A stretch of DNA of 64,000 nt from NCBI GenBank assembly GCA_900550255.1, contig URQZ01000005.1, positions 8,208 through 72,207 on the forward strand, given 5' to 3'. Position 1 is the stretch's first letter, and every line of letters starts with the position of its first letter. This document shows, piece after piece, positions 1 through 64,000 of the stretch. The translations under genes were made by a program, and so were the position numbers. The notes under the pieces are model-generated. The model had not been told where the DNA came from. It saw only the letters and a list, made by a program, of their open reading frames with translations, and searched no databases. Source of the stretch: an uncultured Mycoplasmatota bacterium. GTDB lineage: Bacteria; Bacillota_I; Bacilli_A; RF39; UBA660.

Positions 1-944
1 GGGGACCTAGTTATTATTTAAAAAATGGTTTGGGAAAGAAAAAATTAGGAGGAATTTATGCTATTTTAATTATAATAAGTTATATAGGTGGTTTTTTAAG
101 TATACAAACAAATACAATAACTAAATCATTAAATCAAATAATTAATATAAATCCATATTTTATAGGAATAATCATAGTTATAATAACTTCTTTTATTATA
201 TTTGGAGGCCTTACAAAAATTAGTGATGCTACAAGTAAGATAGTTCCTGTTATGGGAGTATTTTATTTACTTATAACAATATATATAATTATTAATAATA
301 TAAGTTCCATCCCCAATATATTTTTATCTATTGTATCTGAGGCTTTTAATTTTAAATCTTTTTACTCAGGTTTTTTAACTTCTTTTGTCGTAGGAATTCA
401 AAGAGGAATTTTTTCGAATGAAGCGGGATTAGGAACAGGGAGTATAGCTTCTTCAATTAGTGATATAAATCCTGTTAAACAAGGATATATTCAAATTTTA
501 GGTGTATATATAACTAGTTTAATAATTTGTACTTCTACAGCTTTCATTATTTTGACATCAAATTATTTACAACCTGTATTTAATGATTTAAATGGAATTG
601 AAATAACAGGTTATGCTTTTTCTTATCATTTAGGCAAACTTGGGGACATTTTTATTTTTATTTCCATTCTATTATTTTCTTTTTCCACAATTCTAACAGG
701 TTATTATTATGGTGAATCATCATTAAAATACTTTTTTTCCACCATAAAAAGCAAATATTTATATAGTTTAAAAGTATTTACACTAATAATTTTGTTTTTA
801 GGATGTATACTTTCTTCAAATTTGTTGTGGAAAATTGTTGATATCTTAGTTGCATTACTTGCCATAATTAATATTTATGCCATGTTTAATTTAAGAAATA
901 CTGTTTTTAATGAAACAAATTATTCCAAATATGATAAAATGTAA
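1..944 (+). CDS. Sodium:alanine (AGCS family) symporter, 3' part; the reading frame is open from base 3, so the gene starts upstream of the window
   Basis: Polytopic membrane protein with the AGCS-like motif GIQRGIFSNEAGLGTGSIASS. The frame continues upstream of the TTG at 30 as GPSYYLKNGLG. Confidence 0.75.
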   Translation, partial: GPSYYLKNGLGKKKLGGIYAILIIISYIGGFLSIQTNTITKSLNQIININPYFIGIIIVIITSFIIFGGLTKISDATSKIVPVMGVFYLLITIYIIINNISSIPNIFLSIVSEAFNFKSFYSGFLTSFVVGIQRGIFSNEAGLGTGSIASSISDINPVKQGYIQILGVYITSLIICTSTAFIILTSNYLQPVFNDLNGIEITGYAFSYHLGKLGDIFIFISILLFSFSTILTGYYYGESSLKYFFSTIKSKYLYSLKVFTLIILFLGCILSSNLLWKIVDILVALLAIINIYAMFNLRNTVFNETNYSKYDKM

Positions 945-957
945 ATGGTGATTTGTT

Positions 958-1608
958 GTGGTTAATAAAAAATGGGATATTATGTTAGAACAAGAATTTA
1001 AAAAGGATTATTTTATAAAATTAGGTGTCTTTGTTAAAAATGAGTATAAACATAAAATAATTTATCCACAGTATAAAGATATATTTAATGCATTTAGATA
1101 TACTGATTATGATGAAGTTAAAGTAGTCATATTGGGACAAGATCCTTATCATGGTGATAAAGAGGCACATGGTCTTTCTTTTTCTGTTCAAGAAGGTGTT
1201 GCAATGCCTCCATCATTGCGAAATATTTTTAAGGAATTATATGATGATGTTGGTGTTAGAAGGACAACTACGGATCTTAGTGATTGGGCAAAACAAGGAG
1301 TACTACTTTTAAATTCAATTATGACAGTTGTAAAAGATCAACCATTATCCCATAAAAATCATGGATGGGAAATTTTTACAGATAATGTCATTAGAATGTT
1401 AGGAAAAAGAAAAGAAAAAATGGTATTTATTTTATGGGGAAGTTATGCTAGAAGTAAAAAAGAATTAATTGAAAATAAAGAACATATGATTATAGAAAGT
1501 GTTCATCCTTCTCCTTTATCAGCAAATCGAGGTTTTTTTGGAAGTCGTCCCTTTTCTAGAGCAAATGCTTTTTTGGAAAAAAATGGTATTAAAAAAATAA
1601 ATTGGTAA
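958..1608 (+). CDS. ung: Uracil-DNA glycosylase
   Basis: Family-1 UDG motifs GQDPYHG, HGLSFS and HPSPLSA. GTG start with a GGTGA Shine-Dalgarno (SD) sequence 6 nt upstream. Confidence 0.9.
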   Translation: MVNKKWDIMLEQEFKKDYFIKLGVFVKNEYKHKIIYPQYKDIFNAFRYTDYDEVKVVILGQDPYHGDKEAHGLSFSVQEGVAMPPSLRNIFKELYDDVGVRRTTTDLSDWAKQGVLLLNSIMTVVKDQPLSHKNHGWEIFTDNVIRMLGKRKEKMVFILWGSYARSKKELIENKEHMIIESVHPSPLSANRGFFGSRPFSRANAFLEKNGIKKINW

Positions 1609-1617
1609 TTTAATTTC

Positions 1618-1646
1618 TTGATATAAAATTAAATTTGATATACAAT
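1618..1646 (+). promoter_or_regulatory. Candidate sigma-A promoter for tilS-ftsH
   Basis: TTGATA (1618-1623), 17-nt spacer, TACAAT (1641-1646), about 20 nt before the tilS SD. Confidence 0.35.
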
Positions 1647-1664
1647 GAAGTATGAGGTGTAAAA

Positions 1665-2990
1665 ATGGATAAAGCGTATGATTTTTTGATGAATGAAGTA
1701 GGTATTAAATATGGAGACTCAATTGTCGTAGGTGTTAGTGGAGGACCAGATTCAATGGCACTTCTTCATTTAATGTCAAGTATAAAAAAAGTGATTGATA
1801 TTGAAGTAGTATGTGCACATGTCAATCATAATGTTAGAAAAGAAAGTTCGAGTGAGAAAGTTTTCGTTGAAAAATTTTGCTTAAATCACGGAATTGTTTT
1901 TGAAAGTATGAAAATTGAAGATTACGGAGATGATAATTTTCATAATGAAGCAAGAAGTAAAAGATATAATTATTTTGGAAATATCGTAAAAAAATACGGG
2001 GCAAAATACTTATTAACGGCTCATCATGGTGATGATTTGATAGAAACAATTTTAATGCGTATTGTAAGAGGTTCAACCTTAAGAGGATATAGTGGATTTT
2101 CAAAAATCGTAAAATTTGAAGATTATACTATTTTAAGACCACTAATAAATGTTACTAAGGATGAAATTTTTGAATACAATAAAAACAATAATATAGCATT
2201 TGTACAAGATGCTTCAAATCAAAAAGATGTATATACAAGAAATCGTTTCAGAAAGTATATTGTTCCTGAATTTAAAAAAGAAGATCCAAATGTTCATAAT
2301 AAATTTTATAAATTTAGTACAACATTGCTTGAGTACAATGATTATATTGATAAACAAGTCGAAAAGAAAATAGCAAATATTTATGTTCAAAACACTTTAA
2401 AAATAGATGAGTTTTTAAAGGAAGAAAAAGTTATTCAAATGAAAATTATTTATTATATTTTAGAACATATATATCAAGATGATTTAATGTTGATAACTGA
2501 TAATCATGCAGAACTATTACATCAACTTATTACATCAAAAAGAGCTAATGCATATATATATTTGCCAAATAATTTGAAGGCTATAAAATCCTATGGAACA
2601 TTAACTTTTGTTAATGAAGAAATGACAAAAGATGAGTATGAAATAGAAATTATAAATTATTTAAATTTACCAAACGGTAAAAACATAGAAGTAGTTTCTT
2701 CATCAAGTGATACTAGTAATAATACTTGTCGTTTAAGTAGCAAAGATGTAAAAATGCCACTTCGTGTAAGAACACGTGTTGATGGTGATAAAATAAGTGT
2801 TAAAGGAATGATTGGAAGTAAGAAGGTAAGTGATATTTTTATTGATTGTAAAATTCCAATGCATGATAGAAATATATGGCCAGTCGTTGTAGATTCTAAT
2901 AATACGGTTGTTTGGCTTCCTGGATTAAAGAAATCAAAATTTGACAAATCAAAAGAAGAAAAGTATGATATAATACTTAAGTACTATTAA
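1665..2990 (+). CDS. tilS: tRNA(Ile)-lysidine synthetase
   Basis: N-terminal PP-loop SGGPDS, typical length, conserved position upstream of ftsH. Confidence 0.85.
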   Translation: MDKAYDFLMNEVGIKYGDSIVVGVSGGPDSMALLHLMSSIKKVIDIEVVCAHVNHNVRKESSSEKVFVEKFCLNHGIVFESMKIEDYGDDNFHNEARSKRYNYFGNIVKKYGAKYLLTAHHGDDLIETILMRIVRGSTLRGYSGFSKIVKFEDYTILRPLINVTKDEIFEYNKNNNIAFVQDASNQKDVYTRNRFRKYIVPEFKKEDPNVHNKFYKFSTTLLEYNDYIDKQVEKKIANIYVQNTLKIDEFLKEEKVIQMKIIYYILEHIYQDDLMLITDNHAELLHQLITSKRANAYIYLPNNLKAIKSYGTLTFVNEEMTKDEYEIEIINYLNLPNGKNIEVVSSSSDTSNNTCRLSSKDVKMPLRVRTRVDGDKISVKGMIGSKKVSDIFIDCKIPMHDRNIWPVVVDSNNTVVWLPGLKKSKFDKSKEEKYDIILKYY

Positions 2991-3005
2991 GAGAGGAGAA
3001 ATCTG

Positions 3006-4991
3006 ATGAATAAAAAAACAGTAAAAAAAGGTTTATTACCTTATTTATTTATAGGAATATTTATGTTAGGAGTATTATTTTTTCTTAACATTGCAAATCA
3101 AAAAGTTAATGTTTTAACTTTTGATAGTTTTATGAAACAAGTAAAAGAAAAAAATGTTGAAGAAATTGTTATTACTCCAAGAAGTAATGCTAGTGTTTAT
3201 GAAATTAGCGGTAAAATGAAAGATTATGACGAAGATGAAACTTTCTTTTTAAAGGCTCCACTAGCAGAAAGTGTAATGAATAAAATAATAGCATCAGAAG
3301 AAAAATATGGATTTAAAATTGAAACAGTGTCTGATCCAGCTTCTAGTACTATATTATTATTCATAATTAATGTTCTTCCAATGGTTGTTTTAGTTGGAGT
3401 TGCATTCTTCTTTATTTCAAGACAAATGGGAAGTGCAAATAAATCTATGGATTTTGGAAGAAGTAGAGCAAGATTAAACGAAGATAGTAAAAAATTAACT
3501 TTTGATAATGTTGCAGGATTAGATGAAGAAAAAGAAGAAGTAAGTGAACTAATCGATTTTCTTAAAAATCCTAAAAAATTCCAAAAACTTGGAGCTCGTA
3601 TACCAAAAGGAGTATTATTAGTTGGTCCTCCAGGTACAGGAAAAACTTTATTAGCACGTGCTGTTGCAGGTGAAGCAAATGTTCCATTCTATTATATAAG
3701 TGGTTCGGAATTTGTTGAACTATTTGTCGGTGTTGGAGCAAGTCGTGTTAGAGATATGTTTAAACAAGCAAAACATAATGCACCTTGTTTAATCTTTATT
3801 GATGAAATTGATGCCGTAGGTCGTCAAAGAGGAGCAGGTTTAGGTGGAGGACACGATGAACGTGAACAAACACTTAATCAATTATTAACAGAGATGGATG
3901 GTTTTGGAGCAAATGAAGGAATCATTATTATAGCTGCAACAAATAGACCAGATGTACTAGATCCAGCTTTACTTAGACCAGGACGTTTTGATAGACAAGT
4001 AACTGTTAATTTACCAGATATAAAAGGTCGTGAAGAAATATTACAAGTTCATGCTAGAAATAAAACATTTGCTAAAAATGTTAAACTTTCAAATATTGCT
4101 AGAAGAACTGTTGGTTTTTCAGGAGCAGATTTGGAAAACTTATTAAATGAAGCAGCACTACTTGCTGTTCGTCGCGATAAAAAAGCTATAACAATGGAAG
4201 AAATAGATGAAGCTCATGATAGAGTATTAATGGGACCTGCAAAGAAAAGTCATAAGTATACAGAACATGAGAAAAAAGTTGTTGCATATCATGAAGCAGG
4301 TCATGCTGTAATGGGAATTAAGCTTGATGGTGCAAATGAAGTTCAAAAAATTACAATTGTTCCAAGAGGAGCAGCTGGTGGATATAACTTAATGTTACCA
4401 AAAGAAGAAACTTATTTATCTACGAAAAAAGAATTGTTAGAAACAATTAGTGGATTACTTGGTGGACGTGTAGCAGAAGAATTTATTTTTAATGAAATAA
4501 CAACAGGAGCACATAATGATTTTGAAAAAGCAACTAAAATAGCTCGTGCTATGGTAACTGAATACGGTATGAGTGATTTAGGACCAGTTCAATTTGAACA
4601 TCAAGATTCAAGTGTTTTCTTAGGAAGAGATTATAATAAAAGTCGTAATTTTTCTAGCCAAGTTGCTTATGAAATAGATGAGGAACAACGTAAAATAATT
4701 GGTGAATGTTATGAACTTACTAAAAAGGTTATTTCTCAAAATAAAGAATTATTGGATTTAATAGCAAATAGTTTACTAGAAAAAGAAACTTTAACTAGAG
4801 AAGAAATAGAATATCTAGTTGAACATAAATGTCTACCAGATGAAGATGATGAGATAGATATGAGTGATTTTAAAGAAGTAAGTTATCATGATATGAATTT
4901 AAATGAATTAAGAGAACTTGCTAAGGAAAAAGGAATAAAAGGATATTCTAAAATGACAAAAGAAGAACTAATTGACCAACTGGAAGATTAA
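3006..4991 (+). CDS. ftsH: ATP-dependent zinc metalloprotease FtsH with a C-terminal Rho_N/SAP-like tail
   Basis: Two N-terminal TM segments, Walker A GPPGTGKT, Walker [10 protein letters not shown]-like (LIFIDEIDA), SRH, zinc site HEAGHA. Confidence 0.95.
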
Positions 4992-5096
4992 GTTCTTTTT
5001 TTTGAAAATTATTTAAATTTTATTAATTAATAGATTTTGTATTTATTTTATGATAAAATGTAATGTAGTAGATTGTGTAGAAATTTGGTGATTGTA

Positions 5097-5882
5097 ATGG
5101 GTAAAATTATTGCTTTAGTAAATCAAAAAGGAGGAGTTGGAAAAACAACCTCAAGTATAAATTTAGCGGCATCCCTAGGAGTTTATAAAAAAAAGACACT
5201 TTTGGTAGATTTAGATCCGCAAGGAAATTCAACAACAGGGGTAGGAATAAGTAAAACAGATTATGAAAAAAGTGTTTATGAACTACTAAAAGATGATGCA
5301 GAGTTAGAAGAAGTAATAATAAAAACAAAATTTAATAATTTATATGTCATTCCAGCTACAATAAATTTAGCTGGTTTAGACTTTGAACTAATGGAAAAAA
5401 GTAAATTGGATCCAACCTTTGTAAGAGGAAATCAATTGAAAAAACATTTAACAAAAGCAAAAGAAGTTTTTGACTATATTATCATTGATTGTCCACCTTC
5501 ACTTGGTATATTGACAACAAATGCATTAACAGCAGCTGACTCTGTAATAATTCCAGTTCAATGTGAATTCTTTGCACTAGAAGGAATAATGCAGTTATTA
5601 AATACAATAATGTTAGCACAAAAAAACTTGAATCCAAATTTAAATATAGAAGGTGTTTTATTAACAATGCTTGATAGTAGAACAAACTTAGGATTAGAAG
5701 TAGTAGAAGACATTAAAAGTTATTTCAAAGAAAGAGTATATGATACAATAATTCCGCGTTTAGTAAGATTATCAGAGGCTCCAAGTCATGGAAAACCAAT
5801 AGTTGCTTATGATCCACAAAGTAGAGGAACAGAGGCATATTTAAACTTAGCTAAGGAAGTGATTGAACGAAATGGAAAATAA
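5097..5882 (+). CDS. parA: Chromosome partitioning ATPase ParA/Soj
   Basis: Deviant Walker A NQKGGVGKTT. The ATG at 5097 fits homolog N-termini better than the track start at 5073. Confidence 0.9.
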   Translation: MGKIIALVNQKGGVGKTTSSINLAASLGVYKKKTLLVDLDPQGNSTTGVGISKTDYEKSVYELLKDDAELEEVIIKTKFNNLYVIPATINLAGLDFELMEKSKLDPTFVRGNQLKKHLTKAKEVFDYIIIDCPPSLGILTTNALTAADSVIIPVQCEFFALEGIMQLLNTIMLAQKNLNPNLNIEGVLLTMLDSRTNLGLEVVEDIKSYFKERVYDTIIPRLVRLSEAPSHGKPIVAYDPQSRGTEAYLNLAKEVIERNGK

Positions 5883-6750
5883 AAAAAGAGCTTTAGGTAG
5901 AGGTTTAGAACAATTATTTAACAATGAAAATTTAGATGTAGCTAAATTAGAACAAACAATTTATGAAACAGCTACAAATGAAGAAATAATAGATATAGAA
6001 TTATCCGAATTACGTCCAAACCCGTATCAACCAAGAAAAGTTTTTGATGATGAAGCCTTAAAAGAATTATCAGCTTCAATAAAAGAACATGGTGTTTTTC
6101 AACCAATCATAATTAAAAAAAGTATTAAAGGATATGAAATAATAGCAGGTGAAAGACGTGTTAGAGCTTCAAAACTTGCTGGACTTGATAAAATACCAGC
6201 CATAATTAGAGATTTTACAGATGAGCAAATGATGGAAATAGCATTGCTTGAAAATCTTCAAAGAGAAAACTTAACAGCAATTGAAGAAGCATATGCATAT
6301 AAAGCAATGATCGAAAAACTTTCATTAACACAAGATGAACTTTCAAAAAAAGTAGGTAAAAGTAGAAGTCATCTTACAAATATCTTAGGACTACTTCGTT
6401 TACCAAAGGAAGTACAACAAATGATAGCTGAATCTAAACTTTCTATGGGACACGCAAGAGCATTAAGTAAATTAGAAGATGAAGAAAAAATCAAAGAATT
6501 AGCAAATAAAATAGTAAATGAAAAAATATCGGTTCGAAATGCCGAAGAATTAACAAATCAAGAAACACATACGCATGAAATTAAAAAAACACCGCGTGAA
6601 AAAAGTAATAATGAATATAAATATGTTGAGGATTTACTTCGTGAAAAATTAGATGCAAAAGTTAAAATAAAAGATAAAAAAATAGTAATTAACTTTACAA
6701 GTACAGCTGATTTAAATAGAATTTTAGAAATAATTGACATAAAAGAATAG
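5872..6750 (+). CDS. parB: Chromosome partitioning protein ParB/Spo0J
   Basis: ParB box GERRVRA, HTH region, N-terminal LGRGL motif. The ATG at 5872 has better SD spacing than the TTG at 5863. Confidence 0.9.
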   Translation: MENKKRALGRGLEQLFNNENLDVAKLEQTIYETATNEEIIDIELSELRPNPYQPRKVFDDEALKELSASIKEHGVFQPIIIKKSIKGYEIIAGERRVRASKLAGLDKIPAIIRDFTDEQMMEIALLENLQRENLTAIEEAYAYKAMIEKLSLTQDELSKKVGKSRSHLTNILGLLRLPKEVQQMIAESKLSMGHARALSKLEDEEKIKELANKIVNEKISVRNAEELTNQETHTHEIKKTPREKSNNEYKYVEDLLREKLDAKVKIKDKKIVINFTSTADLNRILEIIDIKE

Positions 6751-6758
6751 GTGATAAA

Positions 6759-7550
6759 ATGTTAGAAAAGATATTAGTTAAAGAGGTTATGGGTCCTATT
6801 GTTGTAATCCTTTCATGCCTTTTAATCTATCATTTGATAAAAAAAATAATCAGTAAAATGATGAAAGTAAAACTTTCTAGAATTGATCAAAGACGCCAAA
6901 AGACTATAAATGTTTTAATTCTAAATATAATAAAATACTTTTTAATAGTAGTAGCAATTATAATAATACTATCAATGCTTGGTGTAAATATGAATGCTGT
7001 AGTTGCATCTTTAGGAGTTGTTGGAGTGGTTGTCGGTTTAGCCTTCCAAGACATTTTAAAAGATTTTTTGTCAGGAATATCAATTATAGTGGAAGATCAA
7101 TATAAGATAGGTGATACTGTAACTATAAATGATTTTAAAGGTGAAGTTTTAGCAATTGGATTTAGGACGACTAGATTAAAAGCATATACAGGTGAAGTAA
7201 TGATTATTTCAAATAGAAATATTCAAAAAGTAATTAACCACAGTTTTAAAAGTTCAAAAGCAATTGTTGATGTTATGGTTTCATATGAAGAGGATTTATT
7301 AAAAGTAGAAAAAGTACTTTCAGAAGTATGCGATAAATTATCAAATGAAATAAAAGGATTAAAAAGTAAAATAGAAATTTTAGGAATTAATGAATTAGGT
7401 GATTCTGGAATAACTTATCGAATCGTTGTTGATACCAAACCAATGAAACATTTAGAAATCAAAAGATTACTTCTACGTGAAATAAAAATGACATTTGATA
7501 AAAACAAAATAAATATTCCATATAATCAATTGGTGATTCATAATGCATGA
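6759..7550 (+). CDS. Small-conductance mechanosensitive channel (MscS family)
   Basis: Three TM helices followed by an MscS beta-domain pattern (IGDTVTINDFKGEVLAIGFRTTRL). Confidence 0.8.
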   Translation: MLEKILVKEVMGPIVVILSCLLIYHLIKKIISKMMKVKLSRIDQRRQKTINVLILNIIKYFLIVVAIIIILSMLGVNMNAVVASLGVVGVVVGLAFQDILKDFLSGISIIVEDQYKIGDTVTINDFKGEVLAIGFRTTRLKAYTGEVMIISNRNIQKVINHSFKSSKAIVDVMVSYEEDLLKVEKVLSEVCDKLSNEIKGLKSKIEILGINELGDSGITYRIVVDTKPMKHLEIKRLLLREIKMTFDKNKINIPYNQLVIHNA

Positions 7551-7725
7551 TTATAAATTAGGTAGTGTTGTTATTATGAAAAAACAGCACCCATGTGGAA
7601 CAAATCTTTGGGAGATAATTCGCGTAGGAGCAGATATTAAAATAAAATGTTTAAATTGTGGAAGAACAATAATGCTACCAAGAGTTGAATTTAATAAAAA
7701 ATTAAAAAAGGTAGAAAATTATTAG
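7543..7725 (+). CDS. DUF951 family small protein
   Basis: 60 aa with the HPCG...CLNCGR pattern, in its conserved position in the parB/ychF neighbourhood of Bacillota. Confidence 0.6.
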   Translation: MHDYKLGSVVIMKKQHPCGTNLWEIIRVGADIKIKCLNCGRTIMLPRVEFNKKLKKVENY

Positions 7726-7733
7726 GAGGTATT

Positions 7734-9269
7734 ATGGGAAAATTAAAAAAGAAAACAAAAAAATTGTATGGCCCAGTACTTGTTATGTTGTTTTTAACCC
7801 TTCTTATTTGTGTTGCTAGTTTTGTTTTATCACTATTAGGAGTAGAAGGATATAAAACATCAATTAACAATGGAGTTTTAGAATCAAGCCTTATTACAGT
7901 AAATAACATATTTAGTTTTAAAGGATTAAAATATGTAGTAGGTCATGTAGTAAGCAATTTTCAAAAATTCGAACCATTAGTTTTATTAATCATTTCTCTT
8001 ATAGGAATGAGTATATGTGAAAAAAGTGGCTTTTTTAAGGCTTTATTCTCACCATTAAAGAAAGTTAAAATAGGTATAATAATATATTTCACATTATTTT
8101 TAGGAATTGTTTTTGGAGTAATAGGAGATTATAACTTTATTTTCTTGTTACCATTATCAGGGATAGTTTATAAATATATAGGTAAAAATTCAGTATTTGG
8201 AATTTTAGTTATGTTTTTAGGAATAACTTTAGGTCATGGAGCAGGATTAATTTTTAATTATAATGATTATTTGATGGGAAATCTAAGTCAAATGGCTGCA
8301 AATTTAGATGTTGATAAAACATATGAATTTAATTTATTATCAAATATCTATATTATGGTAGTTTCTACTTTTATAATAACTTTTATTGGAACATTAATAA
8401 TCGAAAGATTTTTGATGTATAAATTTACAATTAAAGAAAAAATAGAAGATCAAGAAGATGAAGAACTAATTATATCAAAAAAAGCAAAGAGATGGGCATT
8501 AATTGTTGGATTAATATTTTGCCTTTTAACAATATATACTTTATTACCTATAAAATTACCAGGCGCAGGGATCTTGCTTGCAAATGATTCAACACGCTAT
8601 ATGGAAAAACTATTTGGAACATCTGCACCATTCAAACAAGGAATTGTAGTATTTATAACATTATTATTTGTTTTATGTGGATGGGTATATGGAAAAATGT
8701 CAAAAAACATAAAAGATGGTCATGAATTTAGTGTTGGATTATCTAAAAACTTTGAATATTTAGGTTATATGTTTGTATTAATGTTCTTTTACTGTCAAAT
8801 GATATCTATTTTGGAATGGACTAATATTGGAGAGATAATATGTGCAAACTTGGTTGATTGGATAGGAAGTCTTAAATTTTCAGGAATTCCATTAATTATT
8901 ACTTTCTTTGTTATTGTAATAATTGTTAGCTTATTAATGCCAAATACATTAGAAAAATGGGAATTTATGTCACCAACAATAATACCACTTTTCATGAGAT
9001 CAAATATTACACCAGGATTTACGCAATTTATCTTTAAAGTGGCTGATGGAATAGGTAAATCAATTACTCCTATGTTCGCATATTTTATTGTTATGTTAGC
9101 CTTTTTAGAAAAATATAATAATGATAAAAAAGTTCAAATAAGTATTTTTGGAACAATTAAACAAATTCTTCCAACTGTATTATTGATGACAGGATTGTGG
9201 ATTTTAATAATAGTGCTTTGGTATATAATTGGAATACCAATAGGTGTTGGAGTTATTTCAACTTTGTAA
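7734..9269 (+). CDS. AbgT family transporter (p-aminobenzoyl-glutamate transporter family)
   Basis: 511-aa polytopic membrane protein. N-terminal region and overall layout resemble AbgT/MtrF family members. Confidence 0.65.
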   Translation: MGKLKKKTKKLYGPVLVMLFLTLLICVASFVLSLLGVEGYKTSINNGVLESSLITVNNIFSFKGLKYVVGHVVSNFQKFEPLVLLIISLIGMSICEKSGFFKALFSPLKKVKIGIIIYFTLFLGIVFGVIGDYNFIFLLPLSGIVYKYIGKNSVFGILVMFLGITLGHGAGLIFNYNDYLMGNLSQMAANLDVDKTYEFNLLSNIYIMVVSTFIITFIGTLIIERFLMYKFTIKEKIEDQEDEELIISKKAKRWALIVGLIFCLLTIYTLLPIKLPGAGILLANDSTRYMEKLFGTSAPFKQGIVVFITLLFVLCGWVYGKMSKNIKDGHEFSVGLSKNFEYLGYMFVLMFFYCQMISILEWTNIGEIICANLVDWIGSLKFSGIPLIITFFVIVIIVSLLMPNTLEKWEFMSPTIIPLFMRSNITPGFTQFIFKVADGIGKSITPMFAYFIVMLAFLEKYNNDKKVQISIFGTIKQILPTVLLMTGLWILIIVLWYIIGIPIGVGVISTL

Positions 9270-9296
9270 AGAAATCGTTAAGATTTCTTTTTCTTT
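9270..9296 (+). terminator. Rho-independent terminator after the AbgT gene
   Basis: Stem agaaatc/gatttct with a 5-nt loop, followed by a T-rich tract. Confidence 0.45.
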
Positions 9297-9348
9297 AAAA
9301 ATAAATTAAAAAGTGTTATAATGATACTAATTGAAAGGAGAATGAAGA

Positions 9349-10449
9349 TTGAGTTTAACAGCAGGAATTGTAGGATTACCAAATGTCGGAAAATCGACTT
9401 TGTTTAATGCTATAACAAAACAAAAAATATTGGCAGCTAATTATCCTTTTGCAACTATAGATCCAAATGTTGGAGTGGTAGTAGTTCCGGATGAACGCCT
9501 AGTTTTTTTAAACGACTTATATAAACCAAAAAGTTTAGTACCTACAACAATTGAATATACCGATATAGCAGGACTTGTAAAAGGAGCATCAGTAGGAGAA
9601 GGACTAGGAAATAAATTTTTATCTCATATCAGAGAAGTAGATGCTATTATCGAGGTAGTTAGATGTTTTGATAATGGTGATATAATTCATGTTGAAGGAA
9701 AAGTTGATCCTATTAGAGATATTGAAATTATAAACTTAGAATTAATGTTAGCAGATTTAGAAGTAATAAATAACCGTATTGGAAAAATTGGTAAAAAAGC
9801 AAGCATGTCTAAAGATAAAGAAGTAATAAGAGAAGTTAATGTTCTAAATAAATTAAAGGAAAGCTTGGAAAAAAATATTCCTGTAAGACAATTAGAATTT
9901 AATGATGATGAACTAAAACTTGTAAAAAGTTTTAACTTATTAACTATAAAACCTATTATTTATATGACAAACGTAAGTGAAGAAGATTTGATTAGCGATG
10001 ATAATGAATATGTAAAAATGGTAAGGGAATATGCTGCAAAAGAAAAATCAGAAGTTGTAGTCGTAAGTGCAAAAATAGAATCGGAATTAGTAGATTTAAC
10101 TGATGAAGAAAGAACAGAATTTTTAAATGACTTAGGAATAAAAGAAAATGGTTTAGATAAATTAATTAAAGCTACTTATAAATTATTAGGTCTAGAAACC
10201 TATTTTACAGCAGGAACTGACGAAGTAAGAGCTTGGACCTTCAAAAAAGGAATGAAAGCACCAGCTTGTGCGGGAATAATTCATACTGATTTTGAAAAAG
10301 GATTTATTAGAGCAGAAGTTATGAGTTATGAAGATTTAAAAGAATATAAATCAGAATTAAAAGTAAAAGAAGCTGGTAAAATGCGTCTAGAAGGTAAAGA
10401 ATATGAAATGCAAGATGGAGACATTTGTTATTTCAGATTTAATGTATAA
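9349..10449 (+). CDS. ychF: Redox-regulated ATPase YchF (Obg-like)
   Basis: G1 motif GLPNVGKST, TGS-like C-terminus ending DGDICYFRFNV. TTG start 8 nt after AAGGAG. Confidence 0.9.
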   Translation: MSLTAGIVGLPNVGKSTLFNAITKQKILAANYPFATIDPNVGVVVVPDERLVFLNDLYKPKSLVPTTIEYTDIAGLVKGASVGEGLGNKFLSHIREVDAIIEVVRCFDNGDIIHVEGKVDPIRDIEIINLELMLADLEVINNRIGKIGKKASMSKDKEVIREVNVLNKLKESLEKNIPVRQLEFNDDELKLVKSFNLLTIKPIIYMTNVSEEDLISDDNEYVKMVREYAAKEKSEVVVVSAKIESELVDLTDEERTEFLNDLGIKENGLDKLIKATYKLLGLETYFTAGTDEVRAWTFKKGMKAPACAGIIHTDFEKGFIRAEVMSYEDLKEYKSELKVKEAGKMRLEGKEYEMQDGDICYFRFNV

Positions 10450-10489
10450 AAAATAGAAATTAAATTAATATATTATAAAGGAGGAAATT

Positions 10490-11134
10490 ATGGAAAATAA
10501 TAAAGTTTTTGGAAAAGTATTTATGTGGATGTTTATAGGACTTCTAATAACATTTTTAACAGGATATGTTGTATCTTCAAATGATAATATGCTATATAAT
10601 ATATTTTCTGGTGGTACATATTTTATATTAATAATAATTGAATTAGTACTGGTAGTCTATTTGTCAGCTAGAATTCATAAAATGCAAGTTACAACTGCAC
10701 GAATAGTATTTATTTTATATTCATTTGTATCAGGTTTAACTTTTGGAAGTATATTTATAGTATTTAAAATGTCTTCAATAATGCTAATCTTTTTAATAAC
10801 TGCTATTTTATTTGGTATCTTTGCATTAATAGGAAGATTCACAAAATTAGATTTAACTAAGGCTGGTACAATTTTACTTATGATGTTACTTGGTATTGTT
10901 ATTTGTACATTTGTAAACGTATTCTTAAAAAATGATACTTTAGATTTATTTGTTAGTTATATAAGTATTATTGTATTCTTAGGATTTACAGCATATGATA
11001 TGCAAAAAATAAAAATGTTATCTTATGAATTTGATGATGAAGATAAAATAGCTATTATAGGTGCCTTAGAATTATATCTAGACTTTATAAACATTTTTAT
11101 TGATTTACTTAGAATTTTTGGAAAAAGAGATTAA
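10490..11134 (+). CDS. Bax inhibitor-1/YccA family membrane protein
   Basis: Seven predicted TM helices, about 214 aa, typical BI-1 family layout. Confidence 0.7.
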   Translation: MENNKVFGKVFMWMFIGLLITFLTGYVVSSNDNMLYNIFSGGTYFILIIIELVLVVYLSARIHKMQVTTARIVFILYSFVSGLTFGSIFIVFKMSSIMLIFLITAILFGIFALIGRFTKLDLTKAGTILLMMLLGIVICTFVNVFLKNDTLDLFVSYISIIVFLGFTAYDMQKIKMLSYEFDDEDKIAIIGALELYLDFINIFIDLLRIFGKRD

Positions 11135-11169
11135 TATCTTCTTTTTTTTTTGAATAAAATTAGATAGAC

Positions 11170-11198
11170 TTTACAAAAAACGGTAAGTTTGTTATAAT
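11170..11198 (+). promoter_or_regulatory. Candidate sigma-A promoter of rpsF-ssb-rpsR
   Basis: TTTACA (11170-11175), 17-nt spacer, TATAAT (11193-11198). Confidence 0.45.
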
Positions 11199-11265
11199 CA
11201 ATAGCGAGTATTAATTTACTCCTTGCTTCAGATTGAAGCCGATAGACCAAAGGGAGGTGTAAGAA

Positions 11266-11556
11266 ATGAAAAACTATGAAATTATGATTATCGTTAAAGC
11301 TACATTAAGTGAAGATGAAACAAAAAAAGTGATTGATAACTTTGGAAAAGTATTAACTGATAATGGAGCTAAAATTGTTTCAACAAAAGACATGGGACAA
11401 AGAGAACTAGCTTATGAAATTAAAAAAAGTAAAAGTGGTTATTACTATGTTTATGAAATTGAAGCAGCAGATGATAAGGCAATTAACGAATTCGATCGTT
11501 TATCTCTAATTAATGACAGTATACTTCGTCATTTAATAACAAAAATTGAAAAATAA
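11266..11556 (+). CDS. rpsF: 30S ribosomal protein S6
   Basis: Start MKNYEIMIIV and conserved rpsF-ssb-rpsR synteny. Confidence 0.92.
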   Translation: MKNYEIMIIVKATLSEDETKKVIDNFGKVLTDNGAKIVSTKDMGQRELAYEIKKSKSGYYYVYEIEAADDKAINEFDRLSLINDSILRHLITKIEK

Positions 11557-11572
11557 GAAAAGAGGTAGTTAG

Positions 11573-12037
11573 ATGAACCGAGTAATGTTAATAGGAAGAC
11601 TTACGGCAAAACCAGAACTTAGATATACAAGTTCTAATATTCCGTTTGCAAGATTTTCTGTAGCTGTAAATAGAACATTTAGTAATAGTCAAGGACAAAG
11701 AGAAACAGACTTTATAAATGTTGTTGTTTGGAGAAAACAAGCAGAAAATGTATGTAATTTTTTAGATAAAGGTAGCCTAGTTTCGGTAGAAGGTAGACTA
11801 CAAACTGGAAGTTATGATGATAAAGATGGAAACAAAAGATATTCAATGGACGTTGTTGGAGATTCTGTGCAATTCTTAGAAAGTAAAAGTCAAGCACAAA
11901 ATAGATCAAATAATAATGATAATGTTAGCCCATATGATTATCAAGATAATAACTATAACAACGATATAAGCGTGGAAAATGATCCGTTTGCTGATTTCGG
12001 TGATAGTGTTTCAATTGATGATAACTTCTTAGATTAA
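11573..12037 (+). CDS. ssb: Single-stranded DNA-binding protein
   Basis: OB-fold N-terminus [21 protein letters not shown]-rich linker, acidic C-terminal tip. Confidence 0.92.
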
Positions 12038-12051
12038 AAGGAGGAAGAAAA

Positions 12052-12270
12052 ATGGCTGAATTTTATAGAAAAAAGAAAAAAATATGTCAAATGTGTGCTG
12101 GTAAATCAGTTGATTATAAAGATCCAGAAATCTTAAAAAAATATATTAGTCAAGACAAAGGTAAAATTTTACCAAGAAGAATAACTGGAGCTTGTTCAAA
12201 ACACCAAAGACATATTGCTGGTGAAATTAAAAAAGCTCGTTTTATGGCTTTATTACCATTCGTTAAATAA
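12052..12270 (+). CDS. rpsR: 30S ribosomal protein S18
   Basis: Conserved S18 core (ILPRRITG...KHQR) and synteny. Confidence 0.92.
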
Positions 12271-12294
12271 GATGATTGACATCTTATTTTTTTT
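12269..12294 (+). terminator. Rho-independent terminator after rpsR
   Basis: Stem aagat/atctt followed by a T run of 8 or more. Confidence 0.5.
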
Positions 12295-12326
12295 GATATA
12301 ACATATTATTCAGGTGGTCTTGAATT

Positions 12327-13316
12327 ATGGAATATGTTTTAAAAAAGACAGAAACTGGTAAAAAAATAACAGTTAGAATGTTACAAAATAAATTACTTGA
12401 AATGATGAAAGATATTGATAAAATTTGTCAAAAAAATGATATCAATTATTTTTTAGCGGGTGGATCTTGTCTCGGTGCAGTCCGTCATCATGGTTTTATT
12501 CCTTGGGATGATGATATGGATATTGCAATGTCTAGGGTCGAATATAACAAATTTGTTAAAGCTTTAAAAAAGGATCTTGGAGATAAATATGTATTTCATT
12601 GTTACGAAAAAAATAAAAAGTATCCAGTTTATTGGCCAGCAATGAAGATTCGTTTAAAAAACACCTATATAAGAGAAGCTAATAAATTTTTACCAAATCC
12701 TTGTACTGATTCAGATGGAATTTTTATAGATGTGTTCATTTATGATTATATGTCAAATAATCGATTTTTAGATTTTATCTTAAGAATAATTAATACAATA
12801 TTGATGATAGTTTTGGTTTTTTTTGAAAATTTAGGAATTAATTTAATACCAATTAAAGAACTATATCGATTTAATGCAAGAATGTATGGAAAGTTGTGTA
12901 AAAATTCTAAGTATTTTGCAGATGAAATAACTTGGTCTTTCAATCCTTTAAAACCATTTAAATATAAATATTCGGATATATATCCAACTAAAAAAATAAA
13001 ATTTGAAGACACAAGCTTTTCTGTACCTGGTAACTACTGTGAATACCTACGTAAAAATTATGGAGATAATTATATGGAACCGATTTCTGTTGAAAAGCAA
13101 GTGGCTAAACATATTCTAGATATAAACTTAACTTCCTCTTTACCAAATAATAATAAATATAAAAAAATATGGTTGATATATAGAAGAGGAATACAAATTG
13201 GATTAATTATGAATGTTGTATCGTTATTACTATTAAATGAAGCAAGTTTTATATTAAGTGGAATTGGAATAATTATCATATGTTTGGCAATTATGATATA
13301 TATAAATGAAAACTAA
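12327..13316 (+). CDS. LicD family phosphocholine/phosphotransferase-like protein with a C-terminal TM segment
   Basis: LicD motif LAGGSCLGAVRHHGFIPWDDDMDIAM. Confidence 0.75.
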   Translation: MEYVLKKTETGKKITVRMLQNKLLEMMKDIDKICQKNDINYFLAGGSCLGAVRHHGFIPWDDDMDIAMSRVEYNKFVKALKKDLGDKYVFHCYEKNKKYPVYWPAMKIRLKNTYIREANKFLPNPCTDSDGIFIDVFIYDYMSNNRFLDFILRIINTILMIVLVFFENLGINLIPIKELYRFNARMYGKLCKNSKYFADEITWSFNPLKPFKYKYSDIYPTKKIKFEDTSFSVPGNYCEYLRKNYGDNYMEPISVEKQVAKHILDINLTSSLPNNNKYKKIWLIYRRGIQIGLIMNVVSLLLLNEASFILSGIGIIIICLAIMIYINEN

Positions 13317-13336
13317 TCAATGATTAGTTTTTTTTA
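13311..13336 (+). terminator. Rho-independent terminator after the LicD-family gene
   Basis: Near-perfect palindrome aactaatca/tgattagtt followed by a T run. Confidence 0.55.
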
Positions 13337-13368
13337 TTTTCATTTTTTCACTTTTTCATAAAAAAAGC

Positions 13369-13397
13369 TTGCATTTCATACAATATTTTAGTATAAT
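13369..13397 (+). promoter_or_regulatory. Candidate sigma-A promoter of the S10 operon
   Basis: TTGCAT (13369-13374), 17-nt spacer, TATAAT (13392-13397). Confidence 0.5.
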
Positions 13398-13530
13398 TTT
13401 GAATGTGTGGAACGCATTGATGTGTGAGGTTGCCGATACACCAGGTTAAGTTGTTAAGAAAAATAATCTCAATATCGGGTTTTTACACGGAGCGAGTCTA
13501 TACTAGATATAGGCGAAGGGAGGATACAAA
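13398..13530 (+). promoter_or_regulatory. Long 5' leader of the S10 operon (possible autoregulatory leader)
   Basis: About 130 nt between the predicted -10 and the rpsJ ATG. GC-richer than its surroundings, with complementary segments (gtgtgg..cacac-like). Confidence 0.3.
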
Positions 13531-13839
13531 ATGTCAAAAAGCAAAGTAAACATCAAATTGAAAGCTTTTGAACACAAAAGTTTAGACAGTGCATGTGCTA
13601 AAATTGTTGACACAGTAAAAAGAACTGGTGGAGAAGTTAGTGGACCAGTACCACTTCCAACAGAAATTGAAAAGATAACAATTTTAAGAGCTGTTCATAA
13701 ATATAAAGATTCAAGAGAACAATTTGAAAAAAGAACACACAAGAGACTTATTGTTATCAATAATCCAAGTAAGGAAACAATTGATGCATTAACGCATCTT
13801 GAAATTCCGAGTGGTGTTGATATTCAAATAAAGTTATAA
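13531..13839 (+). CDS. rpsJ: 30S ribosomal protein S10
   Basis: Conserved sequence and first position in the S10 operon. Confidence 0.95.
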
Positions 13840-13856
13840 AATAAGGAGGAAAAATT

Positions 13857-14603
13857 ATGAAAGGAATCTTAGGTCGTAAAATTGGAATGACTCAAGTATT
13901 TACAAAATCTGGTAAATTGATTCCTGTAACTGTTGTTGAAGTTGAACCAAATGTGATAACACAAATTAAAACAAAAGAAAACGATGGTTATGAAGCAATT
14001 CAATTAGGATTTGATACGAAGAGAGAAAAGTTAGCGACAAAAGCTTCAGTTGGAATTACCAACAAAGCAAACACTACACCTAAGCGCTTCTTTAGAGAAA
14101 TAAGAGGTGTGGATGTTAGCAAATATTCATTAGGTCAAGAAGTTAAAGTTGACATCTTTGCCGAAGGAGAAATGGTTGACGTAACAGGTACAACTAAAGG
14201 AAAAGGTTTCCAAGGTGTTATTAAACGTCATGGACAATCAAGAGGACCTATGGGACATGGTTCACATTATCATAGAGGTCCAGGTTCTATGGGAACAATG
14301 AGACCAATGCGTGTTTTTAAAGGTAAAAAATTACCAGGACATATGGGTACATTAACAGTAACTATTCAAAATCTTGAAATCGTTATGGTTGATGTTGAAA
14401 ATAATTGCATTTTAGTAAAAGGTAATGTACCAGGGCCTAAAAAAGGTTTAGTTGTTATTAAAACTGCTGTTAAAAATCCAGGAAAAGTAAATGAAATAGA
14501 AGAATTAAATATTTTAACTACTGAAGAAGTTCCTGCTGAACAACCAGAAAACGTAGCAACTGAAGAAGCTACTGAAGAAACAGTAGAAACTGTAGAAGAG
14601 TAG
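13857..14603 (+). CDS. rplC: 50S ribosomal protein L3 with an acidic C-terminal extension
   Basis: Start [15 protein letters not shown], conserved core, operon order. Confidence 0.95.
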
Positions 14604-14614
14604 GAGGCAAGAAA

Positions 14615-15238
14615 ATGGCAAAAACATCTGTTTTAAATATTAAAGGTGAAAAAGTAAGCGACATTACTTTAAATGCAGAAGTTTGGGGAATTGTACCAAA
14701 TGATGCTGTTTTATATGATGCAATTACATTAGCAAGAAATGCTATGAGACAAGGTACTCATGATACAAAAACACGTAGTGAAGTAAGTGGTGGAGGAAGA
14801 AAACCATGGAGACAAAAAGGAACAGGACGTGCTCGTCAAGGTAGTACACGTGCTCCACATTGGATCAAAGGTGGTATAGTATTCGGACCACATCCAAGAA
14901 ATTATGATAAAAAAATGAATCGCAAAGAAAGAAGATTAGCATTAAAATCAGCATTAGCTTATAAAAATATTGATAAAGAATTAATCGTTGTTGATAATTT
15001 TAATTTAGAAAATGCTAAAACAAAAGATGCTAAACAAGCTTTAGAAAATTTAAAAGTTTCTAAAAATGTATTAATCGTTGTTAATGAATTAGATGATAAT
15101 ATCATTTTAGCAACACGCAATTTAAAAAATGTTAATTTACTTCAAGCAAATGAAATTAATACATTAGATATAGTTGCTGCTGATAACATGATTGTTACTG
15201 TTGATGCAGTTAAAACAATTGAGGAGGTGCTTGTTTAA
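14615..15238 (+). CDS. rplD: 50S ribosomal protein L4
   Basis: Conserved [19 protein letters not shown] motif. Confidence 0.95.
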
Positions 15239-15516
15239 TGAGTAATTATAGAGATATTATAAAGGCACCAATTATTACTGAAAAAAGTGCTGCTTTAGCT
15301 GAAACAAATACTTATGTATTTAGTGTAGACGTTAGAGCTAATAAAACACAAATAAAACAAGCTATTGAAAATATTTTTGATGTAAAAGTTGAAAATGTAA
15401 ATACAATTAACGTTAAACCAAAGAAAAAAAGAGTTGGACGTTATGCTGGAAAAACAAATAAAGTAAAAAAAGCAATTGTTAAATTAAAAGAAGGAAGTTC
15501 AATCGAACTTATCTAA
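15238..15516 (+). CDS. rplW: 50S ribosomal protein L23
   Basis: Conserved sequence and operon order. ATG overlaps the rplD stop. Confidence 0.95.
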
Positions 15517-15534
15517 TAAAATAGGAGGATACGT

Positions 15535-16368
15535 ATGGCTATTAAAAGTTATAAACCGATGACTAATGGTACTCGTGGAATGACTAAGTTAGATTATAGT
15601 GAAGAAATAACTAAAACAACTCCCGAAAAATCATTAGTGGTTACATTAAAGAAAAAAGGTGGTCGTAACAATCAAGGTAAAATTACTGTTAGACATCGTG
15701 GTGGAGGAGCTAAAAGAAAATACCGTATTATTGATTTTAAAAGAGATAAAGACGGTGTTGTTGGAACTGTTTCATCAATCGAATACGACCCAAATAGAAG
15801 TGCTAACATTGCTTTGATTAAATATGCTGATGGAGAAAAAAGATATATTATTGCTCCAAAAGGTATAAAAGTTGGAGATAAAATTGAAAGTGGTGCAAAT
15901 GCTGATATCAAAGTTGGAAATGCATTACCTTTAGAAAATATCCCAGAAGGAACAGTAGTTCATAATGTTGAATTAAAAGCTGGAAAAGGTGGAGAACTTG
16001 CACGTTCAGCTGGAAGTTCAGTTCAAATTCTTGGTCGCGAAGGTAAATATACATTAATTCGTTTAACTAGTGGAGAAGTTCGTAAAGTACTTAGTACTTG
16101 TAGAGCAACTATTGGTGAAGTTGGAAATGCAGATCATGAATTAGTTAATTTGGGAAAAGCTGGTCGTAAAAGACATATGGGTATTAAACCAACAGTTCGT
16201 GGATCAGTTATGAACCCTAATGATCACCCTCATGGTGGTGGTGAAGGTCGTGCGCCTATCGGACGTAAAGGACCAGTTACTCCTTGGGGAAAACCTGCTT
16301 TAGGTTATAAGACACGTAAAAACAAAAAAGCTTCTGACAAGTTAATTGTTCGTCGTCGTAAAAAATAG
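15535..16368 (+). CDS. rplB: 50S ribosomal protein L2
   Basis: Conserved [16 protein letters not shown] motif. Confidence 0.97.
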
Positions 16369-16384
16369 TGAAAGGATGGTTTAA

Positions 16385-16657
16385 ATGGCTAGAAGTTTAA
16401 AGAAAGGGCCTTATGTATTTGAAGGATTAATGAAAAAGGTCCGTGAAATGAATAAATCTGGTAAAAAATCAGTAATTAAAACTTGGTCACGCCGTTCAAC
16501 AATTTTTCCTGAATTTATTGGACATACATTTGCTGTACATAATGGAAAAGAATTTATTCCAGTTTATGTAACAGAAGATATGGTTGGACATAAATTAGGT
16601 GAATTCTCACCAACTCGTAAATTTGGTGGACATGGCGATGACAAGAAAAAGAAATAA
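16385..16657 (+). CDS. rpsS: 30S ribosomal protein S19
   Basis: Start [10 protein letters not shown], conserved core. Confidence 0.95.
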
Positions 16658-16682
16658 TTAGTTACCAGGAAGGAGGACTAAA

Positions 16683-17015
16683 ATGGAAGCAAAAGCTATT
16701 GCAAAGGGGCTTAGAATTCAACCTCGTAAAGCTCGTTTAGTTATAAATTTAATACGCGGAAAAAGCGTTGAAGAAGCAGATATAATTTTAAGTAATTTAA
16801 ATAAAGAAGCAGCAAGATTAAGTCACAAAGTACTTACTTCAGCTGTTGCTAATGCTGAAAACAATTTAGGATTAGATAAAACAAAATTATATGTAAAAGA
16901 GGCCTATGTTAATGAAGGTCAAACAATGAAAAGAATTAAATTTGGTTCACGTGGACACGTAGATCCAATTAAAAAAAGAACAAGCCATATAACAATTGTT
17001 GTTGGTGAAAAATAG
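16683..17015 (+). CDS. rplV: 50S ribosomal protein L22
   Basis: Conserved sequence and operon order. Confidence 0.95.
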
Positions 17016-17031
17016 ATAAGGAGGTAAACTG

Positions 17032-17709
17032 ATGGGTCAAAAAGTTAGTCCAGTCGGACTTAGAATCGGTATTAATAAAACTTGGGAATCTAAATGGTAT
17101 GCAGGAAATAAAGATTTTTCTAAATTTTTAAATAAAGATGTTAAAATACGTAGATATTTAGAGAAAAAGTTAAAAGACGCAGCAGTTTCAAGTATATTAA
17201 TTGAAAGAAACGCTACTAAGACTGATGTAATTATAAATACTGCTAAACCAGGAGTAGTAATCGGTCATGGTGGAGATGAAATTGAAAAATTAAAAAAAGA
17301 ATTATCAAAATTAGTTGATGAAAATATTCAAATTTCTATTATGGAAATTAAAAACCCTGATGTTGTTGCTGCATTAGTTGCAGAAAATATTGCTCATCAA
17401 ATTGAAAATCGTGTTTCATTTAGAATTGCTCAAAAAAGAGCTATTAGAAATGCAATGAAAGCTGGGGCAAAAGGTATTAAAACTTCTGTTTCAGGACGTT
17501 TAGGTGGAGCAGATATGGCGAGAACTGAAGGTTATACAGAAGGAAATATTCCACTTCATACTTTAAGAGCTGATATTGATTATGCTCATAAAGAAGCAGA
17601 TACTACATATGGAAAAATCGGTGTAAAAGTATGGATTTATAAAGGAGAAATCCTTCCTGGAAAAGATAAGGGAGGTAAGAAAAATGGCGCTAATACCAAA
17701 GAGAACTAA
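17032..17709 (+). CDS. rpsC: 30S ribosomal protein S3
   Basis: Start [15 protein letters not shown] domain. Confidence 0.95.
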
Positions 17710-18115
17710 ATATAGAAGACCACATAGATTACGTTATGACGGTGTAGCTAAAGGTAATACAAAAGTTAATTTTGGTGAATATGGGCTTATGGCAATGGAA
17801 GGTGCTTGGATTACTCAAAATCAAATAGAAGCAGCTCGTGTTGCTATGACACGTTATATGAAACGTGGTGGAAAAGTATGGATAAACATTTTCCCTCATC
17901 TTTCATTAACAAAAATACCTCTAGAAACTCGTATGGGTAAAGGTAAAGGTCAACCTGAAAAATGGGTAGCAGTAGTTAAAAAAGGAAAAGTTATGTTTGA
18001 AATAGCTGGAGTAAGTGAAGAAGTAGCACGTGAAGCATTAAGACTTGCTATGCACAAACTTCCAATCAAATGTAAATTTGTAACAAGAGAAAGTGGTGAT
18101 TCAAGTGAAAAATAG
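17684..18115 (+). CDS. rplP: 50S ribosomal protein L16
   Basis: Start [12 protein letters not shown]. The 26-nt overlap with the rpsC tail is preceded by a GGGAGG SD. Confidence 0.95.
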
Positions 18116-18308
18116 TGAAATAAGAGAATTAACTAACGAAGAAATCACAAAAAAAATTGATGAATGTAAAGAAGAATTATTTAATTTACGTTTTAGTCAA
18201 GCAACAGGAAATCTTGAAAAACCATCAAGAATTAAAGAACTTAGAAAATTAGTTGCACGTATGAAAACTATTTTAAGAGAACGTGAACTTGGAATGGAGG
18301 AAAAATAA
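18105..18308 (+). CDS. rpmC: 50S ribosomal protein L29
   Basis: The GTG at 18105 gives [10 protein letters not shown]..., which aligns to L29 N-termini. The track start at 18093 is probably too early. Confidence 0.9.
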
Positions 18309-18568
18309 TGGAAAAAGCTAGAACTCGTGAATTAGTTGGTAAAGTAGTAAGTGATAAGACTGACAAAACAATTACTGTTTTAGTTGAAACTTATAAAAAA
18401 GATCCATTATATGGTAAACGTGTTAAATATTCTAAAAAATATGCTGCTCACGATGAAAAAAATGAAGCGAAAACTGGAGATAAGGTTCGTATTGTTGAAA
18501 CAAGACCAATCTCTAAAAATAAACATTTCCGTCTAGTGGAAATCGTAGAAAAAGCAATTATTCTATAA
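18308..18568 (+). CDS. rpsQ: 30S ribosomal protein S17
   Basis: Conserved sequence and operon order. Confidence 0.95.
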
Positions 18569-18590
18569 TTGAAGTAGAGGAGGAGAATAC

Positions 18591-18959
18591 ATGATTCAAC
18601 AAGAAAGCCGTTTAAAAGTTGCTGACAACTCTGGTGCACGTGAAGTTAGTGTTATTCGTGTACTTGGTGGAAGCAAAGTTAAAACAGGAAATATTGGAGA
18701 TATAGTGGTTGCTACTGTTAAGAAAGCAACACCTAACGGTACAGTTGGAAAAGGTAAAGTTGTTAAAGCTGTAGTTGTTAGAAGTAAATTTGGTCTAAGA
18801 AGAGAAGATGGATCATATATCAAATTTGATGATAACGCATGTGTAATTATCAAAGATGATAAGAGCCCAGTTGGAACTCGTGTATTTGGACCAATTGCAC
18901 GTGAGTTACGTGATAAAGATTTTATGAAAATTGTATCACTTGCTAAAGAAGTGTTATAA
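18591..18959 (+). CDS. rplN: 50S ribosomal protein L14
   Basis: Start [16 protein letters not shown]. Confidence 0.97.
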
Positions 18960-18978
18960 CTTTCGAAGGAGGAAGAAC

Positions 18979-19287
18979 ATGAACTTTAAAAAAGGAGATA
19001 AAGTTGTTGTTATTGCTGGGAAAGATAAGACAAAAGAAGGAACTATCATAGAAGTTTTAAGAGATAAAGACAGAGTTGTTGTTGAAGGAATCAATATGGT
19101 AAAAAAACATATTAAACCGAATGGACAAGATGCTGGAAGTATTGAAGAAAGAGAAGCTTCTATTCATGTTTCAAATGTTATGTTGATAGATCCAAAATCT
19201 AAAACAAGAACCAGAATAGGGCATACAACCAATAAAAAAGGAAAAAAGGTTAGAGTTGCAAAAAAATCTAATCAAGAAATTGACTAA
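18979..19287 (+). CDS. rplX: 50S ribosomal protein L24
   Basis: The ATG at 18979 follows GGAGGAAG. KOW motif [14 protein letters not shown]. The track start at 18931 overlaps rplN and is rejected. Confidence 0.93.
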
Positions 19288-19305
19288 TTGGAAGGAGGGT
19301 ATATT

Positions 19306-19845
19306 ATGAACCGCCTAAAAGAAAAATATACAAAAGAAATTGTACCTAGTTTAAGAGAAGAATTTAATTATTCTAATGTAATGGAAGTTCCAAAGTTAGA
19401 TAAAATTGTTGTTAATATGGGTGTTGGTGATGCAACTAATAATAGTAAACTATTAGAAGCTGCAATAGCTGACCTAGAAATTATTACTGGACAAAAACCA
19501 GTTGCAACTAAAGCCAAAAAAGCAATTGCTGGATTTAAATTAAGAGAAGGTCAAGCAATTGGTTGTAAGGTAACTTTACGTGGAGAAAATATGTATAACT
19601 TTTTAGATAAATTAATTAGTATTACATTACCACGTGTTAGAGATTTTAGAGGAATATCAACTAAATCATTTGATGGTAGAGGAAACTATACATTAGGTCT
19701 TAATGAACAATTAATTTTCTCAGAAATAGAATACGATAACGTTGTAAAAGTGCGTGGAATGGATATTGTTTTTGTAACAACAGCAAAAACTAATGAAGAA
19801 GCACTTGCTCTTTTAAAAGGATTCGGAATGCCTTTTAAAAAGTAA
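19306..19845 (+). CDS. rplE: 50S ribosomal protein L5
   Basis: The ATG at 19306 follows GGAAGGAGGG. Protein starts MNRLKEKY. Confidence 0.93.
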
Positions 19846-19865
19846 TAATGAATTAGGAGGATATT

Positions 19866-20051
19866 ATGGCTAAAAAGAGCATGATTGTAAAACAATCAAG
19901 AAAACCAAAATTTAAAGTGCGTGAATATACTCGTTGTGAAAGATGTGGTAGACCTCATGCAGTACTTAAAAAATATGGAATTTGTCGTATTTGTTTTAGA
20001 GAACTAGCTTACAAAGGACAAATACCAGGCGTTAAAAAATCTAGTTGGTAA
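19866..20051 (+). CDS. rpsN: 30S ribosomal protein S14, type Z (zinc-binding, 61 aa)
   Basis: CERCGR...CRIC motif and short length. Confidence 0.95.
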
Positions 20052-20069
20052 TAGATAAGGAGGGATTTT

Positions 20070-20468
20070 ATGGCAATGACAGATCCAATTGCGGATATGC
20101 TTACCAGAATTCGTAATGCAAATCAAATGAGATATTTAGAAGTTGAAGTACCAGCTTCAAATATTAAAACTGAAATAGCTAGAATTTTAAAAGAAGAAGG
20201 TTTTATAAGTGATTATAAAATCAAAAAAAATGATGTACAAGATGTTATTGTTCTAAATTTAAAATATGGACAACATAAAGAACGTGTAATAACTGGACTT
20301 AAAAGAATTTCTAAACCAGGATTACGTGTTTATGCTAAAACTAATGAAATTCCAAAAGTATTAAATGGACTTGGAATCGCTATTGTTTCAACTTCAAAAG
20401 GTCTTATGACTGATAAAGAAGCTAGAAAAGAACAATTAGGTGGAGAAGTTTTAGCTTATATTTGGTAG
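20070..20468 (+). CDS. rpsH: 30S ribosomal protein S8
   Basis: Contains [15 protein letters not shown]. Confidence 0.97.
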
Positions 20469-20486
20469 AAAGTAAGGAGGATAAAT

Positions 20487-21017
20487 ATGAGTCGTATTGG
20501 AAATAGAATACTTCAAATACCAGAAAAAGTAACTGTATCAGTTGATGGTAATATTGTTAAGGTAACAGGTCCTAAAGGTGAACTTTCTACTGAAATTAAT
20601 CCAAACATAACTGTTAACATTAAAGATAATGAAGTAATTGTAGAAAGAAAAAATGATAATTTCAAAAATTTTCATGGAACTGCAAATGCTCTTATTAAAA
20701 ATATGATTATCGGTGTTACAGAAGGATATCAAAAACAATTAGAAGCAGTAGGTGTAGGTTATCGTTTTGCAGTAGCTGGAAAAACAATTACTGTAAATGC
20801 TGGATACTCACATCCTGTAAAAGTAGAAATTCCTGAAGGAATAACAGTAGAAGCTCCAAGCAATACTGAATTAACAATTAAAGGAATTGATAAGTGTCTT
20901 GTTGGTGAGTTTGCTGCAAACATCAGAAAAATAAGACAACCTGAACCATATAAAGGAAAAGGTATTAGATATAAAGATGAATATATTCGTCGTAAAGAAG
21001 GAAAAAAAGCAGCATAA
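20487..21017 (+). CDS. rplF: 50S ribosomal protein L6
   Basis: Start MSRIGNR and conserved core. Confidence 0.95.
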   Translation: MSRIGNRILQIPEKVTVSVDGNIVKVTGPKGELSTEINPNITVNIKDNEVIVERKNDNFKNFHGTANALIKNMIIGVTEGYQKQLEAVGVGYRFAVAGKTITVNAGYSHPVKVEIPEGITVEAPSNTELTIKGIDKCLVGEFAANIRKIRQPEPYKGKGIRYKDEYIRRKEGKKAA

Positions 21018-21040
21018 TTAAGTAAAGGAGAGTAATACTC

Positions 21041-21403
21041 ATGATTAAAAAAGTATCTAGAAATGAAGTTCGTAAAGCTAGACATGAACGTGTTAGAACT
21101 AAAATCAGTGGAACAGCTGTTGAACCTAGATTAAATGTATTTAGATCAAATGGGAATATTTTTGCTCAAATAATTGATGATGAGGCTGGAGTAACATTAG
21201 CTTCTGCATCTTCAATCGATAAAGAATTAAAACTTGAAAATGGTGGAAATATCGAAGCTGCTACAAAAGTTGGAGAATTACTTGCAAAAAGAGCAAAAAA
21301 AGCAAAAATTACAAAAGTATCCTTTGATAGAGGTGGATACCTATATCATGGACGTGTTAAAGCTTTGGCAGAAGCAGCACGTGAAAATGGATTAGAATTC
21401 TAA
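21041..21403 (+). CDS. rplR: 50S ribosomal protein L18
   Basis: Conserved sequence ending [19 protein letters not shown]. Confidence 0.95.
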
Positions 21404-21417
21404 AAGGAGGGTAATAG

Positions 21418-21924
21418 ATGGAAACTAGAAGAAGAGCGCCACGCCCAAAACAATATGAAGAAGAAGTAATCAATATTGGTCGTGTTACAAAAGTAACAAA
21501 AGGTGGTCGTCATTTCCGTTTCTCAGCAACAGTAGTTGTTGGAGATAGAAAAGGAAAAGTTGGTCTAGGTACTGGAAAAGCAAATGAAGTACCAGATGCA
21601 ATTAAAAAAGCAGTTCAAGCTGCAACAAAAAACGTTATAAAAGTATCCCTAGTTGATAATAGAACTATTCCTCACGAAGCAATTGGTGTTCGTGGAGCAA
21701 GTCGTGTTATGTTAAAACCTGCATTTGAAGGTACAGGAGTTAAAGCTGGTGGACCAGTTAGAGCCGTACTTGAACTTGCTGGTGTTAAAGACATTTTATC
21801 AAAATCACTTGGTTCAAATACAAAAATTAATATGGCATATGCAACTTTAGAAGCATTAAAATCACAAAAAACAGCAGAAGAAATCGCACGTTTACGCGGT
21901 AAGAAAGTAGAGGATTTAGTTTAA
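21418..21924 (+). CDS. rpsE: 30S ribosomal protein S5
   Basis: Conserved [14 protein letters not shown] motif. Confidence 0.95.
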
Positions 21925-22367
21925 TGAAATTACATTCAATACATGCTCAAGAAGGAGCTATTAAAAATCGTAAAAGAGTTGGACGTGGACCAGGAAGTGG
22001 TTTAGGAAAAACTTCTGGTAGAGGAGAAAACGGACAAAAATCTAGAAGCGGATATAGCCGTAAAGCTGGATTTGAAGGTGGACAATTACCACTATACCGT
22101 CGTTTACCAAAAAGAGGATTTAGTAATGCCAAATTTAAAACAGAATATGCTGTAATTAACTTAAGTGATTTAAATAAATTTGAAGATGGTGCCGTTGTTA
22201 CACCAGAATTATTAAAAGAAATGGGACTTTTAAAGAAACAATTATCTGGCGTTAAAGTGCTAGGATTTGGAAAATTAGAAAAGAAATTAACTGTTAAAGC
22301 TAATAAATTTTCTAGCAAAGCTTTTGAAGAAATAGAAAAATTAGGTGGAAAAGCAGAGGTGATTTAA
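21924..22367 (+). CDS. rplO: 50S ribosomal protein L15
   Basis: Conserved [15 protein letters not shown] motif. The start overlaps the rpsE stop, so there is no room for rpmD. Confidence 0.95.
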
Positions 22368-23642
22368 TTGTTTGCAAGATTTAAGCAACTATTTAATCCC
22401 AAAAATAAAGATTTAAGAAAAAGAATATTATTTACTTTTGTAGTTTTGTTTATATTTAAACTAGGAACAACAATAGTTGTACCTGGAATTGATAAGGAAT
22501 CGTTAGGAACAAACAATTTAGGATTTTTAGAATTAATTAATGCTATGGGTGGAGGAGCTTTAGAGCAATTTTCAATTTTTGCTTTAGGTGTAATGCCATA
22601 CATTACAGCATCGATTGTTGTTCAATTATTACAAATGGATATTATTCCATATTTCGCCGAACTTTCTAAACAAGGAGGAACAGGTAGAACAAAATTAAAT
22701 CAAATAACTAGATATTTAGGAATAGCCCTTGCTTTTATTCAAGGATATATGTATTCTTTTGCATTTGTAAAAGGAGGAACTCCTATTGAATATATGATGT
22801 TTGCTTTAATTTTAACAGCTGGGACATCACTACTTTTATGGTTAGGTGATCAAATTACAGCTAAAGGAATTGGAAATGGTATTTCATTAATAATTATGGC
22901 TGGTATTATTGCTACAATGCCAAATATGTTTATTCAAGCATGGGATGGAATGATACCTGATGGAGCAACAACTCAACAATTAGCCTTTGGCATAACTAAA
23001 TTTGTGTTATTTGTTATAATGTATATTGCAATTATCTTAGGAGTTGTTTTTGTTGAAACTTCAGAAAGACGTATTCCAATTCAATATGCAAACAAATCAA
23101 CAAGTTCTAAATTAGCTAAACAAAACTATATACCATTTAAATTAAATTCTGCAGGTGTTATTCCAGTGATCTTTGCATCAGCAATTATTTCAATACCTGG
23201 AATGATAGCTAGTGCTTTAAAAAATGATGGATTTACATTGTTTGTTAATAAATGGTTAACTATGACAACACCAACTGGTTTTATTATTTATGTTTTGTGT
23301 ATATTTGCTTTTGCATATTTCTACACATTCTTACAATTAAAACCAAAAGAACTTGCAGAAAATTTAAATCAAAATGGTGGATTTATACCTGGTGTTAGAC
23401 CTGGTGATGAAACAGTAAATTATGTTAGTAAAGTCTTAAAAAGAATTACAACCGTTGGAGCATTAAGCTTAGTTATTATTGCTGCTATACCTATTATTTT
23501 TGGTGCTATATCAAGTTTACCAAGTAGTGTTAGAGTAGGTGGAACAAGTTTACTTATCGTTGTTGGAGTTGCACTTGAAACTTATAAACAATTAGATAGT
23601 GAACTTATAACACGTAGTCATACTCGTGGAAGAAGAAGATAG
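22368..23642 (+). CDS. secY: Preprotein translocase subunit SecY
   Basis: Ten-TM protein with conserved SecY motifs (GVMPYITASIVVQLL). TTG start. Confidence 0.95.
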   Translation: MFARFKQLFNPKNKDLRKRILFTFVVLFIFKLGTTIVVPGIDKESLGTNNLGFLELINAMGGGALEQFSIFALGVMPYITASIVVQLLQMDIIPYFAELSKQGGTGRTKLNQITRYLGIALAFIQGYMYSFAFVKGGTPIEYMMFALILTAGTSLLLWLGDQITAKGIGNGISLIIMAGIIATMPNMFIQAWDGMIPDGATTQQLAFGITKFVLFVIMYIAIILGVVFVETSERRIPIQYANKSTSSKLAKQNYIPFKLNSAGVIPVIFASAIISIPGMIASALKNDGFTLFVNKWLTMTTPTGFIIYVLCIFAFAYFYTFLQLKPKELAENLNQNGGFIPGVRPGDETVNYVSKVLKRITTVGALSLVIIAAIPIIFGAISSLPSSVRVGGTSLLIVVGVALETYKQLDSELITRSHTRGRRR

Positions 23643-23643
23643 T

Positions 23644-24303
23644 ATGGGAAGTATTATTATAATTGCCCCTCCAGCTGCTGGAAAGGGGACTCAATCTAAA
23701 TTAATATCTGATAAATATAATATTATGCACATTTCAACCGGTGATTTACTTCGTGATGAAATAAAAAATAAAACAGCAATTGGTAATAAAATAGATAATA
23801 TTTTAAAAGAAGGAAAATTAGTAAGTGATGAAATAATTCTAGATGTTTTATTACATCGTATTCAAAATTTAGATACGTACATTTTGGATGGTTTTCCTAG
23901 AAATGTAAGTCAAGCAAAAGCATATGAAGAAATGCTAAAGACTATAAATGGTAAAATTGATGTTGTTTTCTATATTGATTTACCAAAAGAAATTTCTAAA
24001 ATGAGAATATTATCTAGATTATCATGTGCAAGTTGTGGAAAAGTTTATAATACTGCAATTGAAGAAAATAAACCAAAAGTTGAAAATTTATGTGATGATT
24101 GTCAATCAACTTTAGTAAAAAGGGAAGACGATACAGAAGAAATTTTTGAAAGTCGTTATCAAGTTTATCTTGATGAAACAAAACCTTTGATTGATTTTTA
24201 TGCAAAAGAAAATGTATTATATAGAATAGATGGAAATTTAGATAAAATGAGCATCTTTAATGAAATTTGTTCAGTAATCGAGGGAAAAAATGATAACAAT
24301 TAA
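23644..24303 (+). CDS. adk: Adenylate kinase with a zinc-type lid
   Basis: ATG at 23644. Contains AGKGTQ and the lid cysteines CASCG...CDDC. The P-loop glycines are partly replaced by Ala. Confidence 0.9.
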   Translation: MGSIIIIAPPAAGKGTQSKLISDKYNIMHISTGDLLRDEIKNKTAIGNKIDNILKEGKLVSDEIILDVLLHRIQNLDTYILDGFPRNVSQAKAYEEMLKTINGKIDVVFYIDLPKEISKMRILSRLSCASCGKVYNTAIEENKPKVENLCDDCQSTLVKREDDTEEIFESRYQVYLDETKPLIDFYAKENVLYRIDGNLDKMSIFNEICSVIEGKNDNN

Positions 24304-25036
24304 ATCAGACAGAGAAATTGAATTAATGAAGCAAGCAGGAGCAATTGTTTGGGATACACATCAATATCTAAAACAATTTATAAAGGCTGGTATAACTACA
24401 AAGGAATTAGATGAAAAAGCAAATGACTTTATTATAAAATCAGGAGCAACTCCATCTTTTAAAAATTTATATGGTTTTCCAGGAACAATATGTATATCAA
24501 TAAATGATGAAGTTGTTCATGGTATTCCAGGTAAACGTAAATTAAAAAATGGAGATATAATTACTTTAGATATAGGTGCTTGCTATAAAGGATATCATGG
24601 TGATTCTGCTTGGACATATCCTGTTGGAAAAATTAGTCCAGCAAAAGAAAAATTATTACATGATACGGAAGAATCATTATTTGTAGGTTTATCAACCATA
24701 AAAGAAGGAGCGCATGTTGGTGATATTGGATATGCAATAGAACAATACGCTCATAAACATAATTTAGGTGTTGTGGAAGAGTTATGTGGTCATGGAGTTG
24801 GAACAGCTGTTCATGAAGATCCTGATGTACCTAACTTTGGTATTAAAGGAAGTGGGCCTGTTTTAAAAGCGGGTATGGTAATAGCTGTAGAACCAATGTT
24901 AAACATGGGAACACCTAATATATATATGTTGGATGATGATTGGACTATTATAACAGCTGATGGAATGCCATCTGCTCATTTTGAACACACTGTTGTTGTA
25001 ACAAAAGAAGGGTATACAATTTTAACAAAGAGGTGA
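24290..25036 (+). CDS. map: Type I methionine aminopeptidase
   Basis: Metal-ligand pattern (D..D..H..E..E) and conserved length. TGA stop. Confidence 0.93.
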
Positions 25037-25040
25037 AATA

Positions 25041-25313
25041 ATGCCAAAAAAATTTAAAAATAATAGAAAAAATAATAATTCTAACAAAAATAGCGAACCA
25101 AAAAAAACGAACGCTATTGAAGTAGAAGGTAAAGTATTAGAAGTTTTACCTGGAGGACAATTCCGAGTAGAACTTGAAAATAAACATACTGTAATAGCTC
25201 ACGTTTCTGGTAAAATCCGAATGAATTATATTCGCATTTTAGCAGGGGATACAGTAGTTTTAGAGTTATCAGAATATGATTTAACACGTGGGCGTATAAC
25301 CTATAGAAAATAG
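25041..25313 (+). CDS. infA: Translation initiation factor IF-1 with a basic N-terminal extension
   Basis: S1-like core [52 protein letters not shown] before the ATG at 25041. Confidence 0.9.
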
Positions 25314-25324
25314 GAGGGATAAAT

Positions 25325-25438
25325 ATGAGAGTAAAAGCATCAGTTAAACCAAGATGCCCAAAATGTAAAGTTATTAAACGTAAGGGAAAAATACAAATAA
25401 TTTGTGAAAATCCAAAACATAAACAAAGACAAGGTTAA
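25325..25438 (+). CDS. rpmJ: 50S ribosomal protein L36 (37 aa; absent from the ORF track because it is under 60 aa)
   Basis: My own translation gives [45 protein letters not shown] upstream. Canonical infA-rpmJ-rpsM position. Confidence 0.93.
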
Positions 25439-25453
25439 AATAGGAGGTGTTTT

Positions 25454-25819
25454 ATGGCACGTATTAAAGGTGTAGATATACCAAATAATAAAAGAATTGA
25501 AATTGCATTAACTTATATCTACGGAATTGGTAGAAGTTTATCAAAAAGAATTTTAAAAGATGCAAAAGTTGATGCTAATAAAAGAGCAGGACAATTAGAT
25601 AATGACGAATTAAATCGTATCCGTGAACAATTAGATAAATATACTATTGAGGGTGATTTAAGACGTGAAGTAAATATGAATATTAAATTACAAATGGAAA
25701 TTAATTCATATCGTGGAACTCGTCATAAAAAAGGATTACCTGTTAGAGGTCAAAGAACAAACAGAAATGCTAGAACTCGTAAGGGTAAAGGTAAAACTGT
25801 AGCTAATAAGAAAAAATAA
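25454..25819 (+). CDS. rpsM: 30S ribosomal protein S13
   Basis: Start [10 protein letters not shown]. Confidence 0.95.
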
Positions 25820-25844
25820 TTATTAAAAAAAGGAGGTTATAACT

Positions 25845-26228
25845 ATGGCTTATAAACCAAGAAAACGTAAAGTTAAAAAGAATGTACCAGAAGGTAAGGC
25901 TTATATTAAATCAACTTTCAATAACACTATTGTAACAATAAGTGATAAAGAAGGTAATGCAATAAGCTGGGCATCTGCTGGAACATTAGGATTTAAAGGA
26001 AGTAAAAAGTCTACTCCATTTGCAGCAGGAATGAGTGCAGAAGCTGCTGGTAAAGCTGCATTTGATATGGGAATGAGAAAAGTAGAAGTTTTTGTAAAAG
26101 GACTAGGATCAGGACGTGAAACAGCTATTCGTTCTTTACAAACAGCTGGTCTTGAAATATCTTCAATCACTGATGTAACACCTGTACCACATAATGGATG
26201 TCGTCCACCAAAACGTCCACGTGGATAA
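25845..26228 (+). CDS. rpsK: 30S ribosomal protein S11
   Basis: Conserved C-terminus [18 protein letters not shown]. Confidence 0.95.
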
Positions 26229-26248
26229 AAGAAAAGGAGTGTGTTAAA

Positions 26249-27199
26249 GTGTTAAACTTTGAAAAACCAATATATAAAATAACAGACTATATAGAAAAAA
26301 ATAATTATGGAAAATTTGAATTAGAACCTTTAGAAAGAGGATATGGTATTACTTTAGGTAATGCTCTTAGAAGAGTTATGTTATCTAGTATGCCAGGTAG
26401 TGCTATAGTTGCCGTTAGAATTGAAGGAGTAATGCATGAATTCCAAGCAATGGAAGGAATAGTTGAAGACGTAACAACAATAGTTTTAAATTTAAAAAAT
26501 ATCGTTGTTAAAAACCACTCCGAAGAAATTAAAACAGCTCATTTATCTGTTAATGAAGAAAGAGTAGTAACAGCAGCTGATATAGTTGTAGATCCAGATG
26601 TAGAAATTGTTAATCCAGATCAAGTTATTGCTACTATTTCTAAAGGTGGTAAATTAGAAATGGAATTCATTATTGCAAATGGACGTGGATACGTACAATC
26701 AACTGATAATAAAAAATATATAGAGAATGCAAAAGTTGGATTTATTCCAATTGATGCAATATATTCTCCTATTGAAAGAATTAGTTATGATGTTGATAAT
26801 GCTCGTGTTGGTCAAGATGCTAACTATGATAAACTTATTATGAATGTTAGTACTAATGGATCAATTCGTCCAGAAGAAGCAATGGCTCTTGGAGCAAAAA
26901 TATTAATTGAACATTTAAATATTATTACTAATTTAAGTGAAATAGCTGATACAACAGGAATAATGAATGCAAAACAAGAAGATTCAAAACAAAAGAAACT
27001 AGAAACTTCTATTGATGATTTAGATTTCTCTGTACGTGCATATAACTGTTTAAAAAGAGCAGGTATTAATACACTAGGAGATTTAACAGAAAAATCAGAA
27101 TTAGAAATGATGAAAATACGTAATTTAGGTAAAAAATCTTTAAAAGAAGTAATTGATAAAATTAAAGATATGGGCCTTAAATTCCGTGATGAAGATTAG
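26249..27199 (+). CDS. rpoA: DNA-directed RNA polymerase alpha subunit
   Basis: The GTG at 26249 follows AAGGAG and gives MLNFEKP.... The alpha-CTD is present. The track start at 26198 overlaps rpsK. Confidence 0.93.
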   Translation: MLNFEKPIYKITDYIEKNNYGKFELEPLERGYGITLGNALRRVMLSSMPGSAIVAVRIEGVMHEFQAMEGIVEDVTTIVLNLKNIVVKNHSEEIKTAHLSVNEERVVTAADIVVDPDVEIVNPDQVIATISKGGKLEMEFIIANGRGYVQSTDNKKYIENAKVGFIPIDAIYSPIERISYDVDNARVGQDANYDKLIMNVSTNGSIRPEEAMALGAKILIEHLNIITNLSEIADTTGIMNAKQEDSKQKKLETSIDDLDFSVRAYNCLKRAGINTLGDLTEKSELEMMKIRNLGKKSLKEVIDKIKDMGLKFRDED

Positions 27200-27212
27200 T
27201 TAGGAGGATATT

Positions 27213-27569
27213 ATGGCTTACAGAAAATTAGGACGCACTAATAAACATAGAAGAAGCATGTTAGCTAATTTAACTAGAAACGTCATTAAAAACGAAAGAA
27301 TTGAAACAACAGAAGCAAGAGCTAAAGAAGTTCGTAAATTTGTTGATAAAATGATTTCATACGGAAAAGACGGATCATTAGTTGCTAGAAGAAAAGCTTT
27401 AGCATTTATGCAAAATGATAAAGAAGCTACTACAAAAGTATTTGATGATTTAGCTAAACGTTATGCTACTAGAAATGGTGGATATACAAGAATTCTAAAA
27501 TTAACTGAACGCAGAGGTGACGATGCACTTATGGTTATCTTAGAATTAGTAGAAGGAGATGCAAAATAG
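27213..27569 (+). CDS. rplQ: 50S ribosomal protein L17
   Basis: Start [16 protein letters not shown]. Confidence 0.95.
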
Positions 27570-27580
27570 CATCTTTTTTT
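27557..27580 (+). terminator. Rho-independent terminator overlapping the rplQ stop
   Basis: Stem agatgc/gcatct, 6-nt loop, T7 run. Confidence 0.6.
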
Positions 27581-27636
27581 ATTGTTTTTAATCGGCGTTT
27601 TTGATATAATAGCAAACAATTAAGGGGGAATAATAT

Positions 27637-28470
27637 ATGTTAGATAATGATATAGTATTAGCGCAACAAATAGTTTCAGGTAAATATTCTAACTATGATG
27701 ATTCTAAAGTTTATCATGATAATTCATTTATATATAAATTTTCAAATGAAATGATATCTTACTATCAGAAATATCTAGAAAATAGAAAGAAAGCTTTGAT
27801 TATTACGGCTTCTGGTGACCAAATACTTAATAGTATTTTATCCGGTACTTATGATATAACTTCATGTGATATAAGTAGATTTCCTAAGTATTTTTTTGAA
27901 TTAAAAAAAGCCGCGATTTTATCTTTAACTAAAGATGAATATTTTGATTTTTTCTTAAAAGATGATTGCTATGATGATATATTAAATGATGATCTTTATG
28001 ATAAAATTAGAGAAAATTTAAAAGAAGAAAATAAAGAATTTTGGGATGGATTATTTCAATTTTTTGAAGGTGGAGAAATTTATAATTCACAATTATTTTC
28101 TCATGAAATAATAACTCCATATACAGTAATATCTAGAAATAATTATATGAAAGATGATAATTATGAAAAATTACAACAACAAATAAAAAAAGCTAATGTT
28201 AATCATAAAGTAGGGGATATAAGAGATATTCTTTTAACTGATAATAACAAGTATGATTTAGTAAATTTATCAAGTATTATTTATTTTTATCGTGGTAATT
28301 ATAAAGAATTATTAAAAAATATTAATCTTAATGAAAAAGGAATCATTTTATCTTATTTATTTGATAATAAAAGAAAAAGAAAATATGAAGAAATATTTTT
28401 TGAAGAGGAATTTACTTTAGATTATCTTACTCCAAATGATTGTGCATTAGTATATAAAAAAGTTAAATAG
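27637..28470 (+). CDS. DUF3419-like protein (BtaA-like SAM-dependent transferase fold), function unknown
   Basis: The pattern LIITASGDQILNSIL...DISRFPKYFFELKKAAILSLTKDEYFDFF resembles the DUF3419 signature ItSaG.N.L...D.N..Q..LLeLK.AA...L. Shorter than typical family members. Confidence 0.45.
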   Translation: MLDNDIVLAQQIVSGKYSNYDDSKVYHDNSFIYKFSNEMISYYQKYLENRKKALIITASGDQILNSILSGTYDITSCDISRFPKYFFELKKAAILSLTKDEYFDFFLKDDCYDDILNDDLYDKIRENLKEENKEFWDGLFQFFEGGEIYNSQLFSHEIITPYTVISRNNYMKDDNYEKLQQQIKKANVNHKVGDIRDILLTDNNKYDLVNLSSIIYFYRGNYKELLKNINLNEKGIILSYLFDNKRKRKYEEIFFEEEFTLDYLTPNDCALVYKKVK

Positions 28471-28535
28471 ATGTATAAAACATCTTTTAATTTGGCTAAA
28501 TTTTATGTACGTGTTATAATATTTATGGTGATAAT

Positions 28536-29288
28536 ATGAAAGCATTAATAACTGGTGCATCATCGGGAATAGGAAAAGAAATGGCTAAAATTTTGAGTCA
28601 TAAAGGTTATGACCTTATTTTAGTTGCTAGAAGAAAAAAAAGATTAGAGGAATTAAAGAAAGAATTACCGACTAAAGTTAAAATAATTACTTTAGATATA
28701 TCATCCACTTTTAATTGTATGAAACTATATGATAAAGTAAAAAAAGAGGATATAGATATCATTATTAATAACGCCGGATTTGGTTTACTAGGGGAATTTT
28801 ATGAAACTAATATTGATAAAGAACTTGATATGATAGATACGAATATTAAAGCCGTACATATTTTAACAAAACTATTTTTACAAGATTTTATCTTAAAAGA
28901 TAAAGGATATATTTTAAATGTTTCAAGCAGTGCCTCATTTTTAGCTGGACCATTAATGTCAACTTATTATGCTACTAAAAATTATGTTTCAAGATTAACA
29001 GAAGCAATTTATGAAGAACTAAGACGAAAAAAAAGTAATGTATATGTTGGTTTACTTTGTCCAGGTCCTGTTGATACAGAATTTAATGAAGTCGCAAATG
29101 TGAAATTTTCTTTGAAAGGACAGTCATCAGAATATGTAGCTAAGTATGCTATTGATCAGATGTTTAAAAGAAAGTTAATAATTATTCCAGGCTTTAAAAT
29201 GAAATTTATATGTTCTATGAATAAATTTGTTCCAAAAAAATTATTGCTAAAAATAACTTATAATATACAAAAAAAGAAGGATGTGTAA
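28536..29288 (+). CDS. Short-chain dehydrogenase/reductase (SDR) family oxidoreductase
   Basis: TGASSGIG cofactor motif, NNAG, catalytic S...YxxxK (YYATK). Confidence 0.85.
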   Translation: MKALITGASSGIGKEMAKILSHKGYDLILVARRKKRLEELKKELPTKVKIITLDISSTFNCMKLYDKVKKEDIDIIINNAGFGLLGEFYETNIDKELDMIDTNIKAVHILTKLFLQDFILKDKGYILNVSSSASFLAGPLMSTYYATKNYVSRLTEAIYEELRRKKSNVYVGLLCPGPVDTEFNEVANVKFSLKGQSSEYVAKYAIDQMFKRKLIIIPGFKMKFICSMNKFVPKKLLLKITYNIQKKKDV

Positions 29289-29291
29289 ACT

Positions 29292-29630
29292 ATGAATAAT
29301 AAAGGATTAACGCTTATAGAATTACTAGCTACACTACTAGTACTTGCTATTGTAGCAACTATCGTTTCTACAAACATAACAGGTATCATAAAAAATAAAA
29401 GAAATGAAGCAAATGAGTATCAAGAAAATATAATAAAAGAAGCAGCAGAATCATATGTTGCCGATTCTATAAATGATGGCAATGATGTATGTGAAAAATC
29501 TATTTCAGTATCAACTTTAATTCAAGATGGATATTTAGATGATGAGTATAAAAAATATGGCTATAGTGTTAAAGTAACTTGCACAACTAAAGGTACAAAT
29601 CAAATATATAGTTATGAAATAGAAAAATAA
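29292..29630 (+). CDS. Prepilin-type N-terminal cleavage/methylation domain protein (ComGC-like pseudopilin)
   Basis: N-terminus MNNKG|LTLIELLATLLVLAIVA, with Gly at -1 and Glu at +5. About 110 aa, with LIQDGYLD in the C-terminal part. Confidence 0.75.
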   Translation: MNNKGLTLIELLATLLVLAIVATIVSTNITGIIKNKRNEANEYQENIIKEAAESYVADSINDGNDVCEKSISVSTLIQDGYLDDEYKKYGYSVKVTCTTKGTNQIYSYEIEK

Positions 29631-29651
29631 AAGCTTTTAAAGCTTTTTTTT
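29629..29651 (+). terminator. Rho-independent terminator after the pseudopilin gene
   Basis: Stem aaaagc/gctttt followed by a T run. Confidence 0.45.
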
Positions 29652-29702
29652 CTTGTATATTTAGGTTAAATATACTATAATAACAACTATGTTGGTGATA
29701 GT

Positions 29703-30482
29703 ATGAAAAATATTTTAAATATTGAAAATTTAAGTTTTAATTATGAAAATTTAGAATTGTTTAAAAACTTAAATTTAGTAATAAAAGAAGGAAGTTTTAT
29801 AACTATATTAGGTTCTAGTGGTAGTGGAAAAACAACTTTAATAAAAATTCTAAAAAACGAATTAAAACACAGTGGAAAAACTAGTATAAATGTTTCAAAA
29901 AAAGAAGTTAGTTTTTGTTCTGACTTTGAAAACATTAAATTTTTTCAAGATAAAGTAGAGGAAGAGTTAAAAGAATCTTTAAGAAATTATAAATTGTCAA
30001 AAAAAGAAATAAAGGAAAAAATTGAACAATTATCAAAAGAATTAAATATAAAAAATTTACTAGATTGTTCAACTAAATATCTAAGTGCTTCTGAAAAACA
30101 AATAATTGCTCTAACTAAAGCTTTAATAAATAATCCTGAAGTTTTAATTTTAGATGATTCAATGTTATTAATGGATAATAAACAAAGAGATTTAGTTTTT
30201 AAATATTTAAAAAAAATTAATACAAAAAATAAAATAACAATAATTAATTTAACATCAAATGTTGAAGATTCTATTTATGGTAAACAAATTGCTATTTTAA
30301 ACAATGGAGAAATAATGACTAAAGATAAAAAAGAAAAAGTATTAGAAAAAGAAAAAGACTTTAAACAAGCAAATTTGAATTTACCATTCATAGCTGATTT
30401 GTCTATTAAACTTGGTTATTATGAGCTTTTAAATAAAATTGTTTTAGATAAAAATAAGATGGTGGATATATTATGGAAATAA
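29703..30482 (+). CDS. ecfA1: ECF transporter ATPase EcfA1-like with degenerate catalytic motifs
   Basis: Walker A GSSGSGKTT. The signature is LSASEKQ and Walker B is LILDDS, which lacks the catalytic Glu. No H-loop His. Canonical position downstream of rplQ. Confidence 0.7.
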   Translation: MKNILNIENLSFNYENLELFKNLNLVIKEGSFITILGSSGSGKTTLIKILKNELKHSGKTSINVSKKEVSFCSDFENIKFFQDKVEEELKESLRNYKLSKKEIKEKIEQLSKELNIKNLLDCSTKYLSASEKQIIALTKALINNPEVLILDDSMLLMDNKQRDLVFKYLKKINTKNKITIINLTSNVEDSIYGKQIAILNNGEIMTKDKKEKVLEKEKDFKQANLNLPFIADLSIKLGYYELLNKIVLDKNKMVDILWK

Positions 30483-31300
30483 AATTTGATAAAGTAAATT
30501 TTACTTATAAAAAAATTAACTATTGTGAGCATGAAGTTTTAAAAAATATAAATATAAAATTAAAAGCAGGTAAAATAAATGCTATAGTTGGAAAAAGTGG
30601 ATCAGGAAAAACAACACTATTAGAGTTAATTACAGGTATTTTAAAACCAACAACAGGAAAAGTCTTAATAGATGAAAAAGAAATTGATAATCTAAATAAT
30701 GCTTTTGATATTGGATATGTTTCTCAAGATAATAACCAATTTTTACAAAAAACAGTAAAAGAAGAATTAGAAATGCTTTTAAAACTATATAACTATAAAT
30801 TAAAAGAAAAAAAGAAAAGAATAAATGACTCTTTAATTATGGTAGGTTTAAATGAAAAATATTTAAATTTAAATATAAATAATTTAAGTAGTGGTGAGAA
30901 GAAAAAACTAGCTCTAGCTTCTGCTCTTATTTTAAATCCCAGCATTTTAATAATTGATGAACCAGTTATCGGTTTAGATAGAAAGACGAAAGAAGAATTA
31001 AAAAAAATATTTAGAATTTTAAAAACTAGATATAATAAAACAATAATTTTTGTAAGTAATAATTTAGATTTTGTCCTAGAAGTAGCTGATTATGTTTATG
31101 TGTTATATGATAAAGAAATAGTTTTAGAAGGTAAAAAAATCGATGTTTTAAGTAAGACAGATATTTTAAAAAAATATGGAATAATAGGTCCGAATATAAC
31201 TTCATTTGAAAACTTGGTATTAACTAAAAAACAAATAAAAATTGGATATAGATATGAAATAAATGATTTAATTAAAGATATATATCGTTGTTCTAATTGA
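30473..31300 (+). CDS. ecfA2: ECF transporter ATPase EcfA2-like
   Basis: Walker A GKSGSGKTT, Q-loop VSQD, signature LSSGEKKK, Walker B LIIDEP. Overlaps the ecfA1 stop. Confidence 0.75.
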   Translation: MEIKFDKVNFTYKKINYCEHEVLKNINIKLKAGKINAIVGKSGSGKTTLLELITGILKPTTGKVLIDEKEIDNLNNAFDIGYVSQDNNQFLQKTVKEELEMLLKLYNYKLKEKKKRINDSLIMVGLNEKYLNLNINNLSSGEKKKLALASALILNPSILIIDEPVIGLDRKTKEELKKIFRILKTRYNKTIIFVSNNLDFVLEVADYVYVLYDKEIVLEGKKIDVLSKTDILKKYGIIGPNITSFENLVLTKKQIKIGYRYEINDLIKDIYRCSN

Positions 31301-31381
31301 TAATAAAATAACATAATTTTTAATATAATTTGCTCAAACCTTTAAATATTTGGTAAAATAGTAATGAAATGAGGTTTTATT

Positions 31382-32125
31382 ATGAGATATTTTATGACAT
31401 TTTCATATGATGGTACTAATTATAAAGGATATCAGAAACAACCAAAAGTAAAAACGGTTCAAGGAGAAATAGAAAAAAAATTAAAAAAAATTAATAATGA
31501 TAAAAAAGTAGATATTCATGCATCAGGCAGAACTGATGCACATGTTCATGCTTTAAATCAAAAAGCTCATTTTGATCTTGATAGTAATATAGAACCAGAA
31601 AATTTAAAAAAGGCTCTAAATAGCCTTTTGCCAAGTGATATATATATTAAAAGTATTGTTGAGGTAAATGATGATTTTCATGCGAGATTTAATGTTACTG
31701 GTAAAGAATATATATATAAGATTAATATGGGAGAATACGATCCTATTGAAAAAAATTATGTTTATCAATACAATAAAAGGTTAGATGTTGTTGAAATGGA
31801 ACGCGCACTTAAATATTTAGAAGGAGTTCATAATTTTAAAGCATTTACAAAAACTAATGAAGAAAATAAAGATGATTATGAAAGAAAAATAATTCAAGCA
31901 ACACTTATTAGAAATTATAAAGATGTCAATAAAGTTACCATTTCTTTACTTGGAACAGGATTTTTAAGATATATGGTACGTAATATAGTTGGTACTTTAA
32001 TTGAAATAGGCGAAGGAAAAAGAAAAAGTGAAGATATCATAACTATTTTAGAATCTCAAGATCGTAGACAGGCTGGAAAAACAGCTCATCCAGAAGGTTT
32101 ATATTTAAAAGATGTGTTTTATTAA
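31382..32125 (+). CDS. truA: tRNA pseudouridine(38-40) synthase
   Basis: Contains YDGTNYKGYQKQ and the catalytic SGRTDAHVHA motif. Confidence 0.93.
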   Translation: MRYFMTFSYDGTNYKGYQKQPKVKTVQGEIEKKLKKINNDKKVDIHASGRTDAHVHALNQKAHFDLDSNIEPENLKKALNSLLPSDIYIKSIVEVNDDFHARFNVTGKEYIYKINMGEYDPIEKNYVYQYNKRLDVVEMERALKYLEGVHNFKAFTKTNEENKDDYERKIIQATLIRNYKDVNKVTISLLGTGFLRYMVRNIVGTLIEIGEGKRKSEDIITILESQDRRQAGKTAHPEGLYLKDVFY

Positions 32126-32154
32126 AAAGGTAAAAAAATATTACCTTTTTTTTT
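32126..32154 (+). terminator. Rho-independent terminator after truA
   Basis: Stem aaaggtaa/ttaccttt followed by a T run. Confidence 0.6.
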
Positions 32155-32194
32155 GAATTTCATATAGTATTATAGAAAGTTAAAGGCTGGTGAA

Positions 32195-32425
32195 ATGATG
32201 ATTAAGTTAAAAGATCTAGAATTAGGTCAAAAGGCTATTGTTCAAAAAGTAGAAGTACATGATTCTATTAAAAGAAGAATGTTTGATATAGGACTTATTC
32301 CTGGAAGTAAAGTAGAATGTATAATGAAAAGTCCCTTAGGTGATCCTATTGCCTATATGATAAAAGGGGCAACAATTGCGATTAGAAATGAAGATTCTAG
32401 TAAAATCTTTGTTAGCCTTTTATAA
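32195..32425 (+). CDS. feoA: Ferrous iron transport protein A
   Basis: Small SH3-like FeoA protein (about 75 aa) directly upstream of feoB. Confidence 0.85.
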   Translation: MMIKLKDLELGQKAIVQKVEVHDSIKRRMFDIGLIPGSKVECIMKSPLGDPIAYMIKGATIAIRNEDSSKIFVSLL

Positions 32426-32439
32426 AGGAGTGTTTATGT

Positions 32440-34512
32440 TTGAAAAAAAATAATAGTTATAAAGGCAAATTTGCTCTTGTTGGAAATCCTAATGTAGGAA
32501 AGAGTACTATATTTAATTGTTTAACAGGTATGCATCAACACACAGGCAATTGGCCAGGAAAAACAGTTGGAAGTGCAGAAGGAGTAACTAAGTATAAAGA
32601 TAATGAATATTTGATTTATGATTTACCAGGCACATATTCTCTTATCGCTCATTCACAAGAAGAAGAGGTTACTAGGGATTTTATTTGTTTTGAAGATTAT
32701 GATGGTGTAATAGTAGTTTGTGATGCCGTATGTTTGGAAAGAAATTTAAATTTAGTTATTCAGATTTTAGAAATTACGAGTAATGTTGTCGTTTGCGTTA
32801 ATTTATTAGATGAAGCCAAAAAAAAGAAAATAAAAATAGATTTAAAAAAGTTATCCACAGAATTAGGTGTTCCAGTTGTAGGAACAAGTGCAAGAAGTGG
32901 AAAAGGTATTAAAGATTTACTAGAAATGGCAGTAAAAGCTGTGGAAAAACCTAAGAAAAATACTTTAATAGTTGATTACCCACAAGAAATAGAAAATTCT
33001 ATAAAGAAAATTGAAAAAACTTTAGAAAGAACTAATTTATCGTCAAGATGGTTAGCTTTAAAGTTGTTAAATTATGATTCTTTTTTTATTGAGTCATTAA
33101 ATAAATATTTCGGTTACAATTTTTTTGATAAAAAGTTAAAAAAGGTTGTAATTGATGCAAGAAAGGATTTAAATAATAAAAAACTAAATCCTAGTAATTT
33201 AGAAGATGTTATGGTAACATCTATTGTTAAAAAGGCTGAAGAAATTTCTGATAATGTTATTACTTTTGAAAATGTTAATTATAATAAAAAGGATAGAAAA
33301 GTTGATAAAGTTTTAACTAGTAAAAAATATGGTTTTCCGATTATGTTGTGTCTATTGATGGTTGTATTTTGGATAACTATTATAGGCGCAAATTATCCGT
33401 CATCCATTTTATATGATTTTTTATTTTGGATAGAAGATAAATTATTAGAATTATTTAGAATGATAAAAGCACCAATATGGCTTAGCAACTGTTTAGTTTT
33501 AGGTGTCTATAGAGTTTTAGCTTGGGTTATCTCGGTTATGTTACCACCTATGGCAATATTCTTTCCTCTGTTTACTTTATTAGAGGATTTAGGCTATCTT
33601 CCCCGTATTGCTTTTAATCTTGATAGATGTTTTAAAAAATGTAAAACCTGTGGAAAACAAGCATTAACTATGTGTATGGGATTTGGATGTAATGCAGCTG
33701 GTGTAACTGGGGCAAGAATTATTGATTCTCCAAGAGAAAGGTTAATTGCAATTCTTACTAATAGTTTTGTTCCTTGTAATGGAAGGTTTCCGGCTATAAT
33801 TTCAATTATAACAATGTTTTTTGTTGGCTTTAATGTTAGTTTAGGTAATTCACTATTAACAACAGTAATTTTAACTTTGGTTATTTTAATGGGAATATTT
33901 ATGACCTTTACTATTTCAAGATTGTTATCAAATACTATTTTAAAAGGAATGCCATCTTCTTTTACCTTAGAACTCCCACCATATAGAAAACCACAAATTG
34001 GAAAAGTTTTAATTCGTTCTATTTTTGATCGTACTTTATTTGTTTTGGGAAGAGCAATATCTGTTGCTGCTCCAGCTGGTTTAGTAATATGGGTACTTGC
34101 TAATGTTAATTATAATGGATTAAGTTTATTAGAATATTGTTCTAATTTCCTAGATCCAATTGGTAGTTTAATGGGATTAGATGGAGTTATATTAATGGCT
34201 TTTATTTTAGGTTTTCCAGCTAATGAAATAGTTATTCCATTGATCATTATGGGATATATGGCAATGGGAACTATTACAGAATTTGATAATTTAGTGGAAT
34301 TAAAAAAATTACTTATTAGTAATGGTTGGACAACGACAACAGCGATTAATTTTATTGTTTTTTCTCTTTTTCATTTTCCGTGTTCTACAACATGTATGAC
34401 AATAAGGAAGGAAACAGGAAGTAATAAGTGGATGTTTGTTGCTATTATAATACCTACTTTAGTTGGATTTATATTCTGTGTTTTGATAAATTTGTTTTTT
34501 AAAATAATTTAA
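32440..34512 (+). CDS. feoB: Ferrous iron transporter FeoB
   Basis: N-terminal G domain GNPNVGKST followed by a polytopic permease domain. TTG start after AGGAG. Confidence 0.92.
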   Translation: MKKNNSYKGKFALVGNPNVGKSTIFNCLTGMHQHTGNWPGKTVGSAEGVTKYKDNEYLIYDLPGTYSLIAHSQEEEVTRDFICFEDYDGVIVVCDAVCLERNLNLVIQILEITSNVVVCVNLLDEAKKKKIKIDLKKLSTELGVPVVGTSARSGKGIKDLLEMAVKAVEKPKKNTLIVDYPQEIENSIKKIEKTLERTNLSSRWLALKLLNYDSFFIESLNKYFGYNFFDKKLKKVVIDARKDLNNKKLNPSNLEDVMVTSIVKKAEEISDNVITFENVNYNKKDRKVDKVLTSKKYGFPIMLCLLMVVFWITIIGANYPSSILYDFLFWIEDKLLELFRMIKAPIWLSNCLVLGVYRVLAWVISVMLPPMAIFFPLFTLLEDLGYLPRIAFNLDRCFKKCKTCGKQALTMCMGFGCNAAGVTGARIIDSPRERLIAILTNSFVPCNGRFPAIISIITMFFVGFNVSLGNSLLTTVILTLVILMGIFMTFTISRLLSNTILKGMPSSFTLELPPYRKPQIGKVLIRSIFDRTLFVLGRAISVAAPAGLVIWVLANVNYNGLSLLEYCSNFLDPIGSLMGLDGVILMAFILGFPANEIVIPLIIMGYMAMGTITEFDNLVELKKLLISNGWTTTTAINFIVFSLFHFPCSTTCMTIRKETGSNKWMFVAIIIPTLVGFIFCVLINLFFKII

Positions 34513-34604
34513 TTAATTTTAAATTATTTTTTTTGTCAAAAAATGTCTTTTTAATTTATTTATATTTAACTTTTAACTCTAATATATTTTGATAGGAGGG
34601 GCCT

Positions 34605-37235
34605 ATGAAAACAGATACAAATATTAGAACAGGGTTAACAGATAAAGAAGTATTAAAAAGTAAACAATTATATGGCGAAAATCGTATTTCTAAGATTGAA
34701 AAACCAAGTTTCTTTAAAAATTTTTTAGAAACACTTGGTGATCCTATTATTAAAATATTACTTATAGCACTAGCAATAAAAACGATTTTTCTAATTAAAG
34801 ATTTTGATTGGTATGAAACAGTAGGAATTGTAATAGCAATTTTCTTAGCTTCGTTTATTTCAACTATTTCAGAATATGGAAGTGAACAAGCTTTTTCAAA
34901 ATTACAAGAAGAGGCTTCAAAAATAAAATGTCGTGTTAGAAGAAATGGTCAAATTATTGAAATAAATATAGATGAGGTTGTGGTTGGTGATGTTGTTTTA
35001 CTTGAATCAGGCGATAAAATACCGGCTGATGGGGTTTTGGTAAATGGCGAGATAACAGTGGATGAATCATCTTTAAATGGTGAAGCTAAAGAACAATATA
35101 AGTATCCTTTAAACGGAATTGTAAAAGATGAAAATAATCTTTATCGAGGAACAGTTGTCTATAGTAAGAGAGGAATTATGATTGTAACTAGTATTGGAGA
35201 TCAAACAATTTATGGAAAACTGGCAAGTGAACTTTCAGAGGCTGCACCTGATAGTCCTTTAAAATTAAGACTTAGACATCTAGCTAAAATTATTAGTATT
35301 ATTGGTTATGTTGGTGCAATCTTGGTATCATTATCATATTTATTTTCAGTTATTTTTATTGATAATAATTTTGATATGAAAGAGGTTCATAGTTTAGTAT
35401 CTAATTTCCCACTTCTTTCTAGTTATATACTTCATGCTTTAACTTTAAGTGTGACTATTATTGTTGTTGCTGTTCCAGAGGGGTTACCTATGATGATAAC
35501 GCTTGTTTTATCATCAAATATGAAAAGAATGTTAAAAAATAATGTTTTAGTAAGGAAAATGACAGGTATTGAAACTGCTGGTAGTTTAAATATTCTTTTT
35601 TCTGATAAAACGGGGACTATTACTAAGGGTAAATTAGAAGTTATTGGATTGATGGATGGAGAGTTAAATAGTTATCATACTGAATATGAATTACAAAATT
35701 TACCTAGATTACACAATTTATTTAAAAAGTCTCTTATTTGTAATAATGCTAGTACCTATGATGAAAATGGTAATCCTATAGGTGGTAATATAACGGATAG
35801 AGCGCTTTTAAATTTTATTAAAACAAAATCAGTTGACTATCAAAAATTAGAAACTATTCCTTTTAATAGTAAAGATAAGTTTTCTGTTACTAAAATAAAA
35901 GATATAAAAGAGGAAAAGTTAATTAAGGGTGCTCCGGAAGTGATTTTAAAACACTGTACTAGTTTTTATGATAAGTATGGTAAAAAAAGAAGATTTTATG
36001 ACAAGGATAAGTATCAAAATAAAATAAATAGTTTTACTAAACAAGGTATTAGAGTATTAGCTTTAGCTATTAATGATAATTATGATTTAAATAATACCTT
36101 TTTAAATTTAACTTTAGTTGGTATTGTATTAATTAAGGATGAAGTTCGAAAGGAAGCTATTGAAGGAATTAAATTAGTGAATAAAGCTCATATTCAAACA
36201 GTTATGATAACTGGTGATAATAAAGATACAGCTTTTTCAATTGGAAAAGAAGTAGGGTTAATTAAAAATAATAATGATTTGATTTTAACTAGCGATGAAT
36301 TAAAAACTAAATCAGATGATGAAATTAAAAAAATTCTTCCATATTTAAGAATAGTTGCTCGTGCTCTTCCTCAGGATAAAAGTAGGTTAGTTAAAATTGC
36401 TCAGGATTTAGGTTTGGTTGTTGGAATGACTGGTGATGGTGTGAATGATGCTCCAGCTTTAAAAAAGGCTGATGTTGGTTTCTCAATGGGAAGTGGAACA
36501 GAGGTTGCAAAAGAAGCAAGTGATATTGTTATTTTAGATGATAATTTTTTATCAATATCTAAAGCTATTTTATTTGGAAGAACTATTTTTAAGAGTATAA
36601 GAAAGTTCATTATTTTTCAATTAACAGTTAATATGTGTGCCATAAGTTTATCAATAATTGGTCCATTTATTGGGGTAGATACTCCTGTTACGGTTATTCA
36701 AATGTTATGGATTAATATGGTTATGGATACATTAGCTGGACTTGCTTTTTCGTTTGAACCACCATTATTAGAATATATGGATGAATATCCTAAAAAAAGA
36801 GATGAGAAAATTTTAAATAAATATATGCTTCATGAAATATTGTTTACTGGTTCTTATTCATCATTACTTTGTGTTTTCTTCTTAAAAAATCCGTTTATTC
36901 ATTCATTATTTAGAAATGGAGTAAATGATGAATATTTCATGACTGCTTTTTTTGGTCTATTCATATTTATTGGTATTTTTAATTGTTTTAATGCTAGAAC
37001 TAATAGACTTAATTTACTTTCGAATTTGTTAAAAAATAAAATTTTTCTAGCTACTATTATATTTATTTTTATAGTTCAATTGATTTTAATTTATTATGGA
37101 GGAGATTTATTTAGAACGGCAGGATTAACACTAAAAGAATTAGAAATAATGATTGTTATAGCTTTTACTGTTATTCCTATAGATTGGTTTAGAAAAATAT
37201 TTTTAAGAAGTCGTGGTTATATAGGTGGCGTTTAG
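34605..37235 (+). CDS. Calcium-translocating P-type ATPase (P2 type)
   Basis: Phosphorylation site DKTGTITKG, TGES-like GDKIPADG region, hinge MTGDGVNDAPALKKADVG, ten-TM layout. Confidence 0.9.
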   Translation: MKTDTNIRTGLTDKEVLKSKQLYGENRISKIEKPSFFKNFLETLGDPIIKILLIALAIKTIFLIKDFDWYETVGIVIAIFLASFISTISEYGSEQAFSKLQEEASKIKCRVRRNGQIIEINIDEVVVGDVVLLESGDKIPADGVLVNGEITVDESSLNGEAKEQYKYPLNGIVKDENNLYRGTVVYSKRGIMIVTSIGDQTIYGKLASELSEAAPDSPLKLRLRHLAKIISIIGYVGAILVSLSYLFSVIFIDNNFDMKEVHSLVSNFPLLSSYILHALTLSVTIIVVAVPEGLPMMITLVLSSNMKRMLKNNVLVRKMTGIETAGSLNILFSDKTGTITKGKLEVIGLMDGELNSYHTEYELQNLPRLHNLFKKSLICNNASTYDENGNPIGGNITDRALLNFIKTKSVDYQKLETIPFNSKDKFSVTKIKDIKEEKLIKGAPEVILKHCTSFYDKYGKKRRFYDKDKYQNKINSFTKQGIRVLALAINDNYDLNNTFLNLTLVGIVLIKDEVRKEAIEGIKLVNKAHIQTVMITGDNKDTAFSIGKEVGLIKNNNDLILTSDELKTKSDDEIKKILPYLRIVARALPQDKSRLVKIAQDLGLVVGMTGDGVNDAPALKKADVGFSMGSGTEVAKEASDIVILDDNFLSISKAILFGRTIFKSIRKFIIFQLTVNMCAISLSIIGPFIGVDTPVTVIQMLWINMVMDTLAGLAFSFEPPLLEYMDEYPKKRDEKILNKYMLHEILFTGSYSSLLCVFFLKNPFIHSLFRNGVNDEYFMTAFFGLFIFIGIFNCFNARTNRLNLLSNLLKNKIFLATIIFIFIVQLILIYYGGDLFRTAGLTLKELEIMIVIAFTVIPIDWFRKIFLRSRGYIGGV

Positions 37236-37246
37236 TCATCTTTTTT
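37208..37246 (+). repeat. Direct repeat copy 1 (39 bp): last 8 codons, stop codon and T run of the P-type ATPase gene
   Basis: aagtcgtggttatataggtggcgtttagtcatctttttt is identical to 41311-41349. Confidence 0.9.
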
Positions 37247-37340
37247 GTTGTAATATGGCATATATATAATTTATAGGATTATTTAAATTTTCAATTGAGT
37301 TAATTAAAAATAGATGAGTTATATTTTCTATTTAATTATT

Positions 37341-37369
37341 TTGACAAAACTATTTTTTTGTGGTAGTAT
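37341..37369 (+). promoter_or_regulatory. Candidate sigma-A promoter of the ligase gene
   Basis: TTGACA (37341-37346), 17-nt spacer, TGnTAGTAT extended -10 (37364-37369). Confidence 0.45.
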
Positions 37370-37419
37370 ATGCCGAAAAAGGGAGCTTGCAGTATACGGT
37401 GATATTAGGAGGAATTTAT

Positions 37420-39240
37420 ATGACAAAGGACGAATTATTAAAAGCAAAACAAAATTTATTAAAACTTGAAACATTAAAATTAAGTGGATATCCAACAATA
37501 GATAAACCATGGACTGAAAATTATAATCAAAAAGAGTTAGGAAAAGAAATTCCTAAAAGGACTGTTTTTCAAGAAATTTATAATAACAATTTCTCTTTTT
37601 CAAAAGATTTAGCGCTAGAATTTTTTGGAAGTAAGATAAATTATTCAACTTTTTTTAAAAATATTGAAGCAACAGCAAAAGCATTTCAAGAGTATGGAAT
37701 AAAAAAAGGAAATTTTGTTACAATTTGTGCAGCGGGTATTCCGGAAACTGTTTATTCGTTCTATGCCTTATCAAAATTAGGCGCAGTTGCTAATATGATT
37801 GCTCCTCATTTTGAAAAAAAGGATTTAATAGCAAGAATTAGTGATTGTGAAAGTGACTTATTGATAATAATGGATGAATTTTATCCAGAATTAAAAGATG
37901 CAATAAAAAATTCAAGAATAAAAAATATAATTATTCTTCCAACTTTAAATTCTTCAATATTAAGATTCGTTTCTAAAAAATATAAATTAGATAGTCATAG
38001 TAACGAATTGTATTGGAATCAATTTATTAAAGATGGAAAGAATAGAGAAGAAAGTCAGACTATTTCATATGAAAAAGATTTACCATTAACAATGGTATAT
38101 TCAAGTGGAACAACAGGTGCCTCTAAGGGTATATTATTGTCAAATGATAGTTTTCAAAATTCAATTCAATCATATCCAGCATCTGGTGTTGATATTTCAA
38201 GAGGGCAAAAGTTTTATCAAATTATACCTCCATGGTATTCAACTGGATTAAGTACATCGATACATTTGCCGTTGTCTTATGGAACGTCTGTATTTATGGA
38301 TCCAAGATTTGAAAGAGATATTTTTGTAAAGAATATTGTTAAAGAAAAACCGAATTATTGTGTTGCTCCAACAAGTATGTATGAAGGTTTTTTAGATGAA
38401 AATCTAGTTAAAAATAAAGATTTATCGTTTTTTAATTATCCATTTGAGGGTGGAGAACCATTAAGTAATGAAGTTGCTACTAAGATAGAAACGGTATTTA
38501 AGCAACATGGAAGTGATGCTCGATTAAGAGTTGCTTATGGACAATGTGAATGTGGGGCAGCAATAACAACACAAACCCAAATGGCTGAAAGTACAAGAGG
38601 ATCTGTTGGTATTCCATTACCTGGAATTACAATTGGTATTTTTGACGAAAAATTTAATGAATTACCTTATTATGAAAGAGGACAAATTTTAGCGAATACC
38701 CCATGTAGTATGTTAGGGTATTATAAAAACGAAAAAGCAACAAAAGAATATTTTCATATAGATAAAAATGGTATAAAATGGAATTGTACAGGAGATGTTG
38801 GATATATTGATGAAAAAGGTAATTTATTTGTTCAAGGTAGAGCATCTGATTATTCAACAATAAATGGAGAAAAAATTTATAATTTTGATATAGAGAATAT
38901 TATGATGGAATTAGAGGAAATTAAAATATGTGATGTATTAGAATTTGATGATGATGGCCAAAAAGAATTAGCAGCACATATAATCTTTGCTGAAGAATTT
39001 CAAAAAAACATTAAAGTAAATAAAGATTATTTAGAAAAAAAATTACATGATATTCAACAATATATTTATGAAAAAACTAATAATGAAAATATGGTTCCAT
39101 GTAGATTTAAAATTAGAGATTCATTCCCATATGCCAAGTCTGGTAAAAGAGATGTTGGAAAAATTAAACAGGAAAAGGATGGATTTTTGGTAATTAATAA
39201 AGTTGTTAGTGAAAATAAACAAAAAAAATTATCTCGTTAA
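37420..39240 (+). CDS. AMP-binding (adenylate-forming) acyl-CoA/acyl-carrier ligase family enzyme
   Basis: Core motifs YSSGTTGASKG and GDVGYIDEKGNLFVQGR, plus a C-terminal Lys motif (KSGKRD). The ATG at 37420 follows AGGAGG. Confidence 0.85.
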   Translation: MTKDELLKAKQNLLKLETLKLSGYPTIDKPWTENYNQKELGKEIPKRTVFQEIYNNNFSFSKDLALEFFGSKINYSTFFKNIEATAKAFQEYGIKKGNFVTICAAGIPETVYSFYALSKLGAVANMIAPHFEKKDLIARISDCESDLLIIMDEFYPELKDAIKNSRIKNIIILPTLNSSILRFVSKKYKLDSHSNELYWNQFIKDGKNREESQTISYEKDLPLTMVYSSGTTGASKGILLSNDSFQNSIQSYPASGVDISRGQKFYQIIPPWYSTGLSTSIHLPLSYGTSVFMDPRFERDIFVKNIVKEKPNYCVAPTSMYEGFLDENLVKNKDLSFFNYPFEGGEPLSNEVATKIETVFKQHGSDARLRVAYGQCECGAAITTQTQMAESTRGSVGIPLPGITIGIFDEKFNELPYYERGQILANTPCSMLGYYKNEKATKEYFHIDKNGIKWNCTGDVGYIDEKGNLFVQGRASDYSTINGEKIYNFDIENIMMELEEIKICDVLEFDDDGQKELAAHIIFAEEFQKNIKVNKDYLEKKLHDIQQYIYEKTNNENMVPCRFKIRDSFPYAKSGKRDVGKIKQEKDGFLVINKVVSENKQKKLSR

Positions 39241-39254
39241 TGAGATATTTTTTT
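39230..39254 (+). terminator. Rho-independent terminator overlapping the ligase gene stop
   Basis: Stem tatctc/gagata, 6-nt loop, T7 run. Confidence 0.6.
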
Positions 39255-39326
39255 ATCTAAAATATTTGAGAAATTGTAAAAAGGACTTATTTGTGTGGTA
39301 AAATATTGATATAGGAGAGTGAATTT

Positions 39327-41237
39327 ATGGTTATCTCAAATCTTACATGGGTAATAATTTTTAGTTTTATGTATATTGTTGCATTGTCTTTCTTGTATTT
39401 TTCAAAGACAAGACTAGATAATGGGGAAAATAAAATATATAAGTATATCCTTATTACAAATTTAGTTGGATTGGTATTACAATTTTTATGTGATTTTGTG
39501 TCTTATAAGTATGATGTAATACCTACTATTATAAGTGACTTTGTATTACGATTATATTTAGTATATTTCATTATTTTCATATCATTACTAATTTTTTATT
39601 TAATTGAAATTTCATTTAAGCACAAAAAAATAGCCAATATAATAACTTTAATAGGAGATACATTAATAACTATTGTAGTGTTTATGCTTCCATATAATTT
39701 ACATAGAGATGTGGTTCAAAAAATTTATTATACATATGGACCGGCAGTTCAAGTGGTTTTTTTCTTATCTGCTATATTAAGTTTAGTCATATTTGCAATT
39801 TTAATTGCAAAAAGAAAAAGTGTTGGTTTAAATAAAAAGGTTCTACCAATTTGGTTATATTTATTATTTGGTCTAGGTGTTATGGTTATCCAAATGAAAT
39901 ATCCTGAATTAGTAATAACAACAACAATGGAAAGTTTAATTTGTTTCTTAATGTATTTTACAATAGAAAATCCAGATTTAAAAATGATTACAAAATTGGA
40001 ATTAGCGAAAGATCAGGCAGAAAAAGCCAATCGTGCTAAAAGTGATTTCTTATCTAGTATGTCTCATGAAATAAGAACACCATTAAATGCTATAGTTGGT
40101 TTATCAGAAGATAATTTATCTTATGAATCAAAATGTCCTCCTGAGGTAATAGAAAATTCACATGATATTGTGAATGCTTCACAAACATTACTTGAAATAG
40201 TTGGAAACATTTTGGATATAAATAAAATAGAATCTGAAAAACTAGAAATTGTAGAACATTCTTATAATTTTAAGGAAAGTATTACAAGTATGTGCAAAGT
40301 TACTACGACTAGAATTGGGGAAAAAGATATTAAATTCAATTTAAATATATCTGATGATTTACCTTATGAATTGATAGGTGATAAAGTTCATGTAAAAGAA
40401 ATTGTTAATAATATTTTAACTAATGCAATTAAATATACAGAACAAGGTGAAATTAATTTAAGTGTTAAATGCGTTAATGATTATAATAAAAGATTGTCTA
40501 ATTTAATAATTACATGTCAAGATACAGGAAGAGGAATAAAGAAAGAATATATATCAAAATTATTTACAAAATTTGAAAGATTAGACATTGAAAAGAATAC
40601 AACTACGGAGGGAACAGGACTTGGACTTGCAATAACTAAAGCATTGATAGAAATGATGGGTGGAACGATTAATGTAAGTAGCCAATTTGGAAAAGGTTCA
40701 ATTTTTGTGGTAAATATTCCACAAAAAGTTAGTAAATTTCAAAGACCAATGACTGAAAAAGAAATTATGGATACAGCTTCAAGACTTTTGAATAATAATA
40801 ATAATACAACTAAAGAAAGTAATACAACTAATATTGATTATGGACATAGAAAAATATTAATAGTAGATGATAATAAATTAAATATTAAAGTAGCAAAACG
40901 AGCAATCTCTGATTTTGATTTTGAAATTGATGAATGTTATGATGGACTTGAATGTTTGAATAAAGTTGTTGTTGGAAACGAATATGATTTAATTTTAATG
41001 GATATAATGATGCCTAATATGAGTGGAGAAACAGCAATAAAAAAATTAAAAGAAAATTCGAATTTTAGAATTCCGGTAATAGCTCTTACTGCTGATGCTG
41101 TATCTGGTGCAAAAGAAAAATATGTAAGTGAAGGTTTTGTTGATTATATTGCAAAGCCATTTAACAAGGATCAAATAAAACAAAAACTAGATATTATTTT
41201 TAATGATAGGAATATGTCAAATACCAATAAACGTTAA
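39327..41237 (+). CDS. Hybrid sensor histidine kinase/response regulator
   Basis: About seven N-terminal TM helices, H-box [12 protein letters not shown] and G boxes ([14 protein letters not shown]), C-terminal receiver (ILIVDDN...LILMDIMMP...K). Confidence 0.9.
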
Positions 41238-41310
41238 CTTTTAGGAATTCAAAAATAGAAGTTAGAAAATTCATAGAATATAGTTATTTAGAACAAAAGA
41301 AGAATTAGAA

Positions 41311-41349
41311 AAGTCGTGGTTATATAGGTGGCGTTTAGTCATCTTTTTT
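41311..41349 (+). repeat. Direct repeat copy 2 (39 bp), a non-coding remnant of the ATPase gene 3' end
   Basis: Identical to 37208-37246. The upstream in-frame codon here is TAG, so this is a remnant and not a gene. Confidence 0.9.
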
Positions 41350-41370
41350 TTGTTATTGGTCGGTATTGTG

Positions 41371-41400
41371 TTGACTTTATTGTCAAATAATGTCTATAAT
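41371..41400 (+). promoter_or_regulatory. Candidate sigma-A promoter with an overlapping inverted repeat
   Basis: TTGACT (41371-41376), 18-nt spacer, TATAAT (41395-41400). The inverted repeat ttgac-N6-gtcaa spans the -35. Confidence 0.4.
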
Positions 41401-41416
41401 TTAAATAGGTGATGTT

Positions 41417-41959
41417 ATGGTTTTATCATATAAAGAACTTACAAAAAGGGGCTTTAGTGATTATAAAATAAAGAAAATGCTTGCAGAAAAAAAGTTGTTC
41501 TTTATAAAAAAAGGAATGTATTCCAGTTCAAAAGATTTTGATTATTTAGAGTATATTTCTAAAAAACATCCTAATGCTATTGTTACGCTTGAAAGTGCAT
41601 GTTATTGTTATGGTTTGTTAAAAAAAAAGAAGGACTATTATAGGATTGCTACAAAACAAAAGGATAGAAAGATAAATGATGAATTTATCAAACAAATTTT
41701 TATGACTGATTCTTTATATAGTATTGGTGTTAATGTTATTACTTATAAAGGGTTTAAAATTAAAATTTATGATTTAGAAAGAACTTTAGTTGAGGTAGCT
41801 CGAAATAAGATTTTACTTAGTTATGAAGATTATCATGAAATTATGAATAATTATAAAAAATTATTTCGCTTAGTTAATAAGGAAAAATTATATAATTATG
41901 TTAGTTGTTTTAAAGATAGTCGTATTGAAAAAAGGATAAAGAGGGAATTGGATTTATAA
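41417..41959 (+). CDS. AbiEi-like antitoxin/transcriptional regulator domain protein (orphan)
   Basis: The N-terminal pattern ...KKMLAEKKLFFIKKGMYSS...HPNAIVTLESACYCYGLL matches the AbiEi N-terminal wHTH signature (G.l.ri.rG.Y...p.avvs..sAl..hgl). Confidence 0.5.
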   Translation: MVLSYKELTKRGFSDYKIKKMLAEKKLFFIKKGMYSSSKDFDYLEYISKKHPNAIVTLESACYCYGLLKKKKDYYRIATKQKDRKINDEFIKQIFMTDSLYSIGVNVITYKGFKIKIYDLERTLVEVARNKILLSYEDYHEIMNNYKKLFRLVNKEKLYNYVSCFKDSRIEKRIKRELDL

Positions 41960-42008
41960 ATTTTTCGACCTTGTGTTGTTTACTGATTGCGAAAACTGGA
42001 GTGATAAA

Positions 42009-42731
42009 ATGATAAAATTTATAGTATGTGATGATATTAAAGAATTTAGATTAAAGATAAAAGATTTTATAAACGATGTTTTAGTAGGTAGTAAGTTGGA
42101 ATATGATGTTATTCAATTTGAAAAGTATGACAAGGATTTTGCTAAATTAATAAAAAATGATGGCGCAGCCAAAATATATATATTGGATATTGAATTAAAG
42201 GAAGGCATTTCTGGAATAGATATTGCTAGAAGAATTAGAAAAGTTGATTGGGATAGCATTATAATTATGGTTACTTCTCACAATGAATTAGGTTATGATG
42301 CTTTGAAAGCTCAAATAATGTTATTAGATTTTATATCTAAGTATGATAATTGTGAAAAGAATTTAAAAAGAGTTTTAAAGAAAGCAATAAAACAAATTGA
42401 TTCTAAAAAAGTTATTGCTTATGAATATTTAGGTGTTGCTTATAGAGTTTATTTAGATGATATTATTTATGTCGTTAAAGATACAGTTGATCGAAAGTGT
42501 ATTATTAAAACAGATTATAATGAAGTTATTGCTAATAAAAATATGAATGAAGTAATTGATGAGTTAGATGAGAGATTTTATTTAACGCATCAAAGTTGTT
42601 TAGTAAATACTCAAAAAATTTCTAGAATCGATTTTAAAAATAATACTATTTATTTTCAAAATGGAATGAGTATAAATTTACTTTCTAGAGATAAAAGGAA
42701 AGGATTAAAGAAATATGTTGGAGTTAAGTAG
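42009..42731 (+). CDS. LytTR-family response regulator (AgrA-like)
   Basis: Receiver domain (MIKFIVCDD...YILDIEL) plus a C-terminal LytTR DNA-binding domain (FYLTHQSCLVNTQKI). The ATG at 42009 follows GGAG. Confidence 0.85.
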   Translation: MIKFIVCDDIKEFRLKIKDFINDVLVGSKLEYDVIQFEKYDKDFAKLIKNDGAAKIYILDIELKEGISGIDIARRIRKVDWDSIIIMVTSHNELGYDALKAQIMLLDFISKYDNCEKNLKRVLKKAIKQIDSKKVIAYEYLGVAYRVYLDDIIYVVKDTVDRKCIIKTDYNEVIANKNMNEVIDELDERFYLTHQSCLVNTQKISRIDFKNNTIYFQNGMSINLLSRDKRKGLKKYVGVK

Positions 42732-44028
42732 TTGGTTTATAATAGGTATTATTTACAATTATTTTTATTGTTATATATATTCTAGATTTAATAATAAAGA
42801 AAAATTTAAAATAAATAAAACTAATATATTAATCTGTTTATTAATTTCTTTTTTGTATTGTCTAGTTTTAACATTTGAAACAAAAGAAATTATGGTGATT
42901 TTCAAATTTATATTAACTATGTTATTATTTAAAATAGTATATAATGATAATTTATCAAAATTATTGATTAATTCTTTTTTTATATATGTCATATTTGCTA
43001 TAGGTGAAATGTTTTTTGCAATAATATTTGTGATGCTGTTAAATATTGATAAGACATTTGTTCAAACCAATTTTATTGGAATAATTTTTGCTAATGTATC
43101 AATTTTGGTGATAGTTTTAATTCTTATAAATTTTCATTTTATAGAAAAAAATATAGTGCGTATAATTGAATGGTATAAAAATAAAAAAATAGTCAATAAT
43201 ATTATTCTAATTTTTTTTGGATTAATTATGATGTTTTTCTTTATATTTTATAATTATTTAAAAATAGAATCTAAAGAAATATTTTTTATAAATAATGCTT
43301 TTTTTATAAGTGTAATAATATTTATAATAAGTTTTTTTAAGGAAAAAACAGATAATGCACGATTATCGTCAGAGTATGATCAATTATTAGATTATGTAAA
43401 AACTTATGAAGAGGTAATAGAAGAAAAAAGTAAAAATCAACATGAATATAATAATCAGTTAATACTAATTAGAGAAATGTTAGGAAACAGAAACAAAAAA
43501 GTAAGGGAATACATTGATCAAATATTATCTATAGAAAATGAGCAAAGTAAAAGTAATTGGTTGAATAAAATTAAAAATATACCAAATGGTGGACTTAAAG
43601 GATTAATACATTACAAAATTGTTGAAATGGAAAAGAAAAAAATAAAGTTATATATAGATATAAATGAAAATGTTAATAATAAAAAAACTAATAAATATTT
43701 AAGAGACAATTTAAATGATATAAGTAAAATTATAGGTGTATATTTAGATAACGCTAGAGAAGCTGCATTGAAAAGTAAGGAAAAGTATATAATAATAGAA
43801 GTTGAATGTAATAAAGACAAACTAAATTTTTCTATATCAAATACATATAAGGGTAGAATTAATCTGAGCAAAATTGATAATGCCGGTTATAGTAAAAAAG
43901 GAAAAAATAGAGGATATGGATTATCATTAGTTCATGATATAATTTCGAAAAGAGATGATGTAGAACAGTATAGAGAATTTAATGGAATTTATTTTGTTCA
44001 GCATATTTGTTTAAAATATAAAAAATAA
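42715..44028 (+). CDS. AgrC-like (HPK10) membrane sensor histidine kinase
   Basis: Six or seven TM helices, candidate H-box KNQHEYNNQL, GHKL ATPase domain with GYGLSLV. Overlaps the response regulator gene stop. Confidence 0.8.
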   Translation: MLELSSWFIIGIIYNYFYCYIYSRFNNKEKFKINKTNILICLLISFLYCLVLTFETKEIMVIFKFILTMLLFKIVYNDNLSKLLINSFFIYVIFAIGEMFFAIIFVMLLNIDKTFVQTNFIGIIFANVSILVIVLILINFHFIEKNIVRIIEWYKNKKIVNNIILIFFGLIMMFFFIFYNYLKIESKEIFFINNAFFISVIIFIISFFKEKTDNARLSSEYDQLLDYVKTYEEVIEEKSKNQHEYNNQLILIREMLGNRNKKVREYIDQILSIENEQSKSNWLNKIKNIPNGGLKGLIHYKIVEMEKKKIKLYIDINENVNNKKTNKYLRDNLNDISKIIGVYLDNAREAALKSKEKYIIIEVECNKDKLNFSISNTYKGRINLSKIDNAGYSKKGKNRGYGLSLVHDIISKRDDVEQYREFNGIYFVQHICLKYKK

Positions 44029-44049
44029 GACTCAAAGGTCTTATTTTTC
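44025..44049. terminator. Bidirectional terminator between the convergent kinase and AgrD-like genes
   Basis: Stem ataagac/gtcttat with a 6-nt loop, flanked by A5 on the left and T5 on the right. Overlaps both stop codons. Confidence 0.6.
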
Positions 44050-44163
44050 TATAATACTTTTTGGACATTCTGGTTCATCATATAACCATGTTAAACATTC
44101 GCTATTACTATTACTTATTGATAAATTTGCAACCATTCCAAATATTTTTGATAAAAATCCCAT
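44041..44163 (-). CDS. agrD: AgrD-like autoinducing peptide precursor (40 aa; not in the ORF track)
   Basis: My own translation gives MGFLSKIFGMVANLSISNSNSECLTWLYDEPECPKSIIEK. AAGGAGGAAG SD upstream. Amphipathic leader, Cys-containing core, acidic E-P-x-x-P-K tail. Immediately downstream of agrB. Confidence 0.75.
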   Translation of the reverse strand: MGFLSKIFGMVANLSISNSNSECLTWLYDEPECPKSIIEK

Positions 44164-44203
44164 TTTTCTTCCTCCTTTTTATTCTATATTAAACATTTAA
44201 TGT

Positions 44204-44818
44204 TTAACCTAAATTATTTTCTAATATATAAGTTTTATAATTGTTATAACTTAAATTAAAAATCTTATATGTTATAGGTAAAATCATAAATACTTCATTC
44301 CAAATTCCAAATATAATTAAATTTGAAATAGTATCATCCTTAATAATTAAACTTAATATTACTAAAAATATACATTTAATAGTTGTTTTAAACTTATACA
44401 TTTCTCTTTTTTCCTTTTTAATTAAAGGTCTTTTTTTTGTATCAGCTGGAGCGTATATATATATTAGTAAAATAGAACAAATCCCTAATAGAAATTTAAA
44501 ATTAAGAGGAATGTTTATTATCTTTGATAGTAGTGGAAAACACAAGAATACAATAGAGGATGATAATAAACATATCCAACTTTTAGTGGCGTGTAAACCA
44601 AATCCAGTAGATCTTAATACATTAAATATTACTAACATAATTAACATCTCTTTGAACACTCCTAAAATTAATGAAAAGGCAGCTATAATTATCAACTTTG
44701 TAAAAGATAAATAGAACCCTTCGAGACTATACCTCATTTCAGCTATTTTAATGTCATCATAATCTGGATGTGATTCTTTTATGCAATTGATTGCAAAGTT
44801 TAGAAAATTTTTTTTCAT
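44204..44818 (-). CDS. agrB: Accessory gene regulator B (AgrD-processing membrane peptidase)
   Basis: Conserved catalytic region RSTGFGLHATKSWIC (His/Cys) and YAPADTKKRPL motif. The start is probably the ATG at 44818; the alternative is 44854. Confidence 0.85.
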   Translation of the reverse strand: MKKNFLNFAINCIKESHPDYDDIKIAEMRYSLEGFYLSFTKLIIIAAFSLILGVFKEMLIMLVIFNVLRSTGFGLHATKSWICLLSSSIVFLCFPLLSKIINIPLNFKFLLGICSILLIYIYAPADTKKRPLIKKEKREMYKFKTTIKCIFLVILSLIIKDDTISNLIIFGIWNEVFMILPITYKIFNLSYNNYKTYILENNLG

Positions 44819-45104
44819 AAATAATACCGCCTTATCCTGAAGAAATGTTATCATGAAAAAAGGCTGAAAATTTTGATTTCTACTTGTTTTACATTTGCAC
44901 TAGCACAAGTTGTTTATTAACAAAAATCGACATATTTAAAAATTACCAAATTGACATAAAAAATGCCCGAATTTGCAACTTTCGTTGTATACCTGCATTT
45001 TATTTGATAATATCGTATCGTGACTGTTAGATTGTAGTCGCTAGTCATTAAATATTTTGTCGTTTTTTGATGACTGAAATTTATTGAAAAAGGTGGTTAG
45101 AAAA

Positions 45105-45368
45105 ATGTATAGTGATAATGTAAGAGGTAAGCTTACTAGAGGGGAGATGTCAGCATTGAAAGGTAAAGTAAAATGGTTCAACAATGAAAAGGGTTTTGGT
45201 TTTATCGAATACAATGATTGTGAAGATATTTTTGTTCATTACTCTTCGATTTTATCTGAAGGATATAAAACCTTAGTTGAAGGACAATATGTTGAATTTG
45301 AATTAGTAAGAACTGATAAAGGTCTTCAAGCAAAAAATGTTGTAGAAATCAAAACTACTTTAGTATAG
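45105..45368 (+). CDS. Cold-shock protein (CspA family)
   Basis: RNP1 KGFGFI, RNP2 VFVHY. The start is uncertain: 45105 (AAGGTGG SD) or 45147 (canonical-length protein). Confidence 0.85.
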
Positions 45369-45379
45369 TAGTTTTTTTT
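45352..45379 (+). terminator. Rho-independent terminator overlapping the csp stop
   Basis: Stem aaactact/agtagttt, 7-nt loop, T8 run. Confidence 0.6.
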
Positions 45380-45430
45380 GTTTCAATAAAAAAAGAATTG
45401 TGTTATAATTAAAGTAGGAAGGGTGATATC

Positions 45431-45961
45431 ATGAAATTTAATATTCGTGGAAGTAAAGACATCTTAGATGAATCAGTAAAAAATTACATTGAAACAAAAA
45501 TTGGAAAACTAGACAAATACTTTGAAAATCCAGATGAAATAACAGCAAACATCTTAGTTAAAGAATCAGGAATAAAAGAAACAATTGAAGTTACAATTCC
45601 AATAAAGAAAGCCATTCTTAGAGCAGAAGATAGTAACAAAGATATTTATGCTGCTATTGATTTAGTTTTAGAAAAACTAGAAAGACAAATTCGTAAGAAT
45701 AAAACAAAAATCAAACATAAAACAAATAAGGAAAATATAGATGTATTTATTGACTTTGAAATAACAGAAGAAGAAGTTAATAATAATAAAATTATAAAAA
45801 GAAAAAAAGTTGAAAATAAACCAATGGATGAAGAAGAAGCAATATTACAAATGGATCTTTTAGGACATGACTTCTTTATATTTAAAAACATTTCAACTGA
45901 TAATGTTGCCGTTGTATATAGAAGAAAAGACGGAGATTATGGAATTATAGAAATGATATAG
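45431..45961 (+). CDS. hpf: Ribosome hibernation promoting factor, long form
   Basis: N-terminal RaiA/S30AE domain plus the C-terminal dimerisation domain (MDEEEAILQMDLLGHDFFIFKN). Conserved hpf-secA synteny. Confidence 0.9.
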   Translation: MKFNIRGSKDILDESVKNYIETKIGKLDKYFENPDEITANILVKESGIKETIEVTIPIKKAILRAEDSNKDIYAAIDLVLEKLERQIRKNKTKIKHKTNKENIDVFIDFEITEEEVNNNKIIKRKKVENKPMDEEEAILQMDLLGHDFFIFKNISTDNVAVVYRRKDGDYGIIEMI

Positions 45962-45963
45962 CT

Positions 45964-45991
45964 AAAAGTTCTTTTAAATAAGAACTTTTTT
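45964..45991 (+). terminator. Rho-independent terminator after hpf
   Basis: 10-bp stem aaaagttctt/aagaactttt with a 6-nt loop and T run. Confidence 0.65.
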
Positions 45992-46062
45992 AATTAAATT
46001 ACTATTATTTTTTTGGTTTTTTTGATAAAATATAATATAGTTATTTAGAAAGGATGATATGA

Positions 46063-48555
46063 ATGTCATTTTTCAAAAAAATATTTGATCATGAATATAA
46101 AGAATTAGAAAAATTTAAAAAAATAGCTGATGAAATAATGGAATTAGATCCAGTAATCAGTAAATTAACAGATAAAGAATTAAAAGGAAAAACAAAAGAA
46201 TTTAAAGAAAGACTTGAAAATGACGAAACACTAGAAGATCTTTTAGTGGAAGCTTTCGCAGTAGCACGTGAAGCAGCCTTCCGTGTAATTGGTGAGAAGC
46301 CTTACTATGTCCAAATTTTAGGTGGACTTGCTATTCATTATGGTAATATAGCTGAAATGAAAACAGGTGAAGGAAAGACACTTACTGAAACAATGCCAGC
46401 ATACTTAAATGCTCTAACAGGAGATGGAGTACATATTATTACTGTAAACGAATACCTAGCAGGCAGAGATGCTGAATGGATGGGAGAAATCTATCGTTTC
46501 TTAGGACTTACAGTAGGAATAAATTATCGAGAAAATACAGCTCAAGAAAAAAAAGAAGCTTATAACTGCGATATTATGTATACAACTAATAATGAATTAG
46601 GTTTTGATTATTTGAGAGACAATATGGTAGTTAAAGCAGATCAAAGAGTTCAAAGACCACTTAATTTCGTAATCGTAGATGAAGTAGACTCAGTTTTAAT
46701 AGATGAGGCAAGAACGCCACTTATTATATCTGGTGGTCATATGGAATCTGCTAATTTATATATAGATGCAGATAAATTTGTAAAGAAATTAAAAGAAAAT
46801 GATGGATATATATATGATGAGAAGAGTAAAGCTGTAACTTTGGATGATAAAGGTATAAAGTTAGGTGAAGAATACTTTAGAGTTAACAATTTATATGATA
46901 TAAATAATACAACTTTAGTTCATCATATTAATCAAGCTTTAAAAGCTAATTATGCTATGAAAAATGACTTTGATTATGTTGTAAAAGAAGGAAAAGTTAT
47001 AATTGTAGACCAATTTACAGGAAGACTAATGCCAGGTAGAAGTTACTCAGATGGTCTTCATCAAGCAATAGAAGCTAAAGAAGGTGTTGAAATTGAACAA
47101 GAAACAAGAACTTTAGCTACAATTACATTCCAAAACTTATTTAGAATGTATAAAAAAATATCTGGTATGACAGGTACAGCTAAAACAGAAGAAGAAGAAT
47201 TCAGAGAAATTTATAATATGTATGTTATAACAATTCCAACTAATAAACCTGTTATTAGAGAAGATTTTGGAGATTTAATTTTTGCGACTAAAAAAGGTAA
47301 ATATAAAGCAATCGTTAATGAAATTAAAGAAAGACATGCTAAAGGTCAACCAGTACTTGTCGGTACTATAGCTGTTGAAACTAGTGAATTAATAAGTTCA
47401 ATGTTAAAAAAAGAACATATTAAACATGAGGTTTTAAATGCAAAAAACCATGCACGTGAAGCTGAAATAATTGCAAATGCTGGTAAAAAAGGATCAGTAA
47501 CAATTGCAACAAACATGGCTGGACGTGGAACAGACATTAAGATAGATGATGAAGTAAGACAACTTGGAGGATTATGTGTTCTTGGAACAGAACGTCATGA
47601 ATCAAGACGTATTGATAACCAATTAAGAGGACGTTCAGGTCGTCAAGGTGATCCAGGTGTATCTCAATTCTGTGTTTCATTTGAAGATGATTTAATGGTT
47701 AGATTTGGAACTGATAAAGCAAAAGGTATTTTAGCTCGTGCTGGATTTGATGAAGATGCTTCTATTAGAATTGGAATGTTATCAAAATCAATTGAATCAG
47801 CTCAAAAAAGAGTTGAAGGAAATAACTTCGATATAAGAAAAACTTTACTTCAATATGATGATGTTATAAATCAACAAAGAGAATATATTTATGAAAAAAG
47901 AAATGAAATCTTAGATTGTGATTCAATTCATGAAACAGTGTTAGAAACATTTAAAAATTTTATAACTGATTTAGTTAATAGTCATATTATGCCAGAAGGA
48001 TATTTAACTGAAAATGATTTAAATGAAATTTTAGAGTTTACTAATGAACATTTATTAAAAAGAAAATTAGATTTGATTGATATCAAAGATAGAACTGAAG
48101 ATGAATTAATTGAATACTTATATGAAAGAGTATTAAAAGAATATGATGAAAAACTAAGTGAAATTCCAGAAGAAGTTGCAAATGAATTTGAAAAAGCTAT
48201 TTCTCTTAGAGTTATTGATACTCATTGGATGAATCATATTAATACAATGTCACATTTAAGAGAGGGAATTGGTCTTAGAAGTTATGCTCAAGAAAATCCT
48301 TTAAGAGCTTATACTAATGAAGGATTTGAGTTATATGATGAGTTATTAAATACAATTGATCAAGAAACAACTATGTTCCTATTAAAATCAGAAATAAGAC
48401 AAAATATAGAAAGAAAACAAGTTGTAAAGGGAAAAGCTGTAACGGATAACAATAAAACAAAAAAAGCAACACCTAAAAGAGTTAACAAAATAGGTAGAAA
48501 TGACCCATGTCCATGTGGAAGTGGTAAGAAATACAAACAATGCTGTGGTAAATAG
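46063..48555 (+). CDS. secA: Preprotein translocase ATPase SecA with a C-terminal SEC-C zinc motif
   Basis: Walker A MKTGEGKTL, DEAD-like VDEVDS, conserved RGRSGRQGDPG, C-terminus CPCGSGKKYKQCCGK. Confidence 0.95.
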   Translation: MSFFKKIFDHEYKELEKFKKIADEIMELDPVISKLTDKELKGKTKEFKERLENDETLEDLLVEAFAVAREAAFRVIGEKPYYVQILGGLAIHYGNIAEMKTGEGKTLTETMPAYLNALTGDGVHIITVNEYLAGRDAEWMGEIYRFLGLTVGINYRENTAQEKKEAYNCDIMYTTNNELGFDYLRDNMVVKADQRVQRPLNFVIVDEVDSVLIDEARTPLIISGGHMESANLYIDADKFVKKLKENDGYIYDEKSKAVTLDDKGIKLGEEYFRVNNLYDINNTTLVHHINQALKANYAMKNDFDYVVKEGKVIIVDQFTGRLMPGRSYSDGLHQAIEAKEGVEIEQETRTLATITFQNLFRMYKKISGMTGTAKTEEEEFREIYNMYVITIPTNKPVIREDFGDLIFATKKGKYKAIVNEIKERHAKGQPVLVGTIAVETSELISSMLKKEHIKHEVLNAKNHAREAEIIANAGKKGSVTIATNMAGRGTDIKIDDEVRQLGGLCVLGTERHESRRIDNQLRGRSGRQGDPGVSQFCVSFEDDLMVRFGTDKAKGILARAGFDEDASIRIGMLSKSIESAQKRVEGNNFDIRKTLLQYDDVINQQREYIYEKRNEILDCDSIHETVLETFKNFITDLVNSHIMPEGYLTENDLNEILEFTNEHLLKRKLDLIDIKDRTEDELIEYLYERVLKEYDEKLSEIPEEVANEFEKAISLRVIDTHWMNHINTMSHLREGIGLRSYAQENPLRAYTNEGFELYDELLNTIDQETTMFLLKSEIRQNIERKQVVKGKAVTDNNKTKKATPKRVNKIGRNDPCPCGSGKKYKQCCGK

Positions 48556-48606
48556 CTTATAAAATAAGTCTTTCCAGAGATTTGGAAGGACAAAAAAATC
48601 TTGAAA

Positions 48607-48661
48607 TTTGTCATCTGTCATCCATTTGTCATCCAAAAATGAAAAAGATGACAAAGATGAC
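48607..48661. repeat. Cluster of five GTCATC/GATGAC hexamers (three direct, two inverted) between secA and the integrase remnant
   Basis: GTCATC at 48610, 48617 and 48628. GATGAC at 48647 and 48656. The 9-bp inverted repeat tttgtcatc/gatgacaaa lies within the cluster. Confidence 0.7.
48616..48634 (+). repeat. Left copy of an 18/19 direct repeat, tgtcaYccatttgtcatcc
   Basis: Matches 61935-61953 with one mismatch (T/C at position 6). Confidence 0.75.
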
Positions 48662-48723
48662 TTATGGGAGTTAGTATCTAATGCTAACTCTTTTTCATTT
48701 GCTGATATTAGGGAGGAAAAATT

Positions 48724-49302
48724 ATGATTAATATCAGAAAAAGAGGAAAAGTCTATCAATATTCATTTGAAATTGCGAAAGTTGATGGAAAAAGACGACA
48801 AATAACAAAGTCAGGATTTGCTACAAAGTCAGAAGCACAGAAAGCAGGAGTTATAGCATATAATGAATATATGAATAACGGAAAAATATTTAATTCAAGT
48901 AATATGTCTTATGCAGATTACTTAGAGTATTGGATTAGCACATATGCAAATCTGAATTTAAAATATTCCACAATAGTAACTTATTACAATATAATAAAAA
49001 TTCATTTAAAACCAAGAATTGGTCATTATATGTTATCTCAAATTGACTCAAGATTATTACAGCAAACTATTAATAAAATTTATGTAGATAATTCATTTTC
49101 AAAAAATTATATTGCAAGTATATTAAAAGTAATAAAGGGTTCTTTTAAATATGCATGTTATTCTTTAAATCTTATCAATGAAAATTCAGCAGAAAGAGTT
49201 CATGCACCAAGAATGAATAAAATTGATAAGGATCCAGTTCATATATTTACACAGGAAGAAATGGAAAAAATATTAAAAAATATAGACAAGAGAAAAATAT
49301 GA
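48724..49302 (+). pseudogene. Tyrosine recombinase (phage/ICE integrase) N-terminal fragment lacking the catalytic domain
   Basis: Arm-type DNA-binding N-terminus (IRKRGKVYQYSFEIAKVDGKRRQITKSGFATKSEAQKAG) and a SAM-like core-binding domain. Stops at 192 aa, where the catalytic domain should begin. Confidence 0.75.
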
Positions 49303-49458
49303 TACAGGCAGAATTAGCAGAAAAAGCAGATTTATCACATGATTATATAAGACAAATAGAGTCTGAAAAGATTGCTAATACTTTTTTCTGTACAAACAGT
49401 ATATGATATTTCAAAGGCACTTGACATTAGTATAGAATTATTATTTAAGGTTGAATAA
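49299..49458 (+). pseudogene. XRE-family HTH regulator remnant, 5'-truncated and frameshifted
   Basis: IQAELAEKADLSHDYIRQIESEK... continues in another frame as ...VQTVYDISKALDISIELLFKVE. The T6 run near 49384 appears to cause the frameshift. Confidence 0.6.
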
Positions 49459-49547
49459 AGTATGTAATAATATTTATGTACTTTTTGATTTTATTATATA
49501 TAAGTATGATATAATATAGATATATTTCTGATTGGAGGTATGTTTAT

Positions 49548-50435
49548 ATGGATAATTTTAATCTGAACTTATTTAAATATTTTTATTATGTTGTGCTATA
49601 CAACGGAGTCACCAATGCATCTAAAAATTTAAGTGTTGCACAACCATCTTTAAGTTTAAGTATTAAAAATTTAGAAGGTCAGTTACAAAAGGCATTAATT
49701 GATAGAACAAGTAAACAATTTATGTTAACTGATGAAGGAGAAAAACTTTTTGAATTGTTAAAACCATTTTTTGAAAATATGGAAAAAAATATAGATTTTT
49801 CTAATAAGAAAAATAAATATGAAGTAATAAATATAGGTATACGTTATTGCTATGCAAAAAGTATATTAAGTAATTTTATTACCCTATATAGTCAAGAACA
49901 TCCTAAAATTAAATTAAATATAGATTTATATTCTAAACTAAATTTTGAAAAGGTAAAGAACAAAGAATATGATATTGTAATTGATGATTACGATTATGTA
50001 AGTCAATTGGAAAATATATCAATTGAAAATTTAATTAGTATAAAGAACTATTTTATATGTGGTAATAAATATTATAATGATTTTAAAGATGTAAGAAGTA
50101 TAAGTGAACTTGATGAAGCACCTTTTATTTCTTATAGGCCATCATTAAAAACTGGAAAATTTAGAAAGTTATGTTATGATAACAATGTAAGTTTTATTGA
50201 ACTATATAATGTTAATGAATCAGATTTATATTTTGATTTATTGATTAAAAATTCAGTAATAGGTTTTACAAATGAGATACTTTTAAAAGAGTATTTAAAC
50301 AATAATGATATTAACATAATTAAAGTTTGTGAAGAAATATTCAATGATCAAATTTCACTAGCAATATCTAAAAGAAATAAGAATATAGATGAGTTTTCAA
50401 AAATGTTAATATCATATATAAATGAGGTGTTATAA
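49548..50435 (+). CDS. LysR-family transcriptional regulator
   Basis: N-terminal wHTH FKYFYYVVLYNGVTNASKNLSVAQPSLSLSIKNLE plus an about 200-aa substrate-binding domain. Confidence 0.85.
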   Translation: MDNFNLNLFKYFYYVVLYNGVTNASKNLSVAQPSLSLSIKNLEGQLQKALIDRTSKQFMLTDEGEKLFELLKPFFENMEKNIDFSNKKNKYEVINIGIRYCYAKSILSNFITLYSQEHPKIKLNIDLYSKLNFEKVKNKEYDIVIDDYDYVSQLENISIENLISIKNYFICGNKYYNDFKDVRSISELDEAPFISYRPSLKTGKFRKLCYDNNVSFIELYNVNESDLYFDLLIKNSVIGFTNEILLKEYLNNNDINIIKVCEEIFNDQISLAISKRNKNIDEFSKMLISYINEVL

Positions 50436-50941
50436 TGGAAAAATGGGATTTATATGATAATAAATTAGATAAAACGAATTTATCTGTGTTTAGTGATGAA
50501 GAAATTCCTAATGGATATTATCATATGGCAATTGATATATGGATAGTAAATAATGAAAAAAAATTAATGTTAGTTAAAAATAGCATAGATTATACTAAGC
50601 TATATCCTGACTATTGGGTGAATATTGGTGGTAATTTATTAAGCAACGAAAATATAGAGTTTTGTATTAAAAGAGTTTTAAATGATAAATTAGGATTAAA
50701 TATAAATACATTTAATTATGAAATTAAACATCCTATAAAAAGAGATCCACATAAATATGCTTATATGACTTGTATTTTATTTGAAGATATAAATATTAAA
50801 AATATTGAATTAAGTGATTCTAACTATGCAGATATTAATTTTTTTACTAAGGATGAAGTGAAAAGAATGTGCAATAATGGGGAAGTTGCTTATTATTTGA
50901 TAGATAGAATTAATGATCAAATAATAGATTATTTAAATTAA
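50435..50941 (+). CDS. Nudix-fold protein with a degenerate Nudix box
   Basis: GGNLLSNENIEFCIKRVLNDKLGL aligns to GX5EX7REUXEEXGU, but REVxEE is RVLNDK. The ATG overlaps the LysR stop (TAATG). Confidence 0.6.
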   Translation: MEKWDLYDNKLDKTNLSVFSDEEIPNGYYHMAIDIWIVNNEKKLMLVKNSIDYTKLYPDYWVNIGGNLLSNENIEFCIKRVLNDKLGLNINTFNYEIKHPIKRDPHKYAYMTCILFEDINIKNIELSDSNYADINFFTKDEVKRMCNNGEVAYYLIDRINDQIIDYLN

Positions 50942-50972
50942 AGATTTTGCTAAATAAACAAAATCTTTTTTT
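50941..50972 (+). terminator. Rho-independent terminator after the degenerate Nudix gene
   Basis: 9-bp stem aagattttg/caaaatctt, 9-nt loop, T7 run. Confidence 0.6.
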
Positions 50973-51062
50973 AATATTAAAAAAAATTATATAGTATATT
51001 GATTTTTGGTATTTTTAATTATATAGGTTTTTAGTATATAATTTGATTAATGAGGTGATATA

Positions 51063-52583
51063 ATGCTTGAAAATCCAGGATCAATAGAAAGATTATTAGA
51101 AAAAAATCCACTTTTACGAAATAAGGTTAGAGGATTACCTAATTTAGGTAAAAGATTAAATGAAGAAGAATTTTCTACTGAAGTAAAAGAAATATATAAT
51201 GCTTTCTCTATTTATGGTAATGATTTATATATTTTGGAGAATGAAAAAATAAAAGATTTAGAAACTAGATCATTAGGTGGTGGAAGTCCAATGAAAACTG
51301 GTGCTTTTCCATTGTGTAAAAAAAGTATGATGGATACAATTCAATCTGATGACATGTTTGAATATCCATTAGCAGCTGGAGATGAAAAATCAAGAGAAGA
51401 AATAGTAGAATATTTAATTAAAGAAGGATTTAAAAGTAAAAATGGTGTAAACAAAGATAATATAATTTTTACAATATCATCAACACAAGCTTTTAATTTA
51501 ATAATGAATTTGATTGCACGACCACATGATGTTGTATTAATGACTGGACCGAATTATGGATTATTTACATTTGTTCCAGAGAGAAGTGCAGGTGCAACAG
51601 TTGAAATTTTACCATTATCTGCTGATGATAATTGGCAAGTAAATCCTGAAAAATTAAAAAATAAAATTAATGAATTAAATAAACAATTAGAAGAAAAATA
51701 TAAAGATAAACTAGATTATGTTCCAAAGGTTGTTGCATTTTTAAATGAAAATCCTCATAATCCATTAGGAAAAGTTATGGGAAAAAATGAAAGCAAATTG
51801 CTTTATAATATTGGTAAAGTTTGTTTAGAAGAAGGCGTATTTGTCATTGATGATATTATTTATAGGGATTTAACATTTGATAGAGATAATATGGCTATGC
51901 CAATGGGAACTAATCCTGAGTTATTTGATAATACAATAACTATTACAGGTTTGTCAAAATGTTATGGTTTAGCTTCATTACGTGCAGGAATGATCGTGGC
52001 ACCAGAACCTATAATTAGAGGGGTTAGAAATTTAATTTTTCAAAATATGGATTCTTCACCAGTTTTACAAGGAAAAGCGTTGGCAGGTGCATTTAATTCA
52101 TCAAATGAGAGATATATTGAATATGAAAAGTATTTTAATCCAATTATAAAAGAATATAAGTATAGATTAGAATTACTTAAAGCGTTAGTAGAGGGAATTG
52201 ATTACATAACAGATTTAAAGTTAAAATTGGCAATTGAATGTGATATTAGAAAATATGCATCAAATGATTTTAATTGTAATGAATTATTGGAAGGAATTCC
52301 AAATGTTCATTTTCTAAAAAATTCAATACCAGATTCAGGATTCTTTGCATTATTAGATTATTCTAATTTAAAAGGAAAATCTGCTGATGGAAGAACAATA
52401 ACTTCCGAAATTGAATTATTGAAATACATGTATGAGCAAGAAAAAATTAAGATTATTCTTGGTCAATCAATTTCATTTCCAAATAAAGAACAATTAATCG
52501 GTAGGGTTACAACAGCATTAGAACGAAATGAATTAATTAATCATATGGGAGCAATGAATAAATGCTTAAGGAAATTGAGGTAG
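51063..52583 (+). CDS. PLP-dependent aminotransferase, class I/II fold (506 aa, longer than typical)
   Basis: Candidate PLP-lysine motif GLSKCYGLASLRAG. The NPHNPLG motif is typical of class I aminotransferases. Confidence 0.8.
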   Translation: MLENPGSIERLLEKNPLLRNKVRGLPNLGKRLNEEEFSTEVKEIYNAFSIYGNDLYILENEKIKDLETRSLGGGSPMKTGAFPLCKKSMMDTIQSDDMFEYPLAAGDEKSREEIVEYLIKEGFKSKNGVNKDNIIFTISSTQAFNLIMNLIARPHDVVLMTGPNYGLFTFVPERSAGATVEILPLSADDNWQVNPEKLKNKINELNKQLEEKYKDKLDYVPKVVAFLNENPHNPLGKVMGKNESKLLYNIGKVCLEEGVFVIDDIIYRDLTFDRDNMAMPMGTNPELFDNTITITGLSKCYGLASLRAGMIVAPEPIIRGVRNLIFQNMDSSPVLQGKALAGAFNSSNERYIEYEKYFNPIIKEYKYRLELLKALVEGIDYITDLKLKLAIECDIRKYASNDFNCNELLEGIPNVHFLKNSIPDSGFFALLDYSNLKGKSADGRTITSEIELLKYMYEQEKIKIILGQSISFPNKEQLIGRVTTALERNELINHMGAMNKCLRKLR

Positions 52584-52585
52584 CT

Positions 52586-53494
52586 ATGTATAGAATTGGA
52601 ATTGTTTCATGTGATAAATGGAAAAATAAAATAATAGAAGATATTTTGTTAAAAGAAGAATTAACTAGTATGGGTCATAATGCTGAAATAATTTCTTGGC
52701 AACAACCATTAAATAACAATTATGATATATTGATATTAAGATCAGTTTGGGGATATCAAAATGATTATTCTAATTTCAAAAAATGGTTGATATCCTTAAA
52801 TGATAAGAAAATTAAAATTGTTAATGATGTAGATTTGATTATTAATAATATTGATAAATTTAGACAATTTGAGATACTAAAAAAATATAATAAGAGTATT
52901 ATTAAAACCGTTTTTTTAAAAGATTATATTGCTGATTTTCAAAGTTTAGAAGAAAAAATAAATTCAATTAAGAGTGATCTTTGTGTAATTAAACCATCAA
53001 TTTCTGGTAGTGGTGAAAATACTTTTCTTTTTTCAAAGACAAATAAATTAATTGATATACCTAATTTCATAAAAAAAGATGAAGTATTAAAAAAAATAAA
53101 TATAATATTAGAAAAAAATGACGATTGTCGAATAATGATTCAACCATATATAAAAGAAATTAATAGTGGTGAATATTCGTGTATATTTATAGATGGTAAT
53201 TTATCTCATGTGATGCTAAGATTTCCAAATGTTTTTCATGAAAAGAAACAACCATACATAATAAATGAAGTACCTAAATGTATTATGGATTTAGCAATGG
53301 CTATTGAAAAAATTCCAGAATATTCAAATTATTTATATATGCGAGTTGATATTGTAATTCAAAATGGTATTGCAAAAGTAATGGAAGTAGAACTTGCTGA
53401 ACCAGATTTATTAACAAGATATGTAGATACATATGAAAAACAAAATGAAATAATCAAATCTTTATCAGAGGGTTTGGAAAGGAGAATAAAATAA
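52586..53494 (+). CDS. ATP-grasp family ligase (RimK/glutathione-synthetase-like), substrate unknown
   Basis: ATP-grasp pattern VIKPSISGSGENTF...IMIQPYIKEI...MEVELAEPDL. The ATG at 52586 follows GAGG, 2 nt after the aminotransferase stop. Confidence 0.65.
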   Translation: MYRIGIVSCDKWKNKIIEDILLKEELTSMGHNAEIISWQQPLNNNYDILILRSVWGYQNDYSNFKKWLISLNDKKIKIVNDVDLIINNIDKFRQFEILKKYNKSIIKTVFLKDYIADFQSLEEKINSIKSDLCVIKPSISGSGENTFLFSKTNKLIDIPNFIKKDEVLKKINIILEKNDDCRIMIQPYIKEINSGEYSCIFIDGNLSHVMLRFPNVFHEKKQPYIINEVPKCIMDLAMAIEKIPEYSNYLYMRVDIVIQNGIAKVMEVELAEPDLLTRYVDTYEKQNEIIKSLSEGLERRIK

Positions 53495-54207
53495 TGAATT
53501 CTATAAAAATAGCATTTACTGGTGGACCATGTGGTGGAAAAAGTACATCATTAAATTATTTTAAAGAACAATTAAAAAAAGAAAATTACAATATTGGTAT
53601 TGTTTCTGAAACAGCAACGGAACTTTTATCATTAGGTATTCTTCCTGGAAATAATATTACTTTAATAGATTTTCAAAATCTTTTATTCAAAATTCAATTT
53701 ATAAAAGAATATAAAAAGGAGAACGAAAAACAAATATTGTTATGTGATAGAGGATTATTAGATGGGAATGTGTATTTAGAAAATAATGCTTTTGAAAAAA
53801 TATTATTTGATAATAGAATAAAAAAAGATGAACTTATTTCAACATATGATGGTGTACTTTATTTTAAAACAATAGCAAATGATTTTCCAGAAAAATTCAA
53901 GCTGATGAGAAAATATGAAACACCAGAAGTTGGAATTACTAGAGATAAAAAATGTTATATGGTTTGGCTTGATAAAATTATAAATGATGAGTGCGATAAT
54001 CAAAATGGTATAGAATTTAAACAAGTTCAATTATTTGATTATTTAATAAAACATTTAGATTCTATTGATATGACTAAAACCAAAACATTGTCGGATTATT
54101 ATGATATAAATCACTTAAATTTTATTAAAAATAGTATAGATAATATTTTTAATAAAAGTATATTTTCTGATGATCAAATTCAAAAAGTAAGGAGATTGAC
54201 TATATGA
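53494..54207 (+). CDS. P-loop NTPase/kinase of the AAA_28 (NadR-kinase-like) type
   Basis: N-terminal Walker A FTGGPCGGKST, about 237 aa. Start overlaps the upstream stop (TAATG). Confidence 0.55.
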   Translation: MNSIKIAFTGGPCGGKSTSLNYFKEQLKKENYNIGIVSETATELLSLGILPGNNITLIDFQNLLFKIQFIKEYKKENEKQILLCDRGLLDGNVYLENNAFEKILFDNRIKKDELISTYDGVLYFKTIANDFPEKFKLMRKYETPEVGITRDKKCYMVWLDKIINDECDNQNGIEFKQVQLFDYLIKHLDSIDMTKTKTLSDYYDINHLNFIKNSIDNIFNKSIFSDDQIQKVRRLTI

Positions 54208-55460
54208 AAACATTATTATATTTTGAAGAGTATGAAAGTAATTTATCTCACAAACTTTTTGAAAGAACTGATATTTTGCCAATAATATTGAGAACAACTA
54301 AAAATATGAGGTTTTTTTCTCAAGAATATTTAAAAGAAACACAAAAATATAAAATTTATATTGTAGATTATTTCAATGATATGGATGAGGAAGTTATAAA
54401 ATTTAAAAAATGGTTATATGAGAATAAGTTAGTTATTGATTATTTTTTAAATGATTCTGAATATTATTTGGAATATTCAAATAAATTTGCAGAAAAATTA
54501 GGATTAAATGCATTATCTGCACAACAAATTTTGTGGGTAAGAGATAAAGTAGAAATGAAAAAAAGGTTTCGAGAAATTGGATTGGATACAGTTGATTTTT
54601 ATGAAGTTAATGATAAAAATGAAATAAAAAAAATATTTTTTGAATCAGGTAGAGAAAAGATGATTTTTAAGCCACGTCGTGGTATGAATAGCATAGATAC
54701 ATATATAATTAATTCGGAAGATGATATTGATAATTTAAATATAAATATAGAACCTGGAAAATATATGCTTGAACAATTTTGTTATGATCATGAGTGGTCA
54801 ATAGAAAGCATTGTACAAGATGGAAAAGTAATAGATTCATATGTTACGTATATCCCAAATCCTACAATTTGGGCATCTATTGCAAATGAACTAAATTGTC
54901 ATATGACTATCCCAAAAATTCCAAACTATTTTAAATTTACACCAAAGGAGTATATTCAACAGATAGTTTCAGGTATGAATCTTAAAGATGGTGCAATGAC
55001 AATTGAAGTATTTATCAGTAATGATGGAAATATTAAAGCTAGTGAATTAGGATGGAGATTGCCTGGATGTCAAGCTACATTAAATCATAGTTATTCATAT
55101 GGAATAGATATTTATAATGCATTACTAGATATTGCCATTCATGATAAAGTTAGTTTTCAATATAGAAATCCTATAATAAGTGTCGGAGATTTATATTTGC
55201 CTAATAAGGAAGGTATAATTAGTAACATTACTCCATTATCGGATTTATTAAAAATGGACGGAGCAATTGATGGTGAATTATTTACTAAAGTAGGTGAATT
55301 TCAAAAGAAAAGAAGAGTGGGAAATGATGCCTCAGGATGGATTCAAGTTGCTGGTGCAGATGAAAACGACACATTGAGAAAAATGCAGTATATTTTTGAT
55401 AATTTTGAAATAGAAGTTAAAGATGAGTACAAGGAGAAAAAATATGTTAAAAAAATTTAG
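54204..55460 (+). CDS. ATP-grasp family ligase (L-amino-acid-ligase/carboxylate-amine-ligase-like), substrate unknown
   Basis: 418 aa with KMIFKPRRGMNSIDTYII...MLEQF...ASELGWRLPG ATP-grasp features. ATGA overlap with the upstream gene. Confidence 0.6.
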   Translation: MKTLLYFEEYESNLSHKLFERTDILPIILRTTKNMRFFSQEYLKETQKYKIYIVDYFNDMDEEVIKFKKWLYENKLVIDYFLNDSEYYLEYSNKFAEKLGLNALSAQQILWVRDKVEMKKRFREIGLDTVDFYEVNDKNEIKKIFFESGREKMIFKPRRGMNSIDTYIINSEDDIDNLNINIEPGKYMLEQFCYDHEWSIESIVQDGKVIDSYVTYIPNPTIWASIANELNCHMTIPKIPNYFKFTPKEYIQQIVSGMNLKDGAMTIEVFISNDGNIKASELGWRLPGCQATLNHSYSYGIDIYNALLDIAIHDKVSFQYRNPIISVGDLYLPNKEGIISNITPLSDLLKMDGAIDGELFTKVGEFQKKRRVGNDASGWIQVAGADENDTLRKMQYIFDNFEIEVKDEYKEKKYVKKI

Positions 55461-56211
55461 TTTAGTAATTTTGTTTAGTATTTTATTCATAACAGGATGT
55501 ACAAATAAGGTAAAAGTAATAAATAGTATAGAAGATTTAAGTAGTAGCAATATAGGCGTTTATACTGGCTCTGAATATGATATTATTCTTTCCAAAAAAA
55601 TATCTGATGCAAAACCAAAATATTATAATAGTTATAGTGATCAAATTTCTGCATTAAAATCTGGTAAAATTGATGGCTTTTTAAGTGATGAGCCATTAGC
55701 AAAAGAAATAATTAATAATAATAAAAATCTAAAAATATTGAAAAAAATAACCAATGATAGTTATGCCTATGCAATAAATCCGAAAAAAAATGATTTAAAG
55801 AAACAAATAGATGAGCAATTAAAAAAAATGAAAGATAATGGAATTTTATCTTCATTTGAAGAAAAATGGATGGGTAATGACGAAGAAAAAAAAGTTTTAG
55901 GAAATTATAAATACGATCCTATAAATGGAATCATAAAGTATGCAACTGTATCAGGATCGGCACCATTTGCGTATATGAAAGACAATAAAATTGTTGGTTA
56001 TGATATTGATGTAATGATGTATATATGTAAAGAATTAGGATATAAATTAGAAATTATTGAAATGTCATTTGATGGTATTATTCCAGCGTTAAAATCTGGA
56101 AAAGTAGATATATCTGGTTGCTCAATAATTGTAACGGAAGAAAGAAAAAAATCAGTTATATTTTCAGAACCTAATTATACGGGCGGAATAGTAATAGTCA
56201 CAAGGAAGTAA
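55444..56211 (+). CDS. Polar amino-acid ABC transporter substrate-binding lipoprotein (SBP family 3)
   Basis: Lipobox LFITGC after the signal peptide. Two-lobe SBP_bac_3-like sequence. The ATG at 55444 follows AAGGAG. Confidence 0.8.
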   Translation: MLKKFSLVILFSILFITGCTNKVKVINSIEDLSSSNIGVYTGSEYDIILSKKISDAKPKYYNSYSDQISALKSGKIDGFLSDEPLAKEIINNNKNLKILKKITNDSYAYAINPKKNDLKKQIDEQLKKMKDNGILSSFEEKWMGNDEEKKVLGNYKYDPINGIIKYATVSGSAPFAYMKDNKIVGYDIDVMMYICKELGYKLEIIEMSFDGIIPALKSGKVDISGCSIIVTEERKKSVIFSEPNYTGGIVIVTRK

Positions 56212-56215
56212 GTAA

Positions 56216-56980
56216 ATGAAACGGAAAAATATATATTATATTGTTATAATTTTTTTAATAATTTTGATAACTATATTTAATTATAATGATATAGTTAAAA
56301 ATTTTAATAACATAGTAATAAGTTTTAATAGAACTTTAATTGAGGAAGATAGATATTTATTAATGCTTGAAGGACTAAAGTCAACTTTAGTTATATCTAT
56401 TTTTTCTATAATATTTGGAACAGTAATTGCATTTGTAATATTTTTGATGAGAGTAACAAAATTACCAAAATTAAGCAAGTTTATTGTTTCATTGTTGCAA
56501 GGAACACCATGTACAGTGTTATTATTAATTCTATATTATGTTGTGTTTGGAAAAGTTAACATTGAGCCTTTAATAGTAGCAATTATTGCATTTTCAATTT
56601 ATTTCGCTGCATATGTATCAGAGATTATTAGAGGGGCATATAATTCACTAAATAAAAATCAAATTTTATCAGCTTATTCATTAGGCTTTAATAAAGTTCA
56701 AACATTTAAATATGTTATATTACCACAAGTATTAACTTACACGATTCCTGTATATAAAAACGAATGTATTTCATTAATAAAAATGACATCAATTGCTGGA
56801 TATATTTCAATAATGGATTTAACAAAATCTAGTGATATTATAAGAAATAGAACATATGAGGCATTTTTTCCATTGATATTTACTGCGTTTGTATATTTTG
56901 TGATTTGCAAAATTGTTAGCTATTTATTAGATACAATTTATAAAAAAATTAATAAAAGAGGTGCAAAGAATGAAAAGTAA
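56216..56980 (+). CDS. Polar amino-acid ABC transporter permease
   Basis: HisM/GlnP-type permease with the EAA-like loop AYSLGFNKVQTFKYVILPQV. Confidence 0.8.
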   Translation: MKRKNIYYIVIIFLIILITIFNYNDIVKNFNNIVISFNRTLIEEDRYLLMLEGLKSTLVISIFSIIFGTVIAFVIFLMRVTKLPKLSKFIVSLLQGTPCTVLLLILYYVVFGKVNIEPLIVAIIAFSIYFAAYVSEIIRGAYNSLNKNQILSAYSLGFNKVQTFKYVILPQVLTYTIPVYKNECISLIKMTSIAGYISIMDLTKSSDIIRNRTYEAFFPLIFTAFVYFVICKIVSYLLDTIYKKINKRGAKNEK

Positions 56981-57638
56981 TATAATTTTGCAATTATGTG
57001 ATATTAGTAAATATTATAAAAATAATATGATATTCAATAATATAAATTTAACAGTTAATAAAGGTGAAGTTGTTTCAATAATAGGAAAAAGTGGATGTGG
57101 CAAAAGTTCGCTGCTAAAATGTATAAATAAATTAGAAAAAATTCAACAAGGAAAAATATTTATATATAATCATGATGTTGAAAATATAAAAGTTGAAGAC
57201 TTAAGAAAAAGAGTTGGTATTGTATTTCAAGATTATAATTTGTTTAGTCATTTAACAGTAATTGAAAATTTGACTATAGGATTAATGAAAATCAAAAAAA
57301 TGACAAAAAGTGAAAGCATAAAAAAAGCTGAGGAAATATTAAAGAAAATTGATTTAATAGATAAAAAAAATAATTATCCAGATGAATTATCAGGCGGACA
57401 GCAACAAAGAGTTGCAATTGCAAGAACTATTTTAATGAAACCTAATTTAATTTTGCTGGATGAACCTACAAGTGCTTTAGATAAAGAAAGTAAAAATAGT
57501 GTTTTTGATATGATAAAAGAATTAGTAAAAGAAAATATGACTATGATTATAGTTTCACATGAAGAACAATTTGTTGAAGAAATATCTGATAGGATTTTTA
57601 AATTAAATAAACATGAATTAAAGGAGATGAAAAAATGA
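56970..57638 (+). CDS. Polar amino-acid ABC transporter ATP-binding protein
   Basis: Walker A GKSGCGKSS, signature LSGGQQQRVAIAR, Walker B LILLDEPTSALD, H-loop VSHE. Confidence 0.9.
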   Translation: MKSNIILQLCDISKYYKNNMIFNNINLTVNKGEVVSIIGKSGCGKSSLLKCINKLEKIQQGKIFIYNHDVENIKVEDLRKRVGIVFQDYNLFSHLTVIENLTIGLMKIKKMTKSESIKKAEEILKKIDLIDKKNNYPDELSGGQQQRVAIARTILMKPNLILLDEPTSALDKESKNSVFDMIKELVKENMTMIIVSHEEQFVEEISDRIFKLNKHELKEMKK

Positions 57639-58786
57639 CAAATAAAGATTTGAGCATAGATGAATATAATAAACAGGAAATAGATGGAAAGGTAAATTTA
57701 TCAAATAGATTTATAAGAGCATTTAGACCTAAATTATTTGAAAATGGAGGTTTTCCAACTACTGTTGTTAAAGAAGAAGAATTAATTAGATACATAGACA
57801 GTATGCATGCTTATAGTTTAGAAAGACATTTTAAGGAATTATGTGGTGGAATAACCAAAGAAGAGTTTGAATTGTTAAAAAAATGTACTAGTGATATATT
57901 TGATGTAACAAAAAAATATTATGATGGTGATTTCTTAGTAAAAGCACCTATGATTGCTTCTATATGTGAAAAAAGAATTATAGAAGCTGCACTTGGAACA
58001 ACTAATTCTAAAAGAGTTTTTGAAATTGGTGGGGGTGCAGGAACATTAGGATCTTTATTGTTAGAAGACAAAGTAAACTATTCTGCAACTGATGTTACTC
58101 AAGCATTTTATTTAGTACAAAATAGATTATATAACTACATCACAAAATTTAATGTTAATGAATTAGCAAAAGAAAAATTAGATGAAAAATCTCCCTGTAT
58201 TCATGTTCCATATTGGGAATTATGGAATTTAAAGGATAAACCATTTAATATTGATTTAGTTGTTTCTAATCATGCATTATTAGAGATGAGCCCTAATTCA
58301 TTGAGATTTTATTTGAATTTTTGTAGAACAGCAATGGAAAAAAGTAATGATGGATTATTTGTTTTTCAAGGAGGAGGTTGGAGAATAGAACAAAATTTAA
58401 TAGACTTAATTCAATTGTTTGATGAATATGGTTATAATTTAAAATATTTCGATCATAGTAAGGAAATTGCAGCATTTTCATTAAGTAGTGGAAGTGTTAC
58501 AAAAGAAGTATTAGAAGCATTAAAAGAATTGTTGAAACAAGATGTTGAAAATGAAAAAATTTATGCATTAGGTAATCATATTAGAACAAGATTAAACAAA
58601 GATAAAATATATTATTGTGGTGATCTTGGTGAACGAATGAATGATAAATTTAATCAAATAAAACAAGCGCCAAAAATTGCTTTTGAAGAATTATTAGAAT
58701 TTTATAGTCAATTTGATAGTATTAAAGAATCTCCTGATGATGAATTTGGAAATTATATATTGAGTAAAAGGAAGGTTTTGGAATGA
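57635..58786 (+). CDS. Class I SAM-dependent methyltransferase-like protein (383 aa), substrate unknown
   Basis: Motif I VFEIGGGAGTLG followed by an acidic residue (ATDV). ATGA overlap with the upstream gene. Confidence 0.55.
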   Translation: MTNKDLSIDEYNKQEIDGKVNLSNRFIRAFRPKLFENGGFPTTVVKEEELIRYIDSMHAYSLERHFKELCGGITKEEFELLKKCTSDIFDVTKKYYDGDFLVKAPMIASICEKRIIEAALGTTNSKRVFEIGGGAGTLGSLLLEDKVNYSATDVTQAFYLVQNRLYNYITKFNVNELAKEKLDEKSPCIHVPYWELWNLKDKPFNIDLVVSNHALLEMSPNSLRFYLNFCRTAMEKSNDGLFVFQGGGWRIEQNLIDLIQLFDEYGYNLKYFDHSKEIAAFSLSSGSVTKEVLEALKELLKQDVENEKIYALGNHIRTRLNKDKIYYCGDLGERMNDKFNQIKQAPKIAFEELLEFYSQFDSIKESPDDEFGNYILSKRKVLE

Positions 58787-59415
58787 GCACTATAATTTTT
58801 GTTGGTGGATCAACAGCAAGTGGAAAAAGTACATTTGCAAAAGAATTAAACAAAAATTTAGATGGAAGTTTTATGTATAGAAGATTTCAATGTTTTTATG
58901 ATATTGCAAAGTTTAGAAATATTCCCTCTGATGAAATATTTGATAAAGTTTCTTCTGATGAGGTTGATAACTTTTTCCTAGAAAAATGCTTGAAACATGA
59001 TTATATAATTTCGGATGTTCATTATGCTGTTCAATTATTTCAAACAAAATCAAATTCAGAAATAGATGATAAATATTATCCAACAATATCAAATGAGTTA
59101 ATTAATAAGTTTTTGAATAATGATGTAAAAATAATTTGTATATATATATCTTGTTCTCCAAAAGAATGTGTTGAAAGATCAAATATAAGATATTTAGAAA
59201 CAGGAAAAGAAATAAAATATAAAACTATAGAACAAGCTATTATTGAGAATAATCATGAAAATTATGAATGGTATAGACTTTTAAATAATAAAGATATTTT
59301 AGGAATTGAATTAGATTCTGAAAACTATAAACCAACAGAACTTGTTGAACAATTTATTAATGTCATCAAAGAAGAAAAGAATAATTCTAAGATATTAAAA
59401 AAAGCAAATATGTAA
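58783..59415 (+). CDS. P-loop kinase-like protein (AAA_33/zeta-toxin-like fold class), substrate unknown
   Basis: N-terminal Walker A FVGGSTASGKST, about 210 aa. ATGA overlap with the upstream gene. Confidence 0.5.
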   Translation: MSTIIFVGGSTASGKSTFAKELNKNLDGSFMYRRFQCFYDIAKFRNIPSDEIFDKVSSDEVDNFFLEKCLKHDYIISDVHYAVQLFQTKSNSEIDDKYYPTISNELINKFLNNDVKIICIYISCSPKECVERSNIRYLETGKEIKYKTIEQAIIENNHENYEWYRLLNNKDILGIELDSENYKPTELVEQFINVIKEEKNNSKILKKANM

Positions 59416-59469
59416 TTATATTACAAATATGATATAATTATGATAATTTATGAGGAAGAAGGAATATAA

Positions 59470-59988
59470 ATGAAAGAAACAATTTATAATTATGATTATT
59501 TAACTGACAATGATATAACAGAAGTTGTCGTTAGGACGAAAGCATTAATAATTAAAAATGAAAATATTTTGGTTGGAAATGAAAACGGACTATTTCAATT
59601 TCCAGGAGGACATTTAGAAAAAAATGAAAGTATTACTAATTGTTTAAAAAGGGAAGTTTTAGAAGAAACAGGTATCGAACTTGATGACGAAGAAATAAAA
59701 CGTCCATTTTATAAAGTTACTTTCTTGTCTAAAGACTGGCCTGAAAAAGGAAAAAATAGAAAAGCTGAGATATATTATTATATTGTTGAAACTAACAAAG
59801 ATGTTAATCTATTAAAAACAAAATATACTGAACATGAAAAACAAGGCAATTTTAAAATAGAATCATTTAAACTTTCAGAAGCTGTAGATAAGATAAAAGA
59901 AAACATTCCAAATAATGAAAAGAATAAAATAATTTCACCAGATATGATTACTGCGATAGAAGAATATATAGAACAGAATAAGGATTAA
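59470..59988 (+). CDS. Nudix hydrolase (canonical Nudix box), paralog 1
   Basis: GGHLEKNESITNCLKREVLEETGIEL matches GX5EX7REUXEEXGU. Confidence 0.85.
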   Translation: MKETIYNYDYLTDNDITEVVVRTKALIIKNENILVGNENGLFQFPGGHLEKNESITNCLKREVLEETGIELDDEEIKRPFYKVTFLSKDWPEKGKNRKAEIYYYIVETNKDVNLLKTKYTEHEKQGNFKIESFKLSEAVDKIKENIPNNEKNKIISPDMITAIEEYIEQNKD

Positions 59989-59991
59989 AAA

Positions 59992-60564
59992 ATGAATTTT
60001 ATAGAAAAAAAATTTAATAGTAACGGACTAAAAGAAAATGATATTGATGAAATAACAACAAGAGCTAGAGCGTTGTTAATAAATTTAAATAACGAAATAT
60101 TAATGTGTTATTCAAATGGACTTTCACACTTTGAATTTCCAGGAGGGCATTTAGAAAAAAATGAGACACTTGAAGAATGCCTAATTAGAGAAATTTTAGA
60201 AGAAACAGGTATAGATATTTCAACTGAAAATAAAATACCATTCTATAATATAAAATATTATTGTAAAAATTACAAAAATAGTAATAAAAATCGATTAGTG
60301 CAAATATATTATTATATTGTTTATACTGATAAAGAATATGATCCCATAAAAAGAAATTTAGTAGAGAGTGAAATTGACCAAAATTATGAATGCAAATATA
60401 TACCATTTGAAATATTAAAAGGCGTTTTAACTGATAATTTAGAAACGACAAAAGAAAAGAATACTGCTTTATATGATATGATAAGAGTATGTAATGAGTA
60501 TTCAAAAATAAAAGATATGTTAAAGATTGAATGTGAAGGAGGAATTAAATGTGGAAGATTATGA
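59992..60564 (+). CDS. Nudix hydrolase (canonical Nudix box), paralog 2
   Basis: GGHLEKNETLEECLIREILEETGIDI. The N-terminal region is alignable to paralog 1. Confidence 0.85.
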   Translation: MNFIEKKFNSNGLKENDIDEITTRARALLINLNNEILMCYSNGLSHFEFPGGHLEKNETLEECLIREILEETGIDISTENKIPFYNIKYYCKNYKNSNKNRLVQIYYYIVYTDKEYDPIKRNLVESEIDQNYECKYIPFEILKGVLTDNLETTKEKNTALYDMIRVCNEYSKIKDMLKIECEGGIKCGRL

Positions 60565-61747
60565 TGTATTTGCAGAAATGCAAAATATGGATGAAAAACA
60601 AACAATTATGTTTGTCGAAGACGATGAAAAATTTATAAGCGAAAATTTATTGAATTCAGATTTTGAATGTATTCCTGTAAGATTTACTTATAATTTAGAT
60701 TGTTTTAGTAAAGAATATGTAGAATTAACAAAAAAATTATTTACTTACTATTTTGAAGAATTAAACTCTTTCGATAATGAATGCTTAAAATTAAAAAAAC
60801 ATTTTATTCATTTTCAAAGAAATCCATTTGCTTGTTATTTACCTGCTATAGATGGGAAATATGAGGATTTGTATAAAATGTTACAAAAATTAAATGTTGA
60901 ATGCATTACTGATAAATCAATTTTCTTGAAGAAAATTAATAATTATAGCAAAATGATTTTCATAGATAATGATGGCACTTTAAAAAATAATAAAAGTGAG
61001 ATAACTGATAAGACAAAAGATATAATTAAAAAAATGGGTGAAATTGGTAACTATGTTGTCATATGTACATCAAGACCAAGATATCAGGCGTGCGAAATAA
61101 TGAAAAATTCTAATGCAAGTAATTATGTTGTTTCGTTAAATGGGTCTGATATTTATGATATGAGTGAAAATAAGGTCATATTTGAAAATTTAATAAATAA
61201 AGAAATGTTAATTAAATACATTAATTATGCATATGATAATGATTTAAGACTAGTATTGTCATCATCAGATTATGATTATGTAACAAAAGATGTTAGAAAT
61301 GATAATCAATTTTTATTGAATAAAGAAAATTTTGTTGATATTATTGATAATTTACGTATTAAACAATGTATGTTTATAGATGATAATAAAGAAAAGATTA
61401 ATGAAGTTAAGAAAAAAATAGAAGAAGAACAGTTGATTAAAATAATAGATGAAAAATCTGATAATTTATCAGGTGATGAGCAATGGATAAGTTTTTCTGA
61501 TATTAATACTTCTAAAGGTAACGCAATGAAATTTTTGGCAGATTATTTAAATATTCCATATTTTAGAACAATTGCAATTGGAAATGAAAAAAATGATTTA
61601 TCAATGTTTGAGCAAAGTGGATATAGTATTGCTGTGGAAAATGCAGATAAAATACTAAAAGAAAATGCAGATTATGTTACATTATCCAATGATGAAGATG
61701 GTGTTGCACATGTTCTTGAATTAATTTTAAAAAAAGGAAAATATTAA
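60551..61747 (+). CDS. HAD-superfamily (Cof-type) phosphatase with an about 140-aa N-terminal domain of unknown function
   Basis: HAD motif I FIDNDGTL, motif II TSRP, motif IV GNEKND. The GTG at 60551 has an AAGGAGG SD 8 nt upstream; the track start is the TTG at 60527. Confidence 0.75.
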   Translation: MEDYDVFAEMQNMDEKQTIMFVEDDEKFISENLLNSDFECIPVRFTYNLDCFSKEYVELTKKLFTYYFEELNSFDNECLKLKKHFIHFQRNPFACYLPAIDGKYEDLYKMLQKLNVECITDKSIFLKKINNYSKMIFIDNDGTLKNNKSEITDKTKDIIKKMGEIGNYVVICTSRPRYQACEIMKNSNASNYVVSLNGSDIYDMSENKVIFENLINKEMLIKYINYAYDNDLRLVLSSSDYDYVTKDVRNDNQFLLNKENFVDIIDNLRIKQCMFIDDNKEKINEVKKKIEEEQLIKIIDEKSDNLSGDEQWISFSDINTSKGNAMKFLADYLNIPYFRTIAIGNEKNDLSMFEQSGYSIAVENADKILKENADYVTLSNDEDGVAHVLELILKKGKY

Positions 61748-61934
61748 TGTTAGAAAAGGACTTTAATTAATAACCCAAAAGTTATAACTATTGAAATACC
61801 GTAATTGTAATTAGATAATAATTAGTGTATAATATAATTGTTAAATCGTTCAAATGTACAAATAATTTTATTGTAGATTTGAATATTTAATTTACATATC
61901 ATATAATCGTATCAGCAAATGGAAAAGCTGACAA

Positions 61935-61953
61935 TGTCACCCATTTGTCATCC
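61935..61953 (+). repeat. Right copy of the 18/19 direct repeat, tgtcaYccatttgtcatcc
   Basis: Matches 48616-48634. Confidence 0.75.
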
Positions 61954-61954
61954 G

Positions 61955-62138
61955 ATGATAGATAATATAAATAAGATTAATACTATAAATACTACAAATA
62001 CTACAAATAGTAAATCAGTTTTACCAAGTAATATAAGGAAATATAAATAATATTACAAATAATATAAATACCGTAAATACTAAGCAAATTTGTTCTTGTG
62101 GATCTGGTAAAAAATACAAACAATGTTGTGAAAAATAA
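61955..62138 (+). pseudogene. Disrupted small N/T-rich ORF ending in a SEC-C zinc motif (possible displaced secA 3' end)
   Basis: MIDNINKINTINTTNTTNSKSVLPSNIRKYK-stop in one frame (61955-62050). GNINNITNNINTVNTKQICSCGSGKKYKQCCEK-stop in another (62037-62138). The last 48 nt resemble the secA 3' end. Confidence 0.55.
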
Positions 62139-62149
62139 AATAATTTAGT

Positions 62150-62175
62150 AAAGTCCTGAAATATGGACTTTTTTC
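62150..62175 (+). terminator. Rho-independent terminator after the SEC-C remnant
   Basis: Stem aaagtcc/ggacttt, 8-nt loop, T run. Confidence 0.6.
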
Positions 62176-62252
62176 TATAATGAAATTAAAAATATTGGCT
62201 ATCATAGTGATAATAGCAAATATAGTGTATAATTATTGTAGGAGTTGATAAA

Positions 62253-63368
62253 ATGCAAGTACGAAATAATTATAATGAATGCTTAACAAATTTAGCTTGT
62301 TCTATAAGAAAATATTTTGATTTAGATTATAAGCATAATACGGTTGATTATATAGATAAGATATTGAAAGAAAATAAACCTAAAAATGTTGTAACAATAT
62401 TATGTGATGGAATGGGCTCTAATATAATGGATAAAATTTTATCTAAAGATTCTTTCCTTTTAAAACATAGAATAAAATCAATAACAACTGTTTTTCCAGC
62501 AACAACTGTTGCAGCTACGACATCTATGATTACAGGTTTAAACCCAGTTGAAACAGCTATGCTAGGTTGGGATATGTATTATAAAGATATTGATAAAACA
62601 ATTACAACGTTTATGAATTCTGAAAAAGGCGATGAAGAATGTACTCCATTACAAGAAGCAATTGAATATAAACATAAGCATATGATTACTAAGCCTATAA
62701 TAGAAGAAATTAATGAAAAGGGAAAAGATTCAGGATATAGTTTATTTCCGTTTGGGAAAAATTCATATACCGATATTGAAGACTTATATAATAAAATAGA
62801 AACACTATGTAATGAAGATGGAAAAAAATACATTTATGCATATGATATAGAGCCAGATCATACAATGCATGAACTTGGAACTGATGCATATGAAATAAAG
62901 AAAATTGTTGAAAATATTAATTTTAAAGTAGAAGAATTAAGTAAAAAATTAAAAGATACAATAATATTTGTTGTAGCTGATCATGGACATAAAAATGTAG
63001 AAAACATAATGCTTGAAGATTATCCTGATATAGTTGATTGTTTAGAAAGAAATACTTCAATTGAACCAAGAGCAGTAAATTTTTTCATAAAGAAAAACGA
63101 AAAACAAAAATTTGAATTATTATTTAACAAGTATTTTAGTAAAGATTTCAATTTATATACTAAAGAAGATGTTATAAATTCTAATCTATTTGGTACAGGT
63201 AAAGAAAATGAAATTTTCCGTGATATATTAGGAGATTACCTTGCAATAGCAAAAACAAATAAAACATTATTATATGGTGGTTCTAAACCATTAAAATCTC
63301 AACATGCAGGTTACACTGATGATGAAATTTATATACCTTTAATTGTAATAAATACAAATAATATATAG
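62253..63368 (+). CDS. Alkaline-phosphatase-superfamily protein (type I phosphodiesterase/nucleotide pyrophosphatase family)
   Basis: Metal and nucleophile motifs LCDGMGS...FPATTVAATTS...VADHGH. Confidence 0.7.
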   Translation: MQVRNNYNECLTNLACSIRKYFDLDYKHNTVDYIDKILKENKPKNVVTILCDGMGSNIMDKILSKDSFLLKHRIKSITTVFPATTVAATTSMITGLNPVETAMLGWDMYYKDIDKTITTFMNSEKGDEECTPLQEAIEYKHKHMITKPIIEEINEKGKDSGYSLFPFGKNSYTDIEDLYNKIETLCNEDGKKYIYAYDIEPDHTMHELGTDAYEIKKIVENINFKVEELSKKLKDTIIFVVADHGHKNVENIMLEDYPDIVDCLERNTSIEPRAVNFFIKKNEKQKFELLFNKYFSKDFNLYTKEDVINSNLFGTGKENEIFRDILGDYLAIAKTNKTLLYGGSKPLKSQHAGYTDDEIYIPLIVINTNNI

Positions 63369-63447
63369 ATGTATGTTATTAATATGTTACAAGAAAGTAT
63401 CTAGAATAAAAACAAAAAATTTCATGAATAAAGCTGGAGGTTAGTAA

Positions 63448-64000
63448 ATGATTATAAATACAGGTGTTAGAACGGATATCCCTGCTTTTTATTCTAAATG
63501 GTTTATAAATAGAATAAGACAAGGTTATGTAATGGTAAGAAATCCATATTATCCAAAAAAAGTAATTAAATATGAATTAAATCCAAATGTTGTAGATTGT
63601 ATCGATTTTTGTACCAAAAACCCAGAACCAATGTTAAAATATTTAGATGAGTTAAAAAATTATAATACCTTTTGGTATGTAACAATAACACCATATTCAA
63701 AAAATATTGAACCAAATGTTCCAAGTAAAGAAAAAGTTATAGAAAGTTTTAAGAAATTATCTCTAAAATTAAATAAAGGTTTTATTGGATGGAGATATGA
63801 TCCTATCTTTTTAACTAAAGAGTTTGATATAAACAGGCATATAAAAGAATTTGAACATATAGCTAAAAATTTAAAAGGCTATACTAATTATTGTGTTATC
63901 AGTTTCTTAGATTTGTATGAAAAAGTAAAAAGAAATGCTCCGAATTTAAAACCACCAACTAAGGAAGAACAAATTATAATAGCAAAATCATTTTTAAAAA
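63448..64000 (+). CDS. DUF1848 domain protein, 5' part (runs off the window end)
   Basis: My own translation from the ATG at 63448 (GGAGG SD) gives MIINTGVRTDIPAFYSKWFINRIRQGYVMVRNPYYP.... This matches the DUF1848 N-terminal signature RTDIPAFY..WF.NR...G. Confidence 0.6.
   Translation, partial: MIINTGVRTDIPAFYSKWFINRIRQGYVMVRNPYYPKKVIKYELNPNVVDCIDFCTKNPEPMLKYLDELKNYNTFWYVTITPYSKNIEPNVPSKEKVIESFKKLSLKLNKGFIGWRYDPIFLTKEFDINRHIKEFEHIAKNLKGYTNYCVISFLDLYEKVKRNAPNLKPPTKEEQIIIAKSFLK

Follow-up and report, generated by a model that had tools for sequence, protein, structure and literature searches.

BlsI-type ligases occur in the peptidyl-nucleoside gene clusters for blasticidin S and arginomycin, where an aminotransferase and a methyltransferase are also encoded. 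BlsI transfers (beta-)arginine onto cytosinine, in which a sugar or nucleoside scaffold offers the accepting amino group, and both BlsI and RizA act on arginine-type substrates. Bacilysin biosynthesis combines an aminotransferase with an L-amino-acid ligase (LAL). In mycothiol and bacillithiol biosynthesis, the ligation is catalyzed by enzymes of the MshC/BshC type and not by ATP-grasp ligases. D-Cycloserine is formed with the synthetase DcsG; this pathway is not known to include a long class-I aminotransferase. In the puromycin and cystocin clusters, an aminotransferase (Pur4), a Nudix hydrolase (Pur7), a phosphatase (Pur3), and methyltransferases are combined with an amide-forming step, and Pur6 contains no recognizable conserved domain (PMC11641026).

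The window analyzed here, a stretch of 64,000 nucleotides from an uncultured Mycoplasmatota bacterium of the gut, contains a plus-strand gene cluster for which the initial annotation recognized no characterized pathway. Our searches likewise gave none: the whole block matched no characterized pathway, and although its larger ligase has its closest relatives from cultured bacteria among the BlsI-type ligases, no other Bls gene accompanies it. All 12 genes listed previously (51063–61747) are present with the strands and domains described (ORF check), and each domain call was borne out by Pfam and NCBIfam profile searches. However, a start at 51063 misses two conserved upstream members, and the functional unit exceeds 12 genes; it comprises 14, from a LysR to a HAD gene, plus a decayed integrase.

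The first core gene (51063–52583) encodes a long (506 aa) class-I/II PLP aminotransferase (AT; Aminotran_1_2, E 3e-25). Its full catalytic set (Y101, N233, D264, Y267, S298-K299, R307, and R481) is invariant over three phyla. The top NCBIfam matches, GntC and VioD, were no better than generic aminotransferase models, and the DegT- or ArgM-type aminotransferases of the blasticidin and arginomycin clusters are not specifically related to AT. The second core protein, AG1 (310 aa; 52586–53494, start moved to a Shine–Dalgarno-supported ATG), had been described as a RimK-like ligase. It is an ATP-grasp protein, but the likeness is to DcsG rather than to RimK: AG1 matched NF058666 (E 8e-19; GSH-S_ATP weakly), and the best PDB match of its AF2 model (pLDDT 85.5) was DcsG (6jil, TM 0.77–0.83, E 1e-19), compared to a TM of about 0.6 for RimK and Ddl. 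The ATP and Mg residues are invariant in the alignment, and the ATP-grasp catalytic residues are conserved with DcsG. Nevertheless, AG1 shares only 16% identity with DcsG, and its 68 bits fall well short of the NF058666 equivalog cut-off of 360. No counterparts of DcsA-E were seen here, and AG1 is, unlike in the D-cycloserine pathway, paired with a long class-I aminotransferase.

The third core protein, AG2 (418 aa; 54204–55460), is an LAL-type ATP-grasp protein (ATP-grasp_4 plus LAL_C2). Its earlier description as a second, larger ATP-grasp ligase holds and could be narrowed, by profile searches and hhalign, to BlsI and RizA as the closest relatives. Among solved structures, RizA (4wd3) was the best match of the AG2 family profile (E 4e-34), followed by the LALs BL00235 (5e-17) and BacD (2e-16). 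Homology to RizA and the LALs begins only at about residue 109 of AG2, whereas the BlsI-type ligases, which are the closest relatives in cultured bacteria (Kitasatospora NZ_CP108290.1; Streptomyces NZ_CP107895.1), also align with the N-terminal ~100 residues. These full-length homologues share at most 37% identity with AG2 orthologues; the ligase of the arginomycin cluster was aligned over 400 columns (hhalign, 100%, E 1e-55). The partner genes of rhizocticin and bacilysin biosynthesis are absent from the window cluster. The core is completed by two canonical Nudix hydrolases, NudixA (59470–59988; NUDIX, E 7e-12), with an intact GX5EX7REUXEEXGU box, and NudixB (59992–60564; NUDIX, E 5e-13). 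They are tandem paralogues with canonical boxes in both, and the repeats D1 and D2 join the two genes. Judged by the residues of AT, AG1, and the Nudix proteins, the core enzymes have intact catalytic sites, and they are inherited together in three phyla.

The importer is encoded between AG2 and the methyltransferase gene. It consists of a lipoprotein substrate-binding protein of the polar amino-acid type (SBP; 55444–56211; SBP_bac_3, lipobox LFITGC), a permease (56216–56980; BPD_transp_1, E 7e-20), and an ATPase (56970–57638; ABC_tran, E 3e-41). SBP is circularly permuted, the SBP_bac_3 halves being in swapped order. With AncQR, two Thermotoga-type amino-acid-binding proteins, ArtJ, and GlnH as its best PDB relatives, it falls in the Arg/Gln class.

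Three further genes are accessory. The AAA_28 P-loop protein (53494–54207; Pfam AAA_28, E 2e-13) is encoded in about one third of the Bacilli loci. The class-I SAM-dependent methyltransferase (MT; 57635–58786) scored 46 bits with TIGR04371 (cut-off 44). Its family is very small, with just 79 database clusters, and restricted to such gene clusters: in the places checked, it was found only within this gene set, divergent homologues included; the core of its AF2 model (pLDDT 85) weakly resembles dTDP-sugar C-methyltransferases (TM about 0.33). The NMP-kinase-like P-loop kinase Kin2 (58783–59415) gave weak AAA_18, dNK, and Cytidylate_kin matches. Overall, the kinase and MT assignments are weak, with several Pfam matches below the gathering score. 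The last gene (60551–61747) encodes a Cof-type HAD-IIB phosphatase (Hydrolase_3, E 9e-53, residues 144–397) with an N-terminal extension of ~140 aa; HAD is present in nearly all Bacilli loci, in a short form in module-B loci.

Calculated from Shine–Dalgarno-supported starts, the junction distances are +2 nt for AT/AG1, −1 nt for AG1/AAA_28 (TAATG), −4 nt for AAA_28/AG2 (ATGA), −17 nt for AG2/SBP, +4 nt for SBP/permease, −11 nt for permease/ATPase, −4 nt each for ATPase/MT and MT/Kin2, +54 nt for Kin2/NudixA, +3 nt for NudixA/NudixB, and −14 nt for NudixB/HAD. The translational coupling between 51063 and 61747 is thus real, but the overlaps or gaps of at most 4 nt given before do not apply throughout, since three junctions overlap by 11–17 nt. 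Only two terminator-like hairpins were detected between 48.5 and 64 kb, one 3′ of secA (48666–48692) and one after HAD, just beyond the right island border (62150–62171, plus strand). As this number equals that of shuffled sequence, only the positions of the hairpins are suggestive.

The location of the cluster under a LysR gene could be refined. The LysR-type regulator (49548–50435, plus strand; HTH_1 plus LysR_substrate), which heads most Bacilli versions of the cluster, is co-directional and translationally coupled to a degenerate Nudix-fold protein (50435–50941, plus strand; weak NUDIX match, E 1e-4), the start of which overlaps the LysR stop by 1 nt. The position of the latter gene after LysR is conserved. 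According to the alignment, its catalytic box reads KRVLND instead of REx2EE, and the protein is probably not a hydrolase.

The block from LysR to HAD forms, together with the integrase remnant, a 13.6-kb element inserted at the 3′ end of secA. This agrees with the previously proposed horizontally acquired island, whose borders are now defined by a duplicated SEC-C-coding secA repeat. The left border is the secA 3′ end (48508–48554, plus strand) encoding the SEC-C motif CPCGSGKKYKQCCGK*, and the right border is an orphan copy of this end (62091–62137, plus strand) encoding CSCGSGKKYKQCCEK*; the two form the 47-nt direct repeat D3 (83% identical). The decayed tyrosine integrase (48724–49302, plus strand, 192 aa) retains the N-terminal arm-binding and SAM-like domains only (Pfam Arm-DNA-bind_4 and Phage_int_SAM_3), and no catalytic domain was found with Pfam. 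Related blocks in other genomes are flanked by recombinases and transposases.

The gene neighborhoods of related loci show conserved co-occurrence and not chance juxtaposition. Of the AG1-like loci, 83 have enough upstream flank, and in 69 of them the long AT directly precedes AG1; of the AT-AG1 loci, 61 have enough downstream flank, with AG2 in 51 and a canonical Nudix gene in 52. Compared with the window versions, the three core proteins co-vary in identity (r = 0.90–0.95), and the order and strand of AT-AG1-(Nudix)-AG2 are kept in gut Bacilli, gut Alphaproteobacteria, and CPR/Patescibacteria. These three host groups are distant and uncultured, every core-bearing locus stems from a MAG, and most genomes are small where the size is known. 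The element is mobile, and its distribution is patchy. The core is rare even within the CPR; a search of 185,579 species genomes gave only 142 AG1-like stretches. A second Bacilli group has AT-AG1 pairs that lack AG2; this ligase is therefore not obligatory.

The 12-gene cluster of the initial annotation is not a fixed pathway; MT, Kin2, and AAA_28 are missing from most related loci, where APH kinases, radical SAM proteins, a nucleoside phosphorylase, or an NTP-transferase are found. In place of Kin2 and AAA_28, other loci encode APH, dTMP-kinase-like, or NDK-like proteins, and the alternative modules repeatedly carry PNP_UDP_1, dTMPK/dNK-like proteins, sugar-1-P nucleotidylyltransferase, PIG-L, GT2, GH20, and NDK. 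The modules vary so strongly from locus to locus that different products may result. The amino-acid ABC importer is Bacilli-specific and present in most Bacilli loci; an SNF symporter takes the import role in one locus (L132), and another (L042) carries five Peripla_BP_6 genes plus an ABC gene. Import is thus recurrent, by non-homologous means, and the cluster is a mosaic of a four-gene core, a lineage-specific importer, and swappable accessory modules. Fusions in other genomes tie accessory genes to the core. In Alphaproteobacteria, Cytidylate_kin2 is fused to AG2 (proteins P0123 and P0127), and this kinase domain N-terminal to AG2 matched Kin2 (hhalign, 96.5%, E 7e-10), whereas no homology to the AAA_28 protein was found; NUDIX::Aminotran_1_2 and MT::NUDIX fusions occur in other lineages.

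The proposed succession of uptake, transamination, two ATP-dependent carboxylate activations, methylation, and phosphate or nucleotide handling agrees with the domains, and these Rosetta-stone fusions strengthen it; we infer every enzymatic step from homology at 16%–37% identity. SBP, permease, and ATPase would take up a polar amino acid, probably a basic one (Arg/Lys/Orn-like), to which three weak independent pointers lead: the relatives of SBP, the RizA and BlsI relatives of AG2, and the GntC and VioD matches of AT. A pathway ligand would be sensed by LysR, perhaps together with the non-catalytic Nudix-fold protein coupled to it. AT would interconvert an alpha-amino acid with the corresponding 2-oxo acid, and AG1, its obligate neighbor, may activate a carboxylate as acyl phosphate, giving either an amide within the molecule, and so a cyclic amino acid as with DcsG, or an amide with an amine. 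AG2 would join an amino-acid carboxylate to an amine acceptor, which may be a second amino acid or the amino group of a sugar or nucleoside scaffold. Kin2 and AAA_28 may phosphorylate, and MT methylate, the partner or an intermediate, and the two Nudix proteins and HAD would remove pyrophosphate and phosphate at the end or sanitize toxic phosphorylated forms. The product class we favor would be a conjugate in which a phosphorylated sugar or nucleoside-like scaffold carries an aminoacyl or peptidyl group of the arginine type. In the window version, no dehydrogenase, glycosyltransferase, or nucleoside-forming enzyme to build such an acceptor was found.

A di- or pseudo-peptide that acts as a Trojan-horse antimetabolite, on the model of bacilysin, rhizocticin, or tabtoxin, appears rather unlikely. 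AT and the DcsG-like enzyme would then generate the warhead, a non-proteinogenic amino acid that is cyclic or toxic in another way, to which the LAL adds a carrier amino acid, and the kinases, Nudix proteins, HAD, and, at some CPR loci, a nearby GNAT protein would serve self-protection or pro-drug handling instead of scaffold chemistry. The grouping of AG2 with RizA, BL00235, and BacD in one LAL clade, the fold match of AG1 to the D-cycloserine cyclo-ligase, the bacilysin-like combination of AT and LAL, the mobility and patchy distribution, and GNAT Acetyltransf_3 genes adjoining two CPR loci are consistent with it. However, an SBP-dependent importer is present instead of an exporter, AG2 is at full length closest to BlsI-type and not to dipeptide ligases, and the Nudix and kinase fusions to AT and AG2 argue for an action on pathway intermediates and not for resistance. 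A genuine peptidyl- or amino-nucleoside antibiotic pathway of the blasticidin or puromycin type, to which the BlsI homologue and the parallel of the Nudix, phosphatase, AT, MT, and ligase set with Pur7, Pur3, Pur4, and Pur5-DmpM point (PMC11641026), is very unlikely: CGA synthase and BlsE, F, G, H, and M have no counterpart in the window, a Pur10-type dehydrogenase is lacking, and the puromycin ligation enzyme is of another kind, Pur6 being without a recognizable conserved domain and so not an ATP-grasp protein. Moreover, AT is of class I/II with an alpha-carboxylate arginine, while the aminotransferase of the Bls-type clusters is annotated as DegT/DnrJ-type. The window cluster fails as a member of either pathway.

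Salvaged precursors might also feed an intracellular conjugate or a building block of the envelope, for example, an aminoacyl-aminosugar in the logic of the low-molecular-weight thiols mycothiol and bacillithiol, a compatible solute with phosphorylated intermediates, or an amino-acid-decorated surface glycan; this alternative appears rather unlikely as well. Kinases and NTP-transferases would activate sugars or nucleotides, and the HAD phosphatase would finish the product. Import without export, the IIB Cof type of HAD, as in pathways ending by dephosphorylation, and the match of MT to the sugar O-methyltransferase model TIGR04371 fit this reading, as do the apparently small host genomes where readable (records of 1.19 and 1.52 Mb), whose owners may depend on salvage. 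Some variants carry sugar-1-P nucleotidylyltransferase, GT2, GH20, or PIG-L, and two of them (L095, L133) encode PIG-L deacetylase, NTP-transferase, GT2, and ATP-dependent amino-acid ligases; a phosphatase is encoded in the Bacilli versions, that of the window among them. Yet the window version is devoid of GT, PIG-L, and NTP-transferase, the cluster ligases are ATP-grasp proteins, and the resemblance to mycothiol and bacillithiol biosynthesis is in design only. Furthermore, the element is accessory, mobile, and rare and not a housekeeping trait. That unrelated metabolic genes were merely packed on an island, or that this is an anti-phage defense island, is hardly credible. The accessory content is variable and recombinases and transposases flank the block elsewhere, but the conserved order across phyla, the co-varying identities, and the fusions contradict this, PADLOC gave only weak generic matches, and no AG1 relatives were found among 50,697 phage records.

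Our preferred, still tentative reading, with slightly less than even chances, is that the block from LysR to HAD represents one mobile, self-contained putative operon that turns an amino acid taken up from outside into a small molecule with an amide linkage, via phosphate- or nucleotide-handled intermediates. Since the window cluster includes an importer and neither an exporter nor an obvious self-resistance gene, an intracellular product or a conversion pathway fits better than a secreted antibiotic. The enzyme set of the island, the core of which is shared by gut Bacilli, gut Alphaproteobacteria, and CPR/Patescibacteria, probably makes an amino-acid-derived small molecule.

All 12 open reading frames listed in the initial annotation (51063–61747) are present on the plus strand, and every domain assignment was upheld by Pfam and NCBIfam. 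They encode a 506-aa class I/II aminotransferase (AT, 51063–52583), a DcsG-like ATP-grasp protein (AG1, 52586–53494), an AAA_28 protein (53494–54207), a large ATP-grasp protein of the L-amino-acid ligase (LAL) type (AG2, 54204–55460), the substrate-binding protein (SBP), permease, and ATPase of an importer (55444–57638), a methyltransferase (MT, 57635–58786), a P-loop kinase (Kin2, 58783–59415), two Nudix proteins (59470–59988 and 59992–60564), and a HAD protein (60551–61747). Gene starts were re-derived from Shine–Dalgarno motifs before the junctions were measured. From AT to Kin2, the junctions are +2, −1, −4, −17, +4, −11, −4, and −4 nt, followed by a gap of 54 nt downstream of Kin2 and by junctions of +3 and −14 nt up to the HAD gene. 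The translational coupling proposed earlier is real, but the statement that gaps and overlaps do not exceed 4 nt is not true of three overlaps of 11 to 17 nt. The LysR gene (49548–50435) is co-directional with the operon, and its stop overlaps the start of the gene for a degenerate Nudix protein (50435–50941) by 1 nt. In the interval 48.5–64 kb, terminator-like hairpins were found at two sites only, downstream of secA and downstream of the HAD gene; their number equals that in shuffled sequence, and it is their position alone that is suggestive. In DNA as AT-rich as this (G+C content of the window approximately 25%), the promoter scan (150 sites, 148 expected) was uninformative. An Rfam search of the leaders in the window region and in seven related loci revealed no riboswitch or other RNA.

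The cluster lies on a genomic island, as had been supposed, and the borders of this island are now set. The 3′ end of secA is copied just downstream of the HAD gene, where 47 nt (62091–62137) are 83% identical to 48508–48554. The copy encodes the orphan SEC-C motif CSCGSGKKYKQCCEK*, in which 12 of 13 residues are identical; a terminator-like hairpin lies downstream of it. Directly downstream of secA, a gene fragment encodes 192 aa of an integrase with the arm-binding and SAM-like N-terminal domains alone (Pfam). An integrase gene and direct repeats flanking a conserved target, which characterize integrative genomic islands, are thus both present. The repeats and the integrase fragment are the signature of an integrative element inserted into the 3′ end of secA, which was duplicated or replaced by the island. 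Since the integrase is truncated, the element is probably immobile now. The island spans approximately 48.56–62.14 kb and holds the 12 listed genes as well as those for LysR and the degenerate Nudix-fold protein; the phosphodiesterase gene starting at 62253 is located outside. In a sister clade (AG2 identity 75%), the same block of 14 genes from LysR to HAD is found at another genomic site between large serine recombinases, and transposases flank it in further genomes.

Further imperfect repeats (48616–48658/61935–61977) and an inverted repeat pair (48690–48707/61910–61927) are located near the island ends. The region just past the right border encodes a type I phosphodiesterase/nucleotide pyrophosphatase (62253–63368) and a DUF1848 protein, whose gene is split into two open reading frames in some strains (L003, L006, and L007), which suggests pseudogenization. 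Elsewhere in the window, between approximately 41000 and 46000, the GC skew rises sharply to 0.42–0.45 (41–44 kb) and then falls to about 0.1 (43–46 kb) around a single minus-strand gene (44204–44854), annotated as AgrB in the matching contig L002.

Conservation was surveyed in one genome per species (185,579 species), scanning with an AG2 profile first and then with an AG1 profile. Because an alignment of 12 AG2 sequences was too divergent for locus scanning, the AG2 profile was built from six sequences. The survey yielded 97 distinct loci. Conserved co-occurrence of the genes, set beforehand as a test, was found. The long AT is encoded directly upstream of AG1 on the same strand in 69 of the 83 AG1-like loci whose upstream sequence is long enough; the remaining 14 are distant stand-alone DcsG-like genes in Bacteroidota, Actinomycetota, and others. 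Among the 61 AT–AG1 loci with enough downstream sequence, AG2 is present within 4.5 kb in 51 and a canonical Nudix gene in 52. The identities to AT, AG1, and AG2 of the window co-vary (r = 0.90–0.95, 59 loci). The core of AT, AG1, AG2, and canonical Nudix was detected in three groups, namely gut Bacilli (many labeled Tenericutes, Mycoplasma, or Acholeplasmatales), gut Alphaproteobacteria (including Candidatus Enterousia), and many CPR/Patescibacteria (Saccharibacteria, Paceibacterota, Parcubacteria, Zambryskibacteria, Berkelbacteria, and Taylorbacteria). All core-carrying loci are from MAGs, and some bin labels (Muribaculaceae, Planctomycetia, and Woesearchaeota) are probably binning errors. 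A second group of Bacilli harbors AT–AG1 pairs without AG2. No AG1 relatives were found in phage records, and in plasmid records only distant Streptomyces or Bacillus ligases matched.

The arrangement around the core differs by lineage. In CPR, the order is APH-type kinase, AT, AG1, Nudix, AG2, and a small protein family (F10), often adjoined by an NDK-like gene; in Saccharibacteria-type loci, a D-2-hydroxyacid dehydrogenase is encoded downstream of AG2. The alphaproteobacterial form comprises a HisC-like second AT, AT, AG1, a kinase–AG2 fusion, and Nudix; a PLP decarboxylase is encoded on the other strand. The form found in Bacilli starts with LysR, the degenerate Nudix, AT, AG1, AAA_28 (not always present), AG2, SBP, permease, and ATPase and ends, after a variable module, with one or two Nudix genes and HAD. 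Four versions of this module were distinguished. The window version consists of MT and Kin2; another contains APH, a radical SAM protein, a nucleoside phosphorylase or dTMP-kinase-like protein, a nucleotidylyltransferase-like protein with weak, below-cutoff similarity to sugar-1-phosphate nucleotidylyltransferases, and a further APH. The third comprises a 413-aa protein (F27), Kin2, a second long AT, and APH, and the fourth Kin2 and APH. Thus, the pathway of 12 genes proposed initially is conserved as a unit, but not as a fixed set: it consists of a four-gene core, an importer specific to Bacilli, and interchangeable accessory sets.

Several accessory genes are linked to the core by fusions, as judged from the encoded domains. 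In Alphaproteobacteria, AG2 carries an N-terminal Cytidylate_kin2/AAA_18 domain, which is homologous to Kin2 of the window (hhalign 96.5%, E 7e-10, 169 columns). A NUDIX–Aminotran_1_2 fusion of 671 to 674 aa is encoded in two loci (L095 and L133), and a methyltransferase–Nudix fusion in one Saccharibacteria locus. These fusions connect Kin2, Nudix, and MT to the core. The AAA_28 protein was also considered as a counterpart of the kinase domain fused to AG2, which was rejected in the absence of homology. Likewise, F27 was rejected as a divergent MT; it merely occupies the position of MT in other loci.

In CPR loci, F10 (e.g., L053:11274–11933 and L050:10172–10891) is encoded downstream of AG2 and shows NDK-like motifs (FIxLRP..., LGIHHLHSPD). 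Its assignment to the NDK fold is suggestive alone (hhalign 52%, E 1e-4 against the NDK-like neighbors of other CPR operons; no PDB sequence match). A gene of the NDK family is located beside the operon in L100 (11577–12005), L103 (11668–12123), and six other CPR loci with several phylum-level labels. It follows the operon on the opposite strand in seven of them and lies shortly before it in L121. This could reflect a functional link or conserved synteny.

AG2 contains the ATP-grasp_4 and LAL_C2 domains, which place it in the LAL clade by fold and sequence. Its family profile matched RizA (E 4e-34), BL00235 (5e-17), and BacD (2e-16) in the PDB, and AG2 is accordingly assigned as a putative LAL-type enzyme. 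The closest relatives in cultured bacteria are full-length homologs at the position of BlsI in blasticidin S-type (Kitasatospora) and arginomycin-type (Streptomyces) clusters. The hhalign probability between a BlsI-type homolog and AG2 is 100%, and the Kitasatospora ligase is up to 37% identical to alphaproteobacterial AG2 (tblastn). AG1 retains the ATP-grasp lysine, the glycine-rich loop, and the Mg ligands. Its AlphaFold model (pLDDT 85.5, pTM 0.85) is most similar to DcsG (6jil; Foldseek TM 0.77–0.83, E 1e-19), by a clear margin over RimK, Ddl, and ArgX (about 0.6). Sequence matches to NF058666 (E 8e-19) and, precomputed, to PF27100 (DcsG_N) agree with the fold in placing AG1 in the DcsG family. 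The NF058666 score falls well short of the equivalog cut-off, and AG1 is therefore regarded as a family relative, not as a D-cycloserine synthetase.

In AT (Pfam E 3e-25), the residues K299, D264, Y267, N233, R307, and R481 are invariant among 12 sequences from three phyla. The PLP lysine (K299), the cofactor aspartate and tyrosine, the phosphate-binding arginine, and the α-carboxylate arginine (R481) of class I/II PLP aminotransferases are all present, together with family-specific invariant motifs such as P172-E173-R174. The Nudix box GX5EX7REUXEEXGU is intact in both downstream Nudix proteins and in the core Nudix of Alphaproteobacteria and CPR. It is not preserved in the protein encoded at 50435–50941, which shows KRVLND and has lost the glutamates of REx2EE; this Nudix-fold protein may be a ligand-binding partner of LysR. 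In one ortholog (L041), the box proved to be degenerate as well, and most Bacilli loci harbor a Nudix-type gene downstream of LysR. The downstream Nudix genes form a pair of tandem paralogs (DNA repeats 59593–59822/60130–60356, 73%–79% identical), and many related loci contain a single copy. The HAD protein bears an N-terminal extension of about 140 aa without a Pfam match; long HAD proteins (391 to 398 aa) accompany the modules containing Kin2 (with MT or F27), and short ones (about 260 aa) the APH/radical SAM module.

The MT family is small (79 clusters among 5.8 billion sequences). Two members that are more divergent (34% and 41% identity) are still encoded among DcsG-like, LAL, AT, APH, AAA_28, and radical SAM genes, in one case with an SNF-family symporter replacing the ABC importer. 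The MT model (pLDDT 85) displays a class I SAM-dependent core with intact SAM motifs. Its structural neighbors are weak (TM about 0.33), the top ones being the dTDP-sugar C-methyltransferases MtmC, TcaB9, and KijD1 as well as spermidine synthases. The importer combines an SBP_bac_3 lipoprotein with a lipobox, a BPD_transp_1 permease, and an ABC ATPase, which is the gene set of polar amino-acid (PAAT) ABC importers. SBP (55444–56211) falls in the Arg/Gln class; in the PDB, it is most closely related to AncQR, two amino-acid-binding proteins of the Thermotoga type (presumably the arginine-binding protein TmArgBP), ArtJ, and GlnH. SBP is circularly permuted with both lobes kept: residues 159–255 (approximately) correspond to the N-terminal lobe of canonical SBP_bac_3 and residues 23–151 (approximately) to the C-terminal half. 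The collinear alignment over the SBD1–SBD2 junction of the tandem GlnPQ protein 6h30 suggests that SBP arose by tandem duplication and subsequent truncation of both ends. The orthologs in other Bacilli loci comprise 255 to 266 aa, and that of L008 shows split SBP_bac_3 matches. In L037 (11221–12747), SBP and permease are apparently fused in a single 508-aa open reading frame according to our own gene calling.

The view that the cluster represents no characterized pathway was borne out for D-cycloserine, bacilysin, rhizocticin, blasticidin/arginomycin, and puromycin, each of which shares no more than one enzyme or the design logic. The functions of DcsA to DcsE, i.e., hydroxyurea formation, O-ureidoserine synthase, racemase, and serine acetyltransferase, are missing among the Pfam/NCBIfam-annotated genes of the window and the loci, which separates the cluster from the D-cycloserine pathway. 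A genuine blasticidin-type pathway would account for the BlsI-type amide ligase. However, this ligase is the sole common gene: BlsD (CGA synthase), BlsE, BlsF, BlsH (DegT aminotransferase), and BlsM (CMP hydrolase), which build the cytosyl-sugar scaffold, are without counterpart (no tblastn match at E ≤ 1e-3 in the window and about 130 related loci), and membership was rejected. A puromycin-type pathway requires an NAD-dependent ATP dehydrogenase (Pur10) and a Pur6-type synthetase. Pfam revealed no dehydrogenase or oxidoreductase domain in the island, and Pur6 is not an ATP-grasp enzyme and has no recognizable conserved domain (PMC11641026); this membership was also rejected. The logic of β-methyl-amino-acid formation by an ArgM/ArgN-like pair of AT and keto-acid MT does not apply either, with only generic similarity of AT to the ArgM-like enzyme (E 6e-4) and no relationship of MT to the ArgN-like enzyme (hhalign 5%). 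PADLOC reported generic Nudix and kinase matches to candidate families and no defined system, so that an anti-phage defense system was rejected. No description of this cluster was found in the literature on the gene combination and on DcsG homologs. That the genes belong to no single pathway at all also failed the explicit tests: the core is intact and co-inherited, and Kin2-, Nudix-, and MT-type partners are physically fused to core enzymes in other lineages. The cluster is an ATP-grasp-based small-molecule pathway, new in its composition, in the pairing of AT with a DcsG-like enzyme, and in a host range limited in our survey to uncultured lineages.

In the proposed sequence of reactions, AT would supply or consume a 2-oxo acid or amino acid for AG1, its obligate neighbor. 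In the manner of DcsG, AG1 may activate a carboxylate as acyl phosphate for cyclization or amide-bond formation. An amino-acid carboxylate would then be joined to an amine by AG2, whose predicted activity is the ATP-dependent ligation of an unprotected amino-acid carboxylate. Three weak, independent pointers suggest an arginine-like substrate: the relatives of SBP, the AG2 relatives RizA and BlsI, which act on arginine-type substrates, and the top NCBIfam matches of AT, GntC and VioD, whose scores do not exceed those of generic aminotransferase models. Amino-acid import recurs across the loci via non-homologous transporters. Genes for NMP-kinase-like, NDK-like, and APH kinases, Nudix, HAD, nucleoside phosphorylase, and sugar-1-phosphate nucleotidylyltransferase are also recurrent, with PIG-L, GT2, and GH20 added in some variants; this recurrence points to a phosphorylated sugar or nucleotide-type partner or intermediate as an integral part, with the phosphates removed last.

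We therefore favor as putative product an amino-acid conjugate, probably of a basic amino acid, formed via phosphate-handled intermediates. By analogy with BlsI, the acceptor may be a sugar or nucleoside-like amine, against which counts that the window version contains no scaffold-building enzyme. A Trojan-horse dipeptide antimetabolite and an intracellular conjugate or envelope building block stand as rivals. The conjugate we favor is challenged by the presence of an importer but no exporter in the window version, by the AT–AG1 pairs devoid of AG2 in the second Bacilli group, and by the remote homology on which all enzyme assignments are based. We consider it rather unlikely that the full proposal holds jointly, namely that the clusters produce new conjugates in which an arginine-type aminoacyl or peptidyl group is attached to a sugar or nucleoside scaffold and which are blasticidin-like in function with unrelated scaffold chemistry, were spread by horizontal transfer among gut Bacilli, gut Alphaproteobacteria, and CPR/Patescibacteria, and use the DcsG-like enzyme for a new ATP-dependent cyclization.

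Pathways based on ATP-grasp/LAL enzymes yield several potent antimetabolites and peptidyl-nucleoside antibiotics, and the enzyme combination described here matches none of them. To our knowledge, very few specialized-metabolite pathways have been described for uncultured gut Bacilli, gut Alphaproteobacteria, and CPR/Patescibacteria. What would surprise a specialist is the cross-phylum, MAG-only distribution together with the network of fusions; the enzyme families themselves are familiar. With four to six genes in CPR and 14 in the window, the cluster, which travels on islands, offers a compact entry point to the chemistry of bacteria not amenable to cultivation, defines a testable role for a DcsG-like enzyme outside D-cycloserine biosynthesis, and, in its minimal CPR form, makes the question of the product directly testable. 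If the product is bioactive or a cofactor-like conjugate, it would bear on the interactions of these bacteria with their hosts and neighbors.
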